Source: Escherichia coli
GTDB lineage: Bacteria > Pseudomonadota > Gammaproteobacteria > Enterobacterales > Enterobacteriaceae
DNA: 64,000 nt
Strand: one strand, 5' to 3'
Assembly: GCF_050320075.1 (NCBI RefSeq)
Contig: NZ_CP190018.1
Shown one piece after another: positions 1 to 64,000 of this stretch. How positions within the stretch are numbered: position 1 is the first letter of the stretch; each line of letters begins with the position of its first letter. Under the pieces are notes generated by a model. That model searched no databases and had not been told where the DNA came from. It saw only the letters and a list, made by a program, of their open reading frames with translations. The position numbers and the translations under genes are program-made.

Positions 1-575
1 GAATTGATTTTAGAACTCGCAGGATTCGCGCTATTACTGGCCTTGTGTGATGTTGTATTGTTCCCTTCGCCCGCTCCAGAATCTCCCCAGGTGGAGAAGA
101 CTAAAAAAGTCTTCTCTGTCAGCAACTTAAACAGTTACCTATTTAATTTGCTTAGGAGTTCTACCATTGTGATCCGCCCTTAGTAACTGTCACGTTAAGT
201 TACACGGTGAGATGACAGTATAACCTAACGTTGGCGGCAGTTGCACCTCTCACACCGCGATAGCACAACGTGAAGATAAAGCCCATCCTGGCATTGTAAT
301 GTCATCGACAGACTGAACACACGCATTTAAGCCCGATGTGCGGCCTTGTGGCTGCGTAAACAGGTTTATGGTGATATTGGTCCTTGCAAACCATATGCAA
401 GCTCTATCAGCGTTTCAGCCACGCTCCCAACGGGTACACGGTTATCCTGATAAGGTGTGATCTTTCTGACAATCTGATGAAGTCGCTACGCTCCCGCTTG
501 TTGCTGTATCACCAACGGGGCTTTATGGTTTCTATTGTCTATAATAATCTCACAATTCCCCTGCATGAGGTTGAT

Positions 576-782
576 ATGACTGTTAGCTACAAGATTACTT
601 ATGAGCATAGAGACGGTGATCAAATTAGAATGGAAGAGGTTTTATTCCATTCAGAGCATGAACCAACAAAAGATGAAATTCATGATGCAGTAAGAAAAGA
701 TACTGTGAGATTTAATTCTCCATCTAATGGAGTAACGGCTGTTTCAGGGTTTAAAGTGATTTCGGTTGTCCCTGTTCCATGA
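576..782 (+). CDS. hypothetical small protein (68 aa); short form of ORF 384..782
   Basis: GAGG Shine-Dalgarno 5 nt upstream of ATG at 576; the longer form starting at 384 has no ribosome-binding site. No recognisable family. Confidence 0.35.
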   Translation: MTVSYKITYEHRDGDQIRMEEVLFHSEHEPTKDEIHDAVRKDTVRFNSPSNGVTAVSGFKVISVVPVP

Positions 783-815
783 ATGGTTATAGAAGGGGCT
801 GGAAGCCCCTAATTA

Positions 816-1136
816 TTACTTCTTAATATCGCCAGTGCATTGATATTCGATAGTCACAAGTGTTTGCATACAACCAGATGAAGAAGGTTGTGAACATTGA
901 GAAGTGAATCCACCAAAAGGCTCGGCTCCTGAATATCCCCAAGCGGCACAACGCGCTTTGGCTGCATTCATGCCTTGTTGTGGATCTACAACAGGGCTTT
1001 CAAACATACCGTAAGAATAACTCATCCTAACTGTGCCGTCTGATTTGCTTCCACCAGTTGGAACGAGTTGTTTTTTTGTTGCACATCCAGAAATAATCAA
1101 TGTTGAAGCAAGTAACAGCATTAAACTTTTGCGCAT
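816..1136 (-). CDS. putative lipoprotein (106 aa)
   Basis: N-terminal signal peptide with lipobox-like LIISGC in MRKSLMLLLASTLIISGCATKK; convergent with 576..782. Confidence 0.6.
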   Translation of the reverse strand: MRKSLMLLLASTLIISGCATKKQLVPTGGSKSDGTVRMSYSYGMFESPVVDPQQGMNAAKARCAAWGYSGAEPFGGFTSQCSQPSSSGCMQTLVTIEYQCTGDIKK

Positions 1137-1788
1137 GTAAATAATCCCAAGAGATAATGGTTATGTATTGATTTAAAGCGTTTTTAGATTAATGCATTAA
1201 CTTAGCAAAATTAAGTCTTTTCTGATTGTTTGCAGAGTAAAAATGAGTTGCTTTCGAAATTATTTCGGATGTTTATTGTATTACGGTTTTTCAAACCGTC
1301 TAACTATTGTCGCTATTGAATGGGCAATAATAGCAAGAGGATTCATTTCGTCATTGGAGGCAACAAAAAGTCGGTAACTAATAGCCACAACGAATGCAGC
1401 AATAACGAGAAAGCGGATAGTGCTAAGATGTTTTGAAGATAAATGCATAACGCCCCCTAAATGAATGTGAGGGGGATTAAATCATGCAAATTTGTTATGT
1501 GCAATACTGGTAATTTATCCTAATAGTCTACTATTCACCTCAATCTACGTCAACCAATATTTGATGTAGATTTAATTTTCTTTTAAAAACAATATGTTGC
1601 AATTTGTTGGATTTTTGGGTTAGGTTGTTTTTTGAACGTTTCCATCAAGTGTAAAGATACGTTTAGCCTTCATAGTGAGTTCAGTTACTGTCTTTTTATC
1701 TGAAATCGGCGCAAACGTGATCATCGCTTAACGAGAAGATCAGCGCCGTCAGGTCCACGCGGCGACAACTCTGAAATATCAGGAGGCA

Positions 1789-2346
1789 TTACGCTTCCTG
1801 CTCTTTCTTGATACGTTGCACCGTCTGTGTGCTGACACTGAAATCTTTTGCTACGCTCCGAATTGATCCACCATTCGCGAGAGCGGCAGCAATTCCTGCT
1901 CGATCAATTGCTTTTCCATTACCACGTTTTGCTATACGTCCAGCGGCCTTAGCTGCGGCGATCCCTTCACGTTGACGCTCAAGCATCATTTCACGTTCCA
2001 TTTGTGCCACTGCTGCAAGCACTGTGAGCATCATATTCCCTGCGGGAGAGTTCTTCCCTGTCTTAAAGTCTTCTTTATGGAAATGCACAGACACGCCGCG
2101 CTCTGTTAATTGCTCAACCGTTGCCAGTAGGTCGGCTGTATTACGGCAAAGTCGATCAATGCTGTGAACATGCAAAACATCACCTTCCCGCACATAGTTC
2201 ATCATTGCCTCAAACTGTGGGCGCTGGGTATTTTTGCCTGACGCTTTATCTTCAAAGACTTTATCAAGAGTTACTCCAGCTAATTGACGGTCTGTGTTTT
2301 GTTGGACAGTCGATACCCTAATGTATCCAATATTAGCCATTTTCAT
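1789..2346 (-). CDS. serine recombinase (resolvase / DNA invertase family)
   Basis: N-terminal IGYIRVSTVQQ catalytic-serine motif, 185 aa, C-terminal helix-turn-helix-like tail; typical small serine recombinase architecture. Confidence 0.85.
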   Translation of the reverse strand: MKMANIGYIRVSTVQQNTDRQLAGVTLDKVFEDKASGKNTQRPQFEAMMNYVREGDVLHVHSIDRLCRNTADLLATVEQLTERGVSVHFHKEDFKTGKNSPAGNMMLTVLAAVAQMEREMMLERQREGIAAAKAAGRIAKRGNGKAIDRAGIAAALANGGSIRSVAKDFSVSTQTVQRIKKEQEA

Positions 2347-3265
2347 TTTCCTTCTGTGTTGATTTGTGTGTAGTGATTATTGATCGTGTTGATTAGGTGT
2401 GTAAAGGACTTTTTTCACTACGAAATTCGAAGGTTTTTAGTGTGGTGATTTAGCCTGCTTTATCACTACACGTCTTGCATGAGAATCATGTAGTTACATT
2501 TTGGTAAAATTAGCAAGCTATTAAATAGTGTGTTTATTTTGAAAAAATAATTTTTTGTTGCATTAAAGGAAACTTGTTCAATAAATGATAGAACGTTTAT
2601 TGAGCAACAATTTTGCAGTGATGCGCTATATGCCGCATTACATAAGGCTTTGCTGATGATAATGTAAAAGTGAAGAAAGCTAACATTGCTCTTTTAAGCT
2701 ACTTTTCATTGAATTTTTAGTATGGAATTACATAGGGATAAACTATGAATATTCTATGATTTACACGAGATATTCTTGCTGTTTAATTCCGGCTTTGGAG
2801 ATCAGGCATTCGCAAGAATACGCTAACGCGTTGCCTGAAAAGCCATTGCACATAATAGAGGTGAGCGTATAGCGAACTATCAATGTGATCATTGCACGAA
2901 TGATAATGAGTGGATATAGATTCTATATATCGTTAGATTGTAGTTTGATAGTTAATGTGTAATGTAGATTGTATGAGCGTATAGCGAATGTTAGTTAGAT
3001 CAACAACAAACTAACCTTTAAATCTCTTTTATCTTCTCATAGATATGGCTATGCGTAGCAACCGAAGGTTAGCCAATCATCTCTATGCAGCCGTAAGGCT
3101 GTTTTGCATGTAATAGTTGTTTGTTGTTGTTAGACAGTTACCAATTTATAGATCAGAGATAGATGTGAGCGTTGAGCGATACACTAATCATAACAACATC
3201 TTCTTACTTTTTAGTTAGTTGTTAGTAGGTTATTGTTATGCGCGCTATTAGCGCATGTATAAAGG

Positions 3266-3371
3266 TATCATTTTTATCTAAAGGGCTTTAGACATTTTTG
3301 ATACCTTTTTCATCTCTAAAAAAGTGTAATTTTTATCTAAAGGGGCTTTAGACATTTTTTACACCTTTTTC
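3266..3371. repeat. two direct copies of a ~45 bp repeat, each with palindromic core TCTAAAGG(G)CTTTAGA
   Basis: Copy 1 ~3266..3311 and copy 2 ~3327..3371 are near-identical; cores at 3277..3292 and 3337..3353; extra TCTAAAG half-sites near 3412 and 3487. Operator- or iteron-like. Confidence 0.6.
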
Positions 3372-3515
3372 TGTGCAAGACACTTACCAGTGTGCACAAT
3401 ACTTATGCTTTTCTAAAGCCGGGAATTTTTAAGTTTGATTGATCAATTGTTAACTTTAAAAGTTACTTTTAACAATCACTTAGACGATCTAAAGCCGCAA
3501 TTAACATAATATAAG

Positions 3516-3545
3516 TTGACATGCAAGCACTTTTTACCGTATAGT
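3516..3545 (+). promoter_or_regulatory. sigma70-like promoter candidate (TTGACA, 18 nt spacer, TATAGT)
   Basis: Perfect -35 hexamer at 3516..3521, -10 TATAGT at 3540..3545; transcription would start at the 23 bp tandem repeat. Confidence 0.4.
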
Positions 3546-3553
3546 GCGGGTTT

Positions 3554-3604
3554 CCTACCTACCCAGGAAATGAGTTCCTACCTACCCAGGAAATGAGTTC
3601 CTAC
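3554..3604. repeat. 23 bp tandem repeat CCTACCTACCCAGGAAATGAGTT, about 2.2 copies
   Basis: Exact copies at 3554..3576 and 3577..3599, partial third copy (CCTAC) following. Confidence 0.75.
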
Positions 3605-4556
3605 AATACTATAATTAAACTACAATTAAACTATCTTTTATAAATTCTTTTATCTTTTAAAGAATAATTATAGGGATACCCGTTAGGGAGTCTTCGACTA
3701 TCCCTTAATCTATTGGCATTCGCCAGAACCTTGCACAAGTTAGACTGATGCTTGTCATAACAGATAGTTTTTGTTTTTTGTTAGTAGTTAGCTGATCTAT
3801 GTTCGCTTTCCGCTCACAACGAATATGTAATCTACTATGTGCAAATAGCCTACGGCTTGCGTATGGCTAATAGTCTTGCGCTGTGCGCAGAACGATAATT
3901 AACTAACTACCATCTAACGATTGAAATTTACTTGTGCAATAACCTGAGCATAAGCGAATGGTTGTTAGTGTCTATGCGCTGTGCGCTTCAATAGTTCCAT
4001 TGATGAGGCTTACGCCAATCTAACGATCATCAATCTATTTAAGAGAAAATCTATTGTGCAATACTCTGACGAGTGCAATAACCTTGTGTGCTACGCGTTA
4101 GCGATGTTAGCACATAGACACAGACAACAACCAACAACAAACAAAAAAGAAAGAATGGTTTTAGTAGTTGAAGGTTAAATAAGTTTCTACCGCTTAAATC
4201 AAGCCGTAGGCGAGCTAAACGTATATAAGGTAGGGAAACACTTAGCGGTAATAGATTAGCTCGTTATAGAGCTTCTGAGGAGCTTTACAGGTATTTTATA
4301 AGATGTCTGAAATCAGAGTTTATCTATCCACCATCTTTCCATCATCTGATAAATCAAAAATAAGCCCCTTAAATAAGCCTCTGACGAGATAAACAACCTC
4401 TACATAAGGGAATGTATTGTTTTTATCAAAACCCCCGTCAGAGTGCGATTGAGAGCGTTTTAGACAACAGGGAAGAATTGTACCAGAGTAGGCAGCACAA
4501 AAAGCTAAGAAAAATTATAAGAAATTGAAAATGATCAAGTTTTTTATAAAAGAGGG

Positions 4557-4585
4557 TTGACAAAGCCGCCGTTATGTAGTATTGT
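4557..4585 (+). promoter_or_regulatory. sigma70-like promoter candidate (TTGACA, 17 nt spacer, TATTGT) for the plus-strand operon
   Basis: -35 at 4557..4562, -10 at 4580..4585; first ORF of a co-directional gene string starts ~115 nt downstream. Confidence 0.5.
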
Positions 4586-4701
4586 AAGTAGGGAGGGGAG
4601 AAACATCTCTCTCCATCTAAATAATCAAATCACAGAACACTGCACTTTGAGCCGTCAGGCTGCAAGGTGTGTTTTTCTTTTATCTAAATAAGGAGTTTTT
4701 T

Positions 4702-4884
4702 ATGAAATGGTATACACCGGAACACGTCGTAGAGGCATTTAAAAAAGGTGAGCTAACACGACATCAAGTAAGGATGAACAGGAACACAGCGCGGCGCTGT
4801 GGTTATCCAGAGCGTGAAAAATGCTTTGACGATGCACTAAAAATTATTGATGAACTGCGTAAGGCAGAAGCAGAGAAAGAATAA
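4702..4884 (+). CDS. hypothetical small protein (60 aa)
   Basis: AGGAG 6 nt upstream of ATG 4702 (MKWYTPEHV...); first gene after promoter 4557. Confidence 0.5.
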   Translation: MKWYTPEHVVEAFKKGELTRHQVRMNRNTARRCGYPEREKCFDDALKIIDELRKAEAEKE

Positions 4885-4907
4885 TAACAGGAGAAGGAGA
4901 AAACCAA

Positions 4908-5084
4908 ATGAATATTAATTTTGATTCTGCAACTTATAACGCGTTGTTAAATCGTGCAAAGGCAGAAGGGAAATCAATTCCAAAACTTGTTAATGAATTA
5001 CTAATTACAGTCCTTACAAAGGAGGAACTAAATGAACCAAAACACCAAAACAATTGCCGAAGCAAAAGCGCAATGCCTCAATAA
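4908..5084 (+). CDS. ribbon-helix-helix-like small DNA-binding protein (58 aa), not in ORF track
   Basis: GGAGAAGGAGA before ATG 4908; MNINFDSATYNALLNRAKAEGKSIPKLVNELL resembles CopG/Arc-type RHH N-terminus; 3-prime end overlaps the next gene by 53 nt in another frame. Confidence 0.45.
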   Translation: MNINFDSATYNALLNRAKAEGKSIPKLVNELLITVLTKEELNEPKHQNNCRSKSAMPQ

Positions 5085-5697
5085 GAAAGATAGTAAACAA
5101 ACATATGTAGTAGTTGAACAATGGCTGAAGATGTTTAAAAAGTGGTTCTCACCGTCAGGTAAGGAATACACCGCGACACTTCCAGCCGTTGAAATCTACA
5201 GTTACGTAGCTGGGTTCAATGAACAAGGGCAAGAATGTTACGCCAATCAAAAAACATTAGCTAATATTGGAATGGTTAGTGATCGTCAGGTGCGTAATAT
5301 TATAAATATGTTTATTGATATGGGTGTTCTTTCTGTAGAGGCACGGGACGGGCAAACATCACTCTATAAAGCATTACCCTTTACAGATGCACACATCACA
5401 CCACCGGAAGACGTAAAAACCTCTGTAAACGTAGAACAGCCTGCACCTGAAACACAGGAACCGTTAGAAGCGACACACTCTATTGAGCAGGAAACACAGG
5501 CAGAAATCACGGAACAATCTGATCTTTTTACATGGCTTATTTCCATAGACAGCCAAAAGCCTATGCAAGAAGAAACAGAAAATTTTATAAAACGTGCACT
5601 GACCTCGAAGAGGATAATTCTTGAAGATGATGCTTTTAATGCACTGATGATAGCCCTGAGAAAAGAAAGTGAAATCTATGACTCAATACCATTTTAA
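5032..5697 (+). CDS. hypothetical protein with winged-helix-like N-terminus and acidic C-terminus; possible replication initiator or organiser
   Basis: Strong AAGGAGGA before ATG 5032; segment ANQKTLANIGMVSDRQVRNIINMFIDMGVLS resembles winged-helix DNA-binding domains of phage/plasmid Rep-type proteins. Assignment is by resemblance only. Confidence 0.45.
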   Translation: MNQNTKTIAEAKAQCLNKKDSKQTYVVVEQWLKMFKKWFSPSGKEYTATLPAVEIYSYVAGFNEQGQECYANQKTLANIGMVSDRQVRNIINMFIDMGVLSVEARDGQTSLYKALPFTDAHITPPEDVKTSVNVEQPAPETQEPLEATHSIEQETQAEITEQSDLFTWLISIDSQKPMQEETENFIKRALTSKRIILEDDAFNALMIALRKESEIYDSIPF

Positions 5698-5709
5698 GGA
5701 GAATAAAAA

Positions 5710-5967
5710 ATGAAATACAACCTGACATTAAACAAACGAACATTCGAAATTACAGAAAGCGGCTACACACTGGCAAAACAGCTTGCTGATAGCAATTATG
5801 AGCTACCCGCGATTATCAGCTTTCAGGAGTTACCTCATAGTAAAGAACACACACAGCACTGGTTAAATCACCTGAGCCATTTTGGGGTAATTAAGTATGA
5901 GGCTGTGAATAGTCAGACGTTCCGTTTGCTTGAGATAAGCCCTTTCGAATTGTGGGTGGCGCTGTGA
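5710..5967 (+). CDS. hypothetical protein (85 aa)
   Basis: ORF track; GGAG upstream; co-directional operon member. Confidence 0.5.
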   Translation: MKYNLTLNKRTFEITESGYTLAKQLADSNYELPAIISFQELPHSKEHTQHWLNHLSHFGVIKYEAVNSQTFRLLEISPFELWVAL

Positions 5968-6170
5968 CCATATTCGATAGCGAATTTTCACAAGAAACCT
6001 TTCTGCAATATTTACGGGAAAGAACGGGAATGATTCTGTTTGATTCTGAGTTTTCCGGTGTGGTAGGTGAGCAATTTTTATATGCTCTTCTCGATAGCCT
6101 AAGTAAACAAGGATTATTGCAGTATACCAAAACTCATATGAAAGCATTCAGAATCGACTCTGTAGCTTAA
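5952..6170 (+). CDS. hypothetical protein (72 aa, GTG start) with internal FDSEFS...FL.Y.L duplication
   Basis: ORF track; start codon is GTG overlapping the upstream stop; internal ~45 nt direct repeat at DNA level. Confidence 0.3.
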   Translation: MGGAVTIFDSEFSQETFLQYLRERTGMILFDSEFSGVVGEQFLYALLDSLSKQGLLQYTKTHMKAFRIDSVA

Positions 6171-6206
6171 AACAAACAACTATCAAACATCTTGAAGGGT
6201 GAAACA

Positions 6207-6347
6207 ATGGAAAGCTTAATATTTTTCTTAGTATTTATGATCGCTTCCTTTTTTAACACTGCAACAAGAAAAACAAAACGAAGGGGAAGCAATGAGCAAG
6301 AAAAAAGGCAAGAAAAACGTAATAACAACTATTGGCGAAGCATGTGA
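6207..6347 (+). CDS. candidate small single-pass membrane peptide (46 aa), not in ORF track
   Basis: ATG 6207 after AAGGG; MESLIFFLVFMIASFF hydrophobic helix then a basic tail (RKTKRRGS...); overlaps the start of ORF 6292 in another frame, so only one of the two may be real. Confidence 0.25.
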   Translation: MESLIFFLVFMIASFFNTATRKTKRRGSNEQEKRQEKRNNNYWRSM

Positions 6348-6672
6348 TCAGTATGCGTTAAACAATCCTCGCAAATATAATTATGAGCATGATGCACAAC
6401 CAGGCGAGGAATTGATCTTTATACTTGAAGAACCAAGCCCAGAATTAACAGACGAAGAATTATCACTCATTCAAAGTATGGACGGTGTTTACTTTAATCC
6501 GCGCCCACGCAAAACAACGGTTATAGATTCCAGTCTTCTGAAAAGATGGCAGTGTTTGGGTTTTCAGGATATGCACCACTTTAGGGGGTATATGGCTCTT
6601 AACAGTCTGCAATATGCAGGGGTGAGAGAAACCGAATTACTTCTGCTTGATAAAATAAAAATCGACGATTAA
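6292..6672 (+). CDS. hypothetical protein (126 aa)
   Basis: ORF track; AAGGGGA 5 nt upstream of ATG. Confidence 0.5.
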   Translation: MSKKKGKKNVITTIGEACDQYALNNPRKYNYEHDAQPGEELIFILEEPSPELTDEELSLIQSMDGVYFNPRPRKTTVIDSSLLKRWQCLGFQDMHHFRGYMALNSLQYAGVRETELLLLDKIKIDD

Positions 6673-6713
6673 CAGCGTTTGCTGAATATAACCCTTAACA
6701 AAAGGAAAATAAA

Positions 6714-6935
6714 ATGATTAACAAAGCAATTTTAGAGACAACCACTTTTCACGATCTTAAACTTCTTTCTGAATGCTTCATAAGCCTGATTGAACGTGCA
6801 CAGGAAGAAAACGATCTCGGTTTACTCGATGATATTATAGACAACATTGCAACTTATAAAATCCCGCTCACTATTGCTATGAAGAAAGCTCGTGAAGCAC
6901 AACAACAATTAGAACAATCAGAGGAAGTGGCATAA
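6714..6935 (+). CDS. hypothetical protein (73 aa)
   Basis: ORF track; AAGGAAA before ATG; co-directional. Confidence 0.45.
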   Translation: MINKAILETTTFHDLKLLSECFISLIERAQEENDLGLLDDIIDNIATYKIPLTIAMKKAREAQQQLEQSEEVA

Positions 6936-7243
6936 TGAGCGAAGTACACAACGTAACTATTGAAATGATGGATCTGGTTATTGATTTACAGAAAGCAGTA
7001 AACGCGGCTCTGACTTTTCCAAGCGAGCTAACCATCACACAGGCGGTTATTAATCTGGAATCGACGCGGGAAGCACTGCAACTACTTATTGCAGCGTGCG
7101 AAGAGAGCGAAGGTGCACAGATTGAAGCTGATGACCTTTCTAATCTGATCATCGTCATTCATGACACCACTGAAATCATGAAAGAAGCGGTAGCAGATCT
7201 GCAACCCCTCATTAATGAATTAATCGATAAGGCTAACAACTAA
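6935..7243 (+). CDS. hypothetical acidic protein (102 aa)
   Basis: ORF track; start overlaps upstream stop (ATAATG), suggesting translational coupling. Confidence 0.5.
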   Translation: MSEVHNVTIEMMDLVIDLQKAVNAALTFPSELTITQAVINLESTREALQLLIAACEESEGAQIEADDLSNLIIVIHDTTEIMKEAVADLQPLINELIDKANN

Positions 7244-7452
7244 TGTCAAAAACTAAACGTGTGCGCCTTCTGGCGCTCACAGAAGAAGGGAAAGCGGGTA
7301 ATTGTTTCACAGTAGGTAAAGTGTATACCGGCTTACTCGACACTTACACCCGCCTGATGCACGTAACCGATGATAACGGTAACGATCAAACAATCGTTTT
7401 AGATGGTAATTGCGTATTTGGTGAGTGGGAACTGACAACCGAAAAAAGTTGA
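7243..7452 (+). CDS. hypothetical protein (69 aa)
   Basis: ORF track; start overlaps upstream stop (TAATG). Confidence 0.5.
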   Translation: MSKTKRVRLLALTEEGKAGNCFTVGKVYTGLLDTYTRLMHVTDDNGNDQTIVLDGNCVFGEWELTTEKS

Positions 7453-7471
7453 AAATAATTGCATTTACCTA

Positions 7472-7500
7472 TTGACTTTTACTAACAGAAATGTTAGAAT
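7472..7500 (+). promoter_or_regulatory. near-consensus sigma70 promoter (TTGACT, 17 nt spacer, TAGAAT)
   Basis: -35 at 7472..7477, -10 at 7495..7500; followed by ~820 nt without any ORF of 60 codons or more on the plus strand. Confidence 0.55.
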
Positions 7501-7506
7501 AATAAA

Positions 7507-8291
7507 TGTTGGGTTTGGAATCGAAAATAGGTGTTAGCTGGCGTTAATCCTTCTCCCGATTCTAATCCTACACGAAAGCGGGGTAGACCTCAAGGGGTCG
7601 CGCCCTATCTAACCTATCCCGCTTTCCCTTTACAGTGATTTTTTAGAAATTGTTTCCCTCGTTAATAGTTTCATTTTATTTTCCTTATTGCTTTATCAAA
7701 ATTGTGTCTTAAGAATGCAGGGGCTACGGATTTGGCCCCTCATCTTTTTAACCAACTGCGAAGCATGAAACACTTTCTAAAAACACTGTTTACAGTGTCT
7801 ATAAACCCCGTATAAACAAATAACGGTGTATATCTGTTTCTTGACAACAGTTTTCTACTAAGCTTAAAGCTGAATATGTTTTTGTTTGTTGGTGTTTATT
7901 AAGGTGCCAATCTTAGAACGCGAAAGCGTGGATGATCCCCGAAATCATCTCGGCACCGCCTCCTATTAAAATGAGAATCCAAAAGGTTTGAAAGTTAATA
8001 GGTGATTCCTGAAAGTCTGATCGATGCATCCACATTGTGAAAGACAGCGATTAGCCGTCGCACGAATAACAGGTTTATAGATTCCTCTCCAAAGGGGGCG
8101 ACCTCCTAAGCGCCTACTCCCTGTAAGCCTGTTATTCACCCCTCAAGGGTATATAACAATAAGCAATCTTATTCTTATATGTCCTCCTCTTTAAGTTCAT
8201 ATAAACTGCGATTTAGTAACACTCTATAACATCCTTCAAATGTTGTATTCATAAAGCCGGAAGCTTTCCCCTTCCGGTTTTATTTTTATCA
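7507..8291 (+). ncRNA. candidate structured leader or noncoding RNA region
   Basis: ORF-poor; stem-loops at 7575..7626 (GAAAGCGGG / CCCGCTTTC), 7719..7749 (AGGGGC, 10 nt loop, GCCCCT then T-run) and 8065..8136 (AATAACAGG / CCTGTTATT); ends at terminator 8257..8291. Boundaries and function are inferred. Confidence 0.3.
8257..8291 (+). terminator. rho-independent terminator-like hairpin (CCGGAAG, loop, CTTCCGG, then T-run)
   Basis: Inverted repeat with following TTTTATTTTTAT, just upstream of the 8331 ORF. Confidence 0.5.
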
Positions 8292-8330
8292 GCACTAAAC
8301 AAGACTGTTAGGAATAAAGGTAAAGCAATA

Positions 8331-8546
8331 ATGCAAAATCTCATTCTAAAGAATGGTAACGAAGAATTGGTTATCACTGATGAAACATTCAATGCTACGG
8401 CTTATATGCTGGGGATCACTCCCACAGAATTGAAAAAACATTGTGATAAGCTTTTTAAGTCTGCTGATGAACAGAAACCTACTATGCAGGATCTGATTAA
8501 AGCAAAAGCAGAACAAATCAAACAATCCAAAAAAGGAAACTATTAA
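8331..8546 (+). CDS. hypothetical protein (71 aa)
   Basis: ORF track; immediately precedes the capsid-like gene pair. Confidence 0.5.
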   Translation: MQNLILKNGNEELVITDETFNATAYMLGITPTELKKHCDKLFKSADEQKPTMQDLIKAKAEQIKQSKKGNY

Positions 8547-8548
8547 TT

Positions 8549-8920
8549 ATGGCTATTATTAATATGAGCGATCTGTTTCCAGTTCGCAAATCATTTACCG
8601 ATATCGTTTCATATGCAACTGATGAGTTCGGTTGTGTGCAATCTTTTACCGTTGATCTGGCGGTTGATGTTGAATGCGGCGATCTGATTACCAGTGACGG
8701 CGCTGAATATGTAAGCGGCGGCGATGTTCTTGTAGTTGTGTCTGATGCGGTATCCGCTGGCGACGCTAAAACCGTTAACGTGCTGCGTAGCAATGCCGGA
8801 CTGGTTTGCATCAAGTCCGATGCTCTGAATGTTGAAGGCGCTGTGAAAGAAGCTGCTATTGCTGCCCTGGCTGCAAAAGGTTTCCAGATGGCTGGTTTTA
8901 ACACTGTATTCACATCTTAA
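8549..8920 (+). CDS. putative virion structural protein (123 aa), possibly head-decoration-like
   Basis: Small Gly/Ala/Val-rich protein directly upstream of and coupled to the 342 aa gene; codon usage is strongly biased toward highly-expressed E. coli codons. Resemblance to a lambda D-type decoration protein is by size and arrangement only. Confidence 0.4.
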   Translation: MAIINMSDLFPVRKSFTDIVSYATDEFGCVQSFTVDLAVDVECGDLITSDGAEYVSGGDVLVVVSDAVSAGDAKTVNVLRSNAGLVCIKSDALNVEGAVKEAAIAALAAKGFQMAGFNTVFTS

Positions 8921-8938
8921 TATAAAGGAATAAAAATA

Positions 8939-9967
8939 ATGATTATTGGTAATGAATCCGTCGATCTGGCTCCGCTGTTTAGTCTGCACGACTCTCGCAA
9001 CTTCCTGTTAACTTCTCTCGACTTTACTGATCCGGTAGGTGTGAGTTCTCATAAAGTGGCTGTTAGCCAACTGGTGGAAACTAACGAATCTCTGTTCAAC
9101 AAAGAAACCTCTCGTTTCTCTTCTGAACATAACGTGACTAAACGTGAACAGGGTAAAGAATTTTTAGTAGAGATCCCCTACTTCCTGCGTGAAGATATGA
9201 TTAAGCCGCAAGACGTGCAAGGCAAACGTAAACCAGGCGCTACCGTTGAAGAAACTCTGACAGATATCTACGCGGAATATGTTGCTAAGCACCACATTGC
9301 TTTCCAGCGTACTAAAGAAAGCGTGCTGGCTGCTTCCCTGTTCTCTGGTCGCACTTACACCCCTAAAACTGATGATGTGCTGATCCAGTGGGGCGATCTG
9401 TTTAGTGTTGTTCCGATGACTGCAACCATCGACGCATCAAGCACCACGCCTTCTATGGTGTTCCAGCAATTCGATCAGATGCATACAGACGTTATTACTA
9501 AAGCACAAAGCCAGGCGGCTGCTGTAGAACGTATCGTTGTATTCTGTAAACCTGCTGCTTTCAACGCTATCCGTTACAGTGCTGGCATGGTTAACGCGTT
9601 CCAGTATGCAAGCCCTACCGATGACGCAAACATCGTTTATAGCGTGCGCTCCCTGCTGCCAGGTGTGACTACCTTCACTATTCCTGGGACTAACATCGAT
9701 ATCGTTAAAGTTACTGATCCGCTGCTGCTGGCTCATATGACTTCTGATGCGGTTGCTGTTCCGAAGTTCGCTAAAGGCTCTAACGTCTATCAGAACATTT
9801 TCAGCGCTCCTTCTTCAACGTTCGACCTGCTGAATTCTGGCGCGGCTGAATATTACAGCTATGCGTTTAGCCCAGCACGTAACGACGCTGTAAACGTAGT
9901 TACTGAGAATAGCCAGATGGTTGTAAACCACGGCGTAGGCTTCACTGTACAGATCACAGTAGCGTAA
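8939..9967 (+). CDS. putative major capsid-like protein (342 aa)
   Basis: Size and position (after a ~120 aa protein) resemble a lambda D/E-type head gene pair; AAGGAA RBS; codons strongly optimised (CGT, CTG, TCT, AAC, GAA) unlike neighbouring genes. Not confirmed by homology. Confidence 0.45.
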   Translation: MIIGNESVDLAPLFSLHDSRNFLLTSLDFTDPVGVSSHKVAVSQLVETNESLFNKETSRFSSEHNVTKREQGKEFLVEIPYFLREDMIKPQDVQGKRKPGATVEETLTDIYAEYVAKHHIAFQRTKESVLAASLFSGRTYTPKTDDVLIQWGDLFSVVPMTATIDASSTTPSMVFQQFDQMHTDVITKAQSQAAAVERIVVFCKPAAFNAIRYSAGMVNAFQYASPTDDANIVYSVRSLLPGVTTFTIPGTNIDIVKVTDPLLLAHMTSDAVAVPKFAKGSNVYQNIFSAPSSTFDLLNSGAAEYYSYAFSPARNDAVNVVTENSQMVVNHGVGFTVQITVA

Positions 9968-10120
9968 TAAAGCGTTAATAGTCGTTTCCTGTGCGACTGG
10001 AAATAAAACAGGCAATAAGGGCAAAAGGGATTATTAAACCTGTAGCGCAAATACAGTAAACAATCTCTTTTGCCCTTTTTTCGTTTATACCGTCTATTAA
10101 AATATTGTGAGAGAAAAATC

Positions 10121-10312
10121 ATGAGCGAACAAAACAACAATCCAGTTGAGATCCTGAAAGCTGTTTCCACCTTACCGGAAGATATTCTGAATATCTCTCA
10201 AGTGTGTAAGTTTTTAGGGATCTCTAATACTGCTGTACGTCAAAGAATCTTCACTACTGGCTGCTCAGCTATGGAAGCAGTGCAATACTACGTAACAAAA
10301 CAAAACAAATAA
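10121..10312 (+). CDS. hypothetical small protein (63 aa), possible HTH
   Basis: Internal ATG of ORF 10070..10312 (MSEQNNNPVEIL...); segment ISQVCKFLGISNTAVRQRI is helix-turn-helix-like. Confidence 0.35.
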   Translation: MSEQNNNPVEILKAVSTLPEDILNISQVCKFLGISNTAVRQRIFTTGCSAMEAVQYYVTKQNK

Positions 10313-10330
10313 AAGGTAAAGGAAAATATT

Positions 10331-12172
10331 ATGGATTTAAACATCTCAACCTTAACAAACAAGGTTGTATTTAAAGTTGATTTTGCATCATTACAGAAAG
10401 CAAGGGACGCAGGGAAGAAATTTCAGAAAGAAATGGAAAACCTAACCAATCCAACATTGAAAGGGAAGAAGGCTAAACGAGCTATAGACGAGGCTCATGA
10501 TCTGGTAAAGGCTCGTAAAGCTGCACAGGCTAAAACTGATGCCAAAGCGTCAGACAAGCAAGCTCAAACCGATAAGAAGAACGCTGATAAGGTGGCAAAG
10601 GCAGAAGCTAAAGCGAAGGCTAAAGCCGCTATAGCTGCCGATAAACAGATCCGCGCTAAAGCGACAATAGCAGAGAAAGCAGAGATTAAGCGCCAGCAAG
10701 CTTTCAGACAGCTTGAAGGGATTAAGAAAGGGCGTATGGGCGACGGTATGGACTCCGCCCAATACTACAAAACGTTGCAATACATCAAAGCACAAACGGC
10801 AGCGTATGAGAAAGGCGCTATTAGTCAGGCTAAGATGAATCACCTGATCCGTGATCGTATCACGTTAGAACGCCGTGCGGCTGCTGTAAAAGCTCGCCAG
10901 GTGGCGGCTGATGGCGGTAAATATCCACATATGGCTAAACAGCTTAAAGGCGGTCATATAGGCGGTGGTGTAGGTGCAATGGTGGGCGGTGCCGCTCTCA
11001 CTGCTGCCACTCTCGGCGGTGCTGCGATATTCAATACCGTAACCGATCAGGCAAGCAAGATCACAGACACTAACCGCAAGGCAAAGGCTGTCAACGTAAA
11101 CACTAACGCCCTGTTAGCACTTAATCAGTACGGCTTAGAACACGGTGTCGATAGTTCCGTAGACCAACGTCAAGACAACCTTAAAGACGTTCAAGAGCGT
11201 TTAGGTGAATCCGTAGGGAATACCAAATGGGACGCTAAGAAAGGTCGCTGGGCTGGCGGTAATGGTGCCGTCGATAACATCCTTAATAAATATGGTTGGA
11301 GTCCTGAACAGATTAAAGGTTTCCAGACTGATCCATTAGGTTTCCTGGGCGCTGTAGTGAAAGAAGGAGAACGCCGTGGACTCTCTGATCAGGAGCAGGG
11401 TCACATCCTTGAAGACCTTGGAAATGATTTACAATATTTCCGTGGTGCTTTCAGTCGTAACGGTGAAGAGCTAAATAAAACCATCGTTAAGATGCAAAAA
11501 GCCAATGCCACCTATGCGCAAGCGGATCTTGACGCTGCTGAACGTCTGCAAGCTGTACAGGCTAATATGAATATGGCCTGGGAAGGTAGTAAGAAAGCTA
11601 TCATGACGGGATTCGGTGAAGAGTTCGACGCTCAGGCTGGTGAAGAGTGGGCGCAAATGTTGAAAGATCTCAATCCTCTGTTTAAAGAACTTGGAAGCTC
11701 AACGGCTGAAATGATGAGCGCCTTTGCTGGTGCTGTATCGTGGCTTACTGCTGCATACCAGAATATAAATCCAGAGAACAAACATGAAAACCTTGATTCG
11801 TCCGGTATGTATTATAAGGATTCGTTTGTAGGCGGCATGGTTGATTGGGGTCGTAGTGCTTTAGGCTTATCGCCTATCCCTGGCACGGAAGACAAGCCAA
11901 CGACTGGCGGAACTGCAATTCAGAACTATTCAAGCCCGTCCGATAACGTGCAATCCCTGAAAGAGAACGTTAGCCGTGATCTGAACACTACCCCATCTAT
12001 GACGTATGCGCCAAGCATTGTCGTAAACGTGCCAGAAAGTAAGGTTGATGTGAATATCGCTCCTGATGGTAGTCAGCTTGGATCATACCTCGATTACAAA
12101 GTGGGAAGTATCCAACAAGATTTTGAACGTAGTTTCACGTTGGCGGCTCTGTCTGGGCAAGCACCAAGTTAA
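10331..12172 (+). CDS. large coiled-coil / glycine-zipper protein (613 aa); tape-measure-, scaffold- or DNA-pilot-like
   Basis: Lys/Ala-rich coiled-coil stretch (KAKAKAAIAADKQIRAKATIAEKAEIKRQQ), then glycine-zipper hydrophobic segment GGHIGGGVGAMVGGAALTAATLGGAAIF. Function inferred from composition only. Confidence 0.5.
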   Translation: MDLNISTLTNKVVFKVDFASLQKARDAGKKFQKEMENLTNPTLKGKKAKRAIDEAHDLVKARKAAQAKTDAKASDKQAQTDKKNADKVAKAEAKAKAKAAIAADKQIRAKATIAEKAEIKRQQAFRQLEGIKKGRMGDGMDSAQYYKTLQYIKAQTAAYEKGAISQAKMNHLIRDRITLERRAAAVKARQVAADGGKYPHMAKQLKGGHIGGGVGAMVGGAALTAATLGGAAIFNTVTDQASKITDTNRKAKAVNVNTNALLALNQYGLEHGVDSSVDQRQDNLKDVQERLGESVGNTKWDAKKGRWAGGNGAVDNILNKYGWSPEQIKGFQTDPLGFLGAVVKEGERRGLSDQEQGHILEDLGNDLQYFRGAFSRNGEELNKTIVKMQKANATYAQADLDAAERLQAVQANMNMAWEGSKKAIMTGFGEEFDAQAGEEWAQMLKDLNPLFKELGSSTAEMMSAFAGAVSWLTAAYQNINPENKHENLDSSGMYYKDSFVGGMVDWGRSALGLSPIPGTEDKPTTGGTAIQNYSSPSDNVQSLKENVSRDLNTTPSMTYAPSIVVNVPESKVDVNIAPDGSQLGSYLDYKVGSIQQDFERSFTLAALSGQAPS

Positions 12173-12228
12173 TGATAAAGAGAATGTTTAATCACCATTT
12201 AAAACACTCTTATAAGGAATTAAGCATA

Positions 12229-12259
12229 TAAGAGGCTCCCATTACAAGGAAGCCTCTTT
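12229..12259. terminator. bidirectional terminator-like hairpin between convergent 613 aa gene and integrase
   Basis: Inverted repeat AGAGGCT(CC) ... (GGA)AGCCTCT flanked by A/T-rich runs. Confidence 0.4.
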
Positions 12260-12279
12260 ATTGCGCCTATGGCGTTGTT

Positions 12280-13441
12280 TTAAGCCTTAAAATCAATATT
12301 TAATTCATATCTTACTAATTCTACATATTCAGCTAATTCTGGAATGCTTGCCCCTTGTGAGTAGGTGCGAAAGGCTTCTGTTTTAGCTCTCTGCTCTGTA
12401 TGTCCGGTAATGGCACCGATCCGCTGTTCAGGCACTCCGGCACGATCAAGACAAGTGATAAACATCCCGCGCAAGCTGTGAAAGCATTGTCTATTTGTAG
12501 CGATTGGCAAGACGCTACGACGTAAACGTGAGAACGCTTGAGAATAGAACGGGCCTTTCTTACCGTCGATTCTTTTTACTTTGTTCGAGTGAGGGAACAA
12601 ATATTCACCATAATTATGATTTAAATATTCATCGACAATAATCGATAGTCTCGAATGTATCGGAACGTGCCTGATCCCTGCTTTAGTCTTACTTTTGCTG
12701 ATATAAAAACAGCGTATTCCTTCCACAGTTACAACCTCTGACTTTTTCAGACTTGCCAGTTCGTCTAATCTGCATCCTGAAAACAAGCCCATTAAAATAA
12801 TATTTCTGATCTCCGGCTCCGCTGCATCAAGTAGCTTTTGCATTTGTTCAGGTGTAAACGGTTGATAACTCTCGATTGTGCGACGTGCTTCGAGATTATG
12901 ACCGTGAAAAGGGTTACTGTCTGGTATTCCGTCATAACGGCGTTTAGCAAATTCATAGAGCGATCCTAAGCATGTAAGCCAGTTTTGACGAGATTGATCG
13001 GCTGCTCCTCGTTGCTTCTGGTCATCTAAGAATACTGTTACAAGCCGTCTGCCTATTTTCTCAATATGAATATCATCTTTCTGAATGCTTTGTAAAAATA
13101 GCTCAACGGCCCTTGCTGATTTCTGTAGTGTTGAGTATGAACGACGCTCTCTGTAGCATTCGGCGTATTCGTCACGTATTAAGCATAGGGAAGGCGATGC
13201 ATAACCGCGTTTTACGGCTCTTTGCGTGTTTTTATTGGCCCTTGCCTCTGAATGTAAGGATTCAATAGCTTGTTGTAACCTCCTTTCGGGGTTATCAGGA
13301 TTATGTTTCCGCTTTAGTTCCTCCCATTCTAATAATAGATGGTTTCTGAATCTTCTCGCCTCATTCAGATCTCGTGTAGATGTGCTTTTTCTCCACAACT
13401 TGTAAGGGTAAAGATGACGTAAGTATTTAGGAACAAAAATC
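12280..13441 (-). pseudogene. tyrosine recombinase / integrase with 5-prime end disrupted by IS1
   Basis: C-terminal catalytic motifs of tyrosine recombinases (R in GCRLDEL, HSLRGMF, GHTEQ...FRTYSQG). The ORF's first 5 codons (to 13455) lie inside the IS1 inverted repeat, so the native start and promoter are missing. Confidence 0.8.
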
Positions 13442-13496
13442 GGTGATGCTGCCAACTTACTGATTTAGTGTATGATGGTGTTTTTGAGGTGCTCCA

Positions 13497-13772
13497 GTGG
13501 CTTCTGTTTCTATCAGCTGTCCCTCCTGTTCAGCTACTGACGGGGTGGTGCGTAACGGCAAAAGCACCGCCGGACATCAGCGCTATCTCTGCTCTCACTG
13601 CCGTAAAACATGGCAACTGCAGTTCACTTACACCGCTTCTCAACCCGGTACGCACCAGAAAATCATTGATATGGCCATGAATGGCGTTGGATGCCGGGCA
13701 ACCGCCCGCATTATGGGCGTTGGCCTCAACACGATTTTCCGCCATTTAAAAAACTCAGGCCGCAGTCGGTAA
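13497..13772 (+). CDS. insA: IS1 InsA
   Basis: 91 aa product matches remembered IS1 InsA ([32 protein letters not shown]...). Confidence 0.95.
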
Positions 13773-14194
13773 CCTCGCGCATACAGCCGGGCAGTGACGT
13801 CATCGTCTGCGCGGAAATGGACGAACAGTGGGGATACGTCGGGGCTAAATCGCGCCAGCGCTGGCTGTTTTACGCGTATGACAGGCTCCGGAAGACGGTT
13901 GTTGCGCACGTATTCGGTGAACGCACTATGGCGACGCTGGGGCGTCTTATGAGCCTGCTGTCACCCTTTGACGTGGTGATATGGATGACGGATGGCTGGC
14001 CGCTGTATGAATCCCGCCTGAAGGGAAAGCTGCACGTAATCAGCAAGCGATATACGCAGCGAATTGAGCGGCATAACCTGAATCTGAGGCAGCACCTGGC
14101 ACGGCTGGGACGGAAGTCGCTGTCGTTCTCAAAATCGGTGGAGCTGCATGACAAAGTCATCGGGCATTATCTGAACATAAAACACTATCAATAA
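13691..14194 (+). CDS. insB: IS1 InsB reading frame (expressed as InsAB by frameshift)
   Basis: 167 aa ORF overlapping insA in the -1 frame, typical IS1 organisation. Confidence 0.9.
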
Positions 14195-14478
14195 GTTGGA
14201 GTCATTACCCTTTGGCTATGAATAATTCTGATTTGACGAATCCAGAGGACTTATAGATCACTGTCTCCGGTTTAATAACTTGAATATAATCTAATTCTAA
14301 TATTTTAAACGCCTAATGATTTTTCAACACGGGTGTTATTCTGCTTACGCAAAAATTTTATTTTTAATTATATTTCATTATTATTTCATCAATGTATTCT
14401 TTGGATTTTGCTTATAATAATAATGGAAGGGATGATTATAAATGAATGCGTTATTGCATTTACACTCAGGATGAATAT

Positions 14479-15111
14479 ATGGGAAAGATTAAAATTGTAG
14501 TTTCAGATCAGCAGCCGTTTATGATTGATGGGATAATTGGATTTCTCGGACATTATCCCGATTTATATGAGGTTGTTGGGGGCTATAAAGATCTGAAGAA
14601 AGCTATCGCGGAGTGTAACAAATCTGCAGCCCAAATATTTATTTTAGGAGAATTTGCAGGTGGAATGATGGGGTCCGAACTCATAAAATGGGTTAAATCG
14701 CATAAAATAGATGCTCATATTATTACATTTGTAGCAAAAATGCCGTATATTGATTCAATAAAATTGCTTGAAGCCGGTGCGAAAGGATGCGTATGGAAAA
14801 CCAGTCATCCGGCGAAACTAAATCGCGCTATTGATTCGATTAGTAATGGTTACACTTATTTTGATAGTGTACATATGGATTGTGAAAAAATATCTTCAAG
14901 ATATTCCTCTGATAATCAACTTACAAATCGTGAGTCTGAAATACTACAACTCATAGCTGATGGGAAAACAAACAAAGAAATCGCTAATTTCTTGCAGTTA
15001 AGCAGGAAAACAGTCGAAACTCATAGACTCAATATCATGAAGAAATTAGATGTTCACAGTGGTATCGAGTTGATCAAAACAGCTTTACGTATGGGTGTTT
15101 GCACTATATAA
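14479..15111 (+). CDS. ygeK: LuxR-family response regulator (ETT2 remnant)
   Basis: 210 aa from [12 protein letters not shown]; C-terminal LuxR-type HTH ([39 protein letters not shown]). Confidence 0.8.
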
Positions 15112-15129
15112 AAAAAAGAGGCTTTAGGT

Positions 15130-15633
15130 TTATTTTGCTAAAGCCTTACGCTTGTCTATTTCATTAAGTCTGGTATATACAACATATATTTTTTTTGCAT
15201 ATTGCAGCCTCTTTTTTTTGTTTTCCATTGCAAAACCCGCGTTATATGTCCCCAGACATTGCCACGTTACCCCACAACGTGAAAAATGATTATATAAAAT
15301 CTCGGTCCCTATTTTAATGTTCAGACAGGGGTTATCTAACAAATCTCGTCCATCTTTTATTATTCCACGTTTTTTTAACATGGGAATGTGCATCTGGTTT
15401 ATCTGCATTAAACCATAATCAACACTCTTTATATTGTTTTTCTTATCCCTGTTTTTGCCGATGCTATCATTTTTTAAATTACTTTCAACAAGAGCGATAG
15501 CTTTGATCAAATTTGGTTCGATTCTGAAAATTGATCCTGCTTCATTAAAGCAAGCGCTACTGGCGAAAGACATTTTTGTAATTAATATAGAAAACATGAA
15601 GATGGATAAGATTTTAACTTTGGGTAAGCGCAT
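15130..15633 (-). CDS. pbl: IagB-like lytic transglycosylase (T3SS-associated)
   Basis: Signal peptide plus soluble lytic transglycosylase motifs (ALVESN..., GLMQIN, TYNAG). Confidence 0.8.
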   Translation of the reverse strand: MRLPKVKILSIFMFSILITKMSFASSACFNEAGSIFRIEPNLIKAIALVESNLKNDSIGKNRDKKNNIKSVDYGLMQINQMHIPMLKKRGIIKDGRDLLDNPCLNIKIGTEILYNHFSRCGVTWQCLGTYNAGFAMENKKKRLQYAKKIYVVYTRLNEIDKRKALAK

Positions 15634-15716
15634 ATATTTTTATGTGTAGGATTGAAGGAAAGGAACGAGATACTAATATATTCAGTATCTCGTTAATCAT
15701 TTAAGTGGTCAATTAT

Positions 15717-15935
15717 CTACCATTCCAGTTCATAGTAAGGAGAGATAGGATTATCTTTCGAATACATATCATTTTGAAAAGATGCCATCCATGTTGAAAC
15801 TATAAATGCTTGTATTTGATCTGTATCAGTAGTACTGGTGGTGATGTGTTTATCTAATGAAACGACTTCATCACCCGTTGCGGTTGCTATATTTAAACTT
15901 TGAGAAAAATTATTCATATTGATTGGATTAGTCAT
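15717..15935 (-). CDS. ygeI: hypothetical ETT2 protein (72 aa)
   Basis: Size and position match remembered ygeI between pbl and ygeH. Confidence 0.55.
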   Translation of the reverse strand: MTNPINMNNFSQSLNIATATGDEVVSLDKHITTSTTDTDQIQAFIVSTWMASFQNDMYSKDNPISPYYELEW

Positions 15936-16102
15936 AAAATTCCCTTTTTTATTTGTCCAGGCCAATAGCCTATACACAATACTTTTTAATCTAGAGTATT
16001 TGATATATATTGCAATAAGGTAATTATCTTAGATGTTTTCATCTCTGTTGTTGACATAACCAGTTGCATACATCTAAACAATAAAATTGCGACAATAAAG
16101 AT

Positions 16103-17479
16103 TTATCGCATACAAATTCTCGTCAGTTGCTTTAGTTTCAAAATGTTGTCAATTATAACTCGATGGCTTTCACTCGAAGTTTCTTTATAGTAGAGTTTCA
16201 TGTTGCTTTTGAGCGGGTTAGGCACATACATATCTACACACTCTTTTATCACAACTGCTTTTCGTCTTCTGGGTTCGAGTTGTAGTGATTTGTCTATACA
16301 AATCCTTGCCTCTTCAATTCTTTCATTATGAAAATTGACAAGTGCTCTATAGTAGTAGAGAGAGGCTATATCAGTTGTGTGTATCTTAGCCTGTTCAAAT
16401 AAGATATGAGATACTTTTGCTTGTCCAGACAGACCAGTTATCAGTCCCATAATAGCTAAAATTTTTCCATCGACATTGGTTATGTCTGATACATAATGTA
16501 AAAGCTCTAATGCTTTTTGAGCAGCAAGTTCAAGTTCATACTTTCCATGAAGTGCCAAAGACATATGGCATTCCGCTAGCAGACAATAACATTCTATTTT
16601 TAGCGTCTGTATATCACTTTTATTTTGTAATCCATCAAATATAGCCATAGCCCTGTAAATGCTTTCAGGAGTAAACTCGTAAAGTTCTTTCTTACCAGCC
16701 AACAGTTCATCTGATAAATAATGATTCTTATAACCTTGGTCCGGTTTAGCTAATCTTACAGAACGCTCTGGATTATGTACCGTTTGAAGGATATTATCTA
16801 TAATAAATTGTGATGTGTTATGTAGTTCATCAACAGGAAGATGATTACTGGCGATGAGGAAAAGATTTTTAGCGTCGATCAGTTCAATGTATAAAGTTTT
16901 CACCGCGTTATTCTGGTTTATTCTTCCTGTAACGAAATAATCTGGCTTGAATCTTCTCAAAAATGAATTTTGCGATATGTGATCATTACAAAAATTTGTC
17001 GCAGCCATCGGATAGGTATAAAGGCCATCGATTTTTTTATTCGAAATGTTTTGCACTAATTCCTGATTAAGTATTAATGGATCCAGAGTATTCAATGAAG
17101 TGGTGAAAGGAAATATAGCTATGGAATAGTCTGAAGTGTTATCTTCATTTATTTTAGTTTTGAAAACCTGTCCACTGAAACGATAACCTTTCCGGTAGAT
17201 TGTTTCTATGCAACGATCATAGCCAATTTTTTCAAAAATGCAGCGCAAAGAATAGATACATCTTGTCAGGGACTCGTCACTTACAATAATATTTTTCCAT
17301 ACTGATTCGATGATCATATCTTTCAGGACAACATGACCAGCGGATTCAAGTAATACGATCAATACTCCTAACTCTTTCGGTGGAATATAAATCTGCTCAT
17401 TTCCTTGAGTAAGAATTCCATCTTCCGTGAGCGTTAATCCCTCGAGAAAATGATATGAGAATTTATTTTCTAAGTCCAT
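16103..17479 (-). CDS. ygeH: HilA-like transcriptional regulator (OmpR/ToxR-type winged helix plus TPR region)
   Basis: 458 aa; N-terminal winged-helix DNA-binding domain, large C-terminal helical region. Confidence 0.85.
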
Positions 17480-17813
17480 TAGTTATCCTCTATGAAAAAA
17501 TTGGTTTCTTGCATCCTGCATAAGCAATAGAAATTGTGGCTATTCATATTTATGTGTCATTAATGCTACAGGAGTTTACATTCGACATATCTATGATTGT
17601 GTTCACTAATTTATCTTAGGAATTCAGTGATGTAATCTGAAATAGCCTTATTCAATTTTGATAAAATAGATTGTTCTCTAACGCGTTGAAAAATAGTAAT
17701 TTATAGTGTGTTCTTAACTGTTTTAAGATGTTGATTTAAGAAAACATAAGAGAAGCTGGTCATAGTGGTTAACTGCACTATAACCAGCAATTTTTACCAA
17801 ATGCTTGTAATGC

Positions 17814-18305
17814 TTAGCCATTATCTTCTGAATTATCGGTTAAGAGTTCAATATATGCCTGCGCTTTGCTCTTAACACTTTCATCCTCACAATTGTTAAT
17901 AATATGATAGAAACATTGCATTGCGTTATCGATATTTTTAGCCCCAATTTGACATTGACCCATACGATAAATAACTGAATAGTCATCATACGGGGAGTAA
18001 TTGTAACTTAGTTTGTAAAGGTCATATGCTTGTTGATATTTCTTTTTTGACTGGCATACTGATGCAAAACCTTTTAGATATTCATGATTTTCGAACGCAT
18101 AAATGCACAGAAATTTATAATAAATTTCTGCGTCCGTTATATTACCTTTTTCATGGTAGTCGAATGCATATGCATATATTCTATCAAGGATATCAGGAGT
18201 CAATCCATGTAGTAATGCCAGATTTTCTCCTTGTGATAATGCGTGTTTTAGTTGACTTGCCCATTCATCACTGTTATTGAATATTTCAAGTGTATCTGTG
18301 CTCAT
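17814..18305 (-). CDS. ygeG: SycD/LcrH-like tetratricopeptide T3SS chaperone
   Basis: 163 aa from MSTDTLEIF; TPR-like repeats; the ORF track's longer form has an N-terminal extension. Confidence 0.8.
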   Translation of the reverse strand: MSTDTLEIFNNSDEWASQLKHALSQGENLALLHGLTPDILDRIYAYAFDYHEKGNITDAEIYYKFLCIYAFENHEYLKGFASVCQSKKKYQQAYDLYKLSYNYSPYDDYSVIYRMGQCQIGAKNIDNAMQCFYHIINNCEDESVKSKAQAYIELLTDNSEDNG

Positions 18306-18528
18306 AATATTCCTCTGTGATGTGTTTCGTGATGCTAAATTATTATTAATTGACTCATTATTTTTTGCATTTATCTTTTTTGAATTATGAGTTTTAAGCT
18401 TGCATTGCTTAAGGGTATATTGGTTCATTATTAGTAAAAATACTGACCACTATAAACCAATAATGTCATTAGTTTTTTTCTAATATTCACCTTATTAGTT
18501 ATCTTATTTACGACATTTCATAAATGCC

Positions 18529-19020
18529 TTAATATGCATGACCTTGATTCATATTATCAATTTCCCTTTTTTCGATGAAAATTAAAAAGGGGATTTTTGC
18601 GAAGGGTAGTAAGTCGTCTAGTTTTTTTTCTTTATTATGTCTGGTGACGAGGGGGGATAGAACGTCGGTGCATATAGTAGAGAATTTATTCAGGTCTAAA
18701 TTATTCTCTATTTTGGCCAGTTTTATGAGTTCATTTGTAGCCATACTCATTAAATCATCTGTTATCGGAAATTTATATATGCTCATAGCCGATAATATTG
18801 CTTGCTGAATTATTTCTTCAGAAATATCCGCTATCTTTATTGACAAATCATGTGTTAGATATTTTCCTCCAAGAGATTCTTGTTCAATATAATTTAAACC
18901 AGACCTCATCGTAATTTTAACTGGATTCACGTATTTCTCTTCATTTTTCTTATTTTTGTTCTCCTGATCAGGAACTAATGGTTGCAGTGGTAGGCTATTA
19001 TTAATATTTCGTGGCTTCAT
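18529..19020 (-). CDS. ygeF: hypothetical ETT2 protein (163 aa)
   Basis: ORF track; position upstream of ygeG. Confidence 0.55.
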   Translation of the reverse strand: MKPRNINNSLPLQPLVPDQENKNKKNEEKYVNPVKITMRSGLNYIEQESLGGKYLTHDLSIKIADISEEIIQQAILSAMSIYKFPITDDLMSMATNELIKLAKIENNLDLNKFSTICTDVLSPLVTRHNKEKKLDDLLPFAKIPFLIFIEKREIDNMNQGHAY

Positions 19021-19449
19021 TTTACATTTCTCTCATTTGATTAGAGCAAAATCCGAATTCGCAGCTTCTGATAATGTCAAATATCACCTTTTCTCATGCT
19101 TTATTCTATCAAAAATCGCTCATTTTTACTTTTTTTACCATAATGTTACTTAGTGGCATCGGCAATTTACATAACTTACATGTTGTTTTTTATATCCTGA
19201 AAAAACAGATAGATAGTGTGCACACTCGAAATGATATTGGTAACATAAATAGCTTTATTCGTGACAAACATCTCAAAAGATTTCCTTTATTATTTTCGAA
19301 ATTCATTTGATCAAGGTTATCACCTTATGGAGACGTTACGTAGAATGACTATATTTGTTATCGGCACATTAGGGGTATTAAATTTAGTATTGATGGAAGG
19401 TGATTATTGAACAGTAACATCGAGTCACGGTCAAAATGTGAGGTATATA

Positions 19450-19875
19450 ATGGACATTGAGTTTTCGCAGATTCATGAAATGGTCTATATGCATGATATT
19501 GTAAATTCGGACTCGAAAAAGAAACCAAGGATTCCGTTAAAAAAATTCCTTAATGCTGAGAAAGTTCTCACGCAAACAACATCATGGGTACTAAATTCAA
19601 GATATGTGAATGTTAATTCTGTCAGTAAAGTCAACGTAAAGAGTAAAGTTAAAAACAGTTATATCTCACGATCTGTCAATGATGAGTTTAGTTTAACAGA
19701 TGATGAAATCAATTCTTTTAAAGAAACGTTAGTCCTTTCCTCTATTGATTCTCTAAGTAAACTGGTTCTTAATAATCCTCTTTCTGTATTGTTTACATCG
19801 ACTGTACGAAGGAATAATAATAGAGCTAAGATGAATGTTGAGTTCGACTCATGGATTTGCACCAGATGTTGTTGA
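19450..19875 (+). CDS. yqeK: hypothetical protein (141 aa)
   Basis: Start at MDIEFSQ; size matches remembered yqeK. Confidence 0.55.
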
Positions 19876-20023
19876 TACATGATATTTTGCATTGCAAGGT
19901 GATATCTAAAATGAAAGATGTTGATCAAAACTTTGATGCTTTATACTGGCATATACTACAAGCATATTTAATTTTATTGTTTTATGATTAACGAGGTTCC
20001 ATCTTTTTATTATCTATTTAAGT

Positions 20024-20518
20024 TTACCTTGCACAATGCATTATTGCTCTGTTACCAATACTCAAAATAAAAGCATGCTTACCTTGCTTTAGTATATTAT
20101 AGCTTACACTTTTTTCTGGAAAGACATAAAAATCAGGAATAAGTTCTGCAAGTCTATCATCATCGACTTGATCCATGATCTCAAATTTATTAACTTTCTT
20201 TGATGTTAAATGGGCTGTGTCATAGTTTTCAATCCATGTGTATTCAATATTTCGCCGTATTGACTTACTTTCTCTGTTACCTTGTTGCCAGGTTCCGCTC
20301 AACGCAACAGTTCCTGTTTTATTTTTTTGGTTATACATAAAGTCGATGGTAAGATTTGCTCGCCCCTTGTCATTAAAAATTACCCAATTTGCAGTGCATG
20401 TTTCATTATATATCATTTTTTCTGCAGTATAAGAGTAAACAATGAAGAGAATAAACCCACTGATAAAAACTAAAATAAATAATAAGTTTTTTTTATAATC
20501 AATCACGATTAACCTCAC
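20024..20518 (-). CDS. yqeJ: hypothetical membrane-anchored protein
   Basis: N-terminal transmembrane helix (LLFILVFISGFILFIVYSY); position matches. Confidence 0.6.
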   Translation of the reverse strand: MRLIVIDYKKNLLFILVFISGFILFIVYSYTAEKMIYNETCTANWVIFNDKGRANLTIDFMYNQKNKTGTVALSGTWQQGNRESKSIRRNIEYTWIENYDTAHLTSKKVNKFEIMDQVDDDRLAELIPDFYVFPEKSVSYNILKQGKHAFILSIGNRAIMHCAR

Positions 20519-21308
20519 GGTAAGACAGGGTTAAACAGCCTGCCACTTCATGTTGGTTATAGTTTTTATTGCATGCCATAACAATCATCCCTGGTGAGGA
20601 TTTTGCAAGAGGGAAGTATAACCACGGATATTTTTTACAGTTAATCCCCGAATCCAGTATCCGTGTCTTATATTTATCGAACTCTTTCAACCCATCAATT
20701 GTATCTTCTGTCACATTAAAATGGCAGCCATTAATTTCCGCAACAGTCTTGTAATCCTTGAAGAATGGCTTCGGTTGATTATTATTCCATAGCCAATGTG
20801 CAGAATATACGCCTATAGCAAATATGCTCAACATAATTAGATAACTTTTTATATGTTTGAGGATTTTGTTATTGAAATTGTTTGCGCCACCAATGCTCTC
20901 TTTGTACCCCGCATTACCTTTTATGGCAGGTGGGGCATTGTGTGTATGTGCGTCTGTTGAAGAGTTTATTACATGATTTTGTATGTTAATGTCATTATGA
21001 ATCTTGAATCCTCTTCTCGGCACGGTTGCAATAAGCGAGTGGGTGGTATCACCAACAGCGCGAAATCCGCGTCTGATAATGGATATGTTCTGATATAACG
21101 TGTTAGTTGGCACACGCATACCTTCTTCTTCCCAGACTCTGGTGAAAAAATCTTGTTGTGCAACCACATCAGGAAAAGCTTCAAGTAGAAGTGATAAACA
21201 ACGACTGGCTGGCGTTGTCAGAACGACGTTAAGATCGGCGTTATGTACCGATATTAATTTTCGGTGCTCAGGCCAGAACTCGATATTATCGTTAATAATC
21301 CAGTACAT
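20499..21308 (-). CDS. yqeI: ToxR/CadC-like membrane transcriptional regulator (269 aa)
   Basis: N-terminal OmpR-type winged helix followed by a transmembrane segment (IMLSIFAIGVYSAHWLW). Confidence 0.8.
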   Translation of the reverse strand: MYWIINDNIEFWPEHRKLISVHNADLNVVLTTPASRCLSLLLEAFPDVVAQQDFFTRVWEEEGMRVPTNTLYQNISIIRRGFRAVGDTTHSLIATVPRRGFKIHNDINIQNHVINSSTDAHTHNAPPAIKGNAGYKESIGGANNFNNKILKHIKSYLIMLSIFAIGVYSAHWLWNNNQPKPFFKDYKTVAEINGCHFNVTEDTIDGLKEFDKYKTRILDSGINCKKYPWLYFPLAKSSPGMIVMACNKNYNQHEVAGCLTLSYREVNRD

Positions 21309-21641
21309 ACGTCAATAGACACTAAATCAATCAAAATGGAAATCACATAGTTTGCTAAGTATATTGGTATTTACGGCATAAATATATATTAATTTTATAT
21401 TTATCATAATGATTGAAATGAGGCTTTAATGTCGCAACGTAAAACTTTACGTAAATTAACATGATTAACATTTATGCCACTATTGTTTGTAAATTCATAT
21501 TTCGTAATGCTTCTGAATTTTTCGTGTGATGGTTTTAAATACCATGTTGTTTACTCTTGGGGTTACTGCTTATTTGTAAAATACGGGCATTTCAATAGAT
21601 GCCCGTATAAGCAGAGTATGATTCTGGCAGATTATTTAGTA

Positions 21642-22274
21642 TCAATGTTGGACCGAATGTGAACGAATAAATAACTCGTTTATTTTACCACCCATTCTCT
21701 TTTCGATTCGTTGCTTGTACGCGTAGATGCTACGGATATCCATATCCAGAACTTCAGCAATCTGATATGGATTATAACCAGAAACCATATATCCCATTAT
21801 GGTGAATTCCATCTGAGTTAATGTATTCCCTCTGGTAAATGATAAATAACGACCAATAAATAGTTGTCTGATCTTTTCATTGGCAACATCAAGACCATCA
21901 TCATTATATATGACAGCAGATATTGCAGAGTTGTGTTTTCGCCAGTAGTTAGCTAACGATTGCATATTGCGGTCGCTGACTAAAACAATCCCCATGTCAG
22001 TACTTGCAAGATAGTCAATCCAGTCTTTTTCAAGGAATAGACGTAAAAAACTTACTGAAAAATCGACAAAAATATATCCGCTTAATCTCGCATTGTGGTT
22101 TTTTGTTAAAATACCTTCCACCACACCACGATTAAAATATGAACTTTCTTCGGGCCACATACAAAAACACGAGTTTGCGCAATACTGCAAACGCGGTGAC
22201 TCTTCTGGCATTATTTGGCAATGCATTGAGCAACTATTGCATGTAAGACTTTTATAACGACTACAAAGCCCCAT
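21642..22274 (-). CDS. yqeH: LuxR-type transcriptional regulator (210 aa)
   Basis: C-terminal LuxR HTH (GYNPYQIAEVLDMDIRSIYAYKQRIEKRMG); start taken at MGLCSRYK. Confidence 0.75.
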   Translation of the reverse strand: MGLCSRYKSLTCNSCSMHCQIMPEESPRLQYCANSCFCMWPEESSYFNRGVVEGILTKNHNARLSGYIFVDFSVSFLRLFLEKDWIDYLASTDMGIVLVSDRNMQSLANYWRKHNSAISAVIYNDDGLDVANEKIRQLFIGRYLSFTRGNTLTQMEFTIMGYMVSGYNPYQIAEVLDMDIRSIYAYKQRIEKRMGGKINELFIRSHSVQH

Positions 22275-22733
22275 GTTAAGAACCTCCCTATCCGTATATA
22301 ATTGCATAATTTCATTGGTTATTGATGATGTCAATACACCATGATTTTGTAAATTTGCTGGGAAAAATTGCGATTAATCTGAATTTGCTATAATTCTGAG
22401 TAAAGCATTTAAAAATGCATTTCTCGTTATTAAATATGATTATGTTTCACTGATTTAATCTTACCTGGTTGATGGTGGTTCAGATAACTATCTCATGGTA
22501 TGAGAATATCTATATCGCAAATTGTTTTTGAATGACCAGAAGATATCTTGCGAATCTAAGTTATGCATCTTAAATAGTCTTATTTAAGATGTTCAGATCT
22601 CTTTGTGTGTTTAACTAACTGATAATACTAGGATATGACGAGAGAAGTGATAGAGCGGAGTTATAACAAATGAACATTATGAAAACTGGAATGGTTCAAA
22701 ATTGTAGCAATTTTGAACCATTCACAATGGATA

Positions 22734-23963
22734 TTAGCTAAAGAACATTACCGATACGCACAGGATACCCACGATCAGCGTAATCAGATTTCCGATGGAA
22801 CGCCAGGGTTTAAGCGCCGGGATGAGATACGTTGACAGCGTAGGCATGATGAAAAGTATCATGGCAATGAGCGGGCCGCTGATCGCGTAAATCATCGAAA
22901 TCGCGTTCGGGTTAATGCAACAAACAATGAAGGTAATCAGCGATACCAACATAATTGATAGTGCGCGGTTAAATGCACGACTTTTCTTTACACCAACCTG
23001 CTGTAGTGTTGTTTTGACGACCTCTGTGGCACCTTCAATAACGCCAAAGTACGTACCCAGGAATGATTTCGACATCGCAACTACTGCGACAATAATCCCG
23101 GAAATTGACAACCATGCTGGGGCGTTCGGCAGCATAGAAAGCGCCGATAAAATGGTAACCCCTTCTTCTTTAGCCGCTTCAATATACGAAGGTGGAATAG
23201 AAAGCAGGCAGCTAAAGACAAAGAACAGTACACTTATGCAGATGATGAGATAAGCGACTTTCATAATTTTTTTGCATTTATCCATAGCATGTTCGCCATA
23301 TTTTTCACGTCTGTCTATGGCAAACGTAGAAATAATGGGCGTATGGCTAAAGGCGAAAACCATCACGGGAATCGATATCCATATCTGGTGAAGGGTATTC
23401 TGATTGAACTCTACCTGGGTAGTTAATAGATCAGGTTGCCAACTACCGACCAGGTAAATAGAAAGAAATAAGAAATAGGCAATCAATGGGAATACCAAAA
23501 ATCCCATTACCCGAATAGTGGCATGGCGTCCCATCAGAAAAATGAGATTCAGGATTAATACAACACCCAGACTCACCAACATACGGATGCGAAGATCAAT
23601 AACCATATGCTTTGCCAGCTGTTCCGTAAGTGAGTTGGTAATTGCCACGGCATATATCAACACGACGACAAAAAAGGCGATGAAGTACAGCGTGGTAATC
23701 AGATTACCAATCTTCTTGCCATAGTAGTGTGTTACCGCGCCCGTTATCCCTTCACCTGCTGATGTTTTTGATGAGAGGATGAACTGGCATAAGGCTTTAT
23801 GTGGCCAATATGTTAAAGGCCAGGCGACCAGAGCAGTAATAAACAGGACCACAGCCCCTGCCGAACCTAACTGAATAGGAAGGAAGAGCGTGCCTGCACC
23901 AACGGCTGTGCCGTAGAGCGCGAAACTCCACAGAGTTTCTTCTTTTGACCAAATATTAGACAT
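22734..23963 (-). CDS. yqeG: HAAAP-family serine/amino-acid transporter-like inner membrane protein
   Basis: 409 aa polytopic membrane protein; conserved neighbour of yqeF. Confidence 0.9.
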   Translation of the reverse strand: MSNIWSKEETLWSFALYGTAVGAGTLFLPIQLGSAGAVVLFITALVAWPLTYWPHKALCQFILSSKTSAGEGITGAVTHYYGKKIGNLITTLYFIAFFVVVLIYAVAITNSLTEQLAKHMVIDLRIRMLVSLGVVLILNLIFLMGRHATIRVMGFLVFPLIAYFLFLSIYLVGSWQPDLLTTQVEFNQNTLHQIWISIPVMVFAFSHTPIISTFAIDRREKYGEHAMDKCKKIMKVAYLIICISVLFFVFSCLLSIPPSYIEAAKEEGVTILSALSMLPNAPAWLSISGIIVAVVAMSKSFLGTYFGVIEGATEVVKTTLQQVGVKKSRAFNRALSIMLVSLITFIVCCINPNAISMIYAISGPLIAMILFIMPTLSTYLIPALKPWRSIGNLITLIVGILCVSVMFFS

Positions 23964-24217
23964 TATCTGAACGTATCATCTACAAATTAAACAAAATGGA
24001 GGGCAATTTACCATAAACCAGGTTAAGTATGGGAGATTAACGCCCTTTCTACCTCTCTATTGGTGGGTTAGTGGTTGCAAACCTTACGTGCCAGTTATGT
24101 CTCTGACTGCTGGTCAGGCGTATTTCCTTTGTGATAAAAATCACTTTTTTTAAACAATTAAGATAACTGTAATTAACAATCATTTACTATTGCACTGTTA
24201 ATTGGTGCGAGGTTGTG

Positions 24218-25399
24218 ATGAAAGACGTTGTGATTGTCGGGGCGTTACGGACACCTATCGGCTGCTTTCGTGGTGCGTTAGCGGGTCATTCCGCCGTGGA
24301 ACTTGGCAGCCTGGTCGTGAAAGCATTAATAGAACGTACCGGTGTTTCTGCATATGCGGTGGATGAAGTGATTCTTGGTCAGGTGTTGACTGCAGGGGCA
24401 GGGCAGAATCCGGCAAGGCAATCGGCTATTAAAGGTGGTCTTCCTAATAGCGTTTCTGCAATCACGATTAATGACGTTTGCGGTTCCGGGCTTAAAGCAC
24501 TGCATCTGGCTACTCAGGCGATACAGTGTGGCGAGGCTGATATTGTCATCGCCGGTGGTCAGGAAAACATGAGTCGCGCACCACATGTTCTGACTGATAG
24601 CCGCACCGGTGCACAGCTTGGCAATAGCCAGTTGGTTGACAGTCTTGTGCACGATGGGTTGTGGGATGCCTTCAATGATTATCATATTGGTGTCACCGCC
24701 GAAAATCTGGCTCGCGAATATGGCATCAGCCGTCAGTTGCAGGATGCTTACGCACTTAGCTCGCAACAAAAAGCGCGAGCGGCGATTGACGCCGGACGAT
24801 TTAAAGATGAGATCGTCCCGGTAATGACCCAAAGTAACGGTCAGACGTTGGTTGTTGATACCGATGAACAGCCACGCACTGACGCCAGTGCAGAAGGCTT
24901 AGCCCGTTTAAATCCTTCATTTGATAGTCTCGGCTCTGTGACAGCGGGTAATGCATCATCCATAAACGATGGCGCAGCTGCAGTAATGATGATGAGCGAA
25001 GCCAAAGCACGAGCGTTGAATTTACCCGTGCTGGCCCGCATCCGCGCATTTGCCAGTGTTGGTGTAGATCCGGCATTGATGGGAATTGCGCCGGTGTATG
25101 CGACCCGCCGTTGCCTGGAGCGTGTTGGCTGGCAGTTGGCTGATGTCGATCTTATCGAGGCTAATGAAGCGTTTGCTGCACAGGCGCTTTCGGTTGGCAA
25201 GATGCTTGAATGGGATGAGCGTCGGGTCAATGTCAATGGTGGCGCGATCGCACTCGGTCACCCAATAGGCGCTTCCGGTTGCCGAATCCTCGTTTCTCTG
25301 GTTCATGAAATGGTGAAACGTAATGCCCGCAAAGGACTGGCTACGCTTTGTATCGGCGGGGGCCAGGGCGTGGCATTGACCATTGAACGTGACGAATAG
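24218..25399 (+). CDS. yqeF: acetyl-CoA acetyltransferase (thiolase)
   Basis: Thiolase motifs (NDVCGSGLKAL active-site Cys region; C-terminal GHPIGASGCR and CIGGGQG). Confidence 0.9.
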   Translation: MKDVVIVGALRTPIGCFRGALAGHSAVELGSLVVKALIERTGVSAYAVDEVILGQVLTAGAGQNPARQSAIKGGLPNSVSAITINDVCGSGLKALHLATQAIQCGEADIVIAGGQENMSRAPHVLTDSRTGAQLGNSQLVDSLVHDGLWDAFNDYHIGVTAENLAREYGISRQLQDAYALSSQQKARAAIDAGRFKDEIVPVMTQSNGQTLVVDTDEQPRTDASAEGLARLNPSFDSLGSVTAGNASSINDGAAAVMMMSEAKARALNLPVLARIRAFASVGVDPALMGIAPVYATRRCLERVGWQLADVDLIEANEAFAAQALSVGKMLEWDERRVNVNGGAIALGHPIGASGCRILVSLVHEMVKRNARKGLATLCIGGGQGVALTIERDE

Positions 25400-25555
25400 C
25401 TCTGCATTTCCTCCTTACCGATAAATATCAGCCGTCATTAATCTGTTGAATAATGGTGGCTGGCGAGTCGACATACATTTTCAGGGCTCCCTGATTTTTC
25501 CATTCTCATGACATATTCGTGATCGACACTGCACTTTTTTCAGTCCTTAACTTAA

Positions 25556-25576
25556 AAATGAAACATTGTTTTATTT
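25556..25576. promoter_or_regulatory. KdgR operator-like palindrome upstream of kduI
   Basis: AAATGAAACATTGTTTTATTT matches the remembered KdgR box form (AAATGAAACA N TGTTTCATTT). Confidence 0.45.
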
Positions 25577-25685
25577 TTAATTGAAAACCCTATCCCGTGG
25601 GCATATCATCCCCTTATAGAGAAAACGAAACAGCGTTTCACTATCGTTTTCTATTTTCACGCTTCACTGATTATCGGAGGTTGAT

Positions 25686-26522
25686 GTGGACGTAAGACAG
25701 AGCATCCACAGTGCGCATGCAAAAACGCTGGATACCCAGGGGCTGCGCAATGAATTTTTGGTTGAAAAGGTATTTGTCGCCGATGAGTACACCATGGTTT
25801 ACAGCCACATTGACCGTATAATTGTTGGCGGCATTATGCCGGTAACTAAAACGGTTTCCGTTGGCGGGGAAGTTGGTAAACAACTCGGCGTAAGCTATTT
25901 CCTGGAACGTCGCGAGTTAGGTGTTATCAATATTGGCGGTGCCGGTACGATTACTGTCGATGGTCAATGCTATGAAATCGGTCACCGCGACGCCCTGTAT
26001 GTTGGTAAAGGTGCAAAAGAAGTTGTCTTTGCCAGTATTGATACCGCCACTCCGGCGAAGTTTTATTACAATTGCGCACCCGCGCATACGACGTATCCCA
26101 CCAAAAAAGTCACACCGGACGAAGTATCTCCAGTCACGTTAGGCGATAACCTCACCAGTAACCGTCGCACGATTAACAAATATTTTGTCCCGGATGTACT
26201 GGAAACCTGCCAATTGAGTATGGGGCTGACGGAGCTGGCTCCGGGTAACTTGTGGAACACCATGCCGTGTCACACCCACGAGCGCCGGATGGAAGTTTAT
26301 TTCTATTTCAATATGGATGATGACGCCTGCGTTTTCCACATGATGGGGCAGCCGCAAGAAACGCGTCATATTGTGATGCATAACGAGCAGGCGGTGATCT
26401 CCCCGAGCTGGTCGATCCATTCCGGTGTCGGAACCAAAGCTTATACCTTTATCTGGGGCATGGTCGGTGAAAACCAGGTCTTTGATGATATGGACCATGT
26501 GGCCGTTAAAGATTTGCGCTAG
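25686..26522 (+). CDS. kduI: 5-dehydro-4-deoxy-D-glucuronate isomerase
   Basis: 278 aa; position and sequence consistent with KduI. Confidence 0.95.
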
Positions 26523-26551
26523 TTGTGGGCATAAACGAATAAGGTATTGTT

Positions 26552-27313
26552 ATGATTTTAAGTGCATTTTCTCTCGAAGGTAAAGTTGCGGTCGTCACTG
26601 GTTGTGATACTGGACTGGGTCAGGGGATGGCGTTGGGGCTGGCGCAAGCGGGCTGTGACATTGTTGGCATTAACATCGTTGAACCGACTGAAACCATCAA
26701 GCAGGTCACGGCGCTGGGGCGTCGTTTTTTAAGCCTGACCGCCGATCTGCGAAAGATTGATGGCATTCCAGCACTGCTGGATCGCGCGGTAGCTGAGTTT
26801 GGTCATATTGATATCCTGGTGAATAACGCCGGATTGATTCGGCGCGAAGATGCTCTCGAGTTCAGCGAAAAAGACTGGGACGATGTCATGAACCTGAATA
26901 TCAAGAGCGTATTCTTCATGTCTCAGGCAGCGGCGAAACACTTTATCGCGCAAGGCAATGGCGGCAAGATTATCAATATCGCGTCAATGCTCTCCTTCCA
27001 GGGCGGGATCCGTGTGCCTTCTTATACCGCATCAAAAAGCGGCGTGATGGGCGTGACGCGATTGATGGCGAATGAATGGGCTAAACACAACATTAATGTT
27101 AATGCGATAGCTCCGGGTTACATGGCAACCAACAATACTCAACAACTACGGGCAGATGAACAACGTAGCGCGGAAATTCTCGACCGCATTCCAGCTGGCC
27201 GTTGGGGACTGCCGAGTGACCTGATGGGGCCGGTAGTGTTCCTTGCCTCCAGCGCTTCAGATTATGTGAATGGTTATACCATTGCCGTGGATGGCGGTTG
27301 GCTGGCTCGTTAA
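26552..27313 (+). CDS. kduD: 2-dehydro-3-deoxy-D-gluconate 5-dehydrogenase (short-chain dehydrogenase)
   Basis: 253 aa; Rossmann TGCDTGLG motif and YTASK catalytic motif. Confidence 0.95.
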   Translation: MILSAFSLEGKVAVVTGCDTGLGQGMALGLAQAGCDIVGINIVEPTETIKQVTALGRRFLSLTADLRKIDGIPALLDRAVAEFGHIDILVNNAGLIRREDALEFSEKDWDDVMNLNIKSVFFMSQAAAKHFIAQGNGGKIINIASMLSFQGGIRVPSYTASKSGVMGVTRLMANEWAKHNINVNAIAPGYMATNNTQQLRADEQRSAEILDRIPAGRWGLPSDLMGPVVFLASSASDYVNGYTIAVDGGWLAR

Positions 27314-27528
27314 TTCATTTCTCTTACTTTTATGACCCTGCCGCATGGCAGGGTTTTTTATACCTGTAGATCATCATAATCCATATCATGGTTATGAAAT
27401 AATCCATATCAATTATCAATTAATGAACTTTATGAATTTTATCTGCTTTAAAATTAGGTGGTTAATAATAATCTCAATTATTCAACTTAATTTGAAAATT
27501 GGAATATCCATCACATAACGACATGTCG

Positions 27529-27570
27529 TAGCAATTTAATCCATATTTATGCTATTTCCGACCTGACACC
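27529..27570. promoter_or_regulatory. AraC-binding direct repeats of the araE promoter
   Basis: TAGCAATTTAATCCATATTTATGCTATTTCCGACCTGACACC parallels the araBAD araI half-sites. Confidence 0.55.
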
Positions 27571-27627
27571 TGTGTGAATTGTTCACGTATTTTTTCACTA
27601 TGTCTTACTCTCTGCTGGCAGGAAAAA

Positions 27628-29046
27628 ATGGTTACTATCAATACGGAATCTGCTTTAACGCCACGTCCTCTGCGGGATACGCGGCGTATGAATATGTTTG
27701 TTTCGGTAGCTGCTGCGGTCGCAGGATTGTTATTTGGTCTTGATATCGGCGTAATCGCCGGAGCGTTGCCGTTCATTACCGATCACTTTGTGCTGACCAG
27801 CCGTTTGCAGGAATGGGTGGTCAGTAGCATGATGCTCGGCGCGGCAATTGGTGCGCTGTTTAATGGTTGGCTGTCGTTCCGCCTGGGGCGTAAATACAGC
27901 CTGATGGCGGGGGCCATCCTGTTTGTGCTCGGCTCGATAGGGTCCGCTTTTGCGACCAGCGTAGAGATGTTAATCGCCGCTCGTGTGGTGCTGGGCATTG
28001 CTGTCGGGATCGCGTCTTACACCGCTCCTCTGTATCTTTCTGAAATGGCCAGTGAAAACGTTCGCGGTAAGATGATCAGTATGTACCAGTTGATGGTCAC
28101 ACTCGGCATCGTGCTGGCGTTTTTATCCGATACAGCGTTCAGTTATAGCGGTAACTGGCGCGCAATGTTGGGGGTTCTTGCTTTACCAGCAGTCCTGCTG
28201 ATTATTCTGGTTGTCTTCCTGCCAAATAGCCCGCGCTGGCTGGCGGAAAAAGGGCGTCATATTGAGGCGGAAGAAGTATTGCGTATGCTGCGCGATACGT
28301 CGGAAAAAGCGCGAGAAGAACTCAACGAAATTCGTGAAAGCCTGAAGTTAAAACAGGGCGGTTGGGCACTGTTTAAGATCAACCGTAACGTCCGTCGTGC
28401 TGTATTTCTCGGTATGTTGTTGCAGGCGATGCAGCAGTTTACCGGTATGAACATCATCATGTACTACGCGCCGCGTATCTTCAAAATGGCGGGCTTTACG
28501 ACCACAGAACAACAGATGATTGCGACTCTGGTCGTGGGGCTGACCTTTATGTTCGCCACCTTCATTGCGGTCTTTACGGTAGATAAAGCAGGGCGTAAGC
28601 CGGCTCTGAAAATTGGTTTCAGCGTGATGGCGTTAGGCACTCTGGTGCTGGGTTACTGCCTGATGCAGTTTGATAACGGTACGGCTTCCAGTGGCTTGTC
28701 CTGGCTCTCTGTTGGCATGACGATGATGTGTATTGCCGGTTATGCGATGAGCGCCGCGCCAGTGGTGTGGATCTTGTGCTCTGAAATTCAGCCGCTGAAA
28801 TGCCGCGATTTTGGCATCACCTGCTCAACGACGACAAACTGGGTGTCGAATATGATTATCGGCGCGACCTTCCTGACACTGCTTGATAGCATTGGCGCTG
28901 CCGGTACATTCTGGCTCTACACTGCGCTGAACATTGCGTTTGTGGGCATCACTTTCTGGCTCATTCCGGAAACCAAAAATGTCACCCTGGAACATATCGA
29001 ACGCAAACTGATGGCAGGCGAGAAGTTGAGAAATATCGGCGTCTGA
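27628..29046 (+). CDS. araE: arabinose:proton symporter (MFS)
   Basis: 472 aa from [13 protein letters not shown]; the ORF track's longer form has an 18-codon upstream extension. Confidence 0.95.
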
Positions 29047-29052
29047 TTTCAC

Positions 29053-29086
29053 GGGCCGGATGTGCTGTACATCCGGCCCTTTTTTG
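29053..29086 (+). terminator. rho-independent terminator after araE
   Basis: GGGCCGGATG...CATCCGGCCC hairpin followed by TTTTTTG. Confidence 0.65.
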
Positions 29087-29087
29087 T

Positions 29088-29798
29088 GCACAGAAAACCC
29101 CCAGCTAGGCTGGGGGTTCCGGAAAGCTTTCAGCTTTGAGCCAGTTATTCAAACCCCTTTTGATTTGTTAAAACACCTTGCGGTCTGGCAACTGCAAGTG
29201 TCAAACAAGAAATCAAAAGGGGGTCCCAATGGGGGACGAAAAGAGCTTAGCGCACACCCGCTGGAACTGTAAATATCACATAGTTTTTGCGCCGAAATAC
29301 CGAAGACTGGCGTTTTACGGAGAGAAGCGTAGGGCGATAGGCAGTATTTTGAGAAAGCTGTGTGAGTGGAAAAGCGTACGGATTCTGGAAGCAGAGTGCC
29401 GCGCAGATCATATCCATATGCTTGTGGAAATCCCACCCAAAATGAGCGTATCCGGCTTTATGGGATATCTGAAAGGGAAAAGCAGTCTGATGCTTTACGA
29501 GCAGTTTGGGGATTTGAAATTCAAATACAGAAACAGGGAGTTCTGGTGCCGAGGGTACTATGTCGATACGGTGGGTAAGAACACGGCGAAGATACAGGAC
29601 TACATAAAGCACCAGCTTGAAGAGGATAAAATGGGGGAGCAGTTATCGATTCCATATCCGGGCAGCCCGTTTACGGGCCGTAAGTAACGAAGTTGAATGC
29701 AAATGTCAGATCGTATGCGCCTGTTAGGGCGCGGCTGGTAACAGAGCCTTACAGGCGCATTTGAAAAACCTCCGGCTATGCCGGAGGATATTTATTCG
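29088..29798 (+). mobile_element. IS200-like insertion element (IS200/IS605 family), boundaries approximate
   Basis: Subterminal hairpins at both ends (AAAACCCCCAGCTAGGCTGGGGG at 29098..29116; AAAACCTCCGGCTATGCCGGAGG at 29769..29787) flank a Y1 transposase gene; ~710 bp. Confidence 0.7.
29229..29687 (+). CDS. tnpA: IS200 transposase TnpA (HuH/Y1 family)
   Basis: 152 aa from MGDEKSLAHTRWNCKYHIVFAPKYRR; HIHMLVEIPPK HuH motif. Confidence 0.9.
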   Translation: MGDEKSLAHTRWNCKYHIVFAPKYRRLAFYGEKRRAIGSILRKLCEWKSVRILEAECRADHIHMLVEIPPKMSVSGFMGYLKGKSSLMLYEQFGDLKFKYRNREFWCRGYYVDTVGKNTAKIQDYIKHQLEEDKMGEQLSIPYPGSPFTGRK

Positions 29799-29885
29799 TT
29801 AATAGAGATTGGGCACCTGGCCGTTGAGGCGTTTGTCTCGTTCCTTATTCAGCCTTGTTGCGGTAACACACATCAGGAGAGAGGA

Positions 29886-30578
29886 ATGAAAACAATTGGT
29901 TTGCTGGGAGGAATGAGTTGGGAATCCACTATTCCTTATTATCGTCTGATTAATGAAGGTATTAAACAGCGGCTTGGTGGGCTTCACTCTGCGCAAGTGC
30001 TGCTACATAGCGTCGATTTTCATGAAATAGAAGAGTGCCAGCGTCGCGGCGAGTGGGACAAAACCGGGGACATTTTGGCTGAGGCGGCGCTTGGCTTACA
30101 GCGGGCGGGCGCAGAAGGCATTGTGTTATGTACCAATACGATGCACAAAGTGGCGGATGCCATTGAGTCTCGTTGCTCTCTGCCTTTCTTACACATTGCG
30201 GATGCCACCGGACGTGCAATTACCGGGGCCGGGATGACTCGTGTGGCGCTGCTGGGTACGCGTTACACCATGGAACAGGATTTTTATCGCGGGCGGCTGA
30301 CGGAACAATTTTCCATCAACTGTCTCATTCCTGAAGCGGATGAACGGGCGAAAATTAATCAGATTATTTTTGAAGAACTGTGTCTGGGGCAATTTACCGA
30401 AGCGTCACGCACTTATTATGCGCAAGTGATTGCTCGCCTTGCAGAACAGGGCGCACAGGGCGTCATTTTTGGCTGTACGGAAATTGGTTTACTGGTGCCA
30501 GAAGAGCGCAGTGTTCTGCCTGTGTTTGATACCGCGGCGATCCATGCCGAGGATGCTGTCGCTTTTATGCTGTCGTAG
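29886..30578 (+). CDS. ygeA: Asp/Glu racemase-family amino-acid racemase
   Basis: 230 aa from [15 protein letters not shown]; the longer ORF-track form starts upstream without support. Confidence 0.9.
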
Positions 30579-31500
30579 CTGACGACAAAATAGCGTCAAG
30601 AGAAGTGACCAGTTTCGGTAATCCCGCTTGTAAATGCTCACTAAACGCCTGAACCAGCGCTGATGACGGGCGGTGCAGGGGGCGGATCAGGCTGACGGTG
30701 AACGGAACCGCAATACTGAACCGCCGCACCACTAAACCGCTTGCCGCATAATCCAGTGCGGTGAGCGGGTTAACCACCGAAACACCTACCCCCGCCCGTA
30801 CCATTGCGCAGACTGACGCGGCGCTGTGGGTTTCTACGATCATGCGTCGTTTAACCTGATGTTCAGTAAACAATTGATCCAGCAACTGGCGATAGCTGTC
30901 AGTACGGGAAAGGCTGATGTAGTTCTCACTGTGAAAATCTTCTGGCGTTAATATCTCTTTTGCCGCCAGCGGATGACCCGGAGGTAACACACACACTTCA
31001 TCTAAAGAGAGTAATTCGGTACGTTCTGTTCCCGCAGGCGTATGGAGCGTCTCAGTGAGCCCTAAATCATGACGCTGGGCCGAGAGCCACTCTTCAAGTA
31101 GAGGTGATTCCTGGGGCACGATATTTAAGCTGACATCGGGATAACGTGCCAGAAAGGGTTGCAGGAGCTGCGGTAAAAAAGATTGCGAAAAGACCGGCAG
31201 GCAGGCTATAGACAGTTCTCCCTGGCGAAACTCGCGCAGACTTTCTGCGGCGCTGACAATGCGATCCAGTCCGTACCAGGATCGTTGCACTTCTTCAAAC
31301 AGACGCAGTCCTTGCACGGTAGGATGTAATCGTCCACGTACGCGCTCAAACAATTTCAGCCCGATCACCTTCTCAAAGCGCGCCAGTTCGCGGCTGACTG
31401 TTGGCTGTGAGGTGTGTAGCAGGTGTGCCGCCTCAGTCAGGCTTCCGGCGGTCATTACCGCATGAAAAATTTCAATATGACGTAAGTTAACGGCGGCCAT
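30565..31500 (-). CDS. lysR: LysR-type transcriptional activator of lysA
   Basis: 311 aa; N-terminal HTH; divergent from lysA. Confidence 0.95.
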
Positions 31501-31621
31501 TAGCGCTCTCTCGCAATCCGGTAATCCATATCATTTTTGCATAGACTCAACATAAATCGATATTTTTTATTCTTTTTATGATGTGGCGTAATCATAAAAA
31601 AGCACTTATCTGGAGTTTGTT

Positions 31622-32884
31622 ATGCCACATTCACTGTTCAGCACCGATACCGACCTCACCGCCGAAAATCTGCTGCGTTTGCCCGCAGAATTTGGCTGCC
31701 CGGTGTGGGCCTACGATGCGCAAATTATTCGTCGGCAGATTGCAGCGCTGAAACAGTTTGATGTGGTGCGCTTCGCACAGAAAGCCTGTTCCAATATTCA
31801 TATTTTGCGCTTAATGCGTGAGCAGGGCGTGAAAGTGGATTCCGTCTCGTTAGGCGAAATAGAGCGTGCGTTGGCGGCGGGTTACAATCCGCAAACGCAC
31901 CCCGATGATATTGTTTTTACGGCAGATGTTATCGATCAGGCGACGCTTGAACGCGTCAGTGAATTGCAAATTCCGGTGAATGCGGGTTCTGTTGATATGC
32001 TCGACCAACTGGGTCAGGTTTCGCCAGGGCATCGGGTATGGCTGCGTGTTAATCCGGGGTTTGGTCACGGGCATAGCCAAAAAACCAATACTGGTGGCGA
32101 AAACAGCAAGCACGGTATCTGGTACACCGATCTGCCCGCCGCACTGGACGTGATACAACGTCATCATCTACAGCTGGTCGGCATTCACATGCACATTGGT
32201 TCTGGCGTTGATTATGCCCATCTGGAACAGGTATGTGGTGCTATGGTGCGTCTGGTCCTCGAATTCGGTCAGGATTTACAGGCTATTTCTGCGGGTGGTG
32301 GGCTTTCTATTCCTTATCAACAGGGTGAAGAGGCGGTTGATACCGAACATTATTATGGTCTGTGGAATGCCGCGCGTGAGCAAATCGCCCGCCATTTGGG
32401 CCACCCTGTGAAACTGGAAATTGAACCGGGTCGCTTCCTGGTAGCGCAGTCTGGCGTGTTAATTACTCAGGTGCGGAGCGTCAAACAAATGGGTAGCCGC
32501 CACTTTGTGCTGGTTGATGCCGGGTTTAACGATCTGATGCGCCCGGCAATGTACGGTAGTTACCACCATATCAGTGCCCTGGCAGCTGATGGTCGTTCTC
32601 TGGAACACGCACCAACGGTGGAAACCGTCGTCGCCGGGCCGTTATGTGAATCGGGCGATGTCTTTACCCAGCAGGAAGGGGGAAATGTTGAAACCCGCGC
32701 CTTGCCGGAAGTGAAGGCGGGTGATTATCTGGTATTGCATGATACGGGGGCATATGGCGCATCAATGTCATCCAACTACAATAGCCGTCCGCTGTTACCA
32801 GAAGTTCTGTTTGATAATGGTCAGGCGCGGTTAATTCGCCGTCGCCAGACCATCGAAGAATTACTGGCACTGGAATTGCTTTAA
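31622..32884 (+). CDS. lysA: diaminopimelate decarboxylase
   Basis: 420 aa; PLP-dependent decarboxylase fold; conserved synteny. Confidence 0.95.
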   Translation: MPHSLFSTDTDLTAENLLRLPAEFGCPVWAYDAQIIRRQIAALKQFDVVRFAQKACSNIHILRLMREQGVKVDSVSLGEIERALAAGYNPQTHPDDIVFTADVIDQATLERVSELQIPVNAGSVDMLDQLGQVSPGHRVWLRVNPGFGHGHSQKTNTGGENSKHGIWYTDLPAALDVIQRHHLQLVGIHMHIGSGVDYAHLEQVCGAMVRLVLEFGQDLQAISAGGGLSIPYQQGEEAVDTEHYYGLWNAAREQIARHLGHPVKLEIEPGRFLVAQSGVLITQVRSVKQMGSRHFVLVDAGFNDLMRPAMYGSYHHISALAADGRSLEHAPTVETVVAGPLCESGDVFTQQEGGNVETRALPEVKAGDYLVLHDTGAYGASMSSNYNSRPLLPEVLFDNGQARLIRRRQTIEELLALELL

Positions 32885-32890
32885 CTGCGG

Positions 32891-33922
32891 TTAGTCGCTG
32901 GTTGCATGATGACTTGCCTCCAGCGACGGAGTTGACACTGAATGGCGACGTACCAGCGTCGGACTAAAGACATTAGTGATTTCCGGGAGAGGGCGATTAT
33001 CCGCCAGTGCCAAAGCCAGTTCGGCAGCCTGCGTCGCCATCGTCACGATTGGGTAACGCACGGTGGTCAGGCGCGGACGCACATAGCGTGACACCAGCAC
33101 ATCATCAAAGCCAATTAACGAAATCTCACCCGGTACATCAATACCATTATCATTGAGAACGCCCATCGCACCCGCCGCCATTGAATCGTTATAACAGGCT
33201 ACCGCAGTGAAATTTCTGCCTCGTCCCAAAAGCTCGGTCATTGCCTGTTCGCCGCCGCTTTCGTCTGGTTCGCCAAATGTCACCAGCCGGTCATTGGCCG
33301 CAATACCACTTTCAGCAAGGGCATCGTAATACCCTTGCAGACGATCTTCGGCGTCAGAAATAGAGTGGTTAGAACACAGATAACCAATGCGGGTATGACC
33401 TTGCTGAATTAAATGACGCGTTGCCAGCCAGGCACCGTAACGATCGTCCAGAGCAATACAACGGTTTTCAAAGCCAGGCAGGATACGGTTGATCAGCACC
33501 ATACCGGGCATTTGTTTCATTAATGAGGCTAAATCGGCATCCGGTATCATTTTGGCATGGACGACCAACGCAGCACAGCGATGGCGGATCAGTTGCTCAA
33601 TAGCCTGACGCTCTTTTTGTTCGTTGTGGTAACCGTTGCCAATCAATAAAAAATTACCAGTGTGATAAGCCACCTGTTCGACCGCTTTCACCATTGCACC
33701 GAAAAACGGATCGGAAACATCACCAACGACCAGACCGACCGTTTCAGTGGTCTGCTGCGCCAGCGCACGGGCGTTGGCGTTCGGGTGATAGCTAAGAGAC
33801 TCCATTGCACTATGCACAGCAAGCCGGGAAGCTTCGCTGGCTTTGGGTGAATTATTAATGACGCGGGAAACGGTGGCGACTGAAACGCCTGCCAGTCGGG
33901 CTACATCCTTTATGGTCGCCAT
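32891..33922 (-). CDS. galR: galactose operon repressor (LacI family)
   Basis: 343 aa; N-terminal LacI-type HTH (MATIKDVARLAGVSVATVSRVIN). Confidence 0.95.
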   Translation of the reverse strand: MATIKDVARLAGVSVATVSRVINNSPKASEASRLAVHSAMESLSYHPNANARALAQQTTETVGLVVGDVSDPFFGAMVKAVEQVAYHTGNFLLIGNGYHNEQKERQAIEQLIRHRCAALVVHAKMIPDADLASLMKQMPGMVLINRILPGFENRCIALDDRYGAWLATRHLIQQGHTRIGYLCSNHSISDAEDRLQGYYDALAESGIAANDRLVTFGEPDESGGEQAMTELLGRGRNFTAVACYNDSMAAGAMGVLNDNGIDVPGEISLIGFDDVLVSRYVRPRLTTVRYPIVTMATQAAELALALADNRPLPEITNVFSPTLVRRHSVSTPSLEASHHATSD

Positions 33923-34135
33923 GAAAATACCTTAGTGGGTAAACGCTTACATTCTTTCAGTGTTACGGAAAACGCCCGTTGGTTCAAGGGGTGGCGTGTT
34001 TTCATCGTGGGAATGTGAGCCAAACGCAAATAAGTAAGACAAAAAAAGAGATTGCAAACCTTTGGTTACACTTTGCGAAACGCTGTTGCGATTGACCGCT
34101 GGTGGCGTTTGGCTTCAGGTTGCTAAAGTGGTGAT

Positions 34136-34217
34136 CCCAGAGGTATTGATAGGTGAAGTCAACTTCGGGTTGAGCACATGAATTACACCAGCCTGCGCAG
34201 ATGCGCAGGTTTTTTTT
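34136..34217 (+). ncRNA. omrB: OmrB small regulatory RNA
   Basis: CCCAGAGGTATTGATAGGTGAAGTCAACTTCGGGTTGAGCAC... ending in GCGCAGATGCGCAGG hairpin plus T-run. Confidence 0.9.
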
Positions 34218-34332
34218 TGCCGGTCATCAATCTGTAACAGTAACCGACAATTTACACACCTCGTTGCATTTCCCTTCATTCCTTTGCGTTTTCTCACTGG
34301 CGAAGAGTCGTCGTGCAGACCACAATCAAGAT

Positions 34333-34420
34333 CCCAGAGGTATTGATTGGTGAGATTATTCGGTACGCTCTTCGTACCCTGTCTCTTGCACCAACCTGCG
34401 CGGATGCGCAGGTTTTTTTT
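34333..34420 (+). ncRNA. omrA: OmrA small regulatory RNA
   Basis: CCCAGAGGTATTGATTGGTGAGATTATTCGGTACGCTCTTCGTACC... ending in GCGCGGATGCGCAGG hairpin plus T-run; paralogue of OmrB. Confidence 0.9.
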
Positions 34421-34486
34421 CGCACCTAATTTACTGTCGCTCGCGTTCTTTATCTCGTGTAATCTCCCTCCATTCGCTTTTACTGA

Positions 34487-37853
<3,367 letters not shown>

Positions 37854-37884
37854 TATTTAACGCCGGTTTTAACCGGCGTTAATC

Positions 37885-38925
37885 TTATGGTGCCGGATAA
37901 GTATAAACCTGATGTACCGCTTCAATTTCAGCTAATACGTCTTCGCTTAACTCCAGATGCAAACTTTCGACGTTAGTTTTCAGCTGCTCCATCGTGGTTG
38001 CGCCCAGCAGAGTGCTGGCAACAAACGGTTGACGGCGTACAAAAGCGAGCGCCATCTGAGCAGGATCCAGGCCATGACGTCTGGCGATATCAACATACGC
38101 CGCGACGGCTTTTTGCGTTTGCTCACCGCTATAGCGGGTGAAGCGACTAAAGAGCGTATTACGTGCGCCAGCGGGTTTTGCACCATTGAGATATTTCCCG
38201 GTCAGTGTGCCGAAACCCAGGCACGAATAGGCCAGCAGTTCGACCCCTTCATACTGGCTGACTTCTGCCAGACCTACTTCAAAACTGCGGTTTAACAGGC
38301 TGTAGGGGTTCTGAATGGTGACAATACGCGGCAGATCGTGTTTGTCCGCCAGATGCAGGTAGCGCATTACGCCAAATGCAGTTTCGTTCGACACGCCGAT
38401 ATAACGAATTTTTCCCGCGCGTTGGTACTCTGCCAGTGCGTCCAGCGTATCCAGCAGCGAAACCGCAGGCGCAGAATCTGTCCAGCTATAACCGAGTTTG
38501 CCGAAGCAGTTGGTTGGGCGCTGCGGCCAGTGCACCTGATAGAGATCGAGGTAATCAGTCTGCAGACGCTTGAGGCTGTCATGCAGCGCTTCGCGGATAT
38601 TCTTCCGATCCAGCGCCTGATCCGGGCGGATGCCCTTGTCATTATTGCGCGACGGTCCGCTCACTTTGGAGGCGATAATTAACTTTTCGCGGCTGCCATG
38701 TTTCGCCAGCCAGTTGCCGACGTAGGTTTCAGTCAACCCTTGCGTTTCGGGGCGCGGAGGTACTGGGTACATTTCGGCAACGTCGATAAGGTTAATGCCC
38801 TGAGCGACGGCATAGTCGAGTTGTGCGTGGGCGTCGGCTTCGCTGTTCTGTTCACCAAACGTCATCGTGCCAAGCCCCAGCGTGCTGACTTCCAGCGAAC
38901 TGTGGGGTATACGGTGATATTGCAT
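37885..38925 (-). CDS. tas: aldo-keto reductase
   Basis: 346 aa; aldo-keto reductase family. Confidence 0.95.
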   Translation of the reverse strand: MQYHRIPHSSLEVSTLGLGTMTFGEQNSEADAHAQLDYAVAQGINLIDVAEMYPVPPRPETQGLTETYVGNWLAKHGSREKLIIASKVSGPSRNNDKGIRPDQALDRKNIREALHDSLKRLQTDYLDLYQVHWPQRPTNCFGKLGYSWTDSAPAVSLLDTLDALAEYQRAGKIRYIGVSNETAFGVMRYLHLADKHDLPRIVTIQNPYSLLNRSFEVGLAEVSQYEGVELLAYSCLGFGTLTGKYLNGAKPAGARNTLFSRFTRYSGEQTQKAVAAYVDIARRHGLDPAQMALAFVRRQPFVASTLLGATTMEQLKTNVESLHLELSEDVLAEIEAVHQVYTYPAP

Positions 38926-39032
38926 AGCCGTTTCCTTTTTATAATCACGACATAAGGAATATAAAAATGGCAGAGGGAAGGGAAAAGGGAAAGAGAAAAA
39001 TCTTAAGGCCAGCCGGATGCTGACCTTATTAG

Positions 39033-39251
39033 TTAACGTTCAATAATTTGCGAAACATCATCACGGTTAATTTGCATCGCGTTACCTTGCTGATCGTGAT
39101 AACTCACCAGCCCGGTATCATCATCAATTTCAGGTTTTCCATCGGTCAAAATCATACGGCCATCTTTGGTCGCCATGACGTAATCACTGGAACACCCGGA
39201 AACAGCAAACGCCAGTCCGACTGCAGAAATTATTACTGCCCATTTTTTCAT
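39033..39251 (-). CDS. ygdR: small lipoprotein
   Basis: 72 aa; lipobox in [20 protein letters not shown]. Confidence 0.9.
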
Positions 39252-39388
39252 CCGGTTATCCTCATTTGGCCCACCTATGATAATAGTCTGTTTATAAACC
39301 GACGTTATATATCTTGAAAGCAGGAAAATCTTAAACTGTGAGGGGAACAGGAGTGAGTACGCCCTCCCGCAGGAGAGCGTACGGAGTA

Positions 39389-40102
39389 TCAGAGCGGGTT
39401 CTTTTTGTTGCGAATAAGGTTGAGGCTTTCAACCGCAATAGAGAAGAACATCGCGAAGTAGATGTAACCTTTCGGTACGTGGATGTCGAAACTTTCCAGA
39501 ATCAGGGTAAAGCCCACCAGAATCAGGAAAGAGAGCGCCAGCATTTTTACCGAAGGATGGCGCTCGACAAAATCACCAATCGAACGCGCAGCGAACATCA
39601 TCACGCCTACGGCAATTACCACGGCTGCCATCATAATAAACAGGTGATCTGACAGACCCACAGCGGTAATCACTGAATCGAGGCTGAAGATAATATCCAG
39701 CAGCATAATCTGCACGATAGCGCCGAGGAATGATGAAACGCGTGTTTTCAGCCCTTCTTCTTCACCTTCGATGGATTCGTGGATTTCCTTGCTGGCTTTC
39801 CAGATAAGGAACAAGCCACCCAGAAGCAGAATCAAATCACGGGCGGAAATTTCCTGACTGAATATTGTAAAAAGCGGATTCGTCAGGCGCGTAACCCAGG
39901 CGATGGATGCCAGCAGCGCCAGACGCATAACCATGGCTCCCGCCAACCCCAGACGGCGCGCATGAGCACGTTGTGCTGTGGGAAGCTTTGCCACCACCAG
40001 AGAAAGGAAAATAATATTGTCGATCCCAAGAACGATCTCCAGCAGCGTCAGCGTACCGAGCGCAAGCCAGGCGTTAGGATCGGTTATCCATGCAAATAAC
40101 AT
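39389..40102 (-). CDS. ygdQ: TerC-family inner membrane protein
   Basis: 237 aa polytopic membrane protein. Confidence 0.9.
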
Positions 40103-40170
40103 CTAAAAAGCCCTGCCAAAAAAATGAAGCGGTAATTATATGCCCGGAAAGCGGCAGGTCAAAGCGATGG

Positions 40171-40860
40171 CTACTGGATCAGAAAATGACGGGCCAGTAG
40201 TGCACTGGTGAAATTCTTCTTCAAATAAAAGCCGCGTGGCAGCGTCAGAATCCGTTCGCCCCGGGCACCAATGGCTTCGGTAAGTGCTTTCGCATTCGCT
40301 GCTTTCGGTCGTATCTGTAAATATTCCCCGTGACGAGCGGTAATCCGCTCAACCTGACCGAGAACAATCATATCCATTAATTCTTCCCAGTCTTCGCGTA
40401 GCTGTCGGTCTTCCTCTTCATTCGGGCTCCACAGTAACGGTGATCCTACGCGACGCTGCGCCAGCGGGATGCTGCGCTCGCCTTCAACCGGTATCCACAG
40501 TACGCGTTTGAGCTTGTGGCGTACGTGGCTGGTTTCCCAGGTCACCCCGCTATTACCCGTTAACGGGGCAACACAAACGAATGTTGTTTCCAGCGGACGA
40601 CCAAGACTATCCACAGGGATAGTTTTAAGTTCCACGCCCAGGGCAGCAAAATCTTGCTCAGGTTTACTTCCTGCGCTGGCACCTAGCCAGATCTCCAGTA
40701 ACACGCCAATCCAGCCCTTATCGCGTTTTAAATTCTCTGGTGTAACCAGCCCGGCAAGTGCCGCCAGTTCTCCCAATGTATAACCAGAAAGTTGCTGTGC
40801 TTGCGCTAACAACTGTTCTTCAGTTTCGGGAGGAGAGAGCAGTGGGCGAGGTTGGGACAT
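40171..40860 (-). CDS. mutH: methyl-directed mismatch repair endonuclease
   Basis: 229 aa; conserved synteny. Confidence 0.95.
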
Positions 40861-41544
40861 GTCACGATACCTTGGTTAAAAAATAAACAGCAATTATGTG
40901 CCGAATATTCGTAGTGTAACTTTTTCCACATGCGTTGTTCAATTCTCTGATTTATATTGCTTTTTAGGCTTCCTGTAATCGAGTTGCGCAACACTGCAAC
41001 GGGTTTTCCAAATCTGGTCACTGAAAATAAACAGGATCTTACACCATGTTATCCACAGAAAGCTGGGATAACTGTGAAAAACCTCCACTACTGTTTCCAT
41101 TTACAGCCTTGACGTGCGACGAAACTCCAGTTTTTAGTGGTTCAGTGCTTAACTTAGTGGCACATTCTGTGGATAAATACCGCATTGGTTGATCTTTCGC
41201 CAACCCGTAAATGAGAGGTGTGACCTGGGTCACGAATTACTCTTTTTTATTACTAAAATTACATGTAATGCATTGACTGATAATGAATATTTTAAAATGT
41301 CTATATCGGGCTTATTCAGAATGCTCCGGGTTTTCCCGTAGTAATTCCGTAGTTCTTCACAACTCTATCCACAGAAAAGGTGAATAAAAACGGCTATCCA
41401 CCCCTTCCTCTGTTTATAACTCTGCACATAACTGTGAGTTATTCAATTGTTATTAGTGTGTAATGCCCTGCAGAGAGTGGTTTACCGTCTTCCTGGAGTA
41501 TGAAACAATCATTCGTATATAAAGCTTTATTTTGAGGTAGTCCG

Positions 41545-42075
41545 GTGATTGATGACGATGGCTACCGCCCAAACGTAGGTATCGTGATTTGTAATCGCCA
41601 GGGGCAGGTAATGTGGGCCCGGCGATTTGGTCAGCACTCCTGGCAATTTCCGCAAGGCGGAATCAACCCCGGAGAATCCGCAGAGCAGGCGATGTACCGT
41701 GAATTGTTTGAAGAAGTAGGATTAAGCCGTAAAGACGTTCGAATCCTTGCTTCAACGCGTAACTGGTTGCGCTACAAATTACCGAAACGTTTGGTGCGTT
41801 GGGACACGAAGCCGGTTTGTATCGGCCAAAAACAAAAATGGTTTCTCTTGCAGCTGGTGAGCGGCGATGCAGAAATCAATATGCAAACCAGCAGTACACC
41901 AGAGTTTGACGGCTGGCGATGGGTAAGTTACTGGTATCCGGTCAGACAGGTGGTGTCATTTAAACGTGATGTCTACCGTAGGGTAATGAAAGAGTTCGCG
42001 AGTGTGGTGATGTCACTGCAGGAAAATACGCCAAAACCACAAAACGCATCTGCTTATCGACGTAAAAGAGGTTAA
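41545..42075 (+). CDS. rppH: RNA pyrophosphohydrolase (Nudix)
   Basis: 176 aa; Nudix box [22 protein letters not shown]. Confidence 0.95.
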
Positions 42076-42087
42076 GTCACGCCAATT

Positions 42088-44334
42088 ATGCTCACTCGCC
42101 TGCGCGAAATAGTCGAAAAGGTAGCCAGCGCACCACGCCTGAATGAGGCGTTAAATATTCTGGTTACCGACATCTGTCTTGCGATGGATACCGAGGTCTG
42201 TTCGGTTTACCTTGCCGATCATGATCGACGTTGTTACTACCTGATGGCGACCCGGGGGCTGAAAAAACCACGCGGTCGCACTGTAACGCTCGCGTTTGAT
42301 GAAGGGATCGTCGGCCTGGTTGGCAGGCTGGCGGAACCGATAAACCTTGCAGATGCGCAAAAGCACCCCAGCTTCAAATACATCCCCTCCGTAAAAGAAG
42401 AACGTTTCCGCGCGTTTTTAGGCGTACCAATTATTCAACGTCGCCAGTTGCTTGGTGTACTGGTGGTACAGCAACGAGAGTTGCGCCAGTATGACGAAAG
42501 TGAAGAATCCTTCCTGGTGACGCTTGCCACTCAGATGGCAGCTATTCTTTCTCAGTCGCAGTTGACTGCCTTGTTTGGACAATATCGCCAGACGCGAATC
42601 CGTGCATTACCGGCAGCGCCTGGTGTGGCGATTGCCGAAGGCTGGCAGGATGCCACGTTACCTTTAATGGAACAGGTGTATCAGGCATCAACGCTGGATC
42701 CGGCTCTGGAACGCGAACGACTGACCGGGGCGCTGGAAGAAGCGGCAAACGAGTTTCGCCGCTACAGCAAACGCTTTGCCGCCGGTGCACAAAAAGAAAC
42801 GGCGGCTATTTTCGATCTTTACTCGCACCTGCTTTCGGACACCCGGCTGCGGCGCGAATTGTTTGCCGAGGTTGATAAAGGCTCGGTGGCAGAGTGGGCG
42901 GTAAAAACGGTCATTGAAAAATTTGCCGAACAGTTTGCCGCGCTAAGCGATAACTATCTCAAAGAGCGGGCTGGCGATTTACGTGCGCTGGGGCAGCGAT
43001 TGCTGTTTCATCTTGATGACGCTAATCAAGGGCCGAACGCCTGGCCGGAACGTTTCATTCTGGTGGCAGATGAACTGTCAGCGACAACGCTTGCTGAGCT
43101 GCCCCAGGATCGCTTAGTCGGTGTTGTCGTACGCGATGGCGCAGCCAACTCCCATGCTGCGATCATGGTACGTGCGCTGGGGATCCCTACCGTGATGGGC
43201 GCGGATATTCAGCCTTCGGTGCTGCATCGTCGGACGCTGATTGTCGATGGTTATCGCGGTGAATTGCTGGTCGATCCGGAGCCGGTACTGCTGCAAGAAT
43301 ATCAGCGGCTAATTAGTGAAGAGATTGAGCTTAGCCGTCTGGCGGAAGATGACGTCAATTTACCCGCGCAGTTAAAAAGTGGCGAGCGTATAAAAGTCAT
43401 GCTCAATGCCGGTTTAAGCCCGGAACATGAAGAAAAACTGGGCAGCCGTATTGATGGCATAGGACTTTATCGCACTGAAATCCCATTCATGCTGCAAAGT
43501 GGTTTTCCGTCGGAAGAAGAACAGGTGGCGCAGTATCAGGGGATGCTGCAAATGTTCAATGATAAACCCGTCACCTTGCGTACGCTGGATGTCGGAGCAG
43601 ATAAGCAGCTGCCTTACATGCCGATCAGCGAAGAGAATCCATGCCTGGGTTGGCGTGGGATTCGCATTACGCTCGATCAGCCGGAGATCTTCTTGATCCA
43701 GGTGCGGGCGATGCTGCGTGCTAATGCCGCTACGGGCAACCTGAATATTCTGTTGCCGATGGTCACCAGCCTCGATGAAGTTGACGAAGCACGCCGCCTG
43801 ATTGAACGTGCCGGACGTGAAGTCGAGGAGATGATCGGTTACGAAATTCCCAAACCACGTATCGGCATCATGCTGGAAGTGCCGTCAATGGTATTTATGC
43901 TGCCGCATCTGGCAAAGCGGGTCGATTTCATCTCTGTTGGCACCAACGATCTGACTCAATACATCCTGGCCGTTGATCGCAACAATACCCGGGTGGCGAA
44001 CATTTATGACAGTCTTCATCCTGCAATGTTACGAGCTCTGGCGATGATCGCCCGGGAAGCGGAAATACATGGTATCGATCTCCGTTTGTGCAGTGAAATG
44101 GCGGGCGATCCCATGTGCGTGGCAATCCTCATTGGGCTTGGGTATCGCCATCTGTCTATGAACGGACGTTCTGTAGCGCGCGTAAAATACCTACTGCGGC
44201 GCATTGATTATGCCGAAGCAGAAAATCTTGCGCAGCGTAGTCTGGAAGCGCAACTGGCGACCGAAGTTCGCCATCAGGTTGCAGCCTTTATGGAGCGTCG
44301 CGGCATGGGCGGGTTGATTCGCGGAGGGTTATAG
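42088..44334 (+). CDS. ptsP: nitrogen-PTS enzyme I (GAF + EI domains)
   Basis: 748 aa; follows rppH. Confidence 0.95.
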   Translation: MLTRLREIVEKVASAPRLNEALNILVTDICLAMDTEVCSVYLADHDRRCYYLMATRGLKKPRGRTVTLAFDEGIVGLVGRLAEPINLADAQKHPSFKYIPSVKEERFRAFLGVPIIQRRQLLGVLVVQQRELRQYDESEESFLVTLATQMAAILSQSQLTALFGQYRQTRIRALPAAPGVAIAEGWQDATLPLMEQVYQASTLDPALERERLTGALEEAANEFRRYSKRFAAGAQKETAAIFDLYSHLLSDTRLRRELFAEVDKGSVAEWAVKTVIEKFAEQFAALSDNYLKERAGDLRALGQRLLFHLDDANQGPNAWPERFILVADELSATTLAELPQDRLVGVVVRDGAANSHAAIMVRALGIPTVMGADIQPSVLHRRTLIVDGYRGELLVDPEPVLLQEYQRLISEEIELSRLAEDDVNLPAQLKSGERIKVMLNAGLSPEHEEKLGSRIDGIGLYRTEIPFMLQSGFPSEEEQVAQYQGMLQMFNDKPVTLRTLDVGADKQLPYMPISEENPCLGWRGIRITLDQPEIFLIQVRAMLRANAATGNLNILLPMVTSLDEVDEARRLIERAGREVEEMIGYEIPKPRIGIMLEVPSMVFMLPHLAKRVDFISVGTNDLTQYILAVDRNNTRVANIYDSLHPAMLRALAMIAREAEIHGIDLRLCSEMAGDPMCVAILIGLGYRHLSMNGRSVARVKYLLRRIDYAEAENLAQRSLEAQLATEVRHQVAAFMERRGMGGLIRGGL

Positions 44335-44484
44335 CGCGGATCATATACATATCTTTTAACGGTATCCGGCAACCAGCCAGGTCCCCTTGTGCTATTATTC
44401 GCACCTTTGGAGCGCCTGAAACCTGCGGCGCGCATTTCAATCGCTGTTCTCTTTCAGCGAAATAACAAGAACTTGTGGTGACAG

Positions 44485-45360
44485 ATGACCAGTAGCTATC
44501 TGCATTTTCCGGAGTTTGATCCGGTCATTTTCTCAATAGGACCCGTAGCGCTTCACTGGTACGGCCTGATGTATCTGGTGGGTTTCATTTTTGCAATGTG
44601 GCTGGCAACACGTCGGGCGAATCGTCCGGGCAGCGGCTGGACCAAAAATGAAGTTGAAAACTTACTCTATGCGGGCTTCCTCGGCGTCTTCCTCGGTGGA
44701 CGTATTGGTTATGTTCTGTTCTACAATTTCCCGCAGTTTATGGCCGATCCGCTGTATCTGTTCCGTGTCTGGGACGGCGGCATGTCTTTCCACGGTGGCC
44801 TGATTGGCGTTATCGTGGTGATGATTATCTTCGCCCGCCGTACTAAACGTTCCTTCTTCCAGGTCTCTGATTTTATCGCACCACTCATTCCGTTTGGTCT
44901 TGGCGCCGGGCGTCTGGGCAATTTTATTAACGGTGAATTGTGGGGCCGCGTTGACCCGAACTTCCCGTTTGCCATGCTGTTCCCTGGCTCCCGTACAGAA
45001 GATATTTTGCTGCTGCAAACCAACCCGCAGTGGCAATCCATTTTCGACACTTACGGTGTGCTGCCGCGCCACCCATCACAGCTTTACGAGCTGCTGCTGG
45101 AAGGTGTGGTGCTGTTTATTATCCTCAACCTGTATATTCGTAAACCGCGCCCAATGGGAGCAGTCTCAGGCTTGTTCCTGATTGGCTACGGCGCGTTTCG
45201 CATCATTGTTGAGTTTTTCCGCCAGCCCGACGCGCAGTTTACCGGTGCCTGGGTGCAGTACATCAGCATGGGGCAAATTCTTTCCATCCCGATGATTGTC
45301 GCGGGTGTGATCATGATGGTCTGGGCATATCGTCGCAGCCCACAGCAACACGTTTCCTGA
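44485..45360 (+). CDS. lgt: prolipoprotein diacylglyceryl transferase
   Basis: 291 aa polytopic membrane protein; upstream of thyA. Confidence 0.95.
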
Positions 45361-45366
45361 GGAACC

Positions 45367-46161
45367 ATGAAACAGTATTTAGAACTGATGCAAAAAGTGC
45401 TCGACGAAGGCACACAGAAAAACGACCGTACCGGAACCGGAACGCTTTCCATTTTTGGTCATCAGATGCGTTTTAACCTGCAGGATGGATTCCCGCTGGT
45501 GACAACTAAACGTTGCCACCTGCGTTCCATCATCCATGAACTGCTGTGGTTTCTGCAGGGCGACACTAACATTGCTTATCTACACGAAAACAATGTCACC
45601 ATCTGGGACGAATGGGCCGATGAAAACGGCGACCTCGGGCCAGTGTATGGTAAACAGTGGCGCGCCTGGCCAACGCCAGATGGTCGTCATATTGACCAGA
45701 TCACTACGGTACTGAACCAGCTGAAAAACGACCCGGATTCGCGCCGCATTATTGTTTCAGCGTGGAACGTAGGCGAACTGGATAAAATGGCGCTGGCACC
45801 GTGCCATGCATTCTTCCAGTTCTATGTGGCAGACGGCAAACTCTCTTGCCAGCTTTATCAGCGCTCCTGTGACGTCTTCCTCGGCCTGCCGTTCAACATT
45901 GCCAGCTACGCGTTACTGGTGCATATGATGGCGCAGCAGTGCGATCTGGAAGTGGGTGATTTTGTCTGGACCGGTGGCGACACGCACCTGTACAGCAATC
46001 ATATGGATCAAACTCATCTGCAATTAAGCCGCGAACCGCGTCCGCTGCCGAAGTTGATTATCAAACGTAAACCCGAATCCATCTTCGACTACCGTTTCGA
46101 AGACTTTGAGATTGAAGGATACGATCCACATCCGGGCATTAAAGCGCCGGTGGCTATCTAA
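45367..46161 (+). CDS. thyA: thymidylate synthase
   Basis: 264 aa; active-site region with PCH motif ([12 protein letters not shown]). Confidence 0.97.
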
Positions 46162-46181
46162 TTACGAAACATCCTGCCAGA

Positions 46182-46210
46182 GCCGACGCCAGTGTGCGTC
46201 GGTTTTTTTT
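46182..46210 (+). terminator. rho-independent terminator after thyA
   Basis: GCCGACGCC...GCGTCGG hairpin followed by TTTTTTTT. Confidence 0.65.
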
Positions 46211-46345
46211 ACCCTCCGTTAAATTCTTCGAGACGCCTTCCCGAAATTTTGCAACCTCCTGCAACGGCGTAAATAGTCCGGAAGATGCGCCGAAGAAATA
46301 GAAACTGGCCCTCGTCTTTTTTTCTCCTCGCTCCATACTGCCGGC

Positions 46346-46816
46346 ATGAAAACACAACGTGGTTATACGCTGATTGAAACGCTGGTCGCGATGCTGATTC
46401 TGGTCATGCTAAGCGCAAGTGGACTCTATGGCTGGCAATACTGGCAGCAGTCGCAACGGCTATGGCAAACCGCCAGCCAGGCGCGGGACTATTTGCTCTA
46501 TTTACGTGAAGATGCCAACTGGCATAACCGCGACCACAGTATCAGTGTTATCAGGGAGGGGACGTTATGGTGCCTTGTGAGTTCCGCTGCTGGGGCCAAT
46601 ACCTGCCATGGCAGTTCACCATTGGTCTTTGTGCCACGCTGGCCCGAAGTCGAAATGAGCGACCTGACACCTTCGCTTGCTTTCTTTGGCCTACGCAATA
46701 CCGCATGGGCCGGGCATATTCGCTTCAAAAACTCAACGGGCGAGTGGTGGCTGGTGGTTTCGCCGTGGGGAAGACTCCGGCTTTGTCAGCAAGGAGAAAC
46801 AGAAGGATGCCTGTAA
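46346..46816 (+). CDS. ppdA: prepilin peptidase-dependent protein A
   Basis: 156 aa; N-terminal type IV prepilin-like leader ([11 protein letters not shown]). Confidence 0.9.
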
Positions 46817-47370
46817 AAGAGCTAGGTTTTTCTCTGCTGGAAGTGTTGATTGCTATGGCGATCAGTAGCGTATTGTTGCTGGGGGCAGCACGCTTTCTGC
46901 CTGCGTTACAGCGTGAAAGTTTAACGAGCACCCGTAAGCTGGCGCTGGAAGATGAAATCTGGCTGCGGGTATTTACCGTTGCGAAGCATCTCCAGAGGGC
47001 GGGTTATTGTCATGGCAGCTGTACCGGCGAAGGGCTGGAAATTGTCGGACAGGGTGACTGTGTCATTGTGCAGTGGGATGCGAACAGTAACGGTATCTGG
47101 GATCGCGAACCGGTAAAAGAGTCCGACCAGATTGGATTTCGTCTGAAGGAGCATGTGCTGGAAACGCTACGCGGTGCGACATCCTGTGAAGGTAAGGGCT
47201 GGGATAAAGTCACTAATCCGGATGCCATCATTATCGACACTTTTCAGGTCGTACGTCAGGATGTCAGCGGCTTCTCGCCGGTGTTGACGGTTAATATGCG
47301 TGCTGCCAGTAAGTCTGAACCGCAAACCGTGGTGGATGCCAGCTATAGCGTGACAGGATTCAACCTGTGA
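46807..47370 (+). CDS. ppdB: prepilin peptidase-dependent protein B
   Basis: 187 aa from [17 protein letters not shown]; the ORF-track form is a longer upstream extension. Confidence 0.9.
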
Positions 47371-47774
47371 ACCGCGAAAAGGGTGTTTCGTCACTGGCTC
47401 TGGTCCTGATGCTGCTGGTTTTGGGTAGCTTGCTATTACAAGGAATGAGTCAGCAGGATCGCAGTTTTGCCTCTCGCGTGAGCATGGAAAGTCAGTCATT
47501 GCGCCGCCAGGCCATTGTTCAGTCGGCGCTGGAGTGGGGAAAAATGCACTCCTGGCAGACGCAGCCCGCAGTTCAGTGCTTACTGTACGCTGCCACCGGT
47601 GCCCGGGTTTGTCTGCGTTTATTGGCAGATAATGAGGCCTTATTGATTGCCGGTTATGAAGGCGTTTCGTTGTGGCGAACAGGCGAAGTCATCGATGGAA
47701 ACATTGTTTTTTCGCCACGCGGCTGGAGCGATTTTTGTCCGCTGAAAGAGAGGGCGTTATGTCAGCTTCCTTGA
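47367..47774 (+). CDS. ygdB: prepilin-like protein
   Basis: 135 aa; translationally coupled to ppdB. Confidence 0.85.
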
Positions 47775-48082
47775 AGAATCAACAAGGCTTTAGCCTCCCG
47801 GAGGTGATGTTGGCAATGGTGCTGATGGTGATGATTGTCACTGCGTTATCGGGTTTCCAGCGAACATTAATGAACAGTCTTGCCAGTAGAAACCAGTACC
47901 AACAGCTCTGGCGGCATGGCTGGCAGCAAACGCAACTGCGTGCGATTTCGCCACCTGCCCACTGGCAGGTCAACCGAATGCAGACATCGCAAGCGGGATG
48001 TGTCAGCATCAGCGTTACGCTAGTTTCACCCGGGGGCAGAGAAGGCGAGATGACCCGCCTGCATTGCCCGAATCGTCAGTAG
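47759..48082 (+). CDS. ppdC: prepilin peptidase-dependent protein C
   Basis: 107 aa from [20 protein letters not shown]. Confidence 0.85.
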
Positions 48083-48094
48083 TCAGGAGCCGCT

Positions 48095-51000
48095 ATGTTA
48101 AGGGTCTACCATTCCAATCGTCTGGACGTGCTGGAAGCGTTGATGGAGTTTATTGTCGAACGCGAACGGCTGGACGATCCTTTCGAACCAGAGATGATTC
48201 TGGTGCAAAGTACCGGTATGGCGCAGTGGCTGCAAATGACCCTGTCGCAAAAGTTTGGTATTGCGGCAAATATTGATTTTCCGCTGCCAGCGAGCTTTAT
48301 ATGGGATATGTTCGTCCGGGTGTTACCGGAGATCCCCAAAGAGAGTGCCTTTAACAAACAGAGCATGAGCTGGAAACTGATGACTCTGCTGCCGCAACTG
48401 TTGGAGCGCGAAGACTTTACCCTGTTGCGGCATTATCTGACTGACGATAGCGACAAGCGAAAACTGTTCCAGCTTTCTTCAAAAGCGGCGGACCTGTTTG
48501 ACCAGTATCTGGTCTATCGTCCGGACTGGCTGGCACAGTGGGAAACAGGACATTTGGTTGAAGGGCTGGGAGAAGCACAGGCTTGGCAAGCGCCGTTGTG
48601 GAAGGCGTTGGTGGAATATACCCATCAACTCGGGCAACCGCGCTGGCACCGCGCCAATCTCTATCAGCGCTTTATCGAAACGCTGGAGTCCGCGACGACC
48701 TGCCCCCCGGGGCTACCTTCGCGCGTCTTTATATGCGGTATTTCCGCGTTACCGCCTGTTTATCTCCAGGCGCTACAGGCGCTGGGTAAACATATTGAAA
48801 TCCATCTCCTGTTTACCAACCCCTGCCGTTATTACTGGGGCGACATTAAAGATCCTGCTTATCTGGCGAAACTGCTGACTCGTCAGCGTCGACACAGTTT
48901 TGAAGATCGCGAATTACCGCTATTTCGCGACAGCGAAAATGCCGGGCAGCTCTTTAACAGCGATGGTGAACAGGATGTCGGCAACCCGCTGCTGGCCTCA
49001 TGGGGCAAGCTTGGGCGCGACTACATTTATCTCCTTTCTGATCTGGAGGGCAGCCAGGAGCTGGACGCCTTTGTCGATGTCACGCCAGATAACCTGCTGC
49101 ATAACATTCAGTCTGACATTCTGGAACTTGAAAACTGCGCTGTTGCGGGTGTGAATATCGAAGAGTTTTCCCGTAGCGATAACAAACGCCTGCTTGATCC
49201 ACTGGATAACAGTATCACCTTCCACGTTTGCCATAGCCCGCAGCGTGAAGTTGAAGTTTTACACGATCGCCTGCTGGCAATGCTGGAGGAAGACCCGACA
49301 TTGACTCCGCGCGACATCATCGTGATGGTGGCCGACATCGACAGCTACAGTCCGTTTATTCAGGCAGTGTTTGGTAGCGCACCTGCGGATCGTTACCTAC
49401 CTTACGCCATTTCCGACCGTCGGGCGCGGCAGTCGCATCCTGTACTTGAAGCGTTTATCAGCCTGTTATCGTTGCCAGACAGCCGCTTTGTGTCGGAGGA
49501 CGTTCTGGCATTACTGGATGTGCCGGTGCTGGCGGCGCGGTTTGACATCACCGAAGAAGGGCTGCGTTATTTACGCCAGTGGGTCAACGAATCCGGCATT
49601 CGTTGGGGGATAGATGACGACAACGTTCGCGAGCTGGAACTCCCCGCTACCGGTCAACACACCTGGCGGTTTGGCCTGACGCGCATGTTGCTGGGCTACG
49701 CGATGGAGAGTGCGCAGGGCGAGTGGCAATCGGTTCTACCTTATGATGAATCGAGCGGCTTAATTGCAGAACTGGTGGGGCATCTGGCTTCACTGCTAAT
49801 GCAGCTAAACATCTGGCGTCGCGGGCTGGCGCAGGAGCGTCCGCTGGAAGAGTGGTTGCCGGTTTGTCGCGATATGCTCAACGCCTTCTTCCTGCCGGAT
49901 GCGGAAACCGAAGCGGCGATGACGCTGATCGAACAACAATGGCAGGCGATTATCGCCGAAGGTTTAGGTGCGCAGTATGGCGACGCGGTGCCGCTGTCAC
50001 TATTGCGTGATGAACTGGCACAGCGCCTGGATCAGGAACGTATCAGCCAGCGTTTTCTCGCCGGGCCGGTTAACATTTGTACTCTGATGCCAATGCGTTC
50101 CATCCCATTCAAAGTGGTTTGCCTGCTGGGAATGAACGACGGCGTTTATCCACGCCAGCTTGCGCCATTGGGCTTTGACCTGATGAGCCAGAAACCGAAG
50201 CGTGGCGACCGTAGTCGTCGCGATGACGACCGCTATCTGTTCCTGGAAGCGTTAATTTCCGCGCAGCAAAAACTCTATATCAGCTATATCGGGCGTTCTA
50301 TTAAGGATAACAGTGAACGTTTCCCGTCGGTACTGGTGCAGGAACTGATCGACTACATCGGGCAAAGCCATTATCTACCGGGCGATGAAGCGCTCAACTG
50401 TGATGAAAGCGAGGCAAGGGTAAAAGCGCATCTTACTTGCCTCCATACCCGGATGCCGTTTGATCCGCAAAACTACCAGCCAGGCGAACGACAAAGCTAT
50501 GCTCGTGAATGGCTACCTGCGGCCAGCCAGGCTGGTAAAGCACATTCTGAATTTGTTCAGCCGCTGCCGTTTACCTTACCGGAAACCGTGCCGCTGGAAA
50601 CGCTACAACGATTCTGGGCACATCCGGTACGGGCGTTCTTCCAGATGCGTTTGCAGGTGAACTTCCGTACTGAAGACAGCGAAATCCCCGACACCGAGCC
50701 ATTTATTCTGGAAGGGCTTAGCCGTTATCAAATCAATCAGCAGTTATTGAATGCACTGGTTGAGCAGGATGATGCCGAACGCTTGTTCCGCCGCTTCCGG
50801 GCGGCAGGGGATTTACCGTATGGCGCTTTTGGTGAAATTTTCTGGGAAACACAGTGCCAGGAGATGCAGCAGCTTGCCGACAGAGTTATTGCCTGTCGCC
50901 AGCCGGGGCAGAGTATGGAAATTGATCTCGCCTGCAACGGTGTGCAGATAACTGGCTGGTTGCCGCAGGTGCAGCCGGATGGCCTGTTGCGCTGGCGTCC

Positions 51001-51463
51001 CTCTTTATTAAGTGTGGCGCAGGGAATGCAACTTTGGCTGGAACACCTTGTCTACTGTGCCAGCGGTGGTAATGGTGAAAGTCGCCTTTTTCTACGCAAA
51101 GACGGCGAGTGGCGTTTTCCGCCGCTTGCAGCCGAACAGGCTTTGCATTACCTCTCACAACTGATTGAGGGGTATCGTGAAGGAATGTCCGCGCCATTGC
51201 TGGTGTTACCTGAAAGTGGCGGCGCGTGGCTAAAAACCTGTTATGACGCGCAAAACGATGCCATGCTGGATGACGATTCCACGTTACAAAAAGCCCGTAC
51301 GAAATTCCTTCAGGCTTACGAAGGCAACATGATGGTGCGTGGCGAAGGTGATGATATCTGGTATCAACGGCTCTGGCGGCAATTAACACCAGAGACAATG
51401 GAGGCCATCGTTGAACAGTCGCAACGTTTCCTGTTACCGCTGTTTCGCTTTAATCAGTCATGA
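48095..51463 (+). CDS. recC: exodeoxyribonuclease V gamma subunit
   Basis: 1122 aa; conserved recC-ptrA-recB-recD order. Confidence 0.97.
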   Translation: MLRVYHSNRLDVLEALMEFIVERERLDDPFEPEMILVQSTGMAQWLQMTLSQKFGIAANIDFPLPASFIWDMFVRVLPEIPKESAFNKQSMSWKLMTLLPQLLEREDFTLLRHYLTDDSDKRKLFQLSSKAADLFDQYLVYRPDWLAQWETGHLVEGLGEAQAWQAPLWKALVEYTHQLGQPRWHRANLYQRFIETLESATTCPPGLPSRVFICGISALPPVYLQALQALGKHIEIHLLFTNPCRYYWGDIKDPAYLAKLLTRQRRHSFEDRELPLFRDSENAGQLFNSDGEQDVGNPLLASWGKLGRDYIYLLSDLEGSQELDAFVDVTPDNLLHNIQSDILELENCAVAGVNIEEFSRSDNKRLLDPLDNSITFHVCHSPQREVEVLHDRLLAMLEEDPTLTPRDIIVMVADIDSYSPFIQAVFGSAPADRYLPYAISDRRARQSHPVLEAFISLLSLPDSRFVSEDVLALLDVPVLAARFDITEEGLRYLRQWVNESGIRWGIDDDNVRELELPATGQHTWRFGLTRMLLGYAMESAQGEWQSVLPYDESSGLIAELVGHLASLLMQLNIWRRGLAQERPLEEWLPVCRDMLNAFFLPDAETEAAMTLIEQQWQAIIAEGLGAQYGDAVPLSLLRDELAQRLDQERISQRFLAGPVNICTLMPMRSIPFKVVCLLGMNDGVYPRQLAPLGFDLMSQKPKRGDRSRRDDDRYLFLEALISAQQKLYISYIGRSIKDNSERFPSVLVQELIDYIGQSHYLPGDEALNCDESEARVKAHLTCLHTRMPFDPQNYQPGERQSYAREWLPAASQAGKAHSEFVQPLPFTLPETVPLETLQRFWAHPVRAFFQMRLQVNFRTEDSEIPDTEPFILEGLSRYQINQQLLNALVEQDDAERLFRRFRAAGDLPYGAFGEIFWETQCQEMQQLADRVIACRQPGQSMEIDLACNGVQITGWLPQVQPDGLLRWRPSLLSVAQGMQLWLEHLVYCASGGNGESRLFLRKDGEWRFPPLAAEQALHYLSQLIEGYREGMSAPLLVLPESGGAWLKTCYDAQNDAMLDDDSTLQKARTKFLQAYEGNMMVRGEGDDIWYQRLWRQLTPETMEAIVEQSQRFLLPLFRFNQS

Positions 51464-51638
51464 GTGCTGTATAAAAATTGCGCAATATATCTGCTTGCTT
51501 TATGATGCGCACCAGTCACGGACTGATGGATATATAGACATAGGCTGACTCGTGCAGCACAAGATTAAATTCTGGCAGATGATTTGCGTTAACCTGTTGA
51601 ATCTGGCCAGAAAATAAAGTTGATTATGAGGTCCGTGA

Positions 51639-54527
51639 ATGCCCCGCAGCACCTGGTTCAAAGCATTATTGTTGTTTGTTGCCCTTTGGGCACCCTTAAG
51701 TCAGGCAGAAACGGGATGGCAGCCGATTCAGGAAACCATCCGTAAAAGTGATAAAGATAACCGCCAGTATCAGGCTATACGTCTGGATAACGGTATGGTG
51801 GTCTTGCTGGTTTCTGATCCGCAGGCGGTTAAATCGCTCTCGGCGCTGGTAGTGCCCGTTGGGTCGCTGGAAGATCCCGAGGCGTACCAGGGGCTGGCAC
51901 ATTACCTTGAACATATGAGTCTGATGGGGTCGAAAAAGTACCCGCAGGCTGACAGTCTGGCCGAATATCTCAAAATGCACGGCGGCAGTCACAATGCCAG
52001 CACGGCACCGTATCGCACGGCTTTCTATCTGGAAGTTGAGAACGACGCCTTGCCCGGTGCGGTAGACCGCCTGGCGGACGCTATTGCAGAACCCTTGCTC
52101 GACAAGAAATACGCCGAACGTGAACGTAATGCAGTGAATGCCGAATTAACCATGGCGCGTACGCGTGACGGGATGCGCATGGCACAGGTCAGCGCAGAAA
52201 CCATTAACCCGGCACACCCCGGTTCAAAGTTTTCTGGTGGTAACCTCGAAACTTTAAGCGACAAACCCGGAAATCCGGTACAGCAGGCGCTGAAAGATTT
52301 CCACGAGAAGTACTATTCCGCCAATCTGATGAAGGCGGTTATTTACAGCAATAAACCGCTGCCGGAGTTGGCAAAAATGGCGGCGGACACCTTTGGTCGC
52401 GTGCCGAACAAAGAGAGCAAAAAACCGGAAATCACCGTGCCGGTAGTCACCGACGCGCAAAAGGGCATTATCATTCATTACGTCCCGGCGCTGCCGCGTA
52501 AAGTTCTGCGCGTTGAGTTTCGCATCGATAACAATTCAGCGAAGTTCCGTAGTAAAACGGATGAATTGATTACCTATCTGATCGGTAATCGCAGCCCAGG
52601 TACACTTTCTGACTGGCTGCAAAAGCAGGGATTAGTTGAGGGCATTAGCGCCAATTCCGATCCTATCGTCAACGGCAACAGCGGCGTATTAGCGATCTCT
52701 GCGTCTTTAACCGATAAAGGTCTGGCGAATCGCGATCAGGTTGTGGCGGCCATTTTTAGCTACCTCAATCTGTTACGCGAAAAAGGGATTGATAAACAAT
52801 ACTTCGATGAACTGGCGAATGTGCTGGATATCGACTTCCGTTATCCGTCAATCACCCGTGATATGGATTACGTCGAATGGCTGGCAGATACCATGATTCG
52901 CGTTCCTGTTGAGCATACGCTGGATGCAGTCAATATTGCCGATCGGTACGACGCTAAAGCAGTAAAAGAACGCCTGGCGATGATGACGCCGCAGAATGCG
53001 CGTATCTGGTATATCAGCCCGAAAGAGCCGCACAACAAAACGGCTTACTTTGTCGATGCGCCGTATCAGGTCGATAAAATTAGCGCACAAACTTTCGCTG
53101 ACTGGCAGAAAAAAGCCGCCGACATTGCGCTCTCTTTGCCAGAGCTTAACCCCTATATTCCTGACGATTTCTCGCTGATTAAGTCAGAGAAGAAATATGA
53201 CCATCCAGAGCTGATTGTTGATGAGTCGAATCTGCGTGTGGTGTATGCGCCAAGCCGTTATTTTTCCAGCGAACCCAAAGCTGATGTCAGCCTGATTTTG
53301 CGTAACCCGAAAGCCATGGACAGCGCCCGCAATCAGGTGATGTTTGCGCTCAATGATTATCTCGCAGGGCTGGCGCTTGATCAGTTAAGCAACCAGGCGT
53401 CGGTTGGTGGCATAAGTTTTTCCACCAATGCTAACAACGGCCTTATGGTTAATGCCAATGGTTACACCCAGCGCCTGCCGCAGCTGTTCCAGGCATTGCT
53501 CGAGGGGTACTTTAGCTATACCGCTACGGAAGATCAGCTTGAGCAGGCGAAGTCCTGGTATAACCAGATGATGGATTCTGCAGAAAAGGGCAAAGCGTTC
53601 GAGCAGGCGATTATGCCCGCCCAGATGCTCTCGCAAGTGCCGTACTTCTCGCGAGATGAACGGCGCAAAATTTTGCCCTCCATTACTTTGAAAGAGGTGC
53701 TGGCCTATCGCGACGCCTTAAAATCAGGGGCTCGACCAGAGTTTATGGTTATTGGCAACATGACCGAAGCCCAGGCAACAACGCTGGCACGCGATGTGCA
53801 AAAACAGTTGGGCGCTGATGGTTCGGAGTGGTGTCGTAACAAAGATGTCGTGGTCGATAAAAAACAATCCGTCATCTTTGAAAAAGCCGGTAACAGCACC
53901 GACTCCGCACTGGCAGCGGTATTTGTACCGACTGGCTACGATGAATACACCAGCTCAGCCTATAGCTCTCTGTTGGGGCAGATCGTACAGCCGTGGTTCT
54001 ACAATCAGTTGCGTACCGAAGAACAGTTGGGCTATGCCGTGTTTGCGTTTCCAATGAGCGTGGGGCGTCAGTGGGGCATGGGCTTCCTGTTGCAAAGCAA
54101 TGATAAACAGCCTTCATTCTTGTGGGAGCGTTACAAGGCGTTTTTCCCAACCGCAGAGGCAAAATTGCGGACGATGAAGCCAGAAGAGTTTGCGCAAATC
54201 CAGCAGGCGGTAATAACCCAGATGCTGCAGGCACCGCAAACGCTCGGCGAAGAAGCATCGAAGTTAAGTAAAGATTTCGATCGCGGCAATATGCGCTTCG
54301 ATTCGCGTGATAAAATCGTGGCCCAGATAAAACTGCTGACGCCGCAAAAACTTGCTGATTTCTTCCATCAGGCGGTGGTCGAGCCGCAAGGCATGGCTAT
54401 TCTGTCGCAGATTTCTGGCAGCCAGAACGGGAAAGCCGAATATGTGCATCCTGAAGGCTGGAAAGTGTGGGAGAACGTCAGCGCGTTGCAGCAAACAATG
54501 CCCCTGATGAGTGAAAAGAATGAGTGA
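51639..54527 (+). CDS. ptrA: protease III (pitrilysin), M16 zinc metalloprotease
   Basis: 962 aa; signal peptide; inverted zinc motif HYLEH. Confidence 0.97.
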   Translation: MPRSTWFKALLLFVALWAPLSQAETGWQPIQETIRKSDKDNRQYQAIRLDNGMVVLLVSDPQAVKSLSALVVPVGSLEDPEAYQGLAHYLEHMSLMGSKKYPQADSLAEYLKMHGGSHNASTAPYRTAFYLEVENDALPGAVDRLADAIAEPLLDKKYAERERNAVNAELTMARTRDGMRMAQVSAETINPAHPGSKFSGGNLETLSDKPGNPVQQALKDFHEKYYSANLMKAVIYSNKPLPELAKMAADTFGRVPNKESKKPEITVPVVTDAQKGIIIHYVPALPRKVLRVEFRIDNNSAKFRSKTDELITYLIGNRSPGTLSDWLQKQGLVEGISANSDPIVNGNSGVLAISASLTDKGLANRDQVVAAIFSYLNLLREKGIDKQYFDELANVLDIDFRYPSITRDMDYVEWLADTMIRVPVEHTLDAVNIADRYDAKAVKERLAMMTPQNARIWYISPKEPHNKTAYFVDAPYQVDKISAQTFADWQKKAADIALSLPELNPYIPDDFSLIKSEKKYDHPELIVDESNLRVVYAPSRYFSSEPKADVSLILRNPKAMDSARNQVMFALNDYLAGLALDQLSNQASVGGISFSTNANNGLMVNANGYTQRLPQLFQALLEGYFSYTATEDQLEQAKSWYNQMMDSAEKGKAFEQAIMPAQMLSQVPYFSRDERRKILPSITLKEVLAYRDALKSGARPEFMVIGNMTEAQATTLARDVQKQLGADGSEWCRNKDVVVDKKQSVIFEKAGNSTDSALAAVFVPTGYDEYTSSAYSSLLGQIVQPWFYNQLRTEEQLGYAVFAFPMSVGRQWGMGFLLQSNDKQPSFLWERYKAFFPTAEAKLRTMKPEEFAQIQQAVITQMLQAPQTLGEEASKLSKDFDRGNMRFDSRDKIVAQIKLLTPQKLADFFHQAVVEPQGMAILSQISGSQNGKAEYVHPEGWKVWENVSALQQTMPLMSEKNE

Positions 54528-57500
54528 TGTCGCCGAGACACTAGATCCTTTGCGCTTGCCCTTACAGGGCGAGCGCCTGATTGAAGCCTCTGCCGGCACA
54601 GGCAAAACCTTTACGATTGCGGCGCTCTATTTGCGCCTGTTACTTGGACTAGGCGGTTCTGCCGCCTTTCCCCGCCCGCTGACCGTTGAAGAACTGCTGG
54701 TGGTCACCTTTACCGAGGCTGCCACGGCAGAATTGCGCGGTCGTATCCGTAGCAATATCCATGAGTTGCGCATCGCCTGTCTGCGTGAAACCACCGACAA
54801 TCCACTGTACGAACGCCTGCTGGAAGAGATCGACGATAAAGCGCAAGCCGCGCAGTGGTTGTTGTTAGCCGAACGGCAGATGGATGAAGCGGCAGTCTTT
54901 ACTATTCACGGTTTTTGCCAGCGCATGCTCAACCTGAATGCCTTTGAATCCGGCATGCTGTTTGAGCAGCAGCTGATTGAAGATGAGTCTCTGCTACGCT
55001 ACCAGGCCTGCGCCGATTTCTGGCGTCGCCACTGCTACCCGCTGCCGCGTGAAATTGCCCAGGTGGTCTTTGAAACCTGGAAAGGGCCGCAGGCGTTGCT
55101 GCGCGATATTAATCGTTATCTGCAAGGCGAAGCACCGGTTATCAAAGCACCGCCGCCCGATGATGAAACGCTGGCTTCCCGCCACGCGCAAATTGTGGCG
55201 CGTATCGACGCCGTAAAACAGCAGTGGCGCGACGCGGTGGGTGAACTGGATGCGCTGATCGAATCTTCTGGTATTGATCGACGCAAGTTTAACCGTAGCA
55301 ATCAGGCTAAATGGATCGACAAGATCAGCGCCTGGGCAGAAGAAGAGACCAACAGTTATCAGTTACCGGAGTCGCTGGAAAAATTCTCTCAGCGTTTCTT
55401 AGAAGATCGCACGAAAGCCGGGGGGGAAACCCCGCGACATCCACTGTTTGAGGCGATCGATCAACTGCTTGCAGAACCATTGTCGATCCGCGATCTGCTG
55501 ATAACCCGCGCATTGGCTGAGATCCGCGAAACAGTAGCGCGTGAAAAACGCCGCCGTGGCGAATTGGGTTTTGATGACATGTTAAGTCGGCTCGATTCCG
55601 CGCTGCGTAGCGAAAGCGGCGAGGTGTTGGCAGCGGCGATCCGTACGCGATTCCCGGTGGCAATGATCGATGAATTTCAGGATACCGACCCCCAGCAGTA
55701 CCGAATTTTTCGCCGTATCTGGCACCATCAGCCGGAAACCGCATTGTTGCTGATTGGCGACCCGAAACAGGCCATATATGCATTCCGGGGTGCGGATATC
55801 TTCACTTATATGAAGGCGCGTAGCGAAGTTCACGCCCACTACACTTTAGATACCAACTGGCGCTCCGCACCAGGAATGGTGAACAGCGTGAATAAGCTTT
55901 TCAGTCAGACTGATGACGCGTTCATGTTTCGCGAAATTCCTTTTATTCCAGTGAAATCAGCCGGGAAAAATCAGGCGTTACGTTTTGTGTTTAAAGGTGA
56001 AACGCAGCCTGCGATGAAAATGTGGCTGATGGAAGGCGAAAGCTGCGGCGTTGGCGACTATCAAAGTACCATGGCGCAGGTATGTGCTGCGCAAATCCGC
56101 GACTGGCTACAAGCCGGACAGCGGGGCGAAGCGTTGCTGATGAACGGCGACGACGCGCGTCCGGTGCGTGCTTCGGACATCAGTGTGCTGGTGCGCAGCC
56201 GCCAGGAGGCCGCCCAGGTGCGCGACGCCTTAACGTTGCTGGAAATCCCTTCCGTTTACCTTTCGAACCGCGACAGTGTTTTTGAAACTCTGGAAGCGCA
56301 GGAAATGCTTTGGTTGTTGCAGGCGGTGATGACGCCCGAACGTGAGAACACCCTGCGTAGTGCGCTGGCAACGTCAATGATGGGGCTGAACGCGCTGGAT
56401 ATCGAAACGCTGAACAATGACGAACATGCGTGGGATGCGGTAGTCGAAGAGTTCGATGGTTATCGGCAAATCTGGCGCAAACGTGGCGTTATGCCGATGC
56501 TGCGGGCGCTGATGTCGGCGCGTAACATTGCTGAAAACTTGCTGGCAACGGCAGGCGGTGAGCGGCGTCTTACCGATATCTTGCATATCAGCGAACTGCT
56601 ACAAGAAGCCGGAACGCAGCTGGAAAGTGAACATGCGCTGGTACGCTGGTTATCGCAACATATCCTCGAGCCAGACAGTAATGCCTCCAGCCAACAAATG
56701 CGCCTCGAAAGTGATAAACATCTGGTGCAGATTGTCACGATCCATAAATCAAAAGGGCTGGAATATCCGCTGGTCTGGTTGCCATTTATTACCAATTTCC
56801 GCGTCCAGGATCAGGCGTTCTATCACGATCGCCACTCGTTTGAGGCTGTTCTGGATCTTAATGCTGCGCCAGAAAGCGTCGACCTCGCGGAGGCCGAACG
56901 TCTGGCGGAAGATCTGCGTTTGCTTTACGTGGCGCTGACGCGTTCGGTTTGGCATTGCAGTCTCGGCGTTGCACCGCTGGTGCGCCGTCGTGGCGATAAA
57001 AAAGGTGACACCGACGTCCACCAAAGTGCGCTCGGGCGTTTGCTGCAAAAAGGGGAACCGCAAGATGCGGCAGGGCTTCGCACCTGTATTGAAGCGTTAT
57101 GCGATGATGATATTGCCTGGCAAACGGCACAAACGGGTGATAACCAGCCCTGGCAGGTTAATGATGCTATAACTGCAGAACTGAATGCGAGGACACTACA
57201 ACGATTGCCCGGCGATAACTGGCGTGTCACCAGCTACTCCGGTTTGCAGCAGCGTGGTCACGGTATCGCTCAGGATCTGATGCCACGGCTGGATGTTGAT
57301 GCCGCAGGCGTGGTCAGCGTCGTTGAAGAACCGACGTTAACACCGCATCAGTTCCCGCGCGGTGCGTCACCGGGGACATTCTTGCACAGTTTGTTTGAAG
57401 ACCTCGATTTTACCCAGCCGGTTGACCCGAACTGGGTACAGGAAAAACTGGAACTCGGCGGCTTTGAATCGCAGTGGGAACCGGTGTTGACCGAGTGGAT

Positions 57501-58062
57501 CACGGCTGTCCTCCAGGCACCTCTCAATGAAACGGGTGTTAGCCTGAGTCAGCTTTCCGACCGCGATAAACAGGTGGAGATGGAGTTTTACCTGCCGATT
57601 AGTGAACCGCTCATCGCCAGCCAGCTTGATGCACTAATTCGCCAGTTTGATCCGCTATCCGCTGGCTGCCCGCCGCTGGAGTTCATGCAGGTACGCGGCA
57701 TGTTAAAAGGCTTTATCGACCTGGTATTCCGCCACGAAGGGCGTTATTACCTGCTCGACTATAAATCCAACTGGCTGGGTGAAGACAGTTCGGCTTACAC
57801 CCAACAGGCTATGGCAGCGGCGATGCAGGCACACCGCTATGATCTGCAATATCAGCTTTATACCCTGGCGCTGCACCGTTATCTGCGCCATCGCATTGCT
57901 GATTACGACTATGATCGTCACTTTGGCGGCGTTATCTATCTGTTCCTGCGTGGCGTTGATAAAGAACATCCGCAACAAGGGATTTACACAACCCGACCCA
58001 ACGCCGGGTTGATTGACCTGATGGATGAGATGTTTGCCGGTATGACCCTGGAGGAGGCGTAA
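54520..58062 (+). CDS. recB: exodeoxyribonuclease V beta subunit (helicase-nuclease)
   Basis: 1180 aa from [11 protein letters not shown]; Walker A (ASAGTGKT); overlaps ptrA end by 8 nt. Confidence 0.97.
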
Positions 58063-59888
58063 TGAAATTGCAAAAGCAATTACTGGAAGCTGTGGAGCAC
58101 AAACAGCTACGCCCGCTGGATGTGCAATTTGCCCTGACCGTGGCGGGAGATGAACATCCTGCCGTCACCCTCGCGGCAGCCCTGTTAAGCCACGACGCCG
58201 GAGAAGGGCATGTCTGTTTACCGCTCTCACGACTGGAAAATAACGAGGCGTCGCATCCGCTGTTGGCGACCTGTGTCAGTGAAATCGGTGAGTTACAAAA
58301 TTGGGAAGAATGCTTGCTGGCTTCACAAGCGGTCAGCCGGGGAGATGAACCAACGCCGATGATCCTCTGTGGCGATCGTCTTTATTTGAATCGCATGTGG
58401 TGTAACGAGCGCACAGTGGCACGCTTTTTCAACGAAGTGAATCATGCCATTGAGGTTGATGAAGCTCTACTGGCGCAAACCCTGGACAAACTTTTTCCAG
58501 TAAGCGATGAAATTAACTGGCAAAAAGTTGCGGCGGCAGTGGCGCTGACGCGGCGGATCTCGGTGATTTCCGGCGGCCCTGGCACCGGTAAAACGACCAC
58601 CGTAGCGAAGTTGCTGGCAGCGTTAATTCAAATGGCCGACGGCGAACGCTGCCGTATCCGTTTGGCTGCACCAACGGGTAAAGCTGCCGCGCGCTTAACC
58701 GAATCTCTCGGCAAGGCTTTGCGACAGTTACCGCTGACCGATGAACAAAAGAAACGCATTCCGGAAGATGCCAGTACTTTGCATCGATTGCTGGGTGCAC
58801 AGCCGGGTAGCCAGCGTTTACGTCATCATGCCGGTAACCCGCTGCATCTTGATGTGCTGGTGGTAGATGAAGCGTCAATGATCGATCTGCCTATGATGTC
58901 GAGACTGATCGACGCCTTGCCCGATCATGCGCGAGTGATCTTTCTCGGCGATCGTGATCAACTGGCCTCGGTTGAGGCTGGGGCTGTGCTGGGCGATATT
59001 TGTGCTTATGCCAATGCCGGCTTTACCGCCGAGCGTGCCGGGCAGCTAAGCCGCCTGACGGGAACTCACGTTCCGGCAGGAACTGGCACAGAAGCGGCAT
59101 CTTTGCGCGACAGTCTCTGCCTGCTGCAAAAAAGCTATCGTTTCGGCAGCGATTCTGGCATTGGTCAGTTAGCTGCGGCGATCAACCGTGGTGATAAAAC
59201 GGCAGTGAAAACCGTTTTTCAGCAGGATTTTTCTGATATCGAAAAACGGCTTTTACAGAGCGGCGAAGATTATATTGCGATGCTTGAGGAAGCTCTTGCG
59301 GGTTATGGACGTTATCTGGATCTGCTGCAAGCGCGTGCCGAGCCGGATTTAATCATTCAGGCGTTCAATGAGTACCAACTTTTGTGCGCCCTGCGGGAAG
59401 GGCCATTTGGCGTGGCTGGACTGAATGAGCGAATTGAGCAGTTTATGCAACAGAAGCGCAAAATTCATCGTAATCCGCACTCTCGTTGGTACGAAGGCCG
59501 ACCGGTGATGATTGCCCGTAATGACAGCGCGCTTGGGTTGTTTAATGGCGATATCGGTATCGCTCTGGATCGTGGGCAGGGGACGCGCGTCTGGTTTGCG
59601 ATGCCGGACGGCAATATTAAGTCTGTGCAACCGAGTCGCTTGCCAGAGCACGAAACTACGTGGGCGATGACGGTACATAAATCGCAGGGATCGGAGTTCG
59701 ACCATGCGGCGTTGATTTTACCGAGCCAACGCACGCCGGTAGTAACACGAGAGCTGGTTTACACTGCGGTAACCCGCGCGCGTCGACGTTTGTCGCTGTA
59801 TGCCGATGAGCGTATTTTGAGTGCGGCAATCGCCACGCGCACTGAGCGGCGCAGTGGTCTGGCGGCATTGTTTAGTTCGCGGGAATAA
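58062..59888 (+). CDS. recD: exodeoxyribonuclease V alpha subunit
   Basis: 608 aa; Walker A (GGPGTGKTT); start overlaps recB stop by 1 nt. Confidence 0.97.
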
Positions 59889-59949
59889 ACGTAATTGCCG
59901 GATGCGACGCACGGGTGTTACGCATGTCGCATCCGGCGATTTTCATCGC

Positions 59950-61281
59950 TTACCCCAAATCCGCCATCAACACTTTGGATTTACGCTGGTAGTTGTACAA
60001 CTGCTTTTTGCTCTCGGGCAGTAAATCAATATCCACTGGGGTAAATCCACGTTCCTGGAACCAGTGAATACTGCGCGTGGTCAGCACAAATAATTTGCTT
60101 AAGCCGCTCTGCTTCGCCTGAGCGGCAATGCGTTCCAGCAGAACCTCGCCCCGTGATGAACTGCGGTAATCCGGGTGAACTGCCACACAGGCCATTTCCC
60201 CAATCTTCTCTTCCGGGAACGGATAGAGCGCGGCGCAGGCAATAGTCGTGTTATCGCGCTGAATAATGGTGAATTTGTCGATTTCCATCTCCAGCTGCTC
60301 GCGAGAACGGCGCACCAGAATACCTTGCTGCTCCAGCGGGCGAATCAACTCCAGAATACCGCCAATATCGTTGATTGTTGCGCGACGAATCTGCTCGGCG
60401 CTTTCCATCACAATCTGCGTACCGATACCGTCGCGTGAGAACAACTCTTGCAACAGCGCGCCATCTTCCTGATAACTGATTAAATGACAGCGACGCACGC
60501 CGCTGCGGCAGGCTTTCACTGCGCCACGCAAAAAGCGCACCGTACCGGAGTTGTAATCACCTTTCTCTTCCTGGGCTTCTACCCGTGCTTGCGCTTCGTT
60601 AGGGAAAAGTTCGGAGACAATATCACCGTCGTCATTAGTGACGCCCTGGGAAGAGCAAAAACCAATCATCTTTTCAGCTTTCAGTTTGATGGCCAGTTGA
60701 GTGGCAATCTCTTCCGAGGTCAGATTAAAGCTCTCGCCAGTGACTGAAACAGCGACCGGCCCCATTAGCACTATTGCACCGCTGTCCAGTTGACGATGGA
60801 TCGCGTCTTCATCAATCCGCCGGATACGCCCGCTATGGCAGTAATCCACGCCGTCATCGACGCCCAGCGGCTGGGCAATAATAAAATTGCCACTAACGAC
60901 GTTGATATGCGCGCCCTGCAGCGGCGTGTTATTGAGACTCATCGACAGGCGAGCAGTAATATCCAGTTGCAATGTTCCCGCAGCCTGCTTCACCAGTTCC
61001 AATGTTTTGGCGTCGGTCACACGTATATTCTTGTGATACAGCGGTTCGTGGTGATGCGCAGCCAGATTTGCGTCGATCTGCGGACGTGCGCCATAGACTA
61101 CCACCAGACGGATGCCGAGGCTGTGCAACAACCCGATATCATTAACGATACTGGAGAAATTCTCATGCTCAATGGCTTCACCGCCGAGCATGATGACAAA
61201 CGTTTTTCCCCGGTGGGTATTGATATAGGGAACCGAATGGCGGAATCCCTCGACCAGCTCGGTTTTACGTTCCTTTACCAC
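59950..61281 (-). CDS. argA: N-acetylglutamate synthase
   Basis: 443 aa from a GTG start ([12 protein letters not shown]...); the ORF track's 465 aa form is an upstream extension. Confidence 0.93.
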
Positions 61282-61512
61282 GGCACACCTCTTTGCATGA
61301 TTATTCGAAATTAGTGTATTTTTATTCTGTTTTTTCGCAGGGTGCAAGTGTAAATTTTATGCGAGAGCGACTTTTTTATCAGTAATGCCGTGAATATAAA
61401 AAGAATGTTTACCGTTTATTAGATGACAGATTATGCGTCTTTCGCTAAAGTTTCCGGTCAAATTAGTCGTTTACTTGTTACACAGCTTAGATTTCTTTTG
61501 CTCGGGAGAGGC

Positions 61513-62766
61513 ATGTCAGGATCCAACACTGCAATCAGCCGTCGTCGTTTACTGCAAGGCGCGGGTGCCATGTGGCTATTGAGCGTAAGTCAGGTCAGTC
61601 TGGCTGCGGTCAGCCAGGTCGTGGCGGTGCGCGTCTGGCCTGCGTCCAGCTACACCCGCGTGACGGTAGAATCAAATCGTCAGCTGAAATATAAGCAGTT
61701 CGCGTTGAGTAACCCGGAACGCGTGGTGGTGGATATCGAAGATGTAAACCTGAACTCGGTACTCAAGGGGATGGCGGCACAAATTCGTGCAGACGACCCG
61801 TTCATCAAGTCGGCGCGCGTCGGGCAATTTGACCCGCAAACCGTACGCATGGTTTTTGAATTAAAGCAAAACGTAAAACCGCAGCTGTTTGCCCTTGCGC
61901 CGGTCGCCGGGTTTAAAGAGCGTCTGGTGATGGACCTCTATCCGGCCAATGCACAGGATATGCAGGACCCGCTGCTGGCGCTGCTGGAGGATTACAACAA
62001 AGGCGACCTCGAAAAGCAGGTGCCGCCAGCGCAAAGTGGTCCACAACCAGGTAAAGCAGGGCGCGATCGTCCGATTGTCATTATGCTTGACCCTGGCCAC
62101 GGTGGCGAAGACTCCGGTGCGGTGGGGAAATACAAAACGCGCGAAAAAGACGTGGTATTGCAAATAGCTCGCCGTTTGCGCTCTCTGATCGAGAAAGAGG
62201 GCAATATGAAGGTGTACATGACGCGCAATGAAGACATCTTCATTCCGTTGCAAGTGCGCGTAGCAAAAGCCCAGAAACAGCGTGCTGACCTGTTTGTCTC
62301 TATCCATGCCGACGCCTTTACCAGTCGTCAGCCGAGCGGTTCCTCTGTGTTTGCGCTCTCAACCAAAGGTGCAACCAGTACTGCGGCAAAATATCTGGCA
62401 CAAACCCAGAACGCCTCGGACTTGATTGGTGGCGTGAGCAAAAGCGGTGACCGCTATGTCGACCACACCATGTTCGATATGGTGCAGTCGCTGACCATTG
62501 CCGACAGCCTGAAGTTTGGTAAAGCGGTGCTGAATAAGCTCGGGAAAATCAACAAGCTGCATAAAAATCAAGTTGAACAGGCCGGGTTTGCCGTACTAAA
62601 GGCACCAGATATTCCCTCCATTCTGGTCGAAACGGCGTTTATCAGTAACGTTGAGGAAGAACGTAAACTGAAAACGGCGACTTTCCAGCAGGAAGTTGCG
62701 GAGTCTATTCTTGCGGGGATTAAAGCGTATTTTGCCGATGGGGCGACGCTGGCGAGAAGGGGATGA
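61513..62766 (+). CDS. amiC: N-acetylmuramoyl-L-alanine amidase (Tat-exported)
   Basis: 417 aa from [19 protein letters not shown] (twin-arginine signal). Confidence 0.93.
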
Positions 62767-62796
62767 TAAAAAGGCGCTGAATGGCGCTTTTTTTAT
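62766..62796. terminator. terminator-like hairpin after amiC
   Basis: AAAAAGGCGC, loop, GCGCTTTTTTT; A- and T-runs on both sides. Confidence 0.5.
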
Positions 62797-62804
62797 AGGA
62801 GAAC

Positions 62805-62835
62805 AGAAACAAAAAAACACCCGTTAGGGTGTTCA
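62805..62835 (-). terminator. rho-independent terminator of the tRNA-fMet operon (minus strand)
   Basis: Minus strand reads AACACCCTAACGGGTGTT followed by a T-run, directly after the last tRNA. Confidence 0.6.
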
Positions 62836-62840
62836 ATAAT

Positions 62841-62917
<77 letters not shown>

Positions 62918-62949
62918 TCACCGTACTGCTTTATTTCATCAAATTTGAT

Positions 62950-63026
<77 letters not shown>

Positions 63027-63059
63027 TCACCGTACTGCTTTACTTCATCAAATTTTAAT

Positions 63060-63136
<77 letters not shown>

Positions 63137-63149
63137 TCCGTGGATGCGC

Positions 63150-63190
63150 ACTATACTCCGCTCGCGTTTTCATGCAACCTTTTTTTTACC
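63150..63190 (-). promoter_or_regulatory. stable-RNA-type promoter of the tRNA-fMet operon
   Basis: Minus strand: A-rich UP-like tract, TTGCAT (-35), 16 nt spacer, TATAGT (-10), GC-rich discriminator GCGC, ~7 nt before the first tRNA. Confidence 0.5.
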
Positions 63191-63344
63191 CCGATCACGG
63201 ATTCGGCATGATTTTGAACAAAAACAAATCACTAAAGCCTATTTTTTGTGCAAAATTTGCGTCAGGGAGAGGCTGCTCATTTCATTAAACGCGGCGGTTT
63301 GTTATCTTCGTTGCGCCTTATTTTTTAACCTGAAGAAGAGAACA

Positions 63345-64000
63345 ATGAAAGGACGTTGGGTAAAGTACCTTCTTATGGGCACGGTTGTGGCAATGCTTGC
63401 CGCCTGCTCTTCCAAACCAACCGATCGCGGACAGCAATATAAAGACGGGAAATTTACCCAGCCTTTCTCTCTGGTGAACCAGCCAGATGCCGTTGGCGCG
63501 CCGATTAACGCCGGTGATTTTGCCGAGCAAATTAACCATATCCGTAATTCGTCACCGCGTCTGTATGGCAACCAGAGTAATGTTTATAACGCGGTGCAAG
63601 AGTGGCTGCGCGCAGGCGGTGATACCCGCAATATGCGCCAGTTCGGCATTGATGCCTGGCAGATGGAAGGTGCCGACAACTATGGTAACGTGCAGTTTAC
63701 AGGCTATTACACGCCGGTAATTCAGGCGCGCCATACCCGCCAGGGCGAGTTCCAGTATCCTATTTACCGTATGCCGCCAAAACGTGGTCGTCTGCCGTCT
63801 CGTGCGGAGATCTACGCGGGGGCATTGAGCGATAAATACATCCTCGCTTACAGCAACTCCCTGATGGATAACTTCATTATGGATGTGCAGGGTAGCGGGT
63901 ATATTGACTTTGGTGATGGCAGTCCGCTTAACTTTTTCAGCTATGCAGGGAAAAACGGTCATGCATATCGCAGCATTGGTAAGGTGCTGATCGACCGTGG
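63345..64000 (+). CDS. mltA: membrane-bound lytic murein transglycosylase A, 5-prime part (runs past window end)
   Basis: ATG 63345; lipoprotein signal MKGRWVKYLLMGTVVAMLAAC; open to the window end. Confidence 0.9.
   Translation, partial: MKGRWVKYLLMGTVVAMLAACSSKPTDRGQQYKDGKFTQPFSLVNQPDAVGAPINAGDFAEQINHIRNSSPRLYGNQSNVYNAVQEWLRAGGDTRNMRQFGIDAWQMEGADNYGNVQFTGYYTPVIQARHTRQGEFQYPIYRMPPKRGRLPSRAEIYAGALSDKYILAYSNSLMDNFIMDVQGSGYIDFGDGSPLNFFSYAGKNGHAYRSIGKVLIDR

Follow-up and report, generated by a model that had tools for sequence, protein, structure and literature searches.

An IS200C-like insertion sequence at the 3′ edge of the araE terminator in Escherichia coli

The block between araE and ygeA

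In E. coli K-12 the genes araE and ygeA are adjacent, separated by 128 bp, as a preliminary description of the DNA studied here had stated. In the window, by which we mean the whole stretch of 64,000 nucleotides from an E. coli genome (contig NZ_CP190018.1), an additional block of DNA lies between the two genes. The preliminary description took this block for an IS200-like element inserted just after the araE terminator, and left it undecided whether the hairpin next to araE was the native terminator or belonged to the insertion. The questions raised by this locus are what the inserted DNA is, where exactly it begins and ends, and why it lies directly behind a terminator.

The upstream neighbour, araE, encodes an arabinose:H+ symporter (27628-29046, + strand; RefSeq annotation of an identical locus, Pfam Sugar_tr, 1.4e-136), and the downstream neighbour, ygeA, an amino-acid racemase (29886-30578, + strand). 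Between the araE stop (29046) and the ygeA start (29886) we delimited a 711-bp block on the + strand, at 29086-29796, which is absent from K-12 MG1655. The uninterrupted K-12 site reads …CCGGCCCTTTTTT|CGTTAATAG…, or at greater length ...GGGCCGGATGTGCTGTACATCCGGCCCTTTTTT|CGTTAATAGAGATTGGGCAC..., and both flanks are exactly kept in the window on either side of the block. No bases were lost at the insertion site, the flanks rejoining exactly in K-12, and there is no target duplication, since the K-12 sequence ...CCCTTTTTT|CGTTAATAG... consists of the same flanks as those on either side of the 711 bp. The junction was placed by eye; a MAFFT alignment of the window and K-12 had put the short K-12 flank wrongly inside the element. 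Owing to a TT before the block and a TT at its end, the left boundary may shift by one or two bases to the left, never to the right. The K-12 alignment, which the preliminary description had suggested as a check, upholds its unit of ~710 bp and corrects its limits (29088-29798) by two bases.

The DNA immediately before the block forms an intrinsic terminator (29053-29085, + strand), which comprises a stem-loop at 29053-29079 and a T-run at 29080-29085. Its RNA fold has an energy of -23.3 kcal/mol (z -6.3), and it scores as terminator-like in the terminator scan. Since the hairpin and T-run are found base for base in the K-12 empty site, they are araE's own terminator and not part of the insertion, which settles the point that had been left undecided. 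The 89-bp region upstream of ygeA (29797-29885) is also the same as in K-12. As araE, its terminator and these 89 bp are intact, the insertion is probably near-neutral for both araE and ygeA. Judging by homology (PMC5435999) and by the terminator scan, the left and right hairpins of the element would add transcription stops between the two genes.

The state of the site was determined in a sample of 5,426 complete E. coli genomes. The left junction was observed to be occupied in 136 of them (140-bp probe, full coverage), the right-junction probe was fully covered in an equal number (136/5,426), and the probe for the K-12 empty site was covered in 5,282. The proposed insertion between araE and ygeA is thus borne out, both by the empty site of K-12 and by these counts; presence of the sequence here in all E. 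coli, which according to the preliminary description would make it ancestral, was not what we observed. The junction shared by the 136 genomes is a lineage marker and could serve typing. At least one full-length copy of the element is present somewhere on the chromosomes and plasmids of 2,041 of the 5,426 genomes. Matching places reach a maximum of 36 per genome and number 8-17 in those genomes listed whose sequence here equals that of the window. Within the window itself, a search revealed no second copy.

These data allow two other readings of the block to be weighed. If the araE-proximal hairpin (29053-29086) were part of the mobile element, the latter would be longer and would possess three hairpins. 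This hairpin does adjoin the element and, with its T-rich tail, looks like the element's right end; its presence base for base at the K-12 empty site refutes the reading, to which we attach practically no probability, and at every other insertion site the hairpin before the element is a different one. The stem-loop at 29053-29079 was accordingly ruled out as a part of the element. It could also be argued that the 711-bp block is ancestral at the araE site and was removed from most E. coli by precise excision or deletion, given that excision in the IS200/IS605 family is precise and an empty site alone is indistinguishable from one that was never occupied (PMC3201880). The proportion of occupied to empty genomes (136/5,426 against 5,282, with K-12 among the empty ones) and the finding of the same element at many further loci and on plasmids make this highly improbable. 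We therefore hold with high confidence that 29086-29796 is an intact IS200-group copy of the IS200/IS605 family, nearest to E. coli IS200C, and that an E. coli sub-lineage gained it at the 3′ edge of the araE terminator. Neither the element nor the event nor the site preference is new, and the finding is a correct and ordinary one.

The likeness to IS200C was judged by comparison with two other E. coli copies. Both are 711 bp long, have equal ends, and show 95.8-95.9% nucleotide identity to the window element; RefSeq labels their transposases IS200C, and the identity given is that to these two copies. By the isoform rule of ISfinder, a DNA identity of roughly 95% or more to a named element is required. 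Each of the two copies stands directly after a hairpin and T-run, one beside ompN and the other after gndA. A frameshifted tnpA was found in a further IS200 copy, from E. coli 08A21CPO005 (locus 1050-1509), which adjoins the IS3-family element ISSen4 and shares 94.9% identity with the window element, indicating that some E. coli copies are decaying.

Elsewhere in the window, the first 13.4 kb constitute a phage-like island, with a yecR-like lipoprotein gene (816-1136), a recombinase (1789-2340), a major capsid protein (8939-9967) and an integrase (12280-13455). It is followed by a 768-bp IS1B, at about 13442-14209. Since matches of the island to other genomes stop at 13441, and those of strain 144 to the window begin at 14210, the IS1 lies precisely on a rearrangement joint. 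The whole stretch 1-14209 is matched at 100% by one complete genome only, that of strain YZLc1-3 (NZ_CP123240.1). The region 14210-24000 has a low GC content (31-40%) and corresponds to the distal portion of the ETT2 type III secretion island, with a LuxR-type regulator, ygeH, ygeG and yqeK-yqeH; in strain 144 it is preceded by a full secretion-apparatus gene set, the place of which is taken in the window by the IS1 and the phage-like island. Beyond the araE locus, the small RNA genes OmrB (34136-34217, + strand) and OmrA (34333-34420, + strand) are in positions that follow the K-12 gene order, and three equally scoring tandem tRNA genes lie at 62844-63136 on the - strand.

Ends, transposase and putative regulatory structures of the element

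The element encodes an intact transposase of 152 aa (tnpA, 29229-29687, + strand), and its identification in the preliminary description as a Y1 transposase was confirmed by Pfam (PF01797, Y1_Tnp, 7.9e-37; 126.5 bits, with a cut-off of 23, covering positions 2-121 of the 121 in the profile). Among proteins of known structure in the PDB, it matches the IS608, ISDra2 and Sulfolobus homologues at 1e-13 to 3e-23. The motif H61-I-H63 and the tyrosine Y125 of this Y1/HUH enzyme are present, and the tyrosine aligns with that of PDB 2EC2. The RefSeq product is WP_001550737.1, to which only a generic family name is given. There is no tnpB in the 711 bp; tnpA is the single gene, and the other open reading frames are overlapping, mechanical ones. 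A Y1 HUH tnpA standing alone, subterminal hairpins, the lack of a target duplication, oriented insertion and variable presence among genomes together identify the IS200 group.

No terminal inverted repeats were found, the ends being GTGCACAG... and ...ATTTATT. At the left end, a subterminal hairpin (AACCCCCAGC/GCTGGGGGTT, 29096-29118, + strand) with a perfect 10-bp stem is preceded by GAAAA, whose A-run spans 29092-29095. The 23-mer hairpin is unexpected in shuffled sequence, and by analogy with studied relatives it is presumed to be the TnpA binding site. At the right end (29764-29796, + strand) an A-run at 29764-29768 is followed by a hairpin at 29769-29787 (CCTCCGGC/GCCGGAGG), which the scan scores as terminator-like on both strands, and by the terminal ...ATATTTATT, with TTATT as the last five bases. 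The right stem carries a compensatory change, U-A to A-U, in the Vibrio and Clostridia copies. The hairpins at the two ends are indeed similar, as had been noticed beforehand: their 19-mers differ at five positions and are equal at the other 14, two compensating pairs account for four of the differences, and a GAAAA run stands 5′ of both. The folds of the element hairpins and the terminator region have z-scores of -2.6 to -6.3, by which a chance pattern is excluded.

Between tnpA and the right end, a 14-bp inverted repeat (29715-29760, + strand) has arms at 29715-29728 and 29747-29760 with one mismatch (93% complementary). Its perfect 10-bp core, at 29715-29724 and 29751-29760, is the repeat that the preliminary description had correctly recognised and had placed slightly differently, at 29714..29758. 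The repeat belongs to a fold of -44.7 kcal/mol (z -4.7), and copies from E. coli, Yersinia, Vibrio and Edwardsiella retain it. Among these copies, three changes alter one side only and preserve the pair, and no double compensatory change was found. The structure thus appears to be conserved, with covariation that falls short of proof. An S. Typhi cDNA, StyR-24, has been recorded from the region just after tnpA (PMC2943607), in which the repeat lies.

Upstream of tnpA, a 5′UTR stem-loop (29154-29222, + strand; 16-nt arms, 94% complementary) sequesters the Shine-Dalgarno G-run at 29219-29223, which stands five bases ahead of the tnpA ATG. The region 29125-29240 folds at -43.8 kcal/mol (z -4.8). 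Rfam model RF01405 (STnc490) matches at 29096-29219 with 143.9 bits against a cut-off of 56, over model positions 1-124 of 124; its first helix is the left hairpin and its second the 5′UTR stem-loop, both of which are present. The strand of this match is the sense strand of tnpA. As the RNA described in the literature as art200/STnc490 is antisense to the tnpA 5′UTR (PMC4513863), model and RNA seem to represent opposite strands, and the match marks the locus and not the strand of the RNA. An art200-type antisense RNA would, by homology, be located at approximately 29148-29237 on the - strand, and the minus strand at this position folds at -38.1 kcal/mol (z -5.1). A consensus scan found no sigma-70-like promoter for tnpA or for the antisense RNA, a result which is uninformative either way and agrees with the published description of the IS200 promoter as an 'intrinsically weak, undefined promoter'.

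The regulation of IS200 is well described (PMC4513863, PMC5435999), and the left hairpin of the Salmonella element is a bidirectional terminator (PMC4513863, PMC5435999). By analogy, the transposase of the present element would be kept at a very low level in three ways, namely by the left hairpin acting as a terminator, by the stem-loop hiding the ribosome-binding site, and by the art200 antisense RNA. The family moves on the lagging strand with a known bias (PMC5027513). Over the window, the GC skew of the + strand is +0.045 overall and rises throughout; its K-12 counterpart is the minus strand of the left replichore, at 2.98 Mb. The positive skew and the K-12 minus-strand position place the top strand of the element on the lagging-strand template, as the family rule predicts. 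This orientation agrees with transposition via a single-stranded circle catalysed by TnpA. IS200 is famously almost immobile, and the present copy may never have moved since its insertion.

Position behind terminators in related elements

In order to compare insertion sites among relatives, the exact left-end 19-mer CCCCCAGCTAGGCTGGGGG was used as a query, with one genome taken per species. It was found exactly in at least 120 loci from several phyla. Among the matches listed, the hosts are Yersinia pestis (IS1541), Vibrio, Brenneria, Dickeya, Edwardsiella, Pluralibacter, Budvicia and Oxalobacter, as well as Bacillota and Peptococcaceae bins, Mailhella/Desulfovibrio, and Elusimicrobia and Saccharibacteria bins. 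From the matches listed we drew 99 distinct sites, which represent 11 named genera and unclassified metagenome bins. A position was called terminator-like if it was preceded by a stem of at least 5 bp with a loop of 3-9 and by at least 4 T in the last 7 bases.

On reading the flanks, we saw a GC-rich hairpin and T-run at the left end of almost every copy. By the rule just given, the left end stands directly after a hairpin and T-run in 89 of the 99 distinct sites among the matches listed. Random positions in the same loci are terminator-like in 72 of 4,360 cases (1.7%). A hairpin precedes 90% of the observed sites, but only 72 of 465 random T-rich positions (15%). For the 45-base stretch ahead of the element the median folding energy is -19.0 kcal/mol; the corresponding figures are -7.5 for 45-mers taken at random and -5.3 where these end in a T tail. 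RNAfold was also used to measure the spacing between stem foot and insertion point, but pairing between the A-run and T-run blurs this measure, and no inference was drawn from it. Over 101 distinct left flanks the consensus is TTnTT, with 100 of them having T at -2, 88 at -4 and 97 at -5; a T at -1 in the flank logo is a consequence of the boundary definition. Across the sites read, orientation is constant, the left end lying beside the T-run on the same strand.

Some of the Y. pestis copies stand directly behind the right end of another copy, an end that likewise has the form of a hairpin and T-rich tail. The shared terminus of all Yersinia copies is ...GGATATTTATT, and the head-to-tail IS1541 pairs of Y. 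pestis are joined as ...GGATATTTATT|GTGCCCAGAAAA (loci L097 at 348, L098 at 2405 and 3115, and L100 at 1332 and 2042); the tandem copies of Yersinia likewise join ...ATTTATT|GTGCCCAG.

Several further observations were made on the 19-nt hairpin CCCCCAGCTAGGCTGGGGG. It is exact even though the rest of the element has diverged, with 84% identity in Vibrio and far less in Clostridia, and many of its matches are at contig ends, as expected for a repeat that breaks assemblies. In Dickeya undicola (L074, about 2120-2175, minus strand) a lone left hairpin, in a perfect extended palindrome GTCTATAGAAAA-hairpin-TTTTCTATAGAC, stands behind a terminator with no transposase gene following it, and may be a relic or a miniature derivative. 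In a Ruminococcus metagenome bin (L085-L095) the 19-mer hairpin is part of another kind of repeated element; ATGCTTATT and, beyond it, unique DNA follow the hairpin, which thus appears to serve there as the right-end hairpin of that other element.

The position behind terminators was known earlier, from IS1541 and from a 2025 survey. Odaert et al. (J Bacteriol, 1998) reportedly noted terminator-like stem-loops at IS1541 sites. The interval between pheL and pheA is presumably the position of the pheA attenuator in E. coli, and a copy located in it would fit the same rule. An IS1541 of Yersinia is located between pheL and pheA (PMC3082878), and terminator-like sequences have been reported to be most over-represented immediately upstream of IS200/IS605 elements (bioRxiv 10.1101/2025.07.22.666184).

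An enrichment of this kind could reflect survival and not choice, if insertion were wide and only harmless copies persisted. Intergenic sites behind terminators are plausibly neutral, both neighbouring genes are left intact at the present locus, and a preprint (10.1101/2025.07.22.666184) treats terminator context as a persistence trait. Selection alone would, however, permit both orientations and variable distances, whereas the junction is base-precise, with the left end abutting the T-run in 89/99 sites among the matches listed, and a single orientation is kept, left end beside T-run. The hairpins are also in excess over what a T tail alone would bring (90% against the 15% of random T-tailed positions), and elements insert behind the terminator-like right end of another copy as well. 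We therefore think it rather unlikely that survival accounts for the position, and allow that survival bias could add to the terminator enrichment. Targeting of the terminator is the reading we prefer, and the araE terminator is very likely the reason why the element landed where it did.

As to how a terminator might be chosen, IS608 offers a model. Its TnpA binds the hairpins in single-stranded DNA, and four bases 5′ of each hairpin foot pair with the cleavage site (PMC3201880); the lagging-strand template then receives the excised circle, 3′ of the target (PMC3201880, PMC5027513). By homology with IS608, TnpA of the present element would bind both subterminal hairpins on the top strand as single-stranded DNA, cleave the left boundary just behind the flanking T-run and the right one just behind TTATT, and free a single-stranded circle, which would then be pasted 3′ of a T-rich target on the lagging-strand template without target duplication. 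For a gene transcribed with replication, the terminator hairpin and T-run would be displayed on that same lagging-strand template, where the hairpin and TTnTT would mimic the element's own right end. The A-runs before both hairpins are candidate guides, with the flank TTnTT and the terminal TTATT as their matching cut sites, and the flank TTnTT may pair with the GAAAA guide 5′ of the left hairpin. The presence of GAAAA before both hairpins and the likeness of TTnTT to TTATT are what would be expected if target choice follows the guide-pairing model of IS608. We infer, from the sequences compared, that guide pairing and right-end mimicry may take part in target choice; we know of no demonstration of the terminator-mimicry mechanism.

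Stated in general form, the proposal is that IS200-group transposases use intrinsic terminators as a structure-specific landing pad across Enterobacterales, Vibrio, Oxalobacter, Bacillota, Desulfovibrionaceae, Elusimicrobia and Saccharibacteria, owing to right-end mimicry and GAAAA pairing, with the exact 19-nt left hairpin as the recognition module. To this proposal as a whole we assign an even chance. The wider pattern, for its part, yields a clean and testable landing rule for IS200-type elements, which are expected immediately behind a terminator hairpin with its T-run and always in the same orientation. This rule would explain why such elements rarely do harm and why they persist despite almost no movement. 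It also carries a warning for annotation, in that terminators beside IS200 ends are those of the host gene and not of the element.

Comparison with known systems

The element closely resembles IS200 of Salmonella enterica, which has a published length of 707 bp as against 711 bp here and also possesses a single tnpA. The left hairpin is published at nt 12-34 and lies here at nt 11-33, and the 5′UTR stem-loop is published at nt 69-138 and lies here at nt 69-137 (PMC4513863). Common to both are the Rfam STnc490 match, the lack of inverted repeats and the lack of a target duplication. From the E. coli copies labelled IS200C, the window element differs by a divergence of ~4%.

IS1541 of Yersinia pestis shows 87% nucleotide identity to the window element over the full length. 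Its left-end 19-mer, right hairpin and end are all identical to those of the window element, and it too sits behind terminator-like hairpins. It differs in abundance and arrangement: a genome holds dozens of copies, and in Y. pestis some form tandem pairs, whereas the listed E. coli genomes have ~8-17 matching places.

IS608 of Helicobacter pylori, the mechanistic model of the IS200/IS605 family, has a homologous Y1/HUH TnpA (2.6e-19 to PDB 2A6M). It shares the subterminal hairpins, the strand-specific ends, the absence of a target duplication and a short, conserved left-flank target which resembles the right terminal bases. Unlike the window element, which is without tnpB and has TTnTT as its target, IS608 carries tnpB and uses TTAC. 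Its cut sites are 19 nt and 10 nt from the hairpin feet (PMC3201880); here the left and right distances are 10 nt and 9 nt.

A similar choice of site is known from group IIC introns, which insert just after the stem-loop of intrinsic terminators (PMC7923331). These are unrelated to IS200, consisting of a ribozyme and a reverse transcriptase that move by retrohoming, and the likeness is one of target choice only.

Follow-up and report, generated by a model that had tools for sequence, protein, structure and literature searches.

Tandem small RNA genes omrB and omrA between galR and aas in an Escherichia coli genome segment

The 64-kb stretch of Escherichia coli DNA analyzed here (the window) contained two small RNA (sRNA) genes in the spacer between galR and aas. 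Both were located on the plus strand, with OmrB first (82 nt, 34136–34217) and OmrA second (88 nt, 34333–34420), and their starts were 197 bp apart. A scan of the whole window with the Rfam 15 covariance models at gathering thresholds yielded two matches to the OmrA-B family (RF00079, gathering score 40), one at 34136–34217 (86.1 bits, E = 2.3e-15) and one at 34333–34420 (96.6 bits, E = 6.4e-18). Both covered model positions 1–87 of 87 and were not truncated. A reading made from the sequence only, prior to this analysis, had placed tandem OmrB/OmrA paralogues between galR and aas at 34136–34420 and had named a covariance-model scan as the way to check them. The two matches were well above the gathering score, and their outer ends were exactly those of the proposed interval. 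The 15-nt motif at the 5′ end of both RNAs, CCCAGAGGTATTGAT, had exactly two occurrences in the window, starting at 34136 and 34333. When up to two mismatches were allowed, 0.11 matches were expected in the window, and two or more matches were obtained in 0 of 100 shuffles.

The left flanking gene, galR (32891–33922, minus strand, 343 aa), was divergent from the sRNA genes, and the right flanking gene, aas (34508–36667, plus strand, 719 aa), had the same orientation as the sRNA genes. The galR product matched the NCBIfam equivalog NF008002 with 734.5 bits (cut-off 557), and the gene was annotated as galR by RefSeq in a 100%-identical record. The aas product matched NF005959 with 1528.3 bits (cut-off 886) and was likewise annotated by RefSeq. 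LysA and LplT were encoded beyond galR and aas, and all four proteins scored above their NCBIfam equivalog cut-offs. The galR- and aas-flanked organization of the omr locus has been described previously (PMC13425233).

In the annotation of E. coli K-12 MG1655, omrA (b4444, 2976102–2976189) and omrB (b4445, 2976304–2976385) are located on the minus strand between aas and galR. The whole galR–aas spacer of the window (33923–34507) was aligned with the reverse complement of the K-12 spacer. Only two differences were found in 585 columns, none of them inside the annotated sRNA bodies. The T-run directly after the OmrB terminator consisted of nine T in the window, reaching 34218, versus eight in K-12, and position 34296, at −37 of the omrA promoter, was A instead of G. 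These two were the only non-reference features. Since the alignment placed 34136 at the annotated 5′ end of omrB and 34333–34420 exactly at omrA, the first copy was identified as OmrB and the second as OmrA. The covariance model, the comparison with K-12 and the profile searches of the flanking genes were thus all in agreement with the order, strand and identity that had been proposed for the tandem paralogues.

The locus was found in nearly all complete E. coli genomes. A 901-bp query across it had a match in 5423 of 5426 genomes, always with at least 95% identity. The OmrB 82-mer was present exactly (100% identity) in 5332 of the 5413 genomes matching it, and the OmrA 88-mer in 4913 of 5416. 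The 71-mer containing the A at 34296 was exact in 273 of 5406 matching genomes (approximately 5%), making this a minority allele; the K-12-type genomes sampled (e.g., O16:H48) were one base off from the 71-bp promoter segment of the window. The effect of the A allele is probably negligible. A measurable influence of the allele, which is located at the edge of the weak −35/activator-proximal region, on the OmpR- or sigma-S-dependent expression of OmrA in the lineages carrying it seems very unlikely.

Three of the 5426 complete genomes had no match to the galR–omr–aas stretch, and two of the matching places were on plasmids. In the O157:H7 strain SS17, the alignment with OmrB covered only 65 of its 82 nt. 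PGAP-annotated E. coli RefSeq genomes (records H1 and H13–H24) contained no feature under OmrA/OmrB, only galR and aas, whereas the curated K-12 record had both. The missing features reflect incomplete annotation rather than a difference in biology.

Within the window, OmrB and OmrA were identical in nt 1–15 and 17–21, and nt 16 differed between them as it does in K-12 (A in OmrB, T in OmrA). Their 3′ portions, composed of CACC, the terminator and the U-tail, were also alike, while the middle and upstream regions were unrelated. Published descriptions of OmrA and OmrB report almost identical ends and a distinct centre, with 5′ conservation to nt 21 and conservation of the last 35 nt or so (PMC2588501, PMC12692685). 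The 5′ pairing region was located at 34136–34156 in OmrB and at 34333–34353 in OmrA, followed by a central hairpin, variable in sequence, at approximately 34159–34173 in OmrB and at 34362–34378 in OmrA. The intrinsic terminator of OmrB (34190–34218, plus strand; hairpin 34190–34211) consisted of a 9-bp G+C-rich stem with a GATG-type 4-nt loop, followed by nine T. That of OmrA (34393–34420, plus strand; hairpin 34393–34414) had a 9-bp G+C-rich stem and a 4-nt loop, followed by eight T. Both were detected by the terminator scan and were present in the Rfam structure line. The sequence-only reading had described the 5′ seeds and the terminators of both copies as intact. Both parts of this description held up: nt 1–21 of each copy were identical to K-12, with no divergence in the seed, and each terminator hit was followed by a T-run.

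The minimum free energy folds of OmrB (−26.6 kcal/mol, z = −2.9 versus shuffled controls) and OmrA (−29.5 kcal/mol, z = −2.7) both contained the central hairpin and the terminator. The first 15 nt were unpaired in the predicted fold of OmrA. In the predicted fold of OmrB, only nt 1–6 were unpaired, and nt 7–15 were within a weak outer helix.

The −10 hexamers were placed by counting back from the known start sites of transcription and by their identity to K-12, and each ended 7 nt upstream of its start. In the omrB promoter region (34055–34135, plus strand), which was identical to K-12, the −10 hexamer was TAAAGT (34124–34129), with T at position −12. In the omrA promoter region (34233–34332, plus strand), which contained the A at 34296, the hexamer was CACAAT (34321–34326), with C at position −12. 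Neither region had a good −35 element. The −12T of omrB and the −12C of omrA are the published basis for the use of sigma-70 by omrB versus sigma-S by omrA (PMC12692685). A generic consensus sigma-70 scan of the galR–aas spacer found no promoter, which was expected because the omr promoters are activator-dependent with a weak −35 element. The promoters were therefore assigned by their register to the known starts and their identity to K-12, not independently.

Pentamers related to GTTAC were present upstream of both promoters, with a spacing of mostly 9–12 bp. Upstream of omrB, these were CAAAC (34055–34059), GTTAC (34066–34070), GAAAC (34077–34081) and GTTGC (34086–34090), spaced 9–11 bp apart. 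Upstream of omrA, the repeats GTAAC, GTAAC, TTTAC and GTTGC were found at 34234–34267 (−99 to −66), the first two only 6 bp apart. We regard these pentamers as candidate OmpR half-sites. An omrA promoter truncated at −60 loses activation by OmpR, whereas −114 suffices, and purified phosphorylated OmpR activates both omr promoters in vitro from −114 templates (PMC5175337). The location of the candidate sites upstream of omrA is consistent with both reports.

Homologues were searched for with the exact 15-mer seed in one genome per species, covering 100,044 species genomes. This yielded at least 120 loci, compared with a chance expectation of approximately 555 by our own arithmetic (2 × 298 Gb). 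About half of the at least 120 loci listed were chance matches in unrelated phyla, without GGTG and without a terminator. Since the loci considered are those among the matches listed, the taxonomic distribution is a sample and not a census. After filtering the listed loci for the seed, any one nucleotide and GGTG, with a later T-run, at least 72 copies with the OmrA/B architecture remained in at least 49 loci (48 genome loci and the window). All filtered loci with a genus name among the matches listed belonged to the Enterobacterales; two were metagenome bins labelled only as "Proteobacteria bacterium". The genera among the matches listed included Escherichia, Citrobacter, Enterobacter, Kluyvera, Kosakonia, Serratia, Edwardsiella, Pantoea, Erwinia, Dickeya, Pectobacterium, Rahnella and Tatumella.

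Among the matches listed, 23 loci including the window had two copies on the same strand, 188–275 bp apart in 21 of the 23. The two exceptions were Pantoea loci with copies approximately 2 kb apart. A single copy was present in 26 of the listed loci, four of which formed two adjacent pairs, each on one contig. The occurrence of single- and two-copy arrangements agrees with a previous description (PMC13425233). In Pantoea, copies were observed approximately 2 kb instead of approximately 200 bp apart (L030 at 2747 and 4789; L059 at 647 and 2680; L076 at 793 and L077 at 1078). Here, one copy was short (75–76 nt) and the other was long (91–110 nt), with a different terminator stem (CCCACGC/GCGTGGG).

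As the scan used the seed for its query, seed conservation among its matches is partly circular. A partial non-circular control was provided by copies found by their 3′ signature alone and by the second copies of two-copy loci. Among the matches listed, the exact seed was present in 72 of 73 copies found by the 3′ signature, and the exact 15-mer was present in every copy of all 23 two-copy loci including the window. Of these 73 copies, only an additional one in Erwinia endophytica (L102, minus strand, near 2946) had a seed mismatch, with the sequence CCCAGAGATATTGAT (G8 to A). The 63 distinct homologue sequences were aligned with MAFFT, and covariation was scored outside the variable middle, the alignment of which is unreliable. 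The GGUG/CACC helix was invariant across the 63 sequences, and about 99.8–99.9% of cells in the terminator stem were paired. Three terminator pairs had compensatory changes (U–A to C–G, G–C to A–U and C–G to U–A; 26 cells), and the covariation of the terminator exceeded that in all 500 shuffles and all slid controls. The stem of the OmrB terminator in the window is homologous to these.

OmrA and OmrB are Hfq-dependent and induced by EnvZ-OmpR, and through their 5′ ends they base-pair with ompT, cirA, ompR and other mRNAs close to the start of translation; mutation of the 5′ end abolishes the control of all targets tested (PMC2588501). Later work added flgM, dgcM, btuB and further targets, as well as the role of sigma-S for omrA and of RstA, in multicopy, for omrB (PMC13425233 and PMC12692685, among others). 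The first 25 nt of OmrA and OmrB of the window were paired with RNAduplex against −60 to +40 of ompT, cirA and ompR, with the target sequences being those of K-12 rather than of this strain, and compared with 500 shuffled seeds. For ompT, the mapped duplex of sRNA nt 1–9 with +12 to +20 was predicted, with −19.9 and −20.1 kcal/mol for OmrA and OmrB, respectively, and 5–6 of the 500 shuffled seeds were as good. For ompR, the predicted duplex at −37 to −10 had −19.4 and −19.1 kcal/mol (3–7 of 500 as good). For cirA, the duplex at −36 to −9 had −16.2 and −16.1 kcal/mol and included the published −19 to −10 and −35 to −28; its energy was not better than that of shuffled seeds (84–111 of 500 as good), although the predicted site was the published one. 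The predicted sites on ompT and cirA agreed with those mapped experimentally (PMC2588501). As modelled, the 5′ ends of OmrA and OmrB of the window can form the published duplexes.

According to the literature, both omr promoters are activated by EnvZ-OmpR, with a further sigma-S dependence of omrA conferred by its −12C; both types of control would be expected to apply to this strain. The single-stranded 5′ end (approximately nt 1–21, above all nt 1–10) would pair with the translation-initiation regions of target mRNAs, which according to the literature are ompT, cirA, fecA, fepA, ompR-envZ, csgD, flhDC, flgM and dgcM. Pairing would block translation of the target and/or trigger decay by RNase E. 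The terminator hairpin and the U-tail would serve as the usual Hfq-binding module, and the divergent central parts may give each paralogue specific targets, such as btuB for OmrA.

Taken together, the stretch 34136–34420 almost certainly encodes two paralogous trans-acting sRNAs, OmrB and OmrA, each with its own promoter and Rho-independent terminator and transcribed toward aas; both presumably bind Hfq in this strain. As judged from the sequence, the RNAs, their structures, their promoters and the synteny are those of the characterized K-12 genes, and the sequence contains nothing against the OmrB/OmrA reading. That both copies have decayed into pseudo-sRNAs, relics that have lost expression or function in this strain, could be argued from the promoter-proximal substitution at 34296 and the extra T after the OmrB terminator. 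However, the transcribed sequences, the −10 elements and the upstream regions are otherwise those of the experimentally characterized K-12 genes, the same sRNA sequences recur in 91–98% of the complete E. coli genomes (more than 5400), and the substituted allele itself is common to 273 genomes. We therefore consider such a decay very unlikely indeed.

A locus with only one true sRNA, or a chimeric one in which the omrB promoter drives an OmrA-like transcript, is known from some Enterobacteriaceae. Loci of both kinds occur in other species (PMC13425233), and the 26 single-copy loci among the matches listed, four of them in two adjacent pairs, point in the same direction. The window, in contrast, contained two separate full-length RF00079 matches, each with a −10 element and a terminator of its own, and their distinct central regions were identical to those of K-12 OmrB and OmrA, respectively. 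The two distinct full-length copies and the sequence comparison refuted a single or chimeric locus, and its probability is vanishingly small. Small proteins encoded instead of, or besides, non-coding RNAs deserve just as little credence. Mechanically called open reading frames of 20–78 aa did overlap the spacer, e.g., at 34201–34353 (plus strand, ATG, 50 aa), but these cross the terminators and promoters, and the majority have TTG or GTG as the start codon. In addition, conservation across the Enterobacterales was RNA-like, with invariant 5′ and 3′ ends, an indel-rich middle and compensatory changes in the stem, and not codon-like. On these grounds, the small open reading frames were rejected, and OmrB and OmrA remain the reading adopted here.

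Other parts of the window also contained RNA features. A full-length match to STnc490 in Rfam (143.9 bits) was located at 29096–29219 on the plus strand, immediately 5′ of an IS200/IS605-family tnpA at 29229–29687. In the collinear strain 266917_2, an IS200/IS605-family tnpA is annotated between ygeA and araE (coordinates converted). Since the STnc490 match adjoins the tnpA gene, it most likely belongs to an IS200 copy, either as its structured left end or as its 5′ UTR, rather than being an independent sRNA of the core genome. Three identical tandem tRNA genes were present at 62844–63136 on the minus strand (Rfam tRNA, 61.4 bits each) and are annotated as tRNA-Met between mltA and amiC in the collinear record; we take them to be the metZ-metW-metV initiator tRNA cluster.

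Positions 14210–64000 of the window matched strain 266917_2 at 99.9% or more. Positions 1–14209 were not collinear with this strain, which has an ETT2 type III secretion cluster there, and matched strain YZLc1-3 at 100%. The counterpart in YZLc1-3 contains a mobile element with a tyrosine integrase, a recombinase, a "major capsid protein" and many hypothetical genes. According to the YZLc1-3 annotation, the mobile element and an IS1B copy (at about 13497–14194 of the window) abut the remaining ETT2 genes, the first of which encodes a LuxR-type regulator (approximately 14479–15111). At least 80% of positions 1–14209 was found in one place in only 34 of 5426 E. coli genomes. These strain matches have no bearing on OmrA and OmrB.

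The OmrA/OmrB locus is already known, and its identification in the window is a correct but ordinary finding. OmrA and OmrB are biologically important for the outer membrane, iron uptake, motility, biofilm formation and feedback on their activator OmpR; all of this has been published, and nothing is added to it here. The locus is useful as a control only. It establishes that the window runs in the reverse direction of the K-12 numbering near 2.976 Mb and that this portion of it belongs to the conserved E. coli core genome. The use of the locus as a control for the orientation and identity of the core region, as put forward by the sequence-only reading, was confirmed by the identity to K-12 and the galR/aas synteny.

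The closest known system is that of K-12, in which OmrA (b4444, formerly RygA/SraE) and OmrB (b4445, formerly RygB) have the same sequences (88 and 82 nt), order, orientation, spacing, −10 elements, terminators and flanking genes as in the window. The window departs from it in having a ninth T in the run behind the OmrB terminator and A rather than G at −37 of the omrA promoter; both changes are outside the annotated RNAs. The homologues in Citrobacter, Enterobacter, Kluyvera, Serratia, Edwardsiella, Pantoea, Dickeya, Pectobacterium, Erwinia and other genera share with the window the 5′ CCCAGAGGUAUUGAU-N-GGUG, the 3′ CACC and the terminator, and are mostly in tandem at 188–275 bp. In contrast to the window, their central sequence and length vary, with a total of 72 to 110 nt, some are single-copy, and their terminator stems contain compensatory substitutions. 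Other duplicated Hfq-dependent sRNA pairs or groups with a common seed are RyhB and its paralogue, Qrr1–4 and GlmY/GlmZ. While unrelated to OmrA/B in sequence, these resemble them in their logic, combining a common pairing region with partly different regulation.
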